Positions 1 to 64,000 of a DNA stretch of 64,000 nucleotides are shown here, one piece after another; position 1 is the first letter of the stretch, and each line of letters opens with the position of its first letter. Source of the stretch: Chlorokybus atmophyticus (Eukaryota; Plantae; Mesostigma and Chlorokybus algae); NCBI GenBank assembly GCA_009103225.1, contig RHPI01001116.1, positions 639,267-703,266 on the forward strand. Reading direction: 5' to 3'. The notes below the pieces were generated by a model, which did not search any database, was not told where the DNA came from, and was given only the letters and a program-made list of their open reading frames with translations. The translations under genes and the position numbers were made by a program.

Positions 1-1527
1 AACCATGCGGCCCAGCCAACATCAGCCACCAACCTGAACACTCTCCGCAACCGAACGTTCTCGCCAACAGTCGCTGCAACACCCGCCACCGCGTCCCTCA
101 CGCCATGCTCTGCGAACTCGCCTTCTGGCATGCTGAGCTCCTGTGTGGCCCAACCAGGTTACTCACCCACACGATCTGCAGCGTACTGCTTGGTTGTGTG
201 CATGTGTGCTTGTGCGCGCACAAGCACACATGCACGCATGCTTGCACACGTGTGTATGTGTGCGCGCACACGCGTGCATGCATGTGTGCGTACCTGCGAG
301 CATGTGCATGCAAAATTCAATGAAGCACACACACAGGCGAACTTGGCCAACAAGCATTGCCTACCTCTACTGCGGCTAGTGGCAACTCGTGATCTGCTTG
401 GCTTTGCGCTGGGCATTGCAAGGCTGCCTGTGCAACAGCTCCGACCTTCGGTGCATCAACAACCAAACCACTCCGTGAGTCCGCTTTCAGCGTGCATGCA
501 CTTAATGAGCAAGCGGGCATCCTTTTACCCTTTTGCCACATCACTTACCAGCCGTTGGAAGCGGTCGTTCTTAGCCACAAAGTCCGTCTCGCTGTTGACC
601 TGCATTCAAGGTGAGGTCACACGTACATTGATTAGTCTGCAATGGCTTGTCATGCATAGACATGGCGTTGACAGTGAGAAGATGCCACAGAAACCCATGC
701 TTGCAATAGATCACATGCGAACATCCATGCAAACCAGACATTGCCCAATACGTTGACATGCATGACATGCACAGAGGTATCAGTATACCTCCACGACAGC
801 TGCCGAACGGTTGTCATGCGCCTTGGCTAGACCCAAAAGCCCCTCCGCAGCAGTCCGTTTCGCCTTCTTTGCAACAGCAGCCTGCCCCTTTTTCCTGAGC
901 TCTGTGAGTGCTCGATCTGCAACAAGTAGAAACATGACTCGGACCAGCTTTTGCAAAATCAGCGCATACACAGCCTCCACGCACACAATGCTACGTATAT
1001 AACATCACATGACTGACAAAGTACCATGCTGAAAATATAAGACATCTGCTGTGAGAAAAACTGTGAATGCAACATGCAGTATGTTGGAGCTGTTGTTGTT
1101 GCATGCATGCAATCAACTCGAGTTGGCCACCAGTACAATGCAACCATGCCATGATTGTTAACTACTACAAAGCAACAGACAACGTGCATTGGTCGCTGTG
1201 ATGCCGCAGAGCCAAAGTCCTGTGCGCATGCATGGCATTGGACTTCCACAGGGCGTATGGTATCTGCTGCTAACAATTGCGGCACACATGCAAGCTACAA
1301 AGTACATCGGCGATACGCAATCGCCAATCTAATGGATGCATGCGTAATGCAAGCAAATGAGGGTAATTCACCCTACCTATGTCGCCTCCAGTGGCCTCAA
1401 GCGCAGCTTTGACATCAATCATAGCTGCGCCGGAGCGCTCCCTGAGCTCCCTGATGGCGGCGACATTCAGGCTCCCGCTCGCTCCAGCATAACTCCTTAC
1501 CGCAGCAGCGAGGCGAGCGGCAGCCAT
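1..1527 (-). CDS. TSFM: Elongation factor Ts, mitochondrial-type (multi-exon, 3' end runs off the window)
   Basis: Spliced exons 1527-1377, 916-789, 599-549, ~447-364 and ~141-40 read MAAARL...AAIRELRERSGAAMIDVKAALEATGGDI-DRALTELRKKG...KRTAAEGLLG...AAVVE-VNSETDFVAKNDRFQ...AATVGENVRLRR. These are the classic EF-Ts UBA and NSETDFVAKN motifs, with GT-AG junctions in frame. Confidence 0.93.
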
Positions 1528-1606
1528 GACGCCGCTCCCGCCGCCTACCCCGCGCCGCACGCCCTGCATGCCACCGCCGCCACCACTGTGCCATACACAC
1601 CCAGCA

Positions 1607-1615
1607 TTAGGGTTT
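1607..1615. promoter_or_regulatory. Telo-box-like motif (TTAGGGTTT = AAACCCTAA on minus strand) in the EF-Ts divergent promoter
   Basis: Exact telo-box about 80 bp upstream of the EF-Ts ATG. Plant telo-boxes are known to be enriched upstream of translation-machinery genes. Confidence 0.4.
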
Positions 1616-1961
1616 GTTTCTTCAGACTGCAAGCAATGCCCGACCGCAGTGACACACGTATAATTAGCAGTGTGCGCTCCCATGGTGGCGCGCTGTGCGC
1701 TTGTTGTGTCACCACCTGCGGCAGGGCATTACGTTGGCTGTTGTATGTAGCAGCTGGGAGCTACAGTGCACTGCGACGGACTTACCGAAGCATGTTGGCG
1801 GCGGTGGTGGCGATGTCGTCCCGGATGACTGTGGTAGCGTGGAGTTGTGGACGCATGATGTCTGCACGCCGTGTGCTTGGGCGACGTCGAACCGCCGCCG
1901 GCACTGGGAGGCATGGAGCGTGAGAGTTACGGATTGCTGCTGGTGCGAGCAGTGCTAGCGG

Positions 1962-4620
1962 ATGAATCTGTGCCTGAGGCCGGCACTGGCGCTGCTGGTC
2001 TCGGTGTTGCTGCTGGCAAGCTGGACTCCATGCTTTAGGGTAAAGTTGGGATGGGACGGGCATAGACGCAGGCAGCATTGCACGATAGGTGCCTGCTGTG
2101 ACTGAGTATGTTATGCCAGTGGCCGTTTGGCTGCTTTACACTAAGGAGCTGATGCTGTGAGACTGGATTGCTGATTTACAGGCAGTAGGATGCTTGTAGT
2201 CGCTGGTTGCAGCATTGCAATCAAGCAAACGTTGATTCTCACGTTGCAGGCTGTCTCTGTCACTGTCAACATGCGTACCTCGAGGTGGGCGTTTTCACAG
2301 TCGTGGAATGTGCATGTGTCAGCTTGACTGTTATCTTTGATTGCAGTAATGGCAGGGATACCTGGAAAATGCACAAACAGATCGAACTTTGCTTATTATC
2401 GTTACTCACGCAACAAGTGTTCAATCAGCGTCACAGCTGTTACACTAAACATTGTGCAACCCCTCTTTGTGCGTCGCAGGCGCAGAGCACGCGACCTTCC
2501 GCCCTATTTGAACAAGTGCATGCATGGGTGCGCAATGATCAGCCGTTCCTCAACTTCATTAGCAAGAGTGTCAGCAGAGTTCCGCAACAACAAACTTCAG
2601 CCTTCTTGCGTGTATGCCACATTCCACTGCGTTCTTGTATTTCGCGTGCACTTTGGTGGTGGTGCTGATCCAGCATTCCACAGGCTGCAGGAAGGCTCGC
2701 CTTGGATGGTTTGCAAACAAATTCAACGTCATCCACAGGCGCGTTGTTAACCTATCGCACCCAACTGGAGCTGATACAGGCAAATGCCAATGCAGCTAGA
2801 GACAGGCCCTTGGCCCTGGTAAGTTTTGTGCGCTTGCATGCAAGCAAGTCTCAATTGCACAGTGCAAATGCCTGCCTGATGCGTGTCTTACTTGTGCGTC
2901 ATTGTAATCCATGATAGTCTCATGGCTACCAGTGGACTCCTCTCAGGCTATCAATGCAACCCTTCAAGCCGCCAGTGCATTGACTGAGGCCAACAATGAA
3001 GGCAGCACTGCACGACCGCTAGCGACCTCACTTCTCTTCAACGCGCTTTACGATTTTGTGTATCGAGGGAACATTGTAGCAGCTGCTGCCAACGTATTAA
3101 CACCTTCATCCTTGCTTGAGGTAAGTGACCCTTCTTCGCTTGTGTGTCTTCATAGCAGCTGCTTCCATTGTACATTTACACTTTCGTCCTTGCTTGAAGT
3201 AGTTCACCCTTTCGCATGTATGTGCATTGGACGCACTTCTGGCATAACTTACTGTCTGTTTTCTCAGCGCGTGCAAGCAGCAGATGCATATTGCCATCAT
3301 TCGCGCACAGCCCTCCCGACAGATGCTTGTCTGGACAGCTACCTGAGTGTCATGTTTACTGCCCGCCAGTTTGCTTTGACGGTAAGTGCTTGCAAGCCAA
3401 AGATTGTTACATATTAGTGGAGTGAGTGATGGTCTGGCTGATAGGCACTCTGTGTCACATTCTGTAAACTTTGCCACAGGTTCTGAAGTACACTCGGGTC
3501 ATATCCAATCAATATTGTGTTGTGCGCGCCCTAGATGAGGGGTTCCAACGCGCTTATGCAGGGCTTTTGCCAGAGATCAGCACCGTTGACACCATTAAGA
3601 CGTATCTCACGCGCGCAGTCAACATGAAAGGTAGCAACGCATGCCTTACTTTGTCACATGACAGCACTGCATGCATCACAGCCGGCTTGACATGCAGATC
3701 TTGACGACCTGTCGACAAGTTGCTTCTATCAAGCTGGATACACCCGCGTGTGCACTTCCTGCTGGTACAGTGAACCGCCACTTGAAGACACGCATGCTGC
3801 CACCTCGCAGCCGCATCGTTCAAGGTATGACCGCGGGACTACCATGAGCCTTCAACAGTGTGTATGTCATGCCAACACCCATGCCATCAGCAACTGCGCC
3901 TCGTTGTTACATGTGATCCCCACACTGGCACTTCTCCACACCGAGTGAACACTACTGCTTTTGCCAGCCAGGCAGTCATACACATTGACATGATGCCATT
4001 CACACGTGCAGGGGCCAGCCTCTTCTGCGTTGGTATGCGCTACCACTAGTGCTTGGCTTCCTAGTGCTGTCTGCTGTGGTGATTGCCATCGTGCTACAGC
4101 TTCTGGCTCGCAAAGCTCAAAGGCAAGCCGCACAGCGCGCTCGCAACAACCCAACGTTGGAGGATGCAGCCGTGGTTGCTGAAGGCGTATCCGTGCTGAG
4201 TACAGAGATTGAATGGTGCATCATGGTGATGCCGGATGGCGAAGAGGTTGTGGCGATTGTCGACACGTCACACGTGAAGAAGACAACAACAGATGTTGCA
4301 GGCAACAACGCCTTTGACTTGCGACTCGACAGGCTTTCCTTGTCATCATTGCATTCGGAAAGATCGCCTCATTCAGCTGAACAGCCTGTTTGCAGCGGCG
4401 GCTCAGTTGCGCCTGTAAGGTATGCGTTGCCACCACCAATGAACGCATACAGCAGCCAGTGTAAACGTTGCATGTGTGTTGGGATCTGCATGCTGTGGGT
4501 TGTGGCGTTAGGCACACAATATGTTTGCCATTTGCCTGCAGGTTGTTTTTGAGCAATGATGCGCAGGGGAGGGACCGGCAGGGGAGTGAACCCATTGAGC
4601 TGGTGTTCGTCGTTCGATGA
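1962..4620 (+). CDS. Uncharacterised type-I membrane protein (signal peptide, Cys-containing ectodomain, one TM helix, short cytoplasmic tail)
   Basis: Signal-like MNLCLRPALALLVSVLLLASWTPCFR|gt. Exons at ~2690-2818, ~2915-3120, 3268-3381, 3480-3630, ~3698-3826, 4010-4418 (WYALPLVLGFLVLSAVVIAIVLQLLARK TM) and 4541-4620 have GT-AG ends. Early exons (2040-2690) are not fully resolved. Confidence 0.65.
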
Positions 4621-5477
4621 CTTTGTGTGCCTTATACATGTGTGTACTTTAGATGACAGCGCAGCTAGCTGTCCGGTACGCCAGCCAGTTGGCGCATCGT
4701 AGTGACCAGAGCTGATGTCTTCAGCCCGGCCACACATATCAGGAGATGTATGCTCCTGCTATCTAGGGTATGGTGGGAATATAACTTGAGTTATCCATGC
4801 TTTTCAGGGATACACTTATAAGGATACGTGCATTATTGCATTCTTCAGGTTGCTGTGCCCGATGCATTTCATTTCTGCGTTGAGAGCGGTCCTCATCGCA
4901 TGTGTATATGTGAACAGCTTGGGATGTTTGCAAGCTTTTGCCGTTGAACTGCGAACACCCAAAGCCTTTTTGCAAGCTGGACCACAGCCAAGCAAGACCT
5001 TGGTTGGCTGTTCGCTCTCTTTATGCAATGACGGTGTTGCATAGGATATGTTAGAGCATGTAGAGCTAGCTTCCCCCTGCCTTCATGAACACAGGTAGAC
5101 AGCAGACAACAACTTGATTAAGTTGTCGCTTGTGCATGCACTCTACACCATATGCATCAGGCACAACACAGTTGCACGCTTTGCATGTGGTTTATCAAAT
5201 CAGCCTGTATGTGCGGTGCTATTGTGTACGCGCATGCCAGCTTTGTCGTTAATGCAATTGCTGTGTGCCTAGTAGGCACTGCCTACCGTAACAGCAACAT
5301 GATGAGTCGCCCAGTGGCAGTGTGTTGTTACACCTCATTCAGATCTCCCGCTGACTTCTTGACCGCACCAAGCCGTCCGATGCAAGCTACCAGCATCGGA
5401 CGGCCTTAGGAGTCCCGACGATATCCACACGACAAACGCAACAGTGTCACCGCCACGTGGCATCCAGTGGCCGCACC

Positions 5478-6738
5478 ATGGCGACGGCGGCGGCGGCGGC
5501 GGTGCTGCCGTCCCCGGCACCGGCCACATTGCCGTTGGCCAGGCTTACGCCGTCACTGCCGCAGTTGCACAGACGCTCCGCTGGCCCCAGCAGTTTGCTG
5601 ACAGCCCGTCCAGGCAGCAAGGGCAGGCCGCTGCTTGTTGTCGGCGCGTCACGGCGAGGGTTTGGGCCCAAAACGGAGCGTAGGAAACCTGCCAAAGAGG
5701 AGCCTCTGCAATCTGAGGACGCATCTCAACCAAGTCAGTGTTTAAGTAGCTGTCAGTGGGCGAGTGTGGAACTCAGATGTTGCTGCTTGCATTCTTGGTG
5801 GCAACCCGTTCCGATTGAATGTGCATTCAAGCTTTCGGCCCATATCATGCCATTGCTTGGTGGCTTGTCGTTTGATGTGGAGCGTCGCGTTGTCGCATGC
5901 CTTGGACAGTTGAAAACAACGTTGGCTGCTCGAAGCAGAGGCCATCGCACATGGCCATGACAGAGTCTCCTGATAAATGTCTTCAGGGTTTTTCTTCGAC
6001 GAAGAGTAGGGCTCTTCGAAGAAGAACCCTGAATGCCCTTTCTATGGCCATTGGTTCCAATGCTTGATGACTCGCGTTGCATATGCGCGAGTTTCCAAGA
6101 CTAGTTTTCTGCCAGGTGCGATCGCGCAGGAAGAGGATGAAGACTTTGACAATGACTCATTCGACGACATGGGTGAGGGCCCAAGCGGTGAGGTCCCGCA
6201 GGTTGTCACCGACCGCATGCTCAAGCGCATGCTTCTGTTCTCCGGCGTCCCGCTGCTGATAGGCCTGCTAACCTTCCCTGGACTGTACTACCTACAGGTG
6301 ATGCAACGCAGTGTGCTGCGCAACAACATTATCTCCCAAACAATATGCGTAAATTTGTTTTGTTCATGCATGCGCTTCTTGTTTTGGGTGCATGCATGCA
6401 TGTGTACGTGTGTGCGGGTGCACGCATGCTTGCATGCATTGCAAACGTGTGTGCGATTATGCGTGCGTGCACTTGCGTGCACGTGGTTATCTCTCTGGCT
6501 CATGTGCATGTTATGGATCTCTGCTTCTCTGTTGCAGAAAGTGCAGCACTGGGACGTGGCGCCGTCAGTGGCGTTTGTCCTTTCGATAGTGGCGTTTGGC
6601 ACGGCGGCATTGGGCATCAGTTACGGGGTGATAAGTGCCAGCTGGGACCCAAGCAGGGAGGGCACCTTCATTGGGTGGAGGGAGGCCAGGGCCAACCTGC
6701 CTGTGCTGCTTGATACGTGGAAGCGTCAGCGCCGATGA
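5478..6738 (+). CDS. PAM68: PAM68 (DUF3464) thylakoid PSII assembly factor, 3 exons
   Basis: Transit-peptide-like N-terminus, RRGFGPK, acidic stretch, VPQVVTDRMLKRMLLFSGVP, and GISYGVISASWDPSREGTFIGWREARANLP, which are diagnostic DUF3464 motifs. Confidence 0.93.
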
Positions 6739-7089
6739 CAAGGCATCACTGCCTGGCTGTTCTGCAACCTTTAACTGGTACATCGTGCTAGAAGTTATGT
6801 TTACCGATCATATAGAGTGGTTGGGTGGGTTTGGGTGTCCCCTGTGCAGCAAAGCGTGAGACACAGCTTGCATGCGCATCCTGGCTTAGGGAGAGAGACG
6901 GCCAAGACAGAGTGTTGTTTAGAATCTTTACCTATCCTCCCCGTCTTTATCTGTGAGTGCATGCGTATGCTGGCAGAAAGTCTCAGTCCTTGCGAGTGTA
7001 AAAAAGGTTTCAAGCCTCACATGCTCTGGCAAGGACTGTCATTCACAACCACACACATTGTGACATTTACAACCCGCACATACAACACG

Positions 7090-7320
7090 ATATGGTATAT
7101 ACTCGACCACGGGGCTAAACTACCCACACTATTACTACTGTACTCGCCTTCATCAGTTAGTCACACAGCATGCTAGTGTCCAAGTGATTCACCTGCAGCA
7201 CGGCGATTGGTTAGTGGCCAGCCCTTGCAGCATCCATCCGTAGCAGCAGCAGCAGCAGCAGACCAACCGGACTCCCTTTCCTCCCCCCACAGCGCCACCT
7301 CCGCCCTGCTCAGTGCTCGC
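7090..7320 (+). repeat. Dispersed repeat family copy (CACC(A)CGGGC...GTTAG...TCACCTGCAGCAC...GGACTCCC-C-rich)
   Basis: Same ordered motifs as the copies at ~25860, ~37840, ~39040 (minus) and ~44225. Confidence 0.55.
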
Positions 7321-7892
7321 GCATCATGCACTGTGCAGTCGATGTGTATGCGCCAAAGCACACATGTGCTGCATGTGTGCTTTAGTGCATACATACATGC
7401 AAGTAGATAGCTGAGGCCACTCATGGTTGTGACCTGCATGCTGTTCAGGTGACTTGTTGCCAGCTCTGCCATACTACTGGTGTCATGGTGCATAGCAACG
7501 CAGCTCAGCATACTCCCCTCAACACATTGAATAACAGCAGTGAGCAGGGCCAGGCCTGCCTGAGTTAGGTGCGCACCATTCAATCTGACATGCACTATTG
7601 TATGGACGTTAGATGCGCACCAGTCAACCTAACATACGCTATTGTATGGACGTGCAGAGGTGCCTACACTAGTGTATACTATTGTGTTTCAACTGCGGTG
7701 ATACATCTTGGGCTAGTATACATAACCTGGCGTGCATGCCCACGAATGAATTATATGCACAACGTCAGCAACCACGCAGCTATCATAACTACATTACACT
7801 CAGGGGTGCTGGACACATGTTGAGGCAGTCTGTGTCACGCCAATACGAGCAGCGTTTACAAAAGCCGCAAAATTGTGTACATTTCAGCGTCC

Positions 7893-10800
7893 TTAAGACA
7901 GGTCCTCAATGGAGGCAAGAAGGCCATCTATCTCTTTGTTCAGAGACAGATTCTTGGCGTCTCGAGGAGCAATCCGGCTGATAATCTCCTTCTCTGGCAT
8001 GTCCTTCTTTGTGTACTCCTGCTTCTGCAGCGCAAGCTGCTGCACCAACAACTGTCGCTCGCGCTCCTTGGCATCAAGGTCACGCACCTGTAGCCATGCA
8101 CAAACACACATCACCAACATGTACACAAAACATACCCTGATGTGCTGAAACTGTGGTCATGTTGGTGTTGTCGAATAGCACCAACATGCAGAATGCAATG
8201 TACTCATGATGCTGTTGATAAACAGCCACTGCAGCAAAAGCACACCTTGGCAACAAGAGCCGGCGAGCCTTTAGCCTCAAGTCCAGCGAATATGGTCTTC
8301 AACTCAACGGACGTGTCCTTCAACTCACCTTCCGTCTTCTTGCGCGCAATCTCATATGTCACCTGGTTGCGTGAACTGTACAACTCCCGTAAGGAGTAGT
8401 CGAGACGGTCATAAGCATTCTTGCGGCGAAGGAAGACGCCAGCCAACCGCTCTACCAAGGCTGACACCTGCCAACATTATGATGCTTAATCTAATCTTGG
8501 TTGCACTCAAGTGCAATCTGATGGACATTGTTGAGAGACACACCATTGGCACGCTCACCTCCTTGCGCGAGAGCTTGGCTTGATAAGCAGGGCCCTTTGA
8601 GATAGGGAAGTCAAACCGCACATACGCCAAGCAGGCAGCAAAGAATATGGTGAATGCCACCACCAAAAGAGCTACCTTTCGCAGCTCGGACAGCGCTGAG
8701 GACTTGTAAACCACCTGAGGCATTACCCATACATCAGGTTGGCAACTAACACCACAACCCCAAACTGCAGCTCGCACAAGTCCTCACCTTCAATTTGACA
8801 TTGTGTTCGCTGACAACATTCTGCTTGTTCAGCACCAACACGGGACGTCCAACCGTGTCCAGGTAAGAAAACTTCACCTGCTTGCATGACAGAGTTAGAA
8901 CATGGAATGTTGAGAAAAGGATGACAGTAACCAAACAGTAATCCAAAAGAATGGCATTAACCCAACATTCACATTGACAGCACGTACATCATCGCTTCTG
9001 GAGACAGCAAAAGGCAACTCATAGTGTATGCCGGAAGCGCCCTCCGGCAGGGCAATGCGAACGGTCAAGTCCTCCACCGTGACATCTTCAATCGGGCTGG
9101 CGAACGGGAGCTGCAAGACCAGCTCACCCGACTTGCGCTTGGTCAAGTACTTGTCCAGAGGAAGCGAGTAGCCAAACGTGAATGCCGTGCGCCAACCGCC
9201 CATAAGAGGAAACCTTGGAGAGATTTGAAGCTCAACCTGCATGCAACCTCAACTGAGCTCTGCCTCATGACCGTGACGAGGTGATGTAGTGTGTAAACAG
9301 TGCCATGTGTACCTTATCTGCGGCAACTCGCAGATGCGATGTTGAAATGTTGCCAATCGCATCTCTGTAGTAAGCGGAATGCGCTCCAGCTGGCAGCGTC
9401 GCATGCAGCTCATTCAACGATGCAATGGCAAAGGCCTGAGGAGCCCGCTGAAAGTCCAGCCTGTAAACCAGCTGAAGTCAATCCATGGCCCTAAAAACAA
9501 CCAGTTCACATACAGTTGCAGGCGCCAGCTGTGAAGGCAAAGAAACGTGCAATAATTGTATGAGCACCTGGAAAACTGCCCCTTGTGTTTGGCACCTCCA
9601 TGCCGAAGCTCGTAGTACTCCTCAACTTGCACGCTACCCCAATGAGACACCTGGATCTCACGCACCAGGCGGTCCACAACGGCAAACGGCTTGGCGTGCT
9701 CATAATGCACGACGAGGGGTGAGATTGTGTAAGGTGCGATGTCTGAGTACTGTCCATACGTAATCTGTTCGCCCGATACTTTGGTTGGCGGCTCTTCTGT
9801 CTTTGACTCAATTGTTGAGCTTGCCAGCAGCACCTGCATGATGCAATACCTCAGTGATGCTGTGCATGCAAAGCTGGCTGGGAAAATCAAACAAAGGACA
9901 CTTACCTTTGTTGTCTGCTTTTGGGTCAAGTACGGCGAGAGGAAAAAGTGGTTGTCAGTGTACTTCACCTTCGGCACGTCGGATTGCAACACCTCTTCTG
10001 GAAACGGCTGAACAAACATGTGACAAGCGCATATTAGCATGAGGCAACGTGTGCATGCATGTGGGGGCACGTACGCATGAGCACCAACTGTCTCTACATT
10101 CGCATTTGTCAATGGGCAATACATGCTTGTGCTGCTTGTACCTCCAAAACTTGTGTGACAATCAACTCGAGGTCTATTGTTGCTGACTTGCCAGCTTCTA
10201 CAGGCTTGCTGAGAGCGACCTCGTACACAGCAATGCCGCTTGGAGCTGTGGTCACAGAATCCACTTTGGTTGTGGTTGCGGACAAATCATCGACATCTGC
10301 ATCAACATGCGCCAGGCGAGATGCATGGTTGGCGGGAAGCCCGAAGCGGTATGCTGTCACACTAGCCTTGCCCTTATTCTCAAACTGTCAACACAGCACC
10401 AAAATTTACACCAATTCAATCCACATGAGGCAGATATCACTGCTCACATCACACTTACAAGCATTATCCTACTAGCACTGATATTGCAACACTGCTTGTG
10501 GCATTGCAACTGTATTGCAGTCACATGCAAGGGTATCAAGTGGAAACTCAAGGTCAGCCAAACACAGTCAATACAAGTGATGCAGCAGCGTTGCATTGAA
10601 TGCACCGTACCTTTATAGTTGTTGAAAGCCTGGCGAAGGACTCGGAAATGTCGACCTGCGAAAATGGGTAACAACGATCAGGACTGCAGGGTCAGTTCAG
10701 ACAATACATTTCCACTACTGCATGCACAATCTACAAAAACTTAGACCCAACATGCTATAGCCTATCGCCTCGTCATGCCTGTACAACGACAACTAACAAC

Positions 10801-11233
10801 ACAAGTGCGCATGCAAGTCAAGCTAAAAGCTCCACCAGCAGAAGAGAAAGACAGTGCAAACACGTTCTCAAGTACACGACTCTGTACACGTGTTTACATG
10901 CATAGCAAGCCTCCTTTTTGGAATGCACGCTTGGATGTGATGCTGCGTTTGGAGAAGTCCAGGCACTCACAAAAATGTGAATATCATGCATGCAGCTGCT
11001 GGGTGCACACACCATGCACGCATGCACGCCGACACACAATGCCAGAAGAAGAAGTTTCAGACATACAGTAGATGCGTTGTCTCCTTGCTATGTTACGGTA
11101 TTCAGCTGAATCAACTCCAACCTACCTCACGGGTGATCTCCGTGTTAACAATGTCCGTGTCCACAGCCGCCACAGAGGACAGAGCGGCGACCAAGACACA
11201 CAAGACAGCCGCAAGCTGCCCAGCTGCCTTCAT
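7893..11233 (-). CDS. RPN1: Ribophorin I / oligosaccharyltransferase subunit 1 (about 11 exons)
   Basis: Signal MKAAGQLAAVLCVLVAALS; exons encode PFPEEVLQSD, IQVSHWGSVQVEEYYELRHGGAKHKGQFS, AYYRDAIGNISTSHLR, PRFPLMGGWRTAFTFGYSLP, SYLDTVGRPVLVL, a TM segment and a C-terminal coiled coil ending at 7893. Confidence 0.96.
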
Positions 11234-11527
11234 AATCGTGGAGGGCCACCGTCTCCGCCGCCTCCACCGGCTCCACCGCCTCCGCCGGCTTATCGGTGGC
11301 AGGATCAGGGTTTTGCTCGTGTGCGGGCGTCCCAGCACGAACGTAAACCGTTGGATTAGCTGCAGTAACTGTCGTAAAGGCGGTGCATCCATGGTCGCCA
11401 CAGTAATGTCGCCAACAGGAAGCGCTAGCTTTGCTTTTTATTCACCACGCTGAATGAAAATCAATTACGTGATAAGTCGCTGTAAAACTTATGCAGCAAA
11501 AGGTGCGCAAGTTTTGCAAGCAACCTA

Positions 11528-11556
11528 TAGCCCCTAGCCCCTAGCCCCTAGCCCTA
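11528..11556 (+). repeat. Short telomere-like heptamer array (CCCCTAG)x3+ upstream of RPN1
   Basis: tagcccctagcccctagcccctagcccta seen directly. Confidence 0.7.
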
Positions 11557-12477
11557 TGCTTGTAACCACCAACATGGTAATCTCTTATATAAATGATAAT
11601 ATATCCCCTTGTCATCATGATAATCAACAGGGTGATGAGAAGAATGTTAAAAAATTTATTGTCACGTACTTGCCATGACAACTTGCATACCGTATTGGTA
11701 CTTATGCACAAGCACTAGGAGTTACAACACACAATATGCGGAAGCGATAACTTAGCGCTTGAACAGCACATCGAGATTGACATTAATGAGCACCTCATCT
11801 CTAGCCTCAGCCACACTCGCACCCAACATGCACACGTATACAGACATGTGTACAGAATATATGACGTGCTGTGTGAACATGTGCGTGTCAGAGCGTGTGA
11901 CAACTTGAGCACAGTGAAGTGAAGTGACACGCACAACCACATTGAGCCTCAACAGCAATGCACACCTACGCACACTACCACATAAAGGCTGGTAGGGAGA
12001 GCCCTTTTACCAACGGCTAACCAGGCACCCCACATACAAATAGTAAAGTTATCACTGCACACACATAATGATGTCCAATAGCAACCGCCATTGAAGGCTC
12101 AGATTTTGTACCCTTGCTGCTCTTTGACTTGGTACACAACGATGGCTCGCAAGGCTCTTGCAACCATGCAAGCATAATAGTCACACGCTGCGCTTACCTT
12201 TCAACAGATGGCAACACATTCCCTGCACAAGGCTTATCAACCTCAACAACCAGAGTATCACCCATCTTGAAGTTGTTAATTGAACATGATAAAGTGAACA
12301 TGCAGCTGTCACGTCATCAACCTCGAAATATACATATATGCGTGTAACAGATATCTATGCATATGTGCGCTCACTGAGCGCTTTTTGTTACATAAAGCAT
12401 TTGTGGCAATATTGCAATCATTACATGTGTTATTGAGTTGTGTTGCTTGTGCTCATGCTTGTGCGCATGTATGCAGG

Positions 12478-14430
12478 TGTTGCTGCTTAGCCTTCAATAT
12501 AGGGTCTTCTTGCCATCATTGGCCCGCAATCGTGTCACCGAGTATTACCACATGGACGCTGAGCGCATGCATTTCGCTTCAGACTTTTCCCACCATGGGG
12601 TATAATGTTAGCATGGCTTGTCGTCCTCGAGCGCGTCAATGTGTGTCTACGTTTGTTCCTGATTAGATTGGCAATCTGGCACTCGGTGTTGCTTCGATCC
12701 CGCACCATTGCCATGGACGAGTATGTCGATGTGGTGGCGGACCCGACCCCTTACACCCACTAGTATGGTGAGAGCTTCCTCGCATCCAACCCCGCCACCG
12801 CCATGGAGTCCTGGGCTTGCTCAGCTAGCGCTGCTGGCTTGCAAGTTCAACACGGTGAACTGCTGGTAGGGCCCATTGATGTCTCGTGTGTGTGCATGTG
12901 CGTGCGCGTGCGCGTGTGCATGTGTGTGTGCGTGTGCATGTGCATGCGCACGAGCGTGTCTGTTTGTGTTGTTGTTGTTGGTCTGTGTGTGTGCGCCTTT
13001 GACATGCCAGCTTCATGTGTGCGCAGGCGATGTGTACCAAGCTTCAAATCTCGATTTCACTCGGAGGTTTGCAGTTGCTTCCATCCGGTGATCGCCATGG
13101 AGAGATCATCAATGATGAAGCGCTTCATTAAATATAAGATTAACTGACTGACTTGCGCACGACCACCCTTGATGCGGCTTTTTAGTGCGAAACCAAGTGC
13201 ATGTTTAACAAAGCCAACGAGCTATACCACTGAACCGCTGCATACGCTCAGGCTGTCAAATCGCTCAAGCAAGCAGTTATCAGTCACTGGCAGTGGAGAG
13301 TAGTTCGAGGTGGGTGTTCACACGTGCACATGTGCACGTCATTAACAGAGGTTGCTAACAGTTTGTGTAGTCTCATGTAGGCCTTGTACAGCGCTGCATG
13401 CTCAGTTGGTGAGACCAACTACCTTTCGTACACGTGGTTTCCAAGTTCTAAGACGAGTCCACTATGGGCGTGTCTTGCCATCAAGTGCTGCAGTTGTTAA
13501 CAATGTGGCGCCTGCTGGACTGCTTAGTCTCTGAGGCCGATGGCGTGCTTGCGAAGGTGCTATTTTCTTGTCATGTTGTGTGCCATGATGTTGCTAGCAT
13601 GCATGTCCATATCATGTCCACAGACATTGTGCAGGTGCATGGAACGCGCAAGCTTTCTGGAGCAGGGCCACGCACAGTACATTATGGCTGTCGTCAACTC
13701 ACATCCTTTCCAGGTATTGCTTTCTTCAACATAGCTTGCTGATGGGTGTCCACAGCTGTACTTGTGATGTTATTGCATGGCCAGTTGTGTCGGTTATGCT
13801 AGGGTCCTGCAATGCTTGCACCAGGGTCCTGCAATGCTTGCACTTCAACCATGATAGGCACGATTGGGCGGGCAGCACAACGGTGGTATTGAAACTTCTA
13901 CTGCCTGATATCCGGTTACTATAAGGATGATGTACAGGTCAGGTGCATGTCTTAACCTCACGCATTGGCAGTCACGCATGCATGCGACTGCAACTGCGTA
14001 TGCACACGCATCCATCCCCNNNNNNNNNNNNNNNNNNNNNNNNNNNNNNNNNNNNNNNNNNNNNNNNNNNNNNNNNNNNNNNNNNNNNNNNNNNNNNNNN
14101 NNNNNNNNNNNNNNNNNNNNNNNNNNNNNNNNNNNNNNNNNNNNNNNNNNNNNNNNNNNNNNNNNNNNNNNNNNNNNNNNNNNNNNNNNNNNNNNNNNNN
14201 NNNNNNNNNNNNNNNNNNNNNNNNNNNNNNNNNNNNNNNNNNNNNNNNNNNNNNNNNNNNNNNNNNNNNNNNNNNNNNNNNNNNNNNNNNNNNNNNNNNN
14301 NNNNNNNNNNNNNNNNNNNNNNNNNNNGTTCAACAACAATTCATTGCCGGTTGCAATGTTGAATTCAAGAGCGGTCAGCTGCGGGACCAGTCTAGCCGAG
14401 CTGCGCTTGCCCAGTTGGTGCATATATAGG
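12478..14430 (+). other. Unassigned spliced exon-like fragments, possibly a disrupted gene, interrupted by an N gap
   Basis: Exon-like blocks bounded by cag/gt: VLLLSLQYRVFLPSLARNRVTEYYHMDAERMHF, DVYQASNLDFTRRFAVASIR, CMERASFLEQGHAQYIMAVVNSHPFQ, QQFIAGCNVEFKSGQLRDQ. No consistent frame or family could be established. Confidence 0.3.
14020..14327. other. Assembly gap (N run)
   Basis: Run of N. Confidence 0.99.
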
Positions 14431-15072
14431 TTGTTGCTTCCAATGCAAACGCAGACTCCGGAAAGCAGACTGACAGGTTAATACCCGTCTATTGTTTACA
14501 GTCAACTTGCTGCTTCTGGTTTACTATGTTCCAACTATACGACCCTTTCTGCTGCTACCAGGGTTGGCCGAGCTGTAGCTAACCAAAGCTGCTTGTTTGC
14601 ACAATTGTCGCAGGGTACTGGTATGCTGTGGATGTTGCCATTTGACAGACATAATCTGTTCAGCACCATCCAGAATTTTATGTGGTTTTTAGTTGTGGGG
14701 AAGGAATTTGCATGGCTGAAAGATTACACCATTACAGATTTGCAGTAATAAGTAATGCGTTAGAATTCACCTTTACATCACAATAAGGCAAACAAGATCC
14801 TTTGCTACACGGCCAAGTGAACAATACACATCAACAATCACCCGTAGGTGACTAAATCCGCGCACATAATTATCACTATCGTGAAGACTGTCACAACTGT
14901 GCTGCATGCAAATGTGAACATGTTCGCACACTGATATGTCTGAAGTCAATTTTTGAATACACGAAAAATCAACATGCAATAATCTATCTCTTGTCTACTG
15001 TTGCACACAATCCAACAGTCTTGCCAAATGACAGCTGGCTACTGCATCATCTATGTCTCATTAACTAACGAT

Positions 15073-15760
15073 CTAATGGAAGATACATGTAGGCAGATAC
15101 GGCACGTTGCCGAGAGGGGTGTAACCCAGCTTGGGAAAGCCCCACGCCTGCTCAATACTCTTGAGAACTGCAAAAACACAGCGGCATGAAGAATACACTA
15201 CAAAGAGCATGTATGCAAAAGTCAACTGAACCATTGCGTTCAACAAACGTACCAGTCAAGTGGTTGTGAGGAAAGTCGATGACACCACATCTACGAGAAG
15301 CAAGTATATTAGTCATGTTACCAACCACGGTATACTCAAATGCATATACATTCGTTTTGTTAACGCAGCAGATGTGCTGTGTATGTCTTACCTGCTGGTA
15401 GTCTGGCTGTACGCGTACATGGCAACAGTTCTACCACCACCATACGTGGAGTTAGTAACTCCCTTGCCCATGTATACTCCCTCCGCGCAATCAACATTGT
15501 TGACAGGGTCTGATGACACACGACAGAAACATAAGTAAAGACAGCACAGAACAGTTCACACCCATCACACTACTGGGGTGATAAGTACTAAATGTAACTC
15601 ACCGTTGTTGCTGCCAGCGGTATAGCCCAGGGGATTCATGGGCGAGGCACAGCAACCCTCCGTAGTTGAATAGTCATTCTCATCCCTGCACATACGCACA
15701 CAATGTAGTTTGGCTCTGAGACAAAGAAAACCCACGCACTCTCATAACAGCAAGCAGTGT

Positions 15761-15802
<42 letters not shown>

Positions 15803-16848
15803 AGTTGACAATGAGAAGAGTCTTCTTGGCCTTCCAGGCTTTGGATGCGGTGACATTGGCGACAAAGTCAGCGATGAACTTGTCTCCCACCAAGTAGTTA
15901 GTAGCCTCGTCAGGGCATTCTTGGGTGCCGTGCATATCATGGCACTGCAAACCACAATATAATCAGAACAACACAGAGACAGAGAGACACAGAGAGCGAG
16001 AGAGGGGTGCTGCAATATCCATTGCTTGCCTGGTCTGGGGCAACAAATGAGAAGGCAGGGAGTTTGTTACCCTCCAGGTCCTTGACGAAAGTCTCAAACC
16101 CAGTGTTACGGTTGGCGTACTTTGCTTGGCGGGTGAAGTTGAACATGGCGCATGGGTTGTGCTTGTACTTGTACCGGCCCGCTAGTGGTCCATCAGCGGG
16201 ATAGGCGTCTGCGACAGCACATGCATGACCACATCAGTCGAAATACCAACATACTCAACTAGTACCACATAGCAGTACTCTCGTCATACGCATGCAGGGG
16301 AGGTAGTCTGCCTAGTACCCACCACCAAGATAGCCATCATATGGGATGGACTGGCTGTAGCACTTCCAGGTCATGCGGTGATTCGACAGCTGCTCGAAAA
16401 GGCTGGGAATAGAGTACACCTGTGCGTACGCACACAGCATGCGTGAGAGGCACTGACAGGAAACAGGCATGATTATTATACTGGCTACACAGCCTACTCC
16501 TTGGCGACACTTACGCTGTCCCCATCGCCGTGATCACACTGGTTTGTGCCCGCAACAATGGAAACATCTGCAGAAACACGCAGTGTATGAGAGAGAAAAA
16601 GCATAGAAGTAATGAGCACTAAAACAAGACAACAGCACGCCCGTGCAGATCTTTACACCACTTACAGTTGGGCTCGCTGTCATGGGTGTACCCATAGTAG
16701 TTGGGAGCAGAGTTGTACTCCTTCAGCAGCCTGTGCATGTTGGGGAAGTATGGCGACGTCAGGATCTCGTCGTACGCCGTGTTCTCCATCATCAGGATGA
16801 TCTGCACGCACAGTTGATCAACCCTCTAACAGGCGCCCACAGGCAGGG

Positions 16849-16884
<36 letters not shown>

Positions 16885-17029
16885 ATGCTGCACGCACCAC
16901 ATGGTCAAAGTTAGGGTAGTGTGGCCCGCAATGCTTCTTGGGTGTGGCGACCGCTGTGGGGCAGGTGGAGGCGGCCAGCAGCAGGGCCAGGGCGCAAGCC
17001 AGCAGCGCAGCGTTAGATTGTTTCGCCAT
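15073..17029 (-). CDS. Secreted phosphoesterase / acid phosphatase (Phosphoesterase family, fungal/bacterial acid-phosphatase-like), about 10 exons
   Basis: Signal peptide MAKQSNAALLACALALLLAAS. Motifs NFDHVIILMMENTAYDEI, NYYGYTHDSEPNYVSIVAG, MTWKCYSQSIP, YKYKHNP, LPAFSFVAPDQCHDMHG, LLIVNWDEND, YGGGRTVAM and HNHLTVLKSIEQAWG match the family pattern. Confidence 0.85.
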
Positions 17030-18498
17030 GGTTGCCGCCTAAACAACTCTCACACACACTCTGCAAACTGTGTCACCTTTACAACAAAGGTAGAAGTCAG
17101 TCTATTTTATATATGCACTGGAGGGGGACTGAGAGTACACATTTGTGCTTCGGCGGCTGCATGCAGTGGCAAAGCGCACATTCGCTTGCATGCAAAGCGG
17201 CGCAATCATGCCCGGGATAAAGCGAGCCGACATGCTTTGTTCCTTCTTCACAAAGGTGCGCCACCACCACCATGGCGATACCACGTACCACCAAACCTCT
17301 TCCTCTACATCTATACGGAGGAATCTGTATCTGTGCGATCTCAGGCCTAAGCAAGGCAGTTGTGCATGGGCATCTGATCCTCATAGGCCTATTGGTGATG
17401 ATGGTGCATGCATGCACCCCTTGTCTTCTCAGCTGAGAGTGTCCTTCTCAGCAGGGAAAAAGGGGGCACTTGTCTTTCTTGTTCTAAAACAGAACGACAG
17501 GCGCCAGTCCAATCAGTCGCTGCGGCAGAATATACCCGCATCACCGACAACAACCATCATCACAAGTACAAGTATCATCATGAAAAGGGCGCTACGGCGG
17601 AATGTCCCGCACACCGTGACATGACACTGTCCCCAGGTCTGACCGCTCCAAACAAGTGCACACCGACCACCGCTCACTTAGACTGACCAACTTGGTTAAA
17701 CTCTCCCTCTTGGAACCGAGCCACTGGCAGCCACCGACGTCCGTCTCTATTCAGAGTCTCTAACAGGAAACAGACCAACTCGACCAACTTAATTAATTAA
17801 CTGAACTAACGGACCGTCGACTGCGTCGACATTCTGAGGCGAGAGGGCGAATATGCTGGGTAGTGGCGGCTGCGCAGTCCTCTTATGTTGGACACACAGT
17901 CCACCCAAGATCTTTAAGATAGTACCTACGTCAGAGATCCGGCGAACATGTTGGAAACGGGGTGCATGGACCACCGTGTCATTGTCCGCGACGAAGAGAT
18001 GGACTGTGATACCATACCATACCATACCATACCACCCACACTGGTATCCACACTGCATAATCGCCCAATGCAAAGAACAGCTGCTTGCTTTTTCCTTACA
18101 TTGAGTACCAATGCATTGATGCACATCTTCGGCATGCATTGTGCCTACATGCATTGATAACTCTTCCACACAGGTCAGGTGACGAATTCTGCAATTACGT
18201 GGTTTCCATATCAATGGCATGAATTGCTGATATGCCCAATCACACACGCGACATGATACCACTCCGTCAGGCCCTAAACTAGTTGCAGGCCGAATTGGGT
18301 GGAGAATTGGGTTAATTGGGTGAAACTGTGACAATCTGCAGCAAGCTTTTGCCCCGCTTCATTTTGTTGATGGCACCCTCTTGCACAATATTCTTGTGCT
18401 CGCGGCGGTAACCGCGACGACTATTCTTACACGTGTACTTGTGTCAGCAGGCGCAAATAATATACGTGTCGTGCAGCTGCTGCACTTGTGGTGCATAG

Positions 18499-19003
18499 TG
18501 TAACAATTGGGGCCCGACCACTAGGCTATGGTAGTAAAAGACACTATCATAAGTGAGGTCTGTCACAATTTATCCCAATTCGTGACATTCCTCCCCAATT
18601 TAACCTATGAGGTCCTTATCATCTAATGAGGCACTAGCCCACGTCGCCGTGTCGCGGCCGTACCACGATCGGTCCGCCCGCGGCCTGTTGGATCCGGCCC
18701 ACGAACGGTCCGAACCGACCAAACGGCCAACCTCACCATGCGACCCGCCATTGCAGCACGACCGCTCACGCGGCCTTGGTTTGAACTGGCTCGGCGCGCA
18801 GGTCGTAATCCCGAGCCCAGCCTAGGGCAAGCCGCCTCAAATGTTTTTGTTTTTGCCTTAAATCTGCCTCAGTCTCCTACGGGAATTGAACCTGACGTCA
18901 AGCTCCGTTACCATTGTAACAATTGGGGCCCGACCACTAGGCTATGGTAGTAAAAGACACTACCATGAGTGAGGTCTGTCACAATTTATCCCAATTCGTG
19001 ACA
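18499..19003 (-). mobile_element. TRIM-like non-autonomous LTR retroelement (505 bp; 89-bp LTRs)
   Basis: Direct repeats 18499-18587 and 18915-19003 differ at 2 of 89 nt and have TG...CA ends. On the minus strand, PBS TGGTAACGGAGCT (18913-18901) follows the 5' LTR and PPT GGGGAGGAA (18596-18588) precedes the 3' LTR. No coding capacity and no 5-bp TSD found. Confidence 0.8.
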
Positions 19004-19059
19004 GTTTCGGTACATATAAGAAAAGAAGCAGGGATAGAAGGTGAGGGTTGGGGCATAAA

Positions 19060-21000
19060 AAATGGCTTGGTGAAAACTTAGATGTTGATATGCGCATTAG
19101 GTGAGGTTTGGCTTTGACCGGTCTACTCGCTGATCGTCGGCAGGACGCCGCAGTTTCGTACCGCCCGCTATCCTGGCCCAATGCAAGCGTGCTCAAGTGT
19201 ACTCCGTACGCGCGTCGCGTTCACTCAAAGAGTCCCATCGCGCTGGTCGCATAACTTTTGTTTGGCCGCCAGGAACCGGACGCGGCAAAAGCAAAGTTGT
19301 AGAGCTACAACTCTGCTTTTTACCGTTTGTTAAAATACTGAACGACGCGAAAATTACACGCCGAGTAAGTTCATAATAAGCAATTTAGCTCTCATGACTG
19401 CCGAAGCGGCTTGAGACTCTCAAGCTGAGAGTGGACTGTTTGGGGTCGAACCTCGCCTAATGAATTCACAATTCTGATACCATTACCATGCATCTTCAAC
19501 CGCCCCGCGTGTTTTCACTAACTTCTATTTCTACATGGATAACTACCCGAATATTTATGCTGCAGGGAAAGTTCTCAATCCACCAGCTGCCAGGTTGGTC
19601 TACATGTGAACCTTAACCATTACGATCTCACATTTGTGGCTGAGAAATTCTCCATCGTGGCGTTATCTGCTATTGAGACATGCAGCGTGTGGTAAGTTAC
19701 AGTTCGTATAATTGCAACAAGCTTGAAGAGGCTTGAACCTGACAACACACACTACACAAGGCATCAATGTAGGCTAACACAGAGCGAGTCGGTGCCTATG
19801 ATCTATGAGTTCTTATAATTAATATAGCATATTAAACTGCCACGTTACGCGACACATGTAGAGCTTTTATCGAGCCGACACGCTGCCAGTGAGCACAGTG
19901 AGAGCTCAGATGCCATCTAGTTCATCGCAAACCACAAGATGACTTGCGGATTGCCACTTGCGTGATAGCCTTGGCAATGAATGTAAGTTTAAATATATAA
20001 CAACCTCCGAAAGATACATGTAGTTGAGAAACAGGTGTTTTTCCAAGCTGCAATTAATGTGACAGTGGGCCTTTTATGTTATATTGATATCAAAGGGGGG
20101 TTTATACTTTTAAGGGTGGAGATTACTAATTTCTATGCAGGGAATGTGTTAACATGTGCTGCGAAGTAAGCGCACCCCACATCAGCTCGAGGAGGGCCTC
20201 TGGAACAACCAGGCTAAGGCTTTAGCCGCTAAGCACCCCACACACACTATCAGAGTGGATTAACTCCTCTCTTGGATTTGGTTGCCCATGGGCAACCAAG
20301 CGTTGACAACATTGTGTTTGAACCCTCTGTTGGCAACGTACGCCCTTATGTACTCCCCCTTGCCCTCCGACCTACCTCATCTATGGTAGGGATTTTTGGC
20401 TTTCACTAATACTGTGGCGCATGCATCGCAATCGACCAACACGATGATTTTTAAAATTTATACCATAGAATCACGATGGTGACTTCATCTCGCATCAAGA
20501 ACAAACCCATCATGGGTTCGTTTTTCACGCGAGATAAAGTCGGGATGACACTTCCGTGCTTGTGTGATCATGTCACATGGCTGTGCCACATGCGTTATTG
20601 ACATAGCTACGTACGTCGAAAGTGACGCTCACCCATGCCTTCTCCAATCCAACATGCTAAAGATCGCATGGGCCAAAGGACAGGCTATGCATGAGCACAC
20701 CTCAACTTTATAATTGGACATCATCGCATTGCTTGCTATGAAACGGAGATACTTGTTGAAAACACATCATGCTATTATTAGCTTGCTTTATTATTATAAC
20801 CGGCAACTACTACGGATTGTAAACTTGAACTTATTGAGGTTGTTAATCACTTTTACACTATTGTTGTGTGAATGATTAAAAACGATCCGTTCATGAAGCA
20901 AAACCGTCGTTTGGTATTAAAAACACTTATTGATTTATATTGAATAAATAAAGCGTATTATTATCAAATCATCAGCATCCACAATTTACAAACATGTTCA
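19060..21000. mobile_element. Probable degenerate DNA-transposon remnants (AT-richer, ORF-free)
   Basis: Non-coding. Contains CATAACTTTTG...GCAAAGTTGTAGAGCTACAAC, which resembles plant Mutator-like subterminal sequence. Termini were not identified. Confidence 0.3.
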
Positions 21001-21437
21001 TTGGTTGTGGAGGCCTGTGATTATGCTGGACCGTATGCACATGCAATTATATAGATTCAAGTTTAATTGCTCAACCGTATCAACACGTACACTTATGCCA
21101 TACATATCACTGCATCATTGATGTACATTATGCAAACAAACATGCGCAGTGCATCCTTATCAAGGTGTATACATACTCCAATATTATATCTATGGATTAT
21201 TGATATGTACATTATTATTGTATACATCAGTATGATACATGTTTACTAATATAAGGCTCATCCTACGACATCATTTTTTGCTGCAATAGGCTATCGTACT
21301 TGTGCAAATACAAAACCCCTTTACAAGCAAATCCCCTTCCACCACCCTGCCCCCCCATTATAAAAGACGGGGGTGGGCTGGGCGGGGGGGTGAGGGTGAC
21401 AAACAAAGCCCCAGATGCAATTGAAGGTGTTGTTATG

Positions 21438-21547
21438 NNNNNNNNNNNNNNNNNNNNNNNNNNNNNNNNNNNNNNNNNNNNNNNNNNNNNNNNNNNNNNN
21501 NNNNNNNNNNNNNNNNNNNNNNNNNNNNNNNNNNNNNNNNNNNNNNN

Positions 21548-21641
<94 letters not shown>

Positions 21642-21647
21642 GGGGGG
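21438..21647. other. N gap followed by poly-G run (probable sequencing artefact)
   Basis: About 110 N followed by about 93 G. Confidence 0.85.
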
Positions 21648-23146
21648 CGTTTAACTTGATTCAAATCACGGTACTGATGAAGGCGCCGGTGTTACCATCA
21701 TGCACATATAATACTATGAAATGCTACACTAATTGCAAGTTATTATCACAACATGAACAACATAAATGACTCGAACTCTTGCTGTTGACAGGCTTGCCCT
21801 CAAACATGAGCATGACCCAAGTGACAATCAAGTCATGAAAGCTGAATTATAGTCTCATTCGAATAACTAGGCAATCATGGTTGTTGACAAACGGGCATTA
21901 AATCAACATGACGTTGGGTAGGCTAGGAGCAACTTCTGATTGGAATAACTAGGCTTATATCCCATACAGCAGTTCCACAGGGCATGGGCTGCGCCGTTCA
22001 ACCTTGTGATGCTGCCAAGTGGCAGCACAGCCCTCATGCCTTTGCTCACTGGCAGTGCAGTGAGTCACTCCTACCTAGGTAGTGTTATAAACGTTTACCA
22101 CGTTGGCTGGAGATCTGCGAAGCGCGAGGATCGTCAAAGAGTCACAACCCAACAGCACGTGGGGGTCATGTGTGCAAGGTCCATGAACCACGGAGACGGA
22201 GCATAAGGCCATCTGTAGGTCTATTCCCGCCCCGCTGCATAATTTAACAAATGCCACCACGCTGAAATTCTTATAGCGCGACACGTGGCGGTCGCCGCCT
22301 GCTTTGAGCCGGTTAAGCATCCCGACAATTGCGTGGACCGGTCCGGACAGCTCGCCCTGTCTGGCAACGTTTGCAGCTCTTCCGGCGCAGGGACCCGCCG
22401 GAGCCTTGTTGCTGGCTGGCAGTTTTCGGCCCTTAGCTCCGCGTCGTGAACCGGACCAAGCAGACGGGCAGGCCCTCTTCCCGCCAAATGCGGGACCGGT
22501 CCACGCCGAAGACGACACGATTGACCGGCCTGAGGTCGCAGTTACTCGCCGTCACAACGCCGTCAAGGGACCAACGGCAAACAACCACTCCTGTCCATGC
22601 CGTTCTAGTCTTGCCCTCAATCCTGACCTACGGTCCAGCTTTGCCGTTGACAACGTGTTTAAGCTTGAACGGTGGACGGGCAATGGCAGGTTGTGAGGAT
22701 TCAAATTGCCGTTAAACCGCTACTGATACAAATAATGGAGCACTTCGCTCGAAACTGCACTTGTTGCTTGAGTGGCCATTGCGTGACCAAGCCAGCGGCA
22801 GCGGCGGCGGCGGCGGCGGCGGCGATAGCGATCGTGGGCAGCGGTGTTCTTAAGCATCTGGGTGGGATTGGCCTTGTTTTAGCTTAGCACCTGTGGAGAG
22901 CAGCTCCAGAGCGGTAGTGCTTCTAAATCCAGGTGCGGATAGCAAGGGGAGGAGTGGCAGTTGGGTGGCTTTGTACACACCTGATCACAGGCGAGACCAG
23001 GCCGAACCAGGCCAAAGCAGGCTACAGGCTCCCTGCATCAAGAGAGTGGTGCTGACTGAGATCCAGCAGCAACTCGATAACAAGGAGATTCACCCCTTGA
23101 ATGGTGAAGGCCCGCGAGGTGGCGCTCAGGAGTGAAGAAGGACAGA

Positions 23147-24426
23147 ATGGCCTGCGCTGTTGCACTGTTGACGCTGCTGGCTGCAGCTGCCAGCTGGCAG
23201 ACTGCAGAAGCCACAACTACTTACAGAACAGCTCCGTACGGGTACGTCTTCAATACAACTCTTGCATTGTCACCCATCACACAATGCAAAATTGACGTCT
23301 TTGTAATGCTGACACTAGGAGCCCTTGCTCGGCAAGTTGCTAACGTGTATCTGTGTATGTGTGTGATTAAACAGAGGGTGGAACACCGGAGTTGCCACAT
23401 TTTACGGAGGTTCAGATGGTGGCGCATGCGGCTACGGCAAAATGCCCATGAATCCCTACGGCCGCATGCTCACTGCAGGTCAGTACTTACAACACTCGCA
23501 CGCAGACACACATGTATGCTAGCACACGCACAACTACAGACATGCAAGTGCATGTACATGTGCACGCACACGCAACATGATGTGCCCTCACTGCACTGTA
23601 TGACACCCATGCATGCAGCTGACCAGCTCTGTTTGCTAACACCGCTTCCTCCTCCCCGCAGTTAACAACAAGTCGCTGTGGAAGAACTCTTACGGTTGCG
23701 GGACGTGCCTGCGAGTGAAGTGCGTTGGATCCAAGTACTGCTCCGGGCGCAGTCTCGAGGTGATGGTCACGGACAACTGCCCTGGCGGCTGTGGTGGAGA
23801 TAAGAACCTACTGGACATGTACCCAGAAGCATTCAAAGTGCTGGCAAACCCTATTGCGGGCATCATCAATGTGCAGTTCCAAAGGTGAGATGAGCAATCA
23901 GTCTGCATTACCTGCATGTGGGTGTGTGCGTGTATCTTGATAAAAATGACCCTCCACATGATGTTCAACCTTTGTCATCCTTGCAGGGTGCCATGCACCA
24001 AGCTCCAAGGCTCCATCAGCTACTCCATCGATCCGGGCAGCAACCCCTTCTGGATGCGTTTCATGATCAAGAACGTCAAGGGACCAGGCTCCATTGTAAA
24101 GGCCATGGTGAGTGATAGAGAACTCACTTACTCCCCGTCCATACCATGCCAGCCACCATCAAGAACCTGCCTCTGACCGTGGTTCTGTTTGACGTTGTGT
24201 CCAGTTTAAGGAGAACAAGGCTGGTGCCACATGGCGAGCCATGTCCCGGGACCCCAACGCGGGTGCGCGTTGGGTCATTACAGCTGAGGGCGGGAAGCCT
24301 CTCAACCCTCCTTTCTCCTTCATGGTGCAGGCGGACATCACGAGCGAAAAGGTGTATGCGTACAATGTTGTGCCGAAGAACTACGCCATAGGAAGGTCTT
24401 ACTACAGAGGGCAGATGTGGAAGTGA
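23147..24426 (+). CDS. Expansin (beta-expansin-like; DPBB + CBM63 domains), 5 exons
   Basis: Signal peptide, then GWNTGVATFYGGSDGGACGYG, GCGTCLRVKC, VMVTDNCPGGC, NLLDM (HFD position), FQR|VPC, GSNPFWMRFMIKNVKGPG, W..M..., PLNPPFSFMV and VVPKNY.IGRSY. Exons 23147-23240, 23384-23488, 23662-23884, ~23987-24107, ~24205-24426. Confidence 0.92.
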
Positions 24427-25859
24427 ATAGGGTGTTGTATTGATTGTATTAATATCATAATGCTGTGGGACCCAAGACCCCACAGTTAATTCTTGTACCT
24501 TATATCTTCGGTATACAGTTTTGTCTAGTGGCGGATATAGATATGGCGATGGCTACTAGTGTTGATAGCTTGAGACCAAATTGCTAATGGCATAGGTGTA
24601 TGGTTGTGTCTGCTGGCATGAGAAATGAACTGTTTCACAAGTTGCAGGGTGTTGCTGACTGTAATGCACGAGAGGTTACATGGAATGGGTTGTGCATCAT
24701 GTGCACTGTCTGTACTTGCTCGACATATGACCCTTCAGGCAGTGACACGCCTGCTTGTATCCGCTCGGTCATCAGGTGGATCATGTCCATTGCAAACATA
24801 TGCATAGCCTAGCTTAGCTAGCTATGCTAAGTGTTGTTGTTGTTGTTGTTTACGGTCTTGCTCCTGTGCTGCCTGCTGGTTCCTCTGTGGCCCCTCTATC
24901 CTAACCCATGCATGCCTATGTGGCGCTGCGTGGCAGGTCCGGTGCTGTGTTATTGATGTTGTCTCGCAAGTCGCGCACGTGTTGCTGAGGGGCCAGGCAC
25001 GCTGCCATGCTTTACTTGCTTGTCGCCTAACAGTGCCTTATCACTTTTTTTGGGTCACCTACTTCACCCAAACCCCATTCTACCTCAACCCAACCATCCA
25101 CTGCCATTGTTCGCGTGTATGTGTATGCTATGTGTATTCGGAATTGCTCTGCAGTCGTGTCATTGCCCTTGTGTATGCTCTCGGCTGCTGTAGGTTGTCC
25201 GCTTATCCTAGTCCTTGCTGCCACTACACGCACTCGCACGCTGATTACTGTTATACCAAAGAACATAAGCAGCATGGGGATGCACAGTCAGTGTGCAAAT
25301 GCAGCAACTCAGCACAAAGAATGTATCCACCCCAACTAACTGACTGACTGAAGTATGCATGAGGGCAGTTGCGTGCTCCCCTTATCCTACAGCGCGCATC
25401 ACTATGTGATACATGCATAGGATATGAGTCATATTGCAAACATGCAGCCTGTGCACACACTAGCGAACAAATTACAATAACACTCAAGCCAATAAGCAAG
25501 GCAACACCATGTAAGTGTGACACTGACATTACACCCGAGGCCATCACACTACTCTATGCTAAGTGACCTATGTGCAATGCCGTTGGTGAAGCAGGCAGTA
25601 GCAGCAGTAGCAAACACCGATCAACCAACCAACATGAGTGCACAAGTGCATGCATGTGTCCGTGAATGTGTACCTCACCTTCACCTTATATTAACCTCGA
25701 CACAAGTGATAGATCACGGTAACAGAGTGAAAGACAGCAATGAATGTCATACGCTGCGCACCCTTAATAACCAAATGCCTGCTTGTGCACGTTACCTGCT
25801 TGCACAAGTGTACAAGAGATAATATGCTACATTACTTGCATGCAAGGTGTGAAGCACAC

Positions 25860-26120
25860 ACTATACTAGTATAACATGCAGCACTCAGCACATACCATCT
25901 CATGCTTACACTCTACACCAGCAGTTCACCACCGGGCTGCCTACTCTACCTAAGACGCTAAGCCCCTACCCCATTAGCTCGACCAACATGCATGGTGTCC
26001 AGCAGCAATCACCTGCAGCACGGGCTGCGGTTAGCATGCAGCGCTTGGAACGTACACGACAGCATCAAACCCAAATGCACTTATAGACTCCCCCACGCCG
26101 CCGCCCGTCACTGTCCGCTC
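25860..26120 (+). repeat. Dispersed repeat family copy
   Basis: CACCACCGGGCTGCC...GCTAAGCCCCTACCCC.TTAG...CATGGTGTCCAGCA...ATCACC matches 37840-37975 closely. Confidence 0.7.
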
Positions 26121-27674
26121 ACCCGCAATGCCCCCGCCGTAACTGCTTGCGGCCTTTAGGACTTTATCGGTTAGCGTAAAGCATGCAAGCAGCTTGCATG
26201 TCACTCTCTTGCAGCTGTGCAGTGAAATCGTCGCTGTGTGTGCCTCTTCGGCCACATGGGCGATTGGTGCTGCTCCCCTGTGTACAAAAGGTGTGTATGG
26301 TAGTATTCTGTGCTCTCCCCACTGCTATTAAGTGTGCTTGCATACCGTAGCTGCTGCATGGTTCCCCAAACCATAGTGCGCTTGAGTTCTTGCATTGGTC
26401 CATTGGTCAGCCTACATAGCTTTATCACGCATGTGACGCCTAATTGCATACGCTTCTTGCGCAGGTTGCATGTAAGGTGTATAGAGTTGACGCATTAAGA
26501 TGTCCCTATCCGTGCCTGCATATCCATATTAAAAGTATACCCCTCACTCATGTCATGCCTGACATAACACATCAACGTTGCATGTGGCCAAGCCCGAAGT
26601 AAATGGTAGCAGAGTAAAGACAAGCAAGCGGTCATGCGATTGCATGAGGGCCAAGGCAGAGCTATGCACAGCTTAAACTGGCTTAACACAACCAGCCAAA
26701 CACTAGATTCTCAACCAGCAGCGAGTGGGTGTGTACAGTAGCTAGCAGGCAGATGACAGCACCCAACCACCTGCAGAGTGGAGAGGAGAGGAGAGGAGAG
26801 AAGCAGAGGTTAGGCTTGCTTGTCCACGCAGGTGTCAGCATGTACGACCACATGCTGCATGGGACCAGCTACAAACACACCACCATACAATTGGATTGGA
26901 CCGTACAATATGCCAATGCCCTCGCAGTGACGGACCATGAGATGCTTGATGGGACACAGAGAGTGCAGCATTGCCACCTTCTCAGCATTATAATCGACAC
27001 CGCAACTAGTTGCCTTAAGTAATGTTGGCAATCACTACACATGCAGCTCGCGCATGCGCCCGTACACGACCATATGGGACCTTTCAAGCCATGCTAACCG
27101 AGCGAAAGTACAAACAATGCGGGACGTGGTTACTCATGCATGCATGCATGTGTCCATACATACAACACACTGCAGGCGTGCATCCTGTGATAAGCATACA
27201 GCAGCATGACACATACAGACCACTCAGGTGCTTACTGGCTGACTTCCTGTACACACAATACTCCAAGCTTAAAGTGTGCTTGAGCTCTGATAATTGATGA
27301 TAACAACCAACAATGGAAACTTTTGAGCAGTAATGCCTACTACTGCTGCGTGTGTGTCATCAAATGCCTAGCTGTTACAAGACGTACTGAAGATGCAGCA
27401 AGCCTGTGTTGAGATCAATCTGCAAAACTGTGTCATCAGATATGCGTGACATTAACGTTCAAAGCAGACAATCAAAGCGTCAATCCTCCACATCTGGAGC
27501 TTCCAACAGTGTGCGCTTACCTGCGGGTCGCAAGCACGCACCATACAGCAACGCAGTATATCTCCATTACAAGTGCAGACTGAGGTGGACTGAGTGATTA
27601 TGTGACACCAAGTAACATAGGAGCAACCCAACTGAACTGCATGGTACGCTGTATCGCAACATATAGACATGCCA

Positions 27675-28535
27675 TCAGTGTAGTAGATGCCGTGGAAAAA
27701 ACTTGCCACGGTGGTTGAAGGTGTGAAAGTCGAGGGCGGGCAACTCTGACATTCTGTGTAAGGAGGTTTCAATATCAACAAGCATGCTGAGACCACTGAT
27801 AACCTTCTGCAAATTAATCACAAGTACATATATCAATGCACACAGTAGGTGAACAAATCGCTATGAAGGTGGTGAGAACTTGTGACCAATAGTGAACACG
27901 TCAACAGCAATACTCACTTTTTTTCGGTAGGATCCAGTCTGATGGGTTGCCAGTCTCCACCCAACATGACCGCTGCTCCGATGCACACTACAGTCCCCAA
28001 AGCGCACTCAACAATTACCTGCATGGTTATGTCTGTTCACCGGCTATGGAGTGCAAAGAACCTACGCCAAATAAGTCAACTGTTTGACCTTTCGCAACCT
28101 AGCACAAGTCTACGTGTAGCTTTGTAACGATCACTTCCACCATCTGGCTAGTATGAGTAACTGACATGATACACGACACCCAACGCGTTCATATGTGTGT
28201 TAAACGTTTGACAGAGCTACTGCAAACTGGCATTGCACTGTGCGTAGTATGCACTAAGCCTCAACCACACCCAAGAGCAATTGGGGTTGCGAAGAGTTTG
28301 CCTGTGCATACAGTTATCATGTACCTGCAGGGTTGGGCCAACATACTCTTCCTCGACAATCTTGAGGTAGGACCGATCTGAGTAAAAGCCACGCATATGA
28401 TGTTAACATTGCATGCAGTGCAAAAATCATTGCACAGCCACAAGAAGGCGGCATGCACTTACGCTGTATCTGAAGATAAGCCGCATGCGCAAGCAATAGA
28501 AATCCCAAAACCAGAGCCAATCTGTCAACCCTCAT
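27675..28535 (-). CDS. EMC5: ER membrane complex subunit 5 / membrane magnesium transporter, 4 exons
   Basis: Spliced product MRVDRLALVLGFLLLAHAAYLQIQ-HRSYLKIVEEEYVGPTLQ-VIVECALGTVVCIGAAVMLGGDWQPIRLDPTEK-KMSELPALDFHTFNHRGKFFPRHLLH*. The HAAY and DF..FNHRGK motifs are characteristic of MMgT/EMC5. Confidence 0.88.
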
Positions 28536-29601
28536 CCCCTCCTAGCACCTGTCTTCAAGCAACGCCTTTGAACAACCCAAATGACAGAACCCCCTAATCT
28601 CAATCACGGCCTCTGGCAGCCACCAAGGAACACCTTCGGCTGCACGGATTGATGTCAAGCTCACAGCCACGCTCAGCACAGCGACGCCCGCAGCCACCAC
28701 GCCGCCGCACAAGCCAAAAGCACCGCCGCCGCCTGCAAATTAGTTTGGTTACTGCGACGGCAAATATTGCCAAACGCAGTTAGTCGCCAGACGCAAAACA
28801 AACAGCAGTGTCTTGAGGGACGTAACCGAACGCTCGGAACATGTCATCAATCTGAGTCAAGGCGTAATGGGATCAATTCTTAAGATAGATACGGCGTAGA
28901 CTGTTTGTTATTGTATTTAATGATGGGGGGCACACAAGGGTGTCGTCACAAAGACCGGCTGCGACCGCTCGGACCGGTTGGACTACGGCGGAGCCTGGTG
29001 CAGCGCTCCGGCGACGGTCCAGTTGCAGACCGTTTGGCCCTTGTATAGGTACCTAATGCACCGGCACTTGCGCAAAAAAGGGCTCGAGGATCTGAAAATG
29101 ACGACACCTTGCTGCTAATCCGGGTCCGTAACCGAAGGCCGGTCCTATCAGGAGGGCCCCTGACCAGCGTGATGGGACCCTTACCGGAAACCATCATCAG
29201 GTAACCATGTTACAGACTGTAGCTCATAATAATATCGGCTTTACTCCATCGGATATCTTGCAAACCTTCTGCCGTGGTCGGGTCTGCATCACCAAAGTGG
29301 TGGATATCCATAATAGTGCACGGTGTTTTCACCGTCAACTTGAGCAGCTCAGCAGCACGTCGGTTGACCGTGTTTGTCGTTAGGGTTTCAGAGGGTGTCA
29401 GCTGTAGGGTAGGGTTTGGTAGGGCTCCCAGCTGTGGCGGCCGCGGCGGCGGTGGAAGGCTGCGACGTGGCCGTGGTTGAAGAGGACGTTAGGGTGGCCG
29501 TCGTGGATGCTGTTGCGTCTGGTGGCTTGAGCGTTGCGGGTGCGGGGGGGATTTGGCCGGGGGCGGGTCCTGCGGAGGGGAGTTGCAGCCCGGCCTCCCG
29601 C

Positions 29602-31708
29602 ATGACCCGGCTGGGCTACATGCCTCTGGCGGAGGCTGAGTTGGCCGATGGCAGTGGGCCTCCGCCAGCTGTACCGGGCGAGGATGCACGGATGCGCGGT
29701 TTGGTTTTGGAAAGGCCGAGCTGCTCAACGGCTGATGCGCCGCTGCCCTGGGAGCGCAACATCAACGATGTGCTCAATGACGAGTGCCTCATGACCATCT
29801 TCAGCTATTTGGAAAATTTGAGGGAACGCAACACCTGCGCTCTGGTGTGCAAAAGGTGAACTGGTTTATGGTAAATTGCGATACACTGGCCAGTTGACTC
29901 ACAGGAAACAGTGCCGTTGCAGCCAAATCCTACGGTATTGTACTAATGTCCCAATGACTGTCCTGCAATGTGTTTTGATCATTAAGGGCGCCGCTGCTGT
30001 ACAATAAGGGTTAGGGTGTGATGGCTGACGGTAGCTTTCCTGCAGGAAAAAGTGTACATGTCGAACTTTTTACTAGCTAGTATCAATACGCGCGGCTGTA
30101 TACCTACATGGTATACACCGCTGTGTGTTTCAGCATGCATTACTCGCTTCTCTTCCGTCATGGGCTTTTGTTGAGCCTTTGTTAAGCGGTCTGAAGCTCC
30201 TTTGTTGCAGGTGGCTAGCTGCGGAGGGACAGTCGCGCACTACTCTGGCACTAAGACGCAGTTTCAAGCTCCAAGATCTGCCGACGCTATTGAATCGCTT
30301 TCGCCACTTGCGGTCGTTGGAGTTGTATTGGTATGTGGATGCCCTGGAGCGCGAGGAGCAAGTCAAAACAGTCTCCTCTGTTTTGAGGCAAGTAGAGAGT
30401 CTGCGTTTACATGGAGGCACGCACTTCTCCGACAGAAGCCTTGCTCTGACCACGGAGCATAGCTACGTCTTGAGTACGATGGAGTTTGTGGATTGCCCCT
30501 ACTTGACGGCTGCTGGTGTTGGGGAGGCCTCTTTGAGGTTGAAGAAGTTGGAGAAACTTAGCTTTTTGGACTGCCCGCTGTTAAGTGATGCAGCTTTGCA
30601 GCAAGTGGCGGAGCATTGTCATGGGCTAAAAGTCTTGGAGTTGGTAAAGTGCAGAGGTATCACAGACGAAGGCTTGTCGGCAATTGGGCAAGGTTGCCAT
30701 GAACTGCGCTCGCTGGTTATCAAGGATTGCAAGGCAATTAATGGCGAAGGGCTTCAAGCCATAGCAGATGGTTGCCCGTCTCTTTCCATTGCATCCTTTG
30801 AGCAAAAGGGCTTTACTGACCAACATATCATCACGCTGGCATCGTCGTGTTCCCAACTGATGGAGGTGTCATTAAAGTACTCAAAGCTCACCAATTCCGC
30901 GCTGTTTCCCCTCGCCAAGAACTGCCAGGGGTTGCACACGCTCAGGGTGTCGTCCTTCTGGATCAGCTGCAAGGGCATAGCAGCTATTGCGAAAGACTGC
31001 AAGTCGCTGCGCGTGCTGGACCTCAGCAATTGCAAGAACATTGATGACGTCGCCCTTTGGGCTGTTGGTGTCGGGCTTCGCGAGCTGGAGTCACTGGACT
31101 TGTATGGCTGCGACCGCGTTTCAGACCAAGGCATGCTTTTTCTGGCTCAAGGCTGCCCCACGCTTACGTCGCTCTGTCTGGAATGGTGCAAGGATGTGAG
31201 CGACTTTGGTGTCTCCCACATCTCTCGCCATTGTCCCTCCCTCAGATCCCTGTCTCTGCACAACTGCGAGCGCATTACAGACACAGGACTTGTTGCCCTG
31301 AGCCTCGGGTGTCGTGAGCTGGAGACCCTCGATGTCAGCTATTGCAAGCTAATTAAGGATGATGGGCTTTTCCATATAGCTCATGGATGCTCAAAGCTGA
31401 AGGTTTTGAGTCTCGTCGGCTGCGCCAACATTACCAGCAATGGCCTGTCTGCTATAGCCGCTGGGTGCCCACAGTTGAGGAGTCTGCGGTTGACCATGTG
31501 TCCATTGATTGATGACACGGCGCTGTACGCCTGCAGTCATCTCAAGTTCCTGCGTGTCTTGTACCTGGGCTTCTGCACACGTATTACAAACGCCGGTTTG
31601 CAGGCCGTGGCGTCCGGCTGCATCGCGCTTCAGAAGCTCAATGTGCACGGCTGTCTCAACATTACCAAGGATGTCTACCCAGAGAGCTGTGAAATCAACG
31701 AGTATTGA
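29602..31708 (+). CDS. F-box / cysteine-containing LRR protein (FBXL-type), 2 exons
   Basis: Exon 1 (29602-~29856) ends in the F-box INDVLNDECLMTIFSYL...CALVCKR|W. Exon 2 (~30210-31708) carries many L..LDLS.C..ITD.GL..IA.GC repeats. The start codon may lie further upstream. Confidence 0.9.
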
Positions 31709-32582
31709 TTTTTGGTGACCAAATAGCTTGTGCAATAGTTTTGATTTTGCTGGTGGGTTGTCCTACGCCACACGCGCTGGCAGGCGGTGAGGTGCATTGC
31801 AAGGGTAGTATGTGCTAGTTCTCTGTGTAGGGACATTGAGTTTGTGACTTGTTTGGCTTCTTGAGGTTGGTGTACAGTGCAACCTCGGGCCTGACTAACA
31901 CATGTTTTGCTGCCCCTTGGCGATGTCCTGCATAGGCCTGTTCATGTAACTGACTGCGCCATGCAACAAAGAGTCTGCAGCGGATGGGTTAAGTGGAGTG
32001 TGGCAACAGGTTGCTGGTTGTTAGATTGTCTAGTTGGTGCATTGCTCATGTGTACAAAAAATGCGACAGGGGTCTATTCGCGACATCGCGTGCATGACAC
32101 TCCAGTAGTCAAACTGTCTCACACGCGCACACAAATACTCCTTCGTGAAAGCTTGCTTGTACAAGCGCCCCTGCTTCGCACAAGCATGCTTGTCAGGCAG
32201 CATGATGCAGCTTGCATCTTTGTACGCAAGCTGGTTGTTCATGTAGCCTGAGCAGTACTAGCAAGAGGCTCTCTACCTACACCAATGCTACCAACATGGC
32301 GCAGAGAGTACTGTACAAGTCCATATCATGATGCTGATATCCAGGTCGGTTCAGGCTGCACTTGGCTGTCCATGTCCACAGAACACTTCGAAAACTGCGA
32401 TACAGCGGTGTACCTACGCTACACTTGCTACACAATGTCGACAGGGAGCGATCTGTAAGCTTAGGACTAAGGAGTCTTGTAGCTTAAACACAAGTGCACG
32501 ATGTACAAGCACGGTCACGGATGGGATGTGGGCATCACCTCTTCACCATTTGAAATGTGGGTTGTTCTTGTTGCACCTTCGT

Positions 32583-34459
32583 TTACCTGCTCTTGAGCTT
32601 GCTCACCAGCTGCTCAATGATGTGCGCAGGGGACGCCTCTTCATTCCAATCTTGATCCCATGCTAGCCGCATCTGAATGCAGCCATAAGTAAGTGAAGCA
32701 ACCACCTTGTTTTCTTGGCTACAAACAGCAGCCAGCAGCAGCTCAACAACTCTGCTGTCCATTCATCAACTTGAACCTCCATACTGGCATGCACGCCTGT
32801 CCGTATGAAGCAAAACAGGCTGGCATGCAAAATGTACGCAGTGTACGCATACATGCATGCAGGCCAGACACCCACTCTCATTGCACAAACACGAAGCAAC
32901 TCCCGCATACCGGATACCGACCGGAAGCATTCGACCGGTGCAGTTCAAGCGCTTTGCTCCGCCACATGGGGTGCAAATGGCTCGCCCTACGCCCCTTCCT
33001 GCAGGCCTTGAACTTCAGGGTCTTCCATAGCAATCTACCTCTCTTCGTTCATTCTCCAGGGGTTGAAACCATCGTCACGAACAAGTCCTTCCAAGTGAGC
33101 AGCAAGCTTGGCGGTCTGCATCTTGCAGGGAGACCCCCCTTTCTCACGGTCTTTACACGCAGCCTGCACTCGTGTGATACCAAGCTCTTTTCATCATATG
33201 CATTACACGCACATAAACACAGCAAAATAGACTCGCCTTCACTATCTTCAGGTCCACTTGTCCAAGCCATTGTACCCGCACCCAACCTGTAGAAAGATCT
33301 TCCTTCGTCGCCTCACTGGTGAGTTGCCGCAGTCACCTGATAGACAGATCAAAAAGGACTTGTCGTTTGCTGCATTAACTGTTTGGTATGACATGCATAG
33401 CAACATACCATTTCCTTGTATTTCTGCTCCATAACAAAAACTTCCTGCATCACGTCCTATGCAAACTCTGCATCCGCCTTGTACTTCTGCATTGCTTCTC
33501 TGCACACCTTTCTGTCCTCAGCATCAGCCTGGCAGTGCACTGCATTGGGAACAGCACAACATTAAACTGACGCACATACCTCTGTCTCATGGGAGAAAAG
33601 CAGACACTGAATGCTGCTCACCCACTTCTGCCCGAGTGCATCAAGTTGGCTCCGACAACTCTCGTGCACCCTGCCAGGAACGAATATGTGTCCTGCACAT
33701 GCATGCATGTGCACGTGCATGACACACTTTCAGCCGGTTGAGTTGGTTCAGAACCAACTCAGTCAGTGAGTGACAGCCTCGCTATTCTCTCAGCATGATG
33801 CCAACATAGGCTTACATGCAAAGCTTTCTCTGGTGACTGTCGGCAAGTTCCTTGTGTTCGTCATCACGGTTTGTTGCTGGAGACCGTACGTCATCTTGTT
33901 GCTCATCTCCTTGCACCTGTTCTTGTTGCAGCTGCAGGTGCACTGACGACAACAACAAGCATGATGAATAATAATTTTGTGGATTTGCCTCAGCAACGAG
34001 CTGCATGCTTCTGCATACACACACTACAGTTGTGTGCTGCAAAACCAAAGCTCATCGTGCAAGCACTCACCGCTGCATGTGGATTGCAACAAGGCCATGC
34101 CTATATAGCGCTGAAGCTAGTTGACACACGCGCGCGCACATTACAGAATGAGCCTGTTCATCTTACCGCGTGCATGCGCTGCTTGTCTTGCAGGGCTTTG
34201 TGCGACATCTCTTCAACTTCGTCCACTTTGTTTATACACACAGCCAAACAAGGGGTCAGCACAGCAGCAAGCAGAAGGTGCTTGTAAGCTGCTAGCTGCC
34301 ACGCATAAAGCCACCGACAGCGAGCTTGAATGTCATGCATGTGCCGGAAAGGCCAGAACCAGCAGCAGAGGAAGCAAAGCCTCCGTGTTCGTACTTGCGT
34401 TTCAGTTTCTGCTGGTGAACCGCGGAAAACTTATGCTGTTACTGCTGCAGCGCCTCCAT
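32583..34459 (-). pseudogene. XH-family paralogue A (coiled-coil + XH; 5'-truncated pseudogene)
   Basis: Exons homologous to exons 8-15 of the gene at 44986-49038 (MEALQQ*, KYKADAEFA*DVMQ, GWVRVQWLGQVDLKIVK, FNPWRM, SNASGRYP, LAWDQDWNEEASPAHIIEQLVSK). In-frame stops at 34439, 33457, 33035 and 32987, plus frameshifts. Confidence 0.8.
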
Positions 34460-35411
34460 GCCTCGGGCCGTTTGCGCTTTGCTTCAAGTGCGTAAGTAGA
34501 AGCTCAGTAGCTAATGGCGGCGGCGCGCCGGCTTTGCTTGGCATGCTAGACCATGCCTCGGCAACGAGGTGCGAACTTGGCGGAGAGCTTGATGACAAAC
34601 ATGAGGGCGGCGATGTGGCGGAGCGCAGCTTTCCTGCTGCCATGCCAGCTTGCTCGTGTCTCTGCGCTGCTGGTTCATGACGACAGGAGTTGTTGATAAT
34701 CCTTCAAGTTGGAATGCTGCATGTTGACATCTACCTTACCGCGCAAGCATTCCAACAGCCCGTTGCTTGAGTGTTTAAGTGGTTTTGTTGCCGATGGCTG
34801 GTGAGAGCTGGCCGAGGCACCACAGTCCATGTTAGGTGAGACTCTGTCACCGCAGTGAAGGCTTACAGTGCGTGCGCAGTATGGTCTCACCTCACTAGCG
34901 GTGACAATTTTCATGTGAGTTTACTACACTCGTTGCCACTGTCAGAGTTTGAAGGGGTCATTTAGTCCAGATATACCAAAAGCCTAGGACACTGTCAAAT
35001 TGTCGCTGAGGCACCAGAGTCCATGTGAGGTGAGACTTGACTAAGCACAAACACTGACGTGCCTGCGCAGCGTAGACCACCTCACTCGTGGACACTGTCT
35101 TTGGAGGGGAGTAGAGGAGCTGCAAGTGCTTTCATCATGTGACAGCAGTGGTGGGCACAGAGCAAGTTGGCATGACAGCCTTCCTGAGTGAGGAAGACTG
35201 CTGTGCTGCCCCACGTCACCTTTCTGCTGGCTGTCAGCAAGCCCCGCCAGGTTCAGTAAGCTTGGAGCATCGCGTGAGCTTAACGCATTAAGCAACCTTA
35301 GAGCACTGTGCCAAGGCAAATACTTACATGTAGCCGTCCTTCAATCAAGGCATTGCCAGCCGTGAAGTCATGCAATTTGCCGCAACACACCAAGCGCAAG
35401 CAGCCAGCGGC

Positions 35412-37444
35412 ATGGAGGCGCTGCAGCAGCGACTGCAGCGCACAGCAGAAGCTGCTGCAGTCCGCCAGTAGCAGCTGAAACGCAAGTATGGACACTGTTG
35501 TTGCTTCCCTTTCTGCGCTCACGTTTCCGGCACATGCATGATGTTTTAGCTAGTTGTGGATGGGGTAGTGCGTGCAGCTTACAAGCACCTTCTGCTTGCT
35601 GTGCTGACCCTTCTTGTGCTGTCTGTCCAGAAAGAGTCGGCGAATTGGAAGAAAGGTCGCGCAAAGCCGTGCAAGACGAGCTGCTTGTAGTAAGATGAGA
35701 AGCAACTCATCTGAGCGCAATTTCGTGTGTTCGTGAACTAGCTTCAGCACTGTAGGCATGCATGGCCTTGTCCAAGTGCAGCGATGAGTGCTTGCACGGT
35801 GAGCTGTAACTTTGCACACAGACAATGGTGTTGTCTCCATGCAGAAGCATGCCTTCATGCATGAGCTGCACAGCTCGTCGCTCAAGCAATTGCAATGCTG
35901 GTTGCAAGAACCATTGTGTTTTTTGTTCAATAAGTTGTTGCGTGTGCAGCGCGAAGTGAGGCGTTCCGTTGACCACGAATGCGCAGAGCTGCGTCTGCAG
36001 CTGCAAGAGGAGCAGCAAAGGCAGGAAGATGAGCACCAACACGCCATGCCTTCGCCAGCAGCAAGGAGCTCTGAGGACCAATACAAAGCACTTTTCGACG
36101 GTCACCAGAACGAGCTTCGCATGTAAGCTCAAGTTGGCTACCACAACAAGGCTGACAGTGCCTTGTTTCGGCCTCGTAGGCGCAGTATCACTGTATGCAT
36201 GTGGCTGACACAGAAGTATTTCTTGGCAGGGTACGAGAAAGTTCTTAAAGCCAACTTGACGTACTCAAGTATGAGCGGGTACGCAACCTTTTCGTTTTCC
36301 ATTAGCAATTGGCCTCTGTGCTCACCAGCACAGATAGCGGAATGTGCATCCTTTTACTGTTGTGCTTTTCTCCATGCGTGTCAGTATGCTACCAGGTTCT
36401 TGCTGAGGAGAACAATAAGGCACGCGAACACGAAGTGCACAAGTACAAGTCGGAAGCGGAGCTGGCACAAAGTTTGCTACAGGACGTGTTTGTTATGGAG
36501 CCGAAGTACAAGGACATGGTAATGAGCACAGTTGCAGCAAGATGTTGTTTGCATTGCGGTCCCAATCAGTGTTCATGGCCGCCATGCGGCATTTAGTCTT
36601 TCATGCTCAACAATTTGTGATCTCATGTGGGTTTGTAGCCAGTAGCCAAGGTAGAACAATTTCTTTGTACACATGCTTTGGCTATCAGGCGACCATCGCA
36701 ACTCGCACTAGCAAGGCGGAAGCCCTGGACAAGGGGTGGGTGCAAGTCAAATGGCTTGGAGTTATCGACTTCAAGATAGTCAAGGCAAGCCTCGTTTGCT
36801 GTTTATGCATGACATGTGCTTCACAGATATGAGTGCTGGCGTATACATCGCATGAGTGCAGGCTGCATTAGACGACCACAAGAAGCGTGGGTTGCGTTGG
36901 AAAATGAAAGTTGCGGAGCTCGCTTCCCGCATGGAGCAGATTGTTTGTCTCAACGACATCAACCCTTGAAAAGTGAACCAGGGGAGATATGAGATTGATA
37001 TGGAACACCCAAAGGTTAAAGATCTGCAGGTAGTGGGGCGAGCCACTCGCACGCCATGTAGCCGAACAAGCCCTCGAACTACACCAAGTCAATGCTTCCG
37101 AGCGGTTCTCGGTACATGCGCTCATTAAATGCGCATTTTGGAATGCATGTAATATTGGAGTGAGAAGAGGTTGTACGCTGCTGTTGCATGTCACTCAGCT
37201 TGACTGCTGTTGCTCTTGCAATCAGATTCGGGTTGCATGGGATTAAGAGAAGCATGAAGAGGTGACACCGGCGCACATTATTAAGCAGCTAGTCAGCAAG
37301 AGGAGGTCAATTTCAACAAGGAAGAAGCCACATCTCGCTTCTTCAGACACGTTGCCTCATCCCACCTATACTGGTGTACAGTACGTACATATGGTGCAAG
37401 TAAGACTTGTCCTTCGCTCACTGGAATTCCTCGGCATTGTGTAG
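35412..37444 (+). pseudogene. XH-family paralogue B (coiled-coil + XH; 5'-truncated pseudogene)
   Basis: MEALQQRLQRTAEAAAVRQ*, KYKSEAELAQ, KGWVQVKWLGVIDFKIVK, DINP*K, EPLARHVAEQALELHQVNAS, VAWD*EKHEEVTPAHIIKQLVSK. Stops at 35469, 36967 and 37243, plus a frameshift in the XH exon. Confidence 0.8.
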
Positions 37445-37839
37445 CGAGTACAGTGTAGGTACGCTGTTGCGTCGTAGGATCGTTGTTCAACCACCCTCAT
37501 ACGTACATGGACAGTCGAATGCAAGCTGCATATGGCGGGTTAACACGCCACTCAAGGCCTGTACATTCCCTCTACCTGTGCAACCATACTGTATGGGTAA
37601 CCGGTGCAAATGCAGCTCTGTCAGTGTTGCTTGACTGGCACAGCACAGCTGACTGCTGTTTGGTCCATGTCCAAAGTACAACATCATTCCAAGCAGTAAC
37701 GCCCGCAAACACTTGTGTATAAGAGATAGTGTGCTAGATGAGTAGCATGCAAGGTGCGAAGCACACACTTTTTCATGCATGTCACTCACATTGCCCGCAC
37801 ACCATGCATGTTGCCATAGTACCATACCCTTTATATACA

Positions 37840-38090
37840 ACATGCAGCACTCAGTACATGCCATGTCATGCTTACACTCTACACTAACAACTCACCACCG
37901 GGCTGCCAACTACCTAACACGCTAAGCCCCTACCCCGTTAGTCACACCAACTTGCATGGTGTCCAGCAATCACCGGCGCATGCGCCTTGGTCAGCAACCA
38001 CCACCGTCACTGCATCAACGGCAGCAATCAGCCAGCGTGGACTCCCCCTTCCCCTCGCCTCCATCCTCGTCACAACTCTGCCGCATCTCC
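37840..38090 (+). repeat. Dispersed repeat family copy
   Basis: Closely similar to 25860-26000; ends in GGACTCCCCCTTCCCC. Confidence 0.7.
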
Positions 38091-38269
38091 CGTCACTAGG
38101 CGTTTGGGTTGCGCCCATCGGCACGCAGCATGCATGCTCACGCAATGCATGCAACACTCCCTGGGTTGCGGTGCAGCCGTGCAGTCGAGGTCGGTGTTGT
38201 GTCTCACACGCACAAGCATGCATACACTATGTGCATATACTATGCATGCTTGCATGACTGATGGAGTGT

Positions 38270-39360
38270 ATCGGTAGTATAGGAAGTAGCTAAGTTGGTA
38301 GGAGTAGATGAGCCCGGTGGTTAGTAGAGCATGCGTATGTATGTAAGGGGTATGGTACGGTGGCAGCATGCATGGTGTGGACAATGCGAATGGCATGTGG
38401 CTGGCTGCTGCGTGCATGTTGTGTGAGCGTGACACTATGTGCATATACTATGCATGCGCCACCCCGCATTGAGTGTGTACACGTGTTGTACAGGTACTTA
38501 CTGTGACTGCGTGGGTTGACTGGCATGCATGACTGACGGGTGGTGGCCGTAGTGGTGATAGATGTAGAGATAGTGTAGAGTGGCAAGTGATAAAGTAGCC
38601 CGGTGGTGTCCTATTGACCGAGTGATGCTGTGTGCTATGCGTGTGTAGTGCATGTCATGCACGTTGTGCGTGGGTGTGTAGCATGCGCTGCACGCAGTCA
38701 ATCCCTTCTCCGTTCTTTTGTACACTTATCTAACACATCTCTTGTTCTCACGTGCAGGCACTTGCGCATACGCACACGCAAGCACAGTTGCACACAGTTG
38801 CACTACCAAAAGCAAAGGCAATTGCAGAGTACATGGGGAGCAAAGGATTATGCCCGTGTCGTCCGAATGGAGTGCACATGGAGCCGCGACGCAGAGGGAG
38901 TAGCCATACCTGCCGTACATGCATGCATGCGTGCGTGTACTGACACAAACCCTAAGAACGGCAGTGAGCGACGCAGAAGTAGGTGGGCGGAGGTGCCACG
39001 CCGCGGGCCGCCAGGCTGGCGGAGGGGATGTGGGCGAAGGAGAAGGGGGAGTCTGTTGAGTCTGCTGTGGAAGGATGGGCCGGTATTTAACAGCCGTGCT
39101 ACAGGTGATTGAGTCAGCAGCTGCATGCATGCATGTCTAACAGCAGGGTGGGATGGTTGGTTAGTGAAAGGCCGTAGAGTGAGTAGAGTTGCCCGGTGGT
39201 TGCTATGGTCGGCTTGAGGTACGTATGTGGTGAGCTGCCATGCATGCTATTATTGGACATAATCAATGTACACAAAATGCGATGTGGGGTGGCGCATGCA
39301 TAGTACATGCACATAGCGTCACGCTCACACAGAGTAGGTAGCCCGGTGGTCGCGTATGTA
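38270..39360 (-). repeat. Cluster of minus-strand copies of the dispersed repeat family
   Basis: GCCCGGTGG core at ~38311, ~38598, ~39190 and ~39340, and AAGGGGGAGTC at ~39043 (reverse complement of the family's C-rich end). Confidence 0.6.
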
Positions 39361-39974
39361 GTAACGAGGTGAGTGTGTTCTGCAGAGTGTTGCATGCGTG
39401 GTGTGGTCTGAATGGGCATACCCCTCTCGAATTCTTTGTACAACATGCACGCAGCAGGCAGCCACATAGGCATGTTCTTTGTGTGTGCAAGGCATTCATT
39501 GCATGTCTAGACTAGTTTTGGAGATTCATGTACACTGCAACACCCTCCCCACCCGATTACTACACCACATCTAAGAGGCTTGCTAAGGAATCTAACTATG
39601 TGCAATGCAATGCAAGACGGGCAGGCAGGGGACTGACAGCGAGGCAAGGGACTGACGCAAGCAAGAAATTCTGTGTCCCACCTGCAGTGGCGGTGCATGC
39701 AAAGACAAGAGCCAAGTTCATCACAGAACAGCAGACAGTAGGTAGCCACCAACTGTAAAGAGCGAAGCCAGCGACAAGCCACTTACCGTTACAACCAAGC
39801 AGAAAACCATGCACGGGCTGGCCCTAACAGCTGAACGGTCAGTGTGAAGTGTACCTATGTACACCTGATTAAACACAATACTCTATCTCCTTTGACAGCT
39901 ATGGTGTATGCATATATGAACATGCGATGCAATGACATGCGTCGCAGGTGCCGGTGATTTGGGGGACACAACGC

Positions 39975-41936
39975 CTATCCAGTGGGGGCATTGCTTCTCC
40001 CACTCTTCGCAATTGGCCTGGGGTCCAGCAGCTCTTCAATCTTGTCAACCAGTTGGTTGTTGATATGTGCCGGCGTCGACTCTTCCTTAGTCTCCGCGTT
40101 CCATGCAATCCGCATCTGCAATAAGCGCTTCAAGTACAGCACCAAACCCGCACACACATGCATATGCTTGGCCGAACAGTCGAGTATCAATCAGATAGCT
40201 GCTCAGCTCAAAGTGAGTGGCATGCAATGTTGCTGTGCGTTGCTGTGCATTGCCTGAAGCGGAAGTTGCGTATCTTTGAATGCATGAGGTGCTATGCCAT
40301 ACCGGATACCGCCCAGAAGGGTTGAAGTTGTGCAACTCCAGTGCTCTTGCTGCAACATGGCGTGCCAACGCATCCCCCCACATTGCCCTCAACTTCTTCA
40401 GTTTTGGATGCTCCATGTTGACTTCATTTGTTGCCGTTCCGTCTCGTTCCACTACTTTCCAAGGTTGAACTTGTTCCGCCTCCAGCTGAGAGCACAGTGT
40501 GGCTGCCTTCTTGTCAACGTTAGTCACTTGCGTTTTGGCTGTCAAGGCAGCCTGCATCATCCATGTTGCTCAAGTGAGTGACGAGCAGCATCAATGATGG
40601 CCGGTCGCAAACCAACGGATTTCATACACCCTGTAGGCCGCCATTGGATCAATGACTTTCCTTCACAACCTCAAAGTCAAGTTCTCCAAGGTGCTTTAGG
40701 GCAACCCATCCCTTGTCCATGGCTTCCTTTACAGCCTCTCCAGTGCGTCTCGCCTCAGCCACCTGGTTGCAGTGTCCTCACAAGACTGGTGCTTTGTCTT
40801 TAACAGAAAATTATCATCAAAAGCCACAAATGCCAAGATACTCACCATGTCTTTGGACTTCTGTTCCATGACTATGAGTGGCTGGAGTATGTCCTGCGCA
40901 AACTCAGCGTCTGCCTTGTATTGTTCTACTTCTTCCTCTCTTTGCTTCTTGTCTTGTTCAGCAGCGGCCTGCATTGGCAAATTCAAGATCAGATCACGAA
41001 AGACAGCTTGCAAGTCAAGCAGCAGTAAAGAGTAGCTCCTGGACACATGGAGCAGCCATGTCACTAACCAGCTTTTGCTGGATGGTGTGGAAGTCGGTTT
41101 CCTGCTTGTCGTTCAACCTGTGGCAGTAAGAAACATGAAGAGCACCATTCCAACATGCAGCTTGCGCTTTGCATTACGACAACAACAAGCATCGCCTGAC
41201 ATAATGACAAACTGTCACTGCTTACATGCATAGCTCGCTCTGGTGACTGTCGGCAAGCGCTTTGTACTCGTTATCACGAATTGTTGCTGACCGCATGGCA
41301 TCATGCTCCTCATCTTGTTGCCTGAGCTGTTCTTCTTGCAACTGCAGGCGCAGCTTCAAGCATTCGTCGTCCAGGCGACGCCTCGCTTCGCGCTTCACAC
41401 ACAAGAGCTTGTTGAGCAGCAACAACAACAACAATAACTAGCGTCATGATTGCTTGAGAGACGAGCTGCATGCTTCTGCACAGACACACCACAAGAGTTT
41501 GTGTGCTGTCATTTTGCGGCTCACCGGGCAAACACTTACTGCTGCATTGCGTTTGTTAAAAAGGCCATGCATGCCTGCAGTGCCGACGCTGACGCACGCA
41601 CCACAATACACATGGATGACTCCCTTCATCTTACCGCATGCAGCTCGTCTTGCAGGACTTTGTGCGACTTTTCTTCAACTTCTTCCACTCTGTTGAACAT
41701 ACAGCACCAGAAGAGTCAGCACAGCAAATAGAGTTGTTTGTGGGCTGCCACGCACTTAGCCATCGACAGCTACTTAAGCAAGCATGTGCTAAGATAGGGG
41801 AGTAAGCAGCAAAGGAAAACAAACAGGAGAACAAACAAACAAAGCAAACGTCGCATCCATACTTGCGTTTCAGCTTCTGTTGGCGAACTTCCAAAGCTCC
41901 TGCTGTGCGCTGCAGCTGCTGCTGCAGCGCCTCCAT
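39975..41936 (-). CDS. XH-family paralogue C: coiled-coil + XH only, all 8 exons open in frame, one GA-AG intron
   Basis: Exons read MEALQQQLQRTAGALEVRQQKLKRK...KGWVALKHLGELDFEVVK|AALTAKTQ...KAATLCSQLEAE..QPWKVVERDG...HPKLKKLRAMWGDALARHVAARALELHNFNPSGRYP|MRIAWNAETKEESTPAHINNQL...APTG*. No stops found. The donor at 40660 is GA. It may be a young pseudogene. Confidence 0.6.
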
Positions 41937-42789
41937 GCCTCCGGCTTTTCGCGCTTGGTTTGTTGCGGCAATTGCAGGACAATTGCAGGACGGCTGGCAA
42001 TGCCTTGCTCGAGGAGGGTTCACTTGCCTTAGCACAATGCTTCGCCAACTTGGCACGGGGCTTGCTGACGGCCAACAGAAAGGTGACTCACCTTTGATGA
42101 TGTGGGCTGAGTGGAAGTTAGGCTGCTGTGCTGCCCACATCACTGCTGTCATGCCAACTTGCGCTTTGCGCCCACTACTGTCACATCATTGTGGAAATTC
42201 TTTAGCAGCTCACATCTATTTGACTACGCAAGAATTACGGCATTGTCAACTCGGCCTAGCTACATCTGCATGTAGCGCTTGAGGACATTGCTCGTGTACA
42301 GCCTACTGTATGATTGTTTGAGTAGGGTAGCGTTGGACACTACAACCGCCAGTTGGCACCCGTGTAATGTATTCATTCATCTAGACTAGAGGCCCCTTCA
42401 AACTCTGACTGTGTCAACGAGTACAGTGCGACTACTGGTCTCAGTGCTACACTGCGCAGGCACTTCAAGTGCGTGCCTTCACTACGGTACCGAAGCCTTT
42501 CCTCACACGAACTGTGATGAGGACTCATCCTGCGTTGCAGGCTGGCTGAAGCATGCTGCTGACGGAGCGAGCAGTCAAAGCAGGTACGGTGGACCCACCA
42601 GTAAGAGGAAGAGAGGGACACTTCAGCCTTGCAAACCCATGCACACGTGCTTGCTGGGCTCATTCGCCAACCAGCTCTGGCCATTTGTCCACCGTCAACA
42701 ACAACGCTACTGACACTGTTGTGCTTGTAAAGGCTTGCGAGAGAGGTATGCCAACTGTCAACCAACTCTGGTCGCAGACAGCAGCGGTG

Positions 42790-43055
42790 ACTCACCACTG
42801 GTGAGACAAGCGCAAGTTGGCGCGACAGCCAAACTACTGCTCCACGTCACCGCCCTGCTGTCAGCAAGCTCCCCGCCAGATTCGCACAGCGCTTTGTACT
42901 AACCAACACTAACATGCCAAGCCAACCTCCAGCACGCCGTCGCCTTTCAGCTACTGACTTTGCGCAAACAAGCGCAAATAGCTCGAGGCATGGAGGCGCT
43001 GCAGCACACAGCAGCAGCTGCTGAACTTTGCCAGCGAACGTTGCTGAACTGAACC
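42790..43055 (+). pseudogene. XH-family paralogue E (first-exon remnant only)
   Basis: GAGGCATGGAGGCGCTGCAGCA at 42985 and its upstream 200 bp match the reverse complement of paralogue A's upstream region. Confidence 0.65.
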
Positions 43056-44224
43056 GAAAACACCGAGGACACTGATGTTAAACTATGACAATTGTGTCAC
43101 TAAGGCATGGCATCGACAGTCCTACCGTCACTGAGTCCGACCCAGTGGCACCAATGCATGACACCGAATGCTAGGCTTGTGTTGCAACGAGACGATGAGC
43201 AAGTGTCTGATGAACCGCATAATGTGTAATCGTGTAGATGTGCGTGTGCGTTTGCGGGTGTACGTGAGCGCACATTCGCATACGTGAATGCGACTTTGCG
43301 CAGATGTGCGGGCGGGCTGATCTCCATCCATGCGCATATGCTTGCGTGCGTGCGCGCATGCGATTGTGACTGTGTGTTGCATGTGCACTGTCACTGTGCA
43401 TGTACGTACATGTGTACATGCGCGTGCACGCAGGGTAAGGGACCACCTACTGGAACTGATTGTGTTGAAAAGTCCAAACAACTGTTTACACATGCACATG
43501 CGCTGTGTACTGGGTGCTGTATCATACATGCTCAAAACGTGTTTGCATGCGCACTCAGTTAGTCGACATGCACATGCCCATACACAGCAGCAGTCAACCA
43601 CAGCCGTCATCATATTGCAGTCACCACCGCCAGGCTATATGGTCTATGTGTGGAGGTAATTACCGGAGGTGGTGGCAATTGTACAAACAATGCGCAACGG
43701 ATATGTACAAAAATGTAAAACGGAAATGCACATGCATAGTGGCATGCACAGTCAGTAGCATGCAGAGTGAGACAGCACATACCAACCACACTATTGTCGA
43801 GTTAACCACCGGGTCCATTCACTACCTCACACAGTACTCTACCCCTACTACCCCGTTAGCCATGCAAGCATGCACATGCATATGCGTTCACCTGCCCACA
43901 GGGCCGATGCAGTCTATGTACAAAAGGTATATGCTACCATGTGTACAGGATATATGACGTGCTGTTAGGCACACGCATGCAATGTATCACAACCACTCAA
44001 GCATTACATGCACACTAGTATACATGGGTGTACAGGATAAGTGAGTGAGATTGATTTATACATGCATGGCATTTACATGAGCACTCACCCCGAGTACATC
44101 ACAAATCTTTACTTACACATTTGTGTGTGTGTGTAACATATATGCAATGTTATGCATGTGACCCCATTGCATTGTGAACATGACATGCACACACACACGC
44201 ACACTTGCACACGCCAGCAAACAA

Positions 44225-44410
44225 CTTCTTACACCACCGGGCTACCTATACAAACTAGGTAGCTACTTTCGCTAAGCCCTTGCCCCGTTAGTCAACATGC
44301 ATGCGTAGTTACCTGTACACAAGTAGAGTCCCCACAGTTAGGCACCGGTGTGGCTGTAGTTGTGGCAGCAGCACAAAGCAGACGGACTCCCCCTCCCTCT
44401 GCTCTCTCGC
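44225..44410 (+). repeat. Dispersed repeat family copy (a partial copy also lies at ~43795-43870)
   Basis: CACCACCGGGCTAC...GCTAAGCCCTTGCCCCGTTAGTCA...GGACTCCCCCTCCC. Confidence 0.6.
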
Positions 44411-44454
44411 TTTGTGTGTGTGGTGGTGTGGGGGGGGTTAGCCAAAATAGTTTT

Positions 44455-44650
<196 letters not shown>

Positions 44651-44985
44651 GAACGCAGGCTAGCTTAAGTTCTACTAACGTTGCCTGATGGTTTAAGTGC
44701 CTGGTTGAAAACCCAGCACAAATTCTTGACACTTCTGTGCGAAGTTTGAGTGAGCAGAGCATAGCAAGCAACAAGCCACCACCACTGGCTCTACAACCAA
44801 GCAGCAACCATGCACGAGGGCTGGCCCAGCCTGGCCCTTGTTGGCTGAACAGTCAGTGTGAAGTGTCCGATTGCAGCTATGTACATCCTGATACATTACA
44901 GCAATCTACCCCTTCGACAGAAACAGTTTATCTACATGCATTGCCATCACATGCCTCACAGCTGGTAACCAGTAAGAGACAACGT

Positions 44986-47900
44986 CTATCCAGTTGGGGC
45001 CGGATTGAGTTTCCTTTTCTTTGCACTTGCCTTGGCCATCAGCGCTGTTATCTTGCCAACCAGCTGGTTGATGATATGTCCCGGCGTCGACTCGTCATTG
45101 GTCTCTGCGTCCCACGGAATCCACAACTGCGACAAGTGCTTTAGACCACCGCAACAAGAAGCCACACACACACACATATGCTTGCTCTAGCGGGCAAGTA
45201 TGCATCAAGTCGCTGTTCAAAGCAAACATATCTGTGCCTGCAGTGGAAGTTGCACTTGGTTTTATGAGGTTCCTTGCCATACCTCATACCGCCCAGAAGG
45301 GTTGAAGTTGTGCAACTCCAGTGCTCTTGCTGCAACATGGCGTGCCAATGCATCCCCCCACATTGCCCTCAACTTCTTCAGTATTGGATGCTCCATGTTG
45401 ACTTCATTTGTTGCCGTTCCGTCTCGTTCCACTACGTTCCAAGGGTTGAACTTGTGGTTTTGAACGAGTTCCGCCTCCAGCTGAGAGCACAGTGTGGCTG
45501 CCTCCGTGTCAAAGTCAACGCCCTGCTGCTTTTTGTCTTTCAAGGCAGCCTGCACCAACAATATCATGCTCGGAATGACAAAGGAACAGCGTTGATGGTG
45601 GCTGATGAGCAAGCACTGAAACGCACGCCATCCTACAACCACAAGTAAAGGATCTGTTGCTTGCCTGTATGATCTTGGTGTCAAGCAACCCAAGCCGCCT
45701 TACCGCAACCCATCTCATACTGATGGCTTTCTTTATACCCTCTCCAGTGCGTCTTGCCTCAGCCACCTGGTTGCATTGTCATTAAAAGAGCGCTGCTGCG
45801 CTGCTCTACTGCTAACAACCAATTGCTGCAAGGCCACAAACATAACCAAGCTGTGGCTCACCATGTCCTTGAATTTCTGTTCCTGGACCATAAGCGGCTG
45901 CAGCAACTCCTGCGCAAGCTCAGCTTGAAACTTGTAATCTTCTACTTCTTTTTCTCGTGTTCTTTTGTCTTGTTCAGCAGCAGCCTGCATTGCCATTTGT
46001 TGAGCGCGGAAGTACAGCTTCATAGACAGGCAGCCCTGAGGTGGTAAAGGACACATGGGGCAGCCAATCCGCGTACCAGCTTTTGCTGAATGACGCTGAA
46101 CTCAGTTTCTTGTTTATCGTTCAACCTGCGGCAGGGTCATGCAGTGCAGCATCTGAAGATACGTAATACCATGTGATGTATGCCAAAAGACACTGCGCCC
46201 ACATGCATATTGACATAGTAGTAGTCCACAATTTTGCGACAAGGAAACAACTTACCTGCGCAGGTCTTCTTGATATTTGCGGGTGAGTTCTTCGTACTGC
46301 TTGTCGTTGCATTGCTGTGCCTGGCCTATGGTGTCCTGGAGCTGCTTCTCATCGTTTAACCTCTGCTGTTTCTGCTCCAGCTCTTTGTGAAGCCTCGCGC
46401 ATTCCTCGCTCAAGCGCCTCCTGGCGTCCAAATCTCCATGCTGCAAGCCAAAGCAAGACCTCAGCAACTGTGGACACTGTCGACACTCTGCCTCATTACA
46501 CATTTTGCTACTGCATAGCACTACTCTGCACTTCGTGAGCATTTCATCATTGACTGGATATGCAAACATGCATTGGCACTCCTTCTGCAATGTCACTTGG
46601 ACAGGTGGAAAAAGCGCAAAGGCTGTAAGTATACTGCTGCAATAATGGTCGCCACGTTGTACACGGCACTGCCAGGTTAGGTGACGCTTCTTGCTGCAGA
46701 TTAACGAACGGACAAGCGGCGTACCGCATGAAATTCTCGCTCTTTGGCCTGCTTCCAGCTTGTCGTCAGGTCTGCTACATTTCCCTCCAAAGCGTTAATC
46801 CTGCCACAGTATGCAAGTCGCTGATTGGTACCCATCAACATTCATGAAGCTCACAAGCAGACAGTGCATGTTGCAAGATGGAGGGATAGACTGCCTGCAG
46901 CCATGTAAGCAATGCCACCGCATCCTTGCAAATCTTAGTGACACAGACAAACATCAGCGCAACACAGACAGCATGACACTTACATGTCCTGCATCTGCAA
47001 CTGACGCATCTTGGCTGCCTGTGCTCTGCGATGCAACTGCTGCTGCATCTCCTCGTGCATCTTGCGAAGATTTTCCTCATGCTTGTTCTCCTGCTGGGCC
47101 AAGCGTTCAACAAGGTCGCGCTTTCTGCACAAACATGGTATGAAACAGTCCAACACCTAGACAAGACAAGCAAAACACCATTCGTGCATACTAGTTTTTG
47201 GGCTCACACAAAGCACACGCAGCGAACACAATGTATTACTCAATCAATGATTTGAAGCTGCTTACTCTCGCTGGTTTCGTGCCATCTCTTGTTCCATCTG
47301 TTCCCTTTCGTCCAGCCATTGCCGCTCTCGCTCCACGTGCTGGGCTTGCTGCCGCTTACCCGCAAGCTCCACCTCGTCTGTGCGCCTTGCTTTCTCTGCC
47401 AGCTGGATGCGCCCCTCCCGTACGAGCAAACTGCAACGTTGCAAAGATTCTAGCTCAGCGGGTGCAGCGAAGGAGGAAGAGCAAGCATTGACTTACTTGA
47501 AGTCGCCAACCTCCCACTTCACAAACTTCTTCAGTGGGTCGAGCTCTTGCATGTCGGATGGCCTGGCCAAGTACCCATAGAGCTGCAACCATATATTGCA
47601 CAATCAACAGTCAGACTGACCATGTGCCACCAGCTGGCAGCAGCACCAGAATTTGCATTCACCAGCTGACAGTGACTCAGCGCGTGTGATGCGGTTGCAT
47701 GCCAAGAGCAACGGGACAAGGGGAGATCCATACAAGTTATAGTTACCTCCGTTCCCAGATCTGGTGTCCTGCGCCGCTCATTGAAGTTCTGTCGACCGTG
47801 TTTGGTAGATTGAAATGCCTCTTCCGCCCGCTTGGCTTCATCATACCTGTTGCCAAGCCAGATGACACTTACATGATGCATGTTGCCCAGTGCATGTGTG

Positions 47901-49038
47901 GCCAGTATTCGTTGCCCGTAGCAAGAGTACTGACCCAAATGCAGTTTTTTCAAAGTCAACAAATGCGAAGCCGAGGAAGCCTGTCCGGCCATAAGCTAGC
48001 TTCCTGTGAGCCACCTGGAACTTGGCAAAAGCAGCACCAAGCTGCTGGTTCCCTGTCGCAGTCCCGTAGGAGCCATCCTCGTGTTCTATTCTTGGCAGGT
48101 TTTGCACTATGAGTGTGGGAGGCCACACAATACCTGCACCTTCAACCTGCCATGCAATGAAAGTTTAACGACATCTCGCAGGCAAACATCACGACAAGCA
48201 AGCAAAGGTCAAAACTCTGTGTTGCAAACTTGCAATCGCTAGTCACTCTAACCTTTGGAAGGGCTGTTCGTTCTGAGCGAGTTGATGCGGGTGGCGGGAG
48301 TGCGAACGACTTTGGTGTTGGAGTGGGTTTTGGCGCTGCAGACCCCAGGTATCCATGCCCACAAGCCTTGCGCACTGAAGTCACTACAAGTAACAACACG
48401 CCATGTATCAACTGCGTTGAGACATGACAGTCAATCTGGTCGTCCTTACCATCATTTGCGCAGCCCAGTATGTTCTTGGCAATGTGTAATGCCAGGCCCA
48501 CGTGCGCGACTCTGCTGCTGTATGTTTCTTTCGTTGATCTCGACATGCCATCCGCATGCTGCCAAATGGCATTGTAACTGCTCGTGTCCTCGCCATCTAT
48601 ATAGGAACTGCGTGTCTGAGGGCATATGGGACAGAAGTACCCTCCTTTTGGCATCGGACCTGCTGTTAAGCCATACTTGTTGCTGTGGAAGTCCTCGGAG
48701 ATGGCCTGCGCTCTGTCATCCAACTGCACAATTAAGGAAAAGCTGTTTTGGACATTATGAAGAAGGGAAGAAGGTTGAGAGAGGTTGACAGAATCTTGAT
48801 GTAGACCTCATCATCGCTGCTGTCGGTGTAGTTTAAGTCTTCCAGGCTAATCCGTTGCGCAGCAGCGGTTCGTGTAACCAAGCGCACATCTTGCTGCCTT
48901 TCAGTAGATTCTGCATCTTCTTGCATGGGTGTCGCAGGTCGCATTGTGCTCCATGTCGAAGGCTGCAAATACGCTACGCCAGATCCACCATCTGAAGGGG
49001 GCTGTCTGCTCCCCCATCCTTGCTGCTGCCAGCTACTC
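44986..49038 (-). CDS. IDN2/FDM-like protein (zf-XS, XS, coiled coil, XH), intact, 15 coding exons
   Basis: Hand-spliced with no stop. zf-XS: YFCPICP...YNAIWQHADGMSRS...AHVGLALHIAKNIL. XS: IVWPPTLIVQNLP...GRTGFLGFAFVDFEKTAFGYDEAKRAEEAF...LYGYLARPSD. Coiled coil. XH: WVAVRRLGLLD...AATLCSQLE...FNPWNVV...LKKLRAMWGD...ELHNFNPSGRYE..IPWDAE. Upstream exons cannot be excluded. Confidence 0.88.
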
Positions 49039-50403
49039 ATCCTGCATGCAGACAGAAAGTGTGATGCAACGCTGCAACAAGCACGCTTGTTCCACTGCGC
49101 GACCACCAAGAACAATACTCATGGTCTTGCGAAAGCATCCGACCCACCTGGTAAGGTGGTGTCAATCAGGGATCTTCAACTGTCTTCAGACAACAGCAAA
49201 GAGAAGCTGCTGCTGTGCATGCGGCTCTGCACATGCTTCTTCTGCCTACATGCACTTCTCTCTTCCGAGTGCTTCCAGCATCCTTCAGCAAGGTGAGCGC
49301 TGCATGGCAGGTGCCTGCATGCACTGTACTACTTCAGCACAGCGGTACGGCCTTGTGCAAGTGACTCCAAAAGGCAACTAGGCAAAACAGAATGGAGACC
49401 ACAACGAACAACTAGTGCTTTAGCTGATTGTTGCGAGCAAGCTGGTGATCAGTGTCAATCACTGACTTGCTGTGCTGAGCATGCGTTTGCCTTTGAAGAT
49501 AAGTGCTTAGAAGGGCTGTGGGTTGCCTTGCCCTCCATGCATGCATTGCTCCCCTTACCAATCGTTGACATGTTTTTAACTTAAGATCGCAATGCACTGC
49601 CAAAGCTGAGTATGACTGCCTGAACAAGCAGAAAAACCTCTGGCATTGTTCGACAAACAACCTCACAGTACTAACAGCCAAGAGTTTCCAAAGCGCATGG
49701 CGCTGACGTAAACTTGCACAATGCAAGCTTCTTTCTAGAACGTTTGCTCCTTTACTGTTGCGAAACTGGTTTTAACATTGCTTACAACTGCAGGCAGCTG
49801 CGCTTGCAGAGCTCCCTTACCGCTGCTGCTCGAAAAAGACTCAAGCCCAGCCAACAGAGGCAGAAGCCACCGGTGTGCTTCACTTGCGCTCCAAAGCCAG
49901 CAGCAAGGCAACTATGTCACCTCAATGTCGCCCCTTGATGCCGCCTAAGCAACTACCACAGATTCGCCTCCGCCTCCGCCTCCGCCTCCGCCTCCACCTC
50001 CGCCGCCACCACCGCTGACCAAATGCACAAAGCACACAGCATGATCAACGCTGAAAACTTGCGTACAATGCATGCGGCGGTGGCGGCGGCGGCGGCGGCG
50101 GAGGCAGCTTAGCTGTAAGCGTATGTTGAAGAAAGACAGGCCATCACCAACCTGGGACAGCTGAGCCTGCAGTGCTTGTGCTATTTGCTCTGGCGACGTG
50201 ACGGCGAGGTTTCTGTTCAACTTTGCTTCGCCGCCGCTTGATGGTCAGTGGCAGGTGAAACGTGCTGTGTGTGTTTTGTGGCCTCTTGGCTGTGTGGAAG
50301 AGTGCTATACTGGTGCAGTGATATTGGCCATTTAAGCTGCAAGCAGTGCAAGTAGAGGGTTGGGGCGTCACCCGCCGGCGTTATTCTAGACTAGTTGTTG
50401 GTG

Positions 50404-52634
50404 ATGGAAGACGACAACCCAACAGAGCTGCCGCCGTCGCCCAATTCTTCAACGCCAGCTGCAGCGCTGGGAAGTGAAGCTGAAGCTAACGCTGGAGCTG
50501 GAGGTGGAGCTGGAGCTGGAGCTGGAGCTGGAGCTGGAGCTGAAACTGAAACTGAAGAACAAGAAGAAGGAGAAGAGGAAGAAGAAGAACAGTCATTTAT
50601 TTCTCTAGATGCTGAAGCTGCACTTGAACCAGAAATAGACGTTGAAGCTTCAGCTCAAGCTGAAGGTTCAGCGTCTGCTCGAACTTCAGATTCCGCTTCA
50701 GAGCAAGCGCATGAGCTGGCATCCGAGGACAATGGAGCTGACGAAGTTGATTTTGGACACGATGAGAACGGAGCTGAAGCTGATGTTGAAGAAAACAACA
50801 AGGCGTCTCATGGGGACGCGGCAGCGATGGAACCCTTCACCGCTGCACAAGAGGTGCCTGCATTGCTCTACGTAGTCCTGTTAGCATTGGCTGTGTATTA
50901 CTTTCAAAAATCCGATGTGCTGTTGACAACCAGCAAGTCAGCTACACCTACTCGGCGTAATCTGTTCTGTGTCACAACACGCTGGCGAGAGCCTGCTGTA
51001 CCTTTATTCAATCATTCAATTTGATCAGTTACCTTCAGGAAGTTATACCTCAAAACCATGTTTGAATGTAGTGGATGCAACACCCTACGCCAGTGTTGTT
51101 ATGTCTTTGTAGTTATAGCGAGTAAGTTCGTATTGTTGTCGATAGGATTCTCCTGGCTCCAGCAAAGAAGAAGGCGAGATGAGTGATGCTTCAGCGGCTT
51201 CTTCTTTGTCACGACCTCCAAGCCCGCAATCGCCGCTGCTGAAGCGAAAAGCGCCAGTCTCAAACACACGCCAAGCGAGCCCCAAACGGCAGCGAAGCAG
51301 GCACGCACCCAGTCCAATCAGACACCCGCAGCCAATCAGAAGAAGCCCCAGGTTGATCATTACTACTAGTAGTGTTGTGTGCATTGTGTCCTTACATAGC
51401 TTATACTTGAGCTTACTGTGGTGTGCCAATGCTCGAGAAGGAGATCTGCAGTTCTACAGCACCGCAGCCGTACGCCACCGCGATGGCAGCCCACCAGGTC
51501 TCCATCACCAGCCACCATGCTTCGCCTGCGGGAGGCGGCAGCCAAGCATGTTTACGAGCCTGCACCGCTTCCTGTGCGCCGGCGCCGCAGTCCGAGCCCC
51601 ATCATGCGAAGACAAGTCGTGCGCCCCGTTAGCCCCGTCAGGAGGGTAGGCATGTCTACTGCCAACATGGATGCATTGTGATGCATACAAAAATGCATCC
51701 CACACTGTGTGAGGCACACTCAACTGCAGTGCACAATAAGGCTATTCTGTCGTTGTGGAGAAGCTTCATGACAAGAAGTTGCGTACACAGTGCCGGCGCA
51801 TTCGTGCTATTGACTGGAGGTTAATGCCTGCAGGTGGTCATGGATGAAGGTGAAGTTGAAGAGCTGTTCAGAACAGCTCTGAAGAATGCTGCGTTGGAGA
51901 AGCGCCCGCCCTTCAACATCTCACTCATCAACGACCGCATGCGTCTTCTCAACCGGCGCTATGACGTGCGCCACACATCCTTCGGTAGCTTTGCGGCTAT
52001 GGCGACCCATTTTGAACGCAAGGGGCTGCTTGCCACCCGCCGAGACAGGCACAGCGTGGTCATAGTTGGCAGCAAGTAAGTGGCTTAGGGGACGTCCTCA
52101 CACTTCCAAGCGTTTGTATGTTGTGGTGTTTGCATGCTAATACATACTTTGCAGATACTTCCCCAAAGGCTCTTCCCCACTTCCTCACTTGAAGAAGCGA
52201 CCAGGCCGTGCACCTTCACAATCACTTTCACGTGCCCGATCAAAGTCACAATCACGGTCGCGATCACCTGTGCACGCACGCAGCAAATCTCCCTCCGTGT
52301 CCTCCCTCTCAGCCGACAGGCGCAAAGCGTCCCCCACCTCAACGTCGCAATCCTCTTCACCCGCGCGCAGAAAACGGCGCTCACCTTCCAGCTCATCCTC
52401 ATCGCCGCCGCGGCGACGGCCGCCCTCATCCTCCTCATCCGAAGATGAAGTCCGCAAGAGGCCCCTCTCCTCCAGCCCCTCCAGCTCCTCAGATTCATCG
52501 CTACCAAGACGACGGCGAAGGCGCTCAGAGGTGCTGACTTGACCTTGACGGTGCCTTACTTCATGTGTCCTTACGCTCATGTGACTCTCAGTTTGTACTA
52601 ACCCATTGTCCACTGCAGAGCTCAGGCCTGTAGC
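50404..52634 (+). CDS. Acidic/low-complexity + RS-rich protein with an OST-HTH/LOTUS-like domain
   Basis: Exons 50404-50852 (acidic, AG repeat), ~51144-51351, ~51440-51645 (SP/RS-rich), 51834-52075 (LFRTALKNAALEKRPPFNISLINDRMRLLNRRYDVRHTSFGSFAAMATHFERKGLLATRRDRHSVVIV), 52155-52530 (RS domain), and a probable last exon ending ~52634 (alternative stop 52542). Confidence 0.7.
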
Positions 52635-54472
52635 CACCAAATGATAGATGTCATTTGCATGAGCAAGTGCGCGATGAAGAGACGAAGGGTGCATAGCAGC
52701 CTTATGTGGGCCCGCTGCCAGCCTGCCAGTGCGCTGCACAGAGCCGACTGCATGGCTGCACGCTGCACAGAGCAGTGTCTGAAGGGTCAGTTGCGGCCAA
52801 TGCATGAAGCTGATCAGATCAGCTGCATAGGCATGTGCACAGCTTTCAAGCGAGCATGCCAATCATGCGCACTGCCTTGCATTGTGCATGTTCAGTGACC
52901 TGCTCCATTCACATGCGTTGATGGGGTTTCCAGTACGTCCGCTGCGTCTAGTGCGGTGATGCCGCCGTGGTGGTGTGTTGAAGGTTCTGACTGCGCCTTG
53001 CTGCATGTCCTTCATGATTGCGTGTGCATGCGAGTTCAGGCCGCAATAGTCAAGTGCTTAACCATTTTGTCAAGTTGACCATGATGTGTACACGCGGCAT
53101 GCTTGGATACTGCGTTGCGGCATCTTTCCGAATGAATCCGTATGCATAGAGGGGGTATGTCAGTATGTCCGCATGCAAAGTGTGACAAGCATAGTGACAT
53201 GCCTGTGACAACTTGACTGTGGGCATTGTTTGTTCGGTGTGGCAACACAACCACAACAATGCCAAGCAGGTGGATTCATACACTACCTCGCGCATATCAT
53301 GCACATGCATGCTGACATAGTAGCACACCCCTCTTGCACGTACATCACATTGACGATACAGTCGTACACTACATGTGGATTGCAGCAGCAAATGCGTCAT
53401 TACAACCGCTACCTATAGCAATGCGCAATCTGCAAGGTTGTTGTTGGCAGCGGCAGTGAGATAACAGCACTCGCAATTTCCTCAGTATTTCGGCACATAG
53501 CGCTATTGTAAATCATACAAATAGTTTCATAACGAGTGAGTGTAACCCTATTAGCATTAGTCATATAATTGATTAAGAAGTGCCATTCTTTTTACGTTGT
53601 CGCTTGCTCCAAACCATGATAGTGTCAGAGTGCGGCATGTTGGATATGCTTGCAAATGACAATACCTACATCATCGGAAGTTCTATCCTATCATAGTGCC
53701 GCGAAATCTTGTTAAACTGTAGCGGCTAAAATGTCAATTCTCTTGTCAAACATCACTGGAAAGCATAATAGTTTTTGCCAAATATTGAATTACAATTTCG
53801 TAAAACAGCCTGCTTGAGTTATTTTTTGAGAAGATTTTGTGACGCTACAATACTGATGACACTTCATAACGCTTTATGTCCAATATCTATCGAAAGGCTT
53901 TTGTTGTCGTTAACAATTTTTATATGACATTTTGTATCATAATGTCATGTACGCTATACAATTTGAAAAAATAGTATCATGAAACCGTTCTACTGAGAGC
54001 TTGACAAACCCCTTTGATGTGAATCCCGTGAATGAGCCAATAAAAACAATTCCTAAAAAGACATGATACAAGCAATATGGTTATAAGGGTTATTCATTGG
54101 TTTTTTAACAATATATCAATGGTGATTACCAAATCAGTTTTAATCGGTAACCAAGCAAGGTGTTATTGTGTGTGCATAGCATCAAGGTGCTGGTGTGTGT
54201 AGCAGGTTGCAACTTGCAAGTACACAATGCGTCTATGTGAAACAAACAACAGACTGCTACACTATAGTTTTGTTCCTATGTACTACATCTATCTGGTAGT
54301 GTCACTTCCTTCCCCCTTCGCAGCGACATCAGCGAGCAGCTTAGGCATGCTGCATGCGTGCATTCGAGTCTGATCTATATGGACGCACCGGCGGCGGCGG
54401 CCAAGGACGAGGGCGAGGACATGGACAAGCAGGAGGAGGCGATGACTAGCGACGGGGTGGCTGCCGACATAC

Positions 54473-56204
54473 ATGGCGACCAGTCCACCGCCGACGCCGG
54501 CTTTAACCGTGCACAGTGCGCCGATGACACCGCTTGTCAAGCAGGAGTCGCCAAGTGAGGGCCTTGCTCTGCCCCATCATATGTGGTGCTTCTATGCATA
54601 CGACCAAGCCTTTGGCAGTCTGCACCTGGAAGCTAGCAACGCTTGTCAGAATTGAGTCCAGCAAGAGCATGGTCATGCTCTTGCTCGTATGCTCTCTCTC
54701 GCTCTCTCTCGACTTTTTATCTGTTTGCAAGCTGCTTGCTTTAGGCACAGTGCGGCAAGACGTTGGGTAATCAATGAGTGCTTGCTTGTAATTGACCATA
54801 CGCAAGCATTGGCTGTTTTCCCCGACTGTCACACAGTCATGCAGCGGAATTGAATTAGCGTTCTCAAGGCTTGCATGTCTCGTTGTACCGACTGTGCAAT
54901 GCAGTCAGTGCGTCAACATGTGCTGTAGTGGGAGAAAGTTGCGTGCATGACAGACATGTTGATGTTGTGTGCACAGGCAGCAAGGAAAGCACGCACTGCA
55001 CGCAGTTGGTAGATATCCTTGATCTGGTTGAAGAACACGGATGGTCATTGTTGGACCAGGTACACATAATCATGAATCCCAAGATTACCACAGTTTGCCT
55101 TCGAGTGAAAGGAGCTCTATATATGCTGCTGTGATGCTGTTGCTTGAGTGTGCTTACGCATATATGGTGTGCGCATGCGCATGCGTGTGTACGTGTGCAC
55201 AGGCATGCGCATGCGCCTGCGTCTGTGCATGTAGAGAGCATGACTGCATAAAAGAATACCAACGGCACGAATGTGTCTTTGTTCTGTGCAGGTTTATGCA
55301 GCGAGACTGGCGCTGCGCGACAGAGTGCGGGACTTCAACAGGGTATGGCGCAACATCCAATGCACGGCGGAGCAGTTCGTAGCTTTATGTGGCTCCTTCG
55401 CGTGCTCTTACGTACGCGAGTTGACTGTTGTTGTGACCGACCCCGCTGTGTGTCTTGACAAGTGGAGTTGTGTGAGACAGATGCCGTGGCTGAGTCGTCT
55501 GACTGTCGAGTTCAAACCCTTCCCTTTGGACCCAACATCGACCCGATTGAGCGGTTGATCCATGAGTGCGCAAATGGTTGGATACACAACTCTCTATTCA
55601 CCTGGAGCGTGCGATGGGCCAAGTGCCTGATTGCTAATTGTTAGACTTCACCCTCTTGATGAACAGCAACATCGAGCATCTGGCGTTTGACCGTCGTCCC
55701 AATATTGCATATGATGTTGTTAATGAGTCTGACGATGACATCCACCCCAAGGACAAAGAGGTTCACGTGTTGGGTTCGGGGGCACTCCCCCTGTTGAAGA
55801 CGCTCACGCGCGCGAGCGCCTTCCCGGTCGCGATCGATCACGACAACACGCGGCTGAAGAATCTTTGCCTTGGCTGCACCCGCGGGATCACCTCTCTCCC
55901 CATGTCAAAAAGTAGCATTCAGGTGGCTTTATCCGAGATGGATTTTGTTATGATCGGCCGCGCGCACCAGTGTCGATTGTATGGTATTGATGACTCGCTG
56001 ATCCGATTGCGTGTGATGGATCTCCAGAATGTTGGCTTCGTACATGATGACGAGATCCCGCCTCCCTCCAACGACGGCGTGTTCATTTCGCCTGGTGCCG
56101 TCCACTGCATCTCAGAAGACCGTGTGGCCTCCACTTGCGTAGATAGTTCACATGAGGTTCACCGCCGAAAGACGTGGCTTTCCAAAATTGAAGTACAGTT
56201 TTGA
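54473..56204 (+). CDS. Divergent F-box-like / LRR-like orphan protein, 4 exons (tentative model)
   Basis: In-frame model 54473-54554, ~54978-55061, ~55292-55553, 55645-56204. The N-terminal LVDILDLVEEHGWSLLDQVYAARLALRDRVRDFNRVWRNI segment loosely resembles an F-box. The third donor (GTTGAT) is weak. Confidence 0.45.
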
Positions 56205-57226
56205 GGAAATGTTTGCCCAACATAAACGCGAGGCACAGAGGTTGTATGACGAAGAAGTTGAGAGCCTTGCATGAAGCAAGTTCGGTGGAGACTTGACAAC
56301 GTAGACAGGTATATGGGACATTTTCTAGAGTAGAAATTCACATCTCTGGCAGCGCTTTGCTGACAAGTTTGTGGACACGCATCACTGCCAGAGCAACTGG
56401 AGGACATACGATCGGCGATTGCCAAGTTGTAATTACTATTATCTTTTTGCTGCTGATGACGTCGCTTATAGAGGTGGAGTGACTTATTCATGCCACTTTC
56501 ATAGGCGTGAGCAGCTTTGGCGGTACGTTGTACATAACATTGTTGGTTTCTGTTCTAGAACATACAGTACCAAACATGCACGCAACATCTGACTGCCTGT
56601 GGAGATTGTGCAAACGGTAAGTGAGTATGTATACTTGTGCTGAACCAGATTCTGCATACTCTAGTAGTAAGTGATGTTTATCGCATCATTCCCCCCTCCT
56701 GTGTCTGTCCTGCATGTCCCTGCTGCAGCGCAGCAACATCACACGCACGCATCTGCACACAAGCATAGCCCAAGCCTGGTAGAATAGCTGGTCCAGCCTG
56801 ATTACCCCCCACCTAAGACACGCGCAGGCTTGTGTGCGGTTGCCTACTGCTTTCATGTGCCCGAGACAGGTCAGAGACCATGCCGTTGTTGCTTGCTGTT
56901 GACTACTGCATCCGCGGTACACACAGCATGCCACCTTGCCATGCTAGCTGTTGTAGCAGCGTATCGGTTGGAACAACACCATGCATGCTGAGTGCCACTT
57001 GATTTGCCTTGCATGCTCCAGGTAGTGTTTAATAGTGAAAAGAAATCCGCATCAACAATCATCTCTCTGCTTTATATGTCGATAGTTTACTACAGCATTA
57101 TGGCATTACTCCGCTAAGATGTATCTCAATAATACAGAGTCGTCTACCGTTCAAAGATGACTGACAGACGGGGATGGGTTTACTGAGCGACTACACTTCC
57201 GCAACTAATGTTCGCAGTTTCAGTCC

Positions 57227-59640
57227 CTAGCTAGTTGCATTTCGAGATAGAGGCTGCAAGGATTTGCGCAAGGCACCATTGTTGCATCGCCATGTGGACT
57301 TGTTGCTGTCCGGAGTCGCGAACAAGAGCAAGTCCTTGTTCTCCAGACCGCGCACTGTTGGTGCTCTGGGAATCTTTGAGGCAAGCTCGGATGCGGACAC
57401 AATCAACTCGGCAGATGTTGCGTCTGCTGCTGTGGTGCTGGCTATAGCCTGATGGAACTCAGCATACACCTCCTTCGGTGCAAGCATGCGCAGACTCGTG
57501 AGTACAGACACCTCCGGCACTGTGATAGAGCGCTTTGGTGGAGTGACTCCTGTGGGCTTGTCCACCTGCAGTTGTAACAGTAAGATGTGTGCAAGACCTA
57601 ACCTCTAAATATAGCTATGGATTGGCCACAAGGCTTGTTGTTCCAACCTTGACTGCTTCATCAAAGTACGCCATGACCGCAGCCGAAACTTGCTGCAAGT
57701 TCTCCTTGTTGTCTTGTGATGCATTGGCTAGCTGCTCTGCGCTCAGCTTGGCATGCGCATCTAGCTAAGTAGTATGCGCCTTAACAGTGGCTCCGCTCCC
57801 TGAAGAGCAGTAGGTTGGGACTTGGGACAGCAACCGGCCACATGCGTGATGATGCAACAACACATGTTGTCATATATGCAACACGCATCACCAACACGTC
57901 TATACCTCGCACAGCCTTGTCGATGGCGAGGCCTTCCGCCAAGGCTGCATTGCGCATGTGCACAATAGCGTCGGTCATGCGGCTTTCATGTGATATCACA
58001 CAATCCTTGCAGCCACTGCAGTAAAACACCCGCAATACAATGGTTATACCCGCATGCACACAAGAACCAACTACTGACAACAGGAGTAAAGGCATTGCTT
58101 ACCTGATGGCTTGCTCTATGGCACCATTATGACTTGCTCGCTGCTCTGCAATACTCTCCTTCAGCTGCGCGTACTGCTGCTGTATGTGCTCGTGGCCAGT
58201 GTTGCTGTTCAGACACAAGCAGTCTCTCGTCAGTCTGTATTCAACTCACTCCTCACCTTTGCAAGCAGTCGTACCTTTGTGCAATGTAGGACTGCAAGTC
58301 CGCCGTATAGGAGCCGATCAACCATGTTGCAGCACTTGCAGTCACCTCGACTGATTCATGCCACTGCTTCAGCCTCTCAGTTGATGTCAGGCATGTTGCC
58401 TTCGCATTACCAACGGCGTCCCTGACCTCATTGCCACTGGCCTTGGTTTAAATTCGGAAGTCTTCAATGTGCTTGTTAAGCTGCACAGCGAACAGTCGCA
58501 TGATAGTCTGTAAAGAATCTGATCCAATGCATGCGTGTGCGTATTTTTGCAACCACGACTGGTACCGTGTCTGTCACTGCACTGTTCTTCTCTTCCAACA
58601 TGCGGGCAATGTTTGCAAGCAGCTTTCCCCGTTCGACCCTTGCTCTCTCCTACACACAATGCCACACCCGTAAGAAACGGCGCATGCACGATGATTTATT
58701 TTCGCTAGCAGCTGTATCAGAACAGTGTCACCATGGCACGTGAGCTTGCCTGAGCTTCGCTGGCAAGATCTGCAAGCTTTGCCTCCCCTACTTTGAAGTT
58801 TTCAAGTGCGTTGGCAATCCCTCAGCAGTTGCGGCAACACACGCCATTGCATCGATTGTGGCCGAAGCCGTATGTTGCGAAGATGCCAACCATGTCTGTA
58901 TTGCCTGCAAGACAGATGCACGCAACCATCATGCATGCTGCTCTGCATGCATTGCACATCATCAGGCAAATCAGTTACCTCATGTTGCTGCGTGACAATT
59001 GATGTCAGTCTCTGCTGACGCTGGTTCAGCAGGCTCACCTGCCACCAGCTGAGTCAGTTGCCTTTCACCCGAAGACACCGCTTCCACAATCGTCTGCATG
59101 CCAAGCAAGCAGCAGTCAGCTAACAGAGGCTTTGTGCTCAATAACAGGTAGCGAGTATGCATGCACCTGGTCAAACCTTTCACTATGTTGCGAGTGGGAG
59201 GCCTGCACGTCATGCAGCGCTTGACCGAGATCCAGCGTGTGCTGCTTGGAGGTTGTAAGGATGCTGTCAGCGCCTTCGCGCACCAACTCCTGCTGTGTCA
59301 CTGCCGCTTGCAATATGTCAACCACATCCTGCAAGCATTGTACGATGGTTTGACTGATACTGCAACACACAAGCCCTGCAAGTGGTGGATGCAAAATAAT
59401 CCCATAACAAGCTCAGAAACAGCACCTTAGAGTTCAAGGAGGCGAAATTCATTATCTGCTGCTGCATAGCTGCAAGTTGCTGTCCTTGTCTGGTTGCGGC
59501 CACAGTCATTTCAGCTTGCAATGACTGGATGTGCTCCAGGAGGCCATACTGGAAGTGCTTGCCTGAAGCAAGGTTCGCCGTCTCCACAGCAGCCTTCCGA
59601 TCTGCCGCTCATAGCATATCAGCATGGTTGCAAGTACTAG
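57227..59640 (-). pseudogene. Kinesin-5 (BimC family) stalk/tail fragment, no motor domain, disrupted
   Basis: ADRKAAVET...LLEHIQSLQAEMTVAATRQGQQLAAMQQQIMNFASLNSK, ERGKLLANIARMLEE and the tail DKPTGVTPPKRSITVPEVSVLTSLRMLAPKEVYAEF...IPRAP resemble the plant kinesin-5 stalk and BimC box. In-frame stop near 59610 and apparent frameshifts near 59040 and 58820. Confidence 0.65.
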
Positions 59641-59949
59641 AGACGCTAGTGCATATTGCATGCAGATGTTGTATATTTTATTACAAGTTAAGTATCACTC
59701 ACCAATCTTCTGAAAGATACCCAACACGTCTGTCACAGTGACATCAAGCTGGTTCCTTATGTCACCAGCTGTTCCCGCCAGTGCATCCTGTGCTTGAAAA
59801 AGAAGCTAAGCCATGTACTGTTCAAGTTGTAGTCTCTTTACATCAGCATGGTGTACCTGAGTGCTCATGCTTCTTGATGAGATGGTCACACGCGTTGCCG
59901 CATGCAACGTGCAGCGAGCAAGCAGCTGGCAATGAGAAAAGAACGGACT

Positions 59950-60230
59950 CAGACAAGAGCATGACAATAACTACCTTCCGCGGCAAAAATGCGCACAAAC
60001 TCTACTTCATTGCATAAAACACCGCGAATGCGGGATGGGACTAAACAAGGCCCTCACTTGGCAACTCCTGCTCATTGACACCCCTCCTCGTCATCTTCGC
60101 TCCATGCACGGCTGAAGCGGCAGCGCCATACACGTTGACATCCCCATTTCAATTCACCTCGTCCTCCCGCTTGTTCATGTCCGCCCCCTCGTCCCACTTG
60201 CTGATGGGCGGCGGCAATGCGGCATCAGTT
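59950..60230 (-). pseudogene. Degraded inverted duplicate of the 5' region/exon 1 of the 54473 gene
   Basis: Minus strand GGACGAGGGGGCGGACATGAACAAGCGGGAGG and GCAGGAGTTGCCAAGTGAGGGCCTTG match 54406-54437 and 54540-54566. Confidence 0.7.
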
Positions 60231-60949
60231 TAACATGCATGTTGGCCTGTTGAATCCCGACATGTCCATTGGGGCAGTGGCGCACGATGTGCCCATGGCT
60301 TACGAGCTCCGTGACGAGTTTGCGATCGAGGGTGGCTAGGAGAGTGCACCCAATATCACCTTGTCAGCCCCTATGGCTTCCCCTGCTCCATGCAGCCCAC
60401 GGGCCATTGAGGTAAGTTGCTGTCTTTTATGCTTGTGCCTTGGTAACAATGCGTCAGGCACTGCATAAGCTTATATTCGTCCTTTGCAACATTGTGAGCC
60501 ATTTTATCCTGGGTCCTGTGTACAGCCCCCCTTGCTGCATGCACAAGTGGTCTCACCTGCCGCTCCAACTCCCCTCGCAGCTAGAGCGCAACCACCTTCC
60601 GCGGCACCAGTCCTTCATGCACTGCCATCTCCTCCACGATTAGCACCGGTGATTGCGGGGCAACAATCCTTCTTGCCGCAACTGACGATACCACAGCACA
60701 ATGCAACAACCGATGTGGCTTCTGCACCTACCTTAACCCACCCGCTGCAAGTTGAAGCCGGCAGTCTGCCCCAAACTTAGGTACTTTATCAGTCACTGTG
60801 ACTCTTGCCGTCCACAGTTGGACACACCATTTAAGTGCTGTATGCGCATGCAGCAGGGGTCACCACCTGCCAGCTAGTCATTAGAGGAGCTGGCCGCAAC
60901 CCGCATACGGCCATCAGTCATGCTAGGTGGCCAGCTCACCTCATGGGAC

Positions 60950-63040
60950 CACTTCAATGCGCCAACGGATGGTAATTGCTTCTACCAGGTGTGTGTTTTG
61001 CGCCAGGCCATCCATAGCGCAAAGTGTCCTGGATGATCACAAGTGCCCCAGCTCGAGCAGATTTTGGGCCATGCTGGACACCATGTACGACGACGGCAGG
61101 GGGGACACTCTCCGCAAAATCACCGCCAACGCTGTCGATGCAGGTGTGGCGAGCAGAATCTTCAACTTCTGCAGAGCCATTGGTGCTGCGGGAGAGATGT
61201 CGCAGTATTACGACAAACTGCCTGCGACCGTGTTGGCTGATGTCAATTGCAACATTGACATAGCCATGGCCAAGGTGCAACGGACCGTGCAGAGAAACGA
61301 TGAGTACGTCGAGCACCTGCAGATGAATATGTTTGCCAACAAGCTAGGCTTGTTGATTGGCTGCGTGACCACTCAGCGCGAGCATGGGGAGTGGTGCCAC
61401 GGCCCGGCAGCGCAGTTTGGGTTGAAAATAAAGAAGCCCCCAACTCAATCCTGGTGGTGGGCAACACTGCTCCGGATGAGCCAGAAGCACACTTTTTGCT
61501 CCTCAAGCCTGCAAGCACCGAACAGTGGTCGTGGCCTAAGCATTGAGTGCCACCGGAGGTAATAGACCTGATCGGAGAGTGGCGGAATGGCGTTGCCAAT
61601 TCCCCGCTACCACCGGCTGTAACCCAAAGTGCTGCGCCAATGCCTCAGGCCTCGCCTTTGTGTGCTAGGCAAGAAGTAGCCGAGTGTCCTGCACATCCTG
61701 CCTCCCCTCAACCACAGCCACATGCTCGCAATAACAAATTAGCACCCTCCCTTCTTGCTGCGGAAACTCACTTGCCACTGCACTCTGACCGTCCAGAGGC
61801 ATCTCCATCAAGAAACAGCGGTAGCTCGCCCTCTCCCTCTAAGCTTGCCACATTGGTCCCAGCCTGTCTTGTTGGTAAAGAGATTGATGGAGATCTCCTG
61901 GAGCTGCGTTGAAAGATAAAGGCTTCATGCTCGACTTCATGAAGCAATATAAGGTCGTGGAGAACGGGAGGCAACCAACAAGGACAAGGTTGTGGAGCAA
62001 GAAGATACCGCCTTACTTCCTCTGAGTAACAGTGCCACGTAGAGCGTCGACCAGGATGTGCAGGTTGAACCCAAGAAAAAAGAATAAAAAGGTTGGAACA
62101 AGGGACGCTGACAGGACCCAAAAAGGAAAGGTGAGGCATCGTTACAACATTACAAGAAGCACAGCGCCTTGAAGCCTCAATGGGGCTGCTTGTGTGTGCT
62201 GAGTAGGCACACGCGGGTTTACAGCGTTAAGTGGCTGCTCAGCATCGTCTAGAGAGACAGCCGGTGCGGCACGAGCTGCCTAAGCTTAAAGCACCGACGC
62301 GCAGACGCTTTGAGGGGCTGACTCGTAGTGCAAAGAAGTTGATCGCCCTACAATACGCCCAAGACGCGCTGCATCCCCGCATGCTCCATGCCTCGAGGTG
62401 GGTGACGAAAGTATGCAATAAGTGGGAGCAAACGCGGAGAGTGCGGTTTAAACAGACCTTTAGGGATTGGCCATGGTTGGAACCCAAACACGATGTGGCC
62501 ATCTGTAGTACATTGTTGCCCCTCGCCGTCCTCGATATGATGGTGTTGTTGCTGCCGCAGCAACCCGGCAATGTGCAAGAGCTATCCGAGCAGCCGAACT
62601 TCAACCTGCTACAGCAGATGTACCAATCGATGTCAATTGATGCGGGTCGAGATGTGTGCCACTACTGAGCAAACATACTGGGTGGCAAGTAAAACCATTC
62701 GAGCAATACTTGGCATGCTTTGACTGGCAGTGGCTGTATGTCATATGGAACGTCGAGCTAATTCTGTGAAAGCTCGAAGAAAATGGCGATGCGGGGAAGT
62801 ACACGAGTGACGACAGCCATGTCGAGGGCCTGGATGAACGCATGCTGGACGAGACCACCAAGACCAGCACGTGATGTATGGCGGCAAATGGGCGTCAGGT
62901 GATCGAGCAGGCAGTGGAGCGTTATGCTGCGCCATTCAGATGGGAGTCGCTACGCCTGCAACGCGATTACAGAGTTTGGTGGCAGAGGCAGCTTGCACAC
63001 CCGCGTGCACCATGCGTGCTGATTTGTCGCATTGAAGAGC
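60950..63040 (+). other. Intronless, frameshifted ORF remnants of unknown origin
   Basis: Coding-like blocks (60927-61562, 62231-62668, 62878-63040) are separated by stops and frameshifts and lack the CATG-rich introns of host genes. Confidence 0.35.
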
Positions 63041-63041
63041 C

Positions 63042-63042
<1 letters not shown>

Positions 63043-63123
<81 letters not shown>

Positions 63124-63125
63124 AN
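63043..63125. other. Poly-C run plus N (probable artefact)
   Basis: About 81 C ending at an N. Confidence 0.85.
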
Positions 63126-64000
63126 ATGAATCAAAGAATCTACAAACGTGTCCCTTCTGCAAGCAACCTCACCCGTTTGGTCGCCAAGCCTGATACAAGA
63201 CGCCAACGTGTTGGCGGTGATTTGGCCCCCACCTTGATGACAATTGTGCATGTATTGTAGTTTTGTGTTGGCTTTGTGAACCATGTAGGTACATGTATAG
63301 TTGCAGCATGGTGCATGGTGCACCCGAGATCTGCTGTTGTCAGAAGCATTGGCTGTACATGTGTATGATGACTGCCCGGCGCATGAGTCAGTGCATGGCT
63401 TGCATACCTCACTGGTTCAGAGCGTGGTCGACAGCAACAGACTCGGACAGCGCTCTGAGTTCCATAGAATGACAGCACAGTATTACTCTACGATCGTGAT
63501 AAAATGCGAGTATCCTTGTACTGTAGTACCATTAACAGATGGAGTACCATTCATGTTATTGTAGTACCATGCATGGTACAACAATAGCGTCCATGGTACA
63601 GTCGTGCTTCACTTGAAGTGTAACCCATTTAGGGTTCGTAAGCTGGCAACCCTACATTGATGCCCATACCCTAAAGTCTCGCTCAGTTTGTGGGCAGCCG
63701 TGCCGATTCCTATTTTGCAAGATGTCGGCGGCAGCAGTTGAATCCCCCTCACCTAAGAGACCATGCTTGGTGTGCCCACAATGCAAAGCGTACGTATGTG
63801 CCAATGGCCGTAGGCAGCAAATGCAAGCACACTTGACCGAATGCCAGCGAGTGCAGAAAGTGTGCCACGGTTTTAGTGCTGCTTGCTGGCATCGCACCAC
63901 ATACAACGTCGACGTGTTTGGCTGCCGCCTCGGCAAAGTGCTGTGCAAGGAACCTGAGTTTTTCCATTACGTGCAGTGTGTGTGCGAATCGTGCTCGCGC

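What the first reader, a model, noticed from the sequence alone, without database searches (positions are those of the whole stretch)
32583..49038. RNA-silencing gene cluster: one intact IDN2/FDM-like gene plus four truncated XH paralogues in a nested inverted duplication
Seen: five homologous loci arranged A(-) B(+) ... C(-) E(+) ... D(-). The truncated copies begin at the equivalent of D exon 8 (MEALQQQLQR vs MHEEMQQQLHR, same phase-2 intron), so they lack zf-XS/XS. The A/B spacer (34850-34970) is the reverse complement of the C/E spacer (42390-42490). C's upstream matches B's and E's matches A's. The [A-B] block was therefore re-duplicated in inverted orientation about an axis near 38.5 kb. 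Known: IDN2/FDM proteins act in RdDM, with XS binding dsRNA and XH mediating dimerisation. Inference: read-through across these inverted repeats could yield dsRNA/siRNA matching D, giving a self-regulating silencing locus in an alga.
Basis: partly seen in the sequence, partly recalled or inferred. Interest (0 to 1): 0.8.

Follow-up and report, generated by a model that had tools for sequence, protein, structure and literature searches.

The report
Algal IDN2-like gene with decayed copies
In the early-branching green alga Chlorokybus, one complete IDN2/FDM-type RNA-silencing gene sits beside one short, still-open copy that keeps only its partner-binding half, two dead copies and a stub; the layout is real, but the copies are too diverged to make small RNAs against the parent gene.

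Summary
Five homologous loci lie as A(-) B(+) C(-) E(+) D(-). The A/B head-to-head pair, spacer included, is collinear in inverted orientation with the C/E pair. The window is Chlorokybus atmophyticus. D is the annotated gene Chrsp35S05217 (748 aa, 15 GT-AG exons, XS and XH domains).

"Four truncated XH paralogues" overstates the case. A and B are pseudogenes with in-frame stops, frameshifts and a lost acceptor. E is only an exon-1 stub next to an assembly gap.

Only C is open: 8 exons, 321 aa, coiled coil plus XH. C is a mosaic. Exons 1-3 resemble B, and exon 4 to the 3' flank resembles D, with 96% identity over 181 nt, which indicates gene conversion. An open frame by chance has P of about 6e-4, and C's substitutions favour third codon positions, so C is probably functional. 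One ancestral GC donor now reads GA in C.

The self-silencing idea fails for D. The inverted arms would pair (z about -30), but no 21-mer from A, B or E matches D within 2 mismatches. C lies in the same orientation as D.

XH-only proteins are common in angiosperms. This is an ordinary duplicated gene-family locus with modest evolutionary interest. Other first-stage notes of this scan describe D and C on this same stretch.

The parts
44986..49040 (-). D: full-length IDN2/FDM-like gene (Chlorokybus atmophyticus Chrsp35S05217), 15 exons, 748 aa. Domains: N-terminal region, zf-XS-like C2H2, XS, coiled coil, XH.
   Evidence: P0001 maps exactly onto 15 GT-AG exons. EukProt/JGI name. Pfam: XS 79 bits, XH 58 bits, zf-XS 13.5 bits, which is below the cut-off.
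39975..41936 (-). C: truncated paralogue with an open frame. My 8-exon model is 966 nt and 321 aa, coiled coil plus XH, with no XS or zf-XS. Exons: 41936-41863, 41689-41635, 41407-41226, 41117-41069, 40968-40846, 40762-40670, 40551-40303, 40115-39975.
   Evidence: Model and splice sites. Pfam XH at 52 bits on the exon-7 ORF. 55% identity to D residues 425-748, E 1e-101. The ancestral exon-6 GC donor reads GA at 40660, with in-frame GT donors 6 and 9 nt upstream.
35412..37340 (+). B: pseudogene of the truncated type.
   Evidence: In-register TAG at 35469-35471 and TAA at 37244-37246. Indels of +4/-1 in exon 3 and several frameshifting indels in exon 7. Exon 4 is not recognisable.
32583..34461 (-). 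A: pseudogene of the truncated type.
   Evidence: 10-nt deletion plus TAA (34433-34431) in exon 1, exon-2 acceptor AG>AA, TAG at 33459-33457 in exon 5, and more than 10 indels and 3 stops in exon 7.
42788..43048 (+). E: 5' remnant only (A-type upstream region plus a degenerate exon 1).
   Evidence: 34434-34677 matches 43013-42788 inverted, at 69%. The exon-1 alignment carries a 12-nt deletion. Nothing A- or B-like lies in 43040-44455.
34462..35411 (.). A/B divergent spacer, the inverted counterpart of the C/E spacer at 41937-42984.
   Evidence: 34818-35418 matches 42519-41930 inverted, E 2e-20. Shorter blocks reach 87-94% identity.
39759..41126 (-). D-type part of C, from exon 4 to 216 nt past the stop: a gene-conversion tract shared with D 44756-46134. 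It contains a younger patch, 40284-40464 matching 45264-45444.
   Evidence: One continuous HSP of 1446 nt at 71% that includes introns. 181 nt at 96%. Sliding-window identity switches from B-like to D-like near 41130-41260. dS is 2.0 for exons 1-3 against 0.37 for exons 4-8.
37341..39758 (.). Central spacer of the large palindrome-like structure. It holds a dispersed repeat fragment and short inverted repeats.
   Evidence: 37715-37996 matches 25808-26036 at 83-85%. Short inverted matches lie in 37778-39467.
44455..44651 (.). Assembly gap (N) followed by a 196-nt poly-G artefact, between E and the 3' end of D.
   Evidence: TRF result. The same N-plus-homopolymer pattern occurs at 21438-21647 and 63040-63125.

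Best explanation
This is a lineage-specific cluster of the SGS3/IDN2 family in Chlorokybus atmophyticus, built by DNA-level partial duplications.

Proposed history:
1. An old duplication copied the 3' part of D, from inside exon 8 onward, covering the coiled coil and XH.
2. That truncated unit became a head-to-head pair.
3. The pair was duplicated again in inverted orientation, giving A, B, C and E.
4. A and B decayed into pseudogenes, and E is reduced to a stub.
5. C kept an open 321-aa coiled-coil + XH frame. Its 3' two-thirds were overwritten by gene conversion with D at least twice.

By analogy with Arabidopsis, C most likely makes an XS-less subunit. It would join the D protein through the XH domain or the coiled coil, acting as a partner or competitor that cannot bind RNA itself.

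The structure, the lesions and the mosaic are shown here. Expression of C and any C-D interaction are inferred.
For: - Organism and D model.
- Introns are retained in every copy, so duplication was at the DNA level.
- Inverted collinearity.
- Lesions in A and B.
- C has an open frame with GT-AG at 7 introns.
- Neutral simulation gives P about 6e-4 for no premature stop and P of 0.002-0.01 for intact splice dinucleotides.
- Changes on the C lineage fall 31 at codon positions 1+2 against 28 at position 3, where neutrality predicts 2:1 (P=0.017).
- In exons 1-3, C has fewer lineage-specific changes than B or A (23 against 35 and 48).
- The two indels that A and B place on the C lineage in exon 7 (-15 and -3 nt) are both in frame.
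- Mosaic structure.
- The XH residues that I map by spacing onto IDN2 E600 and W616 are present in C and D (PMC3342958).
- In Arabidopsis the IDN2 XH domain alone is sufficient for binding paralogues, and the coiled coil mediates dimerisation (PMC3342958).
- Among the 118 best XH hits in a search limited to 181-576 aa, 83 are 400 aa or shorter, most carry PF03469 only, and all named ones are angiosperm proteins.
Against: - There is no transcript evidence for C. I could not determine whether C is annotated. It did not appear as a separate hit in the exhaustive search and may be clustered under D.
- The ancestral GC donor of C intron 6, conserved in A, B and D, reads GA in C. If the nearby GT donors are not used, the frame stops 10 nt later and the XH domain is lost.
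- Pairwise dN/dS for C against D in exons 4-8 is 0.55. That also fits a neutral C paired with a constrained D.
- Gene conversion from D could itself have refreshed part of C's open frame.
Confidence: 0.6

Rival explanations
1. All four short copies, C included, are relics. On this view C is an unexpressed pseudogene, and its frame is open only because gene conversion from D repeatedly repaired its 3' part, with the short 5' part surviving by chance.
For: - The conversion tract covers exons 4-8.
- Exon 7 is nearly identical to D, with dS 0.09 and omega about 1.
- Exons 1-3 alone would stay open by chance with P of roughly 0.1, scaling the stop rate.
- The ancestral donor of intron 6 is mutated to GA.
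- C did not appear as its own entry.
Against: - Even using the C-D divergence measured after conversion, an open frame across the whole gene has P about 6e-4.
- Changes on the C lineage are biased towards third positions (P=0.017), and C evolves no faster than D in the 3' half: 20 lineage-specific changes against 24.
- The indels assignable to the C lineage are in frame.
Confidence: 0.27
2. This is a modified form of the reader's idea. The diverged A/B palindrome is transcribed through and works as a hairpin small-RNA or proto-miRNA locus, following the inverted-duplication model of MIR gene birth. Its plausible target would be C, not D.
For: - The arms fold into very stable imperfect duplexes (z of -30 to -38, 73-78% of the arm paired, helices up to 23 bp).
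- A and B share 22-23-nt perfect matches with C around its start codon, and 60-74 21-mers within 2 mismatches.
- The inverted-duplication model is established in plants (PMC3237417).
Against: - No 21-mer from A, B or E lies within 2 mismatches of D.
- The arms are only about 70% identical.
- There is no evidence of transcription or small RNAs.
- No methylation-type C>T decay is seen in A or B.
- A 6-kb loop separates B from C.
Confidence: 0.07
3. The copies are an assembly artefact, from haplotigs or mis-joined repeats.
For: A gap plus a poly-G artefact lies at 44455-44651, between E and D.
Against: - The copies differ by about 30%, carry distinct lesions, and sit in unique flanking sequence within gap-free stretches from 32.5 to 44.4 kb.
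- The annotated D protein maps at 100%.
Confidence: 0.02

Closest known systems
Arabidopsis IDN2 / FDM (IDP, IDNL) proteins of the SGS3-like family
   Same: D has the same order of parts: a C2H2-like zinc-finger region, XS, a long coiled coil and a C-terminal XH. The best database relatives of its XH are angiosperm FDM and IDN2 proteins.
   Different: - D is very divergent. The next-best XH hit is E 1e-8 at about 30-40% identity, and zf-XS scores below the Pfam cut-off.
- The host is an early-branching streptophyte alga.
- Any role in RNA-directed DNA methylation is untested. Only partial NRPD1/NRPE1-like transcripts have been reported from Chlorokybus (PMC11194755).
XH-only / XS-less SGS3-like proteins of angiosperms (200-400 aa 'factor of DNA methylation-like' or 'domain XH' proteins)
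   Same: C has the same layout and size: about 185 aa rich in E/Q/L/K followed by XH, 321 aa in total. P0005 from Apium, for example, is 329 aa. The SGS3 family is described as having 'various combinations' of its domains (PMC3378875).
   Different: C arose independently inside Chlorokybus from its own full-length neighbour and is kept similar to it by gene conversion. Function is untested, both for C and for most of the plant proteins.
Inverted-duplication origin of plant hairpin siRNA / MIR loci
   Same: Inverted copies of part of a protein-coding gene lie next to each other and are able to fold back (PMC3237417).
   Different: The arms are about 70% identical and share no siRNA-length identity with the founder gene D. 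No small RNAs are known from the locus.
Tandem or inverted gene-family clusters with pseudogenes and interlocus gene conversion
   Same: There is one functional parent, decayed partial copies that retain introns, and mosaic similarity with a sharp breakpoint.
   Different: Nothing unusual, apart from the family involved and the palindrome-like arrangement of two head-to-head pairs.

Membership tests
SGS3-like / IDN2-FDM family (gene D) | XS domain (PF03468) | tested here: met
   79.1 bits against a cut-off of 25, residues 219-329 of P0001. The exon piece alone scores 35.7 bits.
SGS3-like / IDN2-FDM family (gene D) | C-terminal XH domain (PF03469), which separates IDN2/FDM from SGS3 | tested here: met
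   58.1 bits against a cut-off of 22.2, residues 618-731.
SGS3-like / IDN2-FDM family (gene D) | N-terminal zf-XS C2H2 zinc finger (PF03470) | tested here: inconclusive
   13.5-15.4 bits, below the cut-off of 22. A CPIC...H...H pattern is visible in the sequence.
SGS3-like / IDN2-FDM family (gene D) | Coiled coil between XS and XH | not tested
   No coiled-coil predictor was run. The segment is E/Q/L/K/R-rich and aligns with the same segment of plant proteins.
SGS3-like / IDN2-FDM family (gene D) | Binds dsRNA with 5' overhangs and acts in RdDM | not testable with these tools
   This needs biochemistry and genetics.
XS-less, XH-only SGS3-like proteins (gene C) | XH domain present; XS and zf-XS absent | tested here: met
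   XH scores 52.2 bits on the exon-7 ORF. No XS or zf-XS homology lies outside D. C's start codon is about 1 kb from E's, leaving no room for upstream exons.
XS-less, XH-only SGS3-like proteins (gene C) | Intact, expressed gene | tested here: inconclusive
   The frame is open with canonical sites and there are signs of selection. However, the ancestral intron-6 donor now reads GA, and no transcript data could be reached.
XS-less, XH-only SGS3-like proteins (loci A, B, E) | Intact reading frame encoding XH | tested here: not met
   A and B have multiple stops and frameshifts. E has no XH sequence at all.
Hairpin siRNA / proto-MIR locus from inverted duplication | Inverted arms able to form a stable foldback | tested here: met
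   Cofold z of -30 to -38 against dinucleotide shuffles. The 1.5-kb fold pairs the A and B arms.
Hairpin siRNA / proto-MIR locus from inverted duplication | Near-perfect complementarity of 20 nt or more to the proposed target D | tested here: not met
   Zero 21-mers within 2 mismatches between A, B or E and D.
Hairpin siRNA / proto-MIR locus from inverted duplication | Co-transcription of both arms and production of small RNAs | not testable with these tools
   No RNA-seq or sRNA-seq data were available.

The most novel reading that the evidence does not exclude
Chlorokybus independently evolved a two-part IDN2 system. A full-length RNA-binding subunit (D) would work with an XS-less coiled-coil + XH partner or decoy (C) encoded next door. 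C is kept compatible with D by recurrent gene conversion of the XH exon. Angiosperms separately have many XH-only FDM-like proteins. The decayed A/B palindrome might in addition give hairpin small RNAs that tune C. If so, modular XH-mediated assembly would predate land plants and canonical Pol IV/V RdDM.
Probability: 0.3. Interest if true: 0.5.

Novelty: new member of a known kind. Interest (0 to 1): 0.3.

Why it matters
The literature treats IDN2/FDM proteins as plant-specific. A complete XS-coiled-coil-XH gene in one of the earliest-branching streptophyte algae pushes that architecture back before land plants. Its likely functional XH-only neighbour offers a simple two-gene system for asking what XH-mediated assembly does.

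The cluster is also a clean example of partial duplication, decay and interlocus gene conversion. It gives no support to a self-regulating silencing loop on D, so that more exciting reading should be dropped unless small-RNA data say otherwise.

Tried and rejected
- The word-index protein search with C's XH exon found nothing, because of the length filter.
- A profile search seeded with plant XH proteins plus the C and D exons returned only angiosperm proteins in the 120 rows shown. It could not tell whether C is annotated.
- A search with the full D protein found only D itself and P0146.
- The look-up of encoding contigs has no record of D, so no gene calls for the locus were available.
- Rfam found nothing in the window.
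- Pfam on the short exon-6 and exon-8 pieces gave nothing.
- I tested for RIP-like or methylation-driven C>T decay in A and B. The substitution spectrum is balanced and CpG o/e is similar in all four copies, so this was rejected.
- I searched 43040-44455 for the rest of E. There is none.
- Pairwise dN/dS for C against D cannot separate a constrained C from a neutral C, so I used polarised counts and simulation instead.
- Haplotig or mis-assembly was rejected because the copies differ by about 30%.
- Processed pseudogenes were rejected because the introns are retained.
- It was therefore not sent to any database, look-up or structure tool, and was analysed only inside scripts.
Full report
**Identity of the locus**

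An exhaustive phmmer search with D's XH exon returned one strong hit, P0001 (748 aa, E 1e-54), and 17 weak ones. P0001 is EukProt EP00898 Chlorokybus atmophyticus P004869, also named jgi/Chlat1 Chrsp35S05217. Of the nine weaker hits I looked up, eight are angiosperm FDM/IDN2-family or hypothetical proteins and one is an unnamed Logan sequence.

An exact spliced matcher places P0001 at 100% identity on the minus strand, 49040-44986, as 15 GT-AG exons. The window is therefore Chlorokybus, and D is an already annotated gene. Pfam on P0001 gives XS at 79 bits, XH at 58 bits and zf-XS at 13.5 bits, which is below the cut-off.

**Checking the observation**

Self-BLAST, repeat finding and translated searches confirm five homologous loci:

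| Locus | Strand | Coordinates |
|---|---|---|
| A | - | 32583-34461 |
| B | + | 35412-37340 |
| C | - | 39975-41936 |
| E | + | 42788-43048 |
| D | - | 44986-49040 |

- The short copies begin inside the equivalent of D exon 8. C exon 1 and D exon 8 both end in a phase-2 donor.
- Nothing resembling XS or zf-XS lies outside D.
- A sensitive comparison shows the whole A/B junction is collinear, in inverted orientation, with the C/E junction. The matches are 34434-34677 to 43013-42788, 34818-35418 to 42519-41930, and 35346-36128 to 42007-41220.
- So B corresponds to C and A to E, and a head-to-head pair was re-duplicated as an inverted copy around roughly 38.5 kb.
- At 67-71% identity these copies cannot be haplotigs.

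Exon-by-exon alignment to C shows that A and B are pseudogenes.

- A carries a 10-nt deletion and a TAA in exon 1, an AG>AA acceptor at exon 2, a TAG in exon 5, and more than ten indels and three stops in exon 7.
- B carries TAG at 35469-35471 (codon 20), +4/-1 indels in exon 3, several frameshifts in exon 7, and TAA at 37244-37246.
- E is only an upstream region plus a degenerate exon 1. The 1.4 kb that follows has no similarity to A or B.
- E ends near an N at 44455 followed by 196 G's. The same N-plus-homopolymer signature marks the other gaps in the window, so the E-D junction is not truly assembled.

**The C locus**

Reading the minus strand gives an 8-exon model of 966 nt and 321 aa. It has an ATG at 41936, a stop at 39975 and GT-AG at all seven introns. 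It aligns to D residues 425-748 at 55% identity, E 1e-101. Its exon-7 ORF scores 52 bits on Pfam XH.

There is one blemish. The ancestral donor of intron 6 is a GC donor, conserved in D (GCAAGC), B (GCAAGC) and A (GCGAGT), but it reads GAAAGT in C. In-frame GT donors lie 6 and 9 nt upstream. If neither is used, the frame stops 10 nt further on.

The same comparison suggests the JGI model of D ends exon 13 too early. The GC donor 39 nt downstream would restore the 'RMGE...KPF'-like start of XH seen in the plant consensus.

**C is a mosaic**

In 150-nt windows, C is closest to B from 42010 to about 41260 (0.54-0.81 identity, against 0.39-0.55 to D). From about 41110 to 39761 it is closest to D (0.59-0.96, against 0.37-0.60 to B).

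- dS between C and D is about 2.0 in exons 1-3 and 0.37 in exons 4-8.
- Introns 4-7 and the 3' flank align above shuffled controls, while introns 1-3 do not.
- A 181-nt patch in the XH exon is 96% identical.

The simplest reading is gene conversion between D and C after the A/B/C radiation, with a second, recent patch.

**Is C functional?**

Pairwise dN/dS for C against D (0.55 in exons 4-8) is uninformative, because a neutral C paired with a constrained D would give the same value. I therefore used three other tests.

1. I simulated neutral change on the C lineage at half the measured neutral divergence. The frame stays open in 0.06% of runs, and all 28 splice nucleotides survive with P of 0.002-0.01.
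2. I polarised substitutions with the other copies as outgroups. C shows 31 changes at codon positions 1+2 against 28 at position 3 (neutral expectation 2:1, P=0.017). In exons 1-3 C has fewer lineage-specific changes than B or A (23 against 35 and 48). In the 3' half C changes no faster than D (20 against 24).
3. The two exon-7 indels that A and B place on the C lineage (-15 and -3 nt) are both in frame.

I put the probability that C is, or recently was, a working gene at about 0.6-0.7. No transcript evidence could be reached.

**Likely mechanism for C**

In Arabidopsis the IDN2 coiled coil mediates homodimerisation. The XH domain alone is sufficient to bind the paralogues IDP1 and IDP2, which themselves do not bind dsRNA (PMC3342958). 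XH also mediates FDDM1-FDDM2 pairing (PMC8872474).

The Glu and Trp residues that I map by their 16-residue spacing onto IDN2 E600 and W616 are present in C and D. That mapping is an inference. C would therefore be an XS-less subunit or competitor that joins D.

The architecture is not new. The SGS3 family is described as having various domain combinations (PMC3378875). The profile search was limited to proteins of 181-576 aa. Of its 118 best hits, 83 are 400 aa or shorter, most carry XH only, and every named one is an angiosperm protein. Some come from transcript-sized Logan contigs.

**The regulatory hypothesis**

If both arms were on one transcript they would pair strongly. Cofold z is -30 to -38, 73-78% of the arm is paired, and helices reach 23 bp. 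The 1.5-kb fold across the A/B junction is a long hairpin.

However, A, B and E share no 21-mer with D, even with two mismatches allowed. The only copy with D-identical 21-mers is C (104 of them), and it lies in the same orientation as D. A self-regulating loop on D is therefore not supported.

What remains possible is small RNAs from A/B acting on C, because 22-23-nt perfect matches sit at C's start region. This echoes the inverted-duplication model of MIR gene birth (PMC3237417). I give it about 0.07.

Substitutions in A and B show no C>T excess, and CpG depletion is equal in all four copies. Nothing marks A and B as specially methylated repeats.

**Context**

- A second Chlorokybus protein, P0146 (Chrsp99S08530, 525 aa), shares only D's N-terminal and zinc-finger region: 71% over 163 aa, with no Pfam hit. 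Both halves of D have therefore spawned partial copies.
- The upstream neighbour is an F-box/LRR gene.
- Partial NRPD1/NRPE1-like transcripts have been reported from Chlorokybus (PMC11194755), so an early RdDM-like pathway in this alga is conceivable.
- The papers I could search do not discuss IDN2 in streptophyte algae.
- Other first-stage notes of this scan already flag D and C on this same stretch.

**Verdict**

The structure is real and the history is well resolved. The functional reading is ordinary: one parent gene, one probably functional XS-less paralogue, and three relics. It is a new member of a known kind, of modest interest.

Noticed in passing
window 21438-21647, 44455-44651, 63040-63125: Every N or N-run in the window abuts a homopolymer G or C run of 84-196 nt. 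These look like gap-filling or sequencing artefacts, so sequence across these points is not truly contiguous.
   Followed up: partly
window 45664-45704 (D exon 13 donor): The JGI model of D uses a GT donor at 45703. A, B and D share a conserved GC donor 39 nt further on. Using it would add 13 residues and restore the start of the XH domain, so the annotation is probably mis-spliced or the site is alternatively spliced.
   Followed up: partly
P0146 (Chlorokybus Chrsp99S08530, not in this window): This second partial paralogue lies on another scaffold. Its first 162 aa are 71% identical to D's N-terminal and zf-XS region, followed by about 360 aa with no Pfam match.
   Followed up: partly
window 29416-31708 (+): An F-box plus leucine-rich-repeat gene lies immediately upstream of A, on the strand that would read into A antisense.
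   Followed up: no
window 37715-37996 and 25808-26036: A dispersed repeat (83-85% identity) sits in the central spacer of the palindrome. It is probably a transposon fragment.
   Followed up: no
window 34811-34843 and 35005-35037: A 33-nt direct repeat at 91% identity lies inside the A/B spacer.
   Followed up: no
window 50395-51649 (+): Another first-stage note calls this a LOTUS/OST-HTH gene. Pfam found no LOTUS match at E<=0.01 in the two largest ORFs there.
   Followed up: partly
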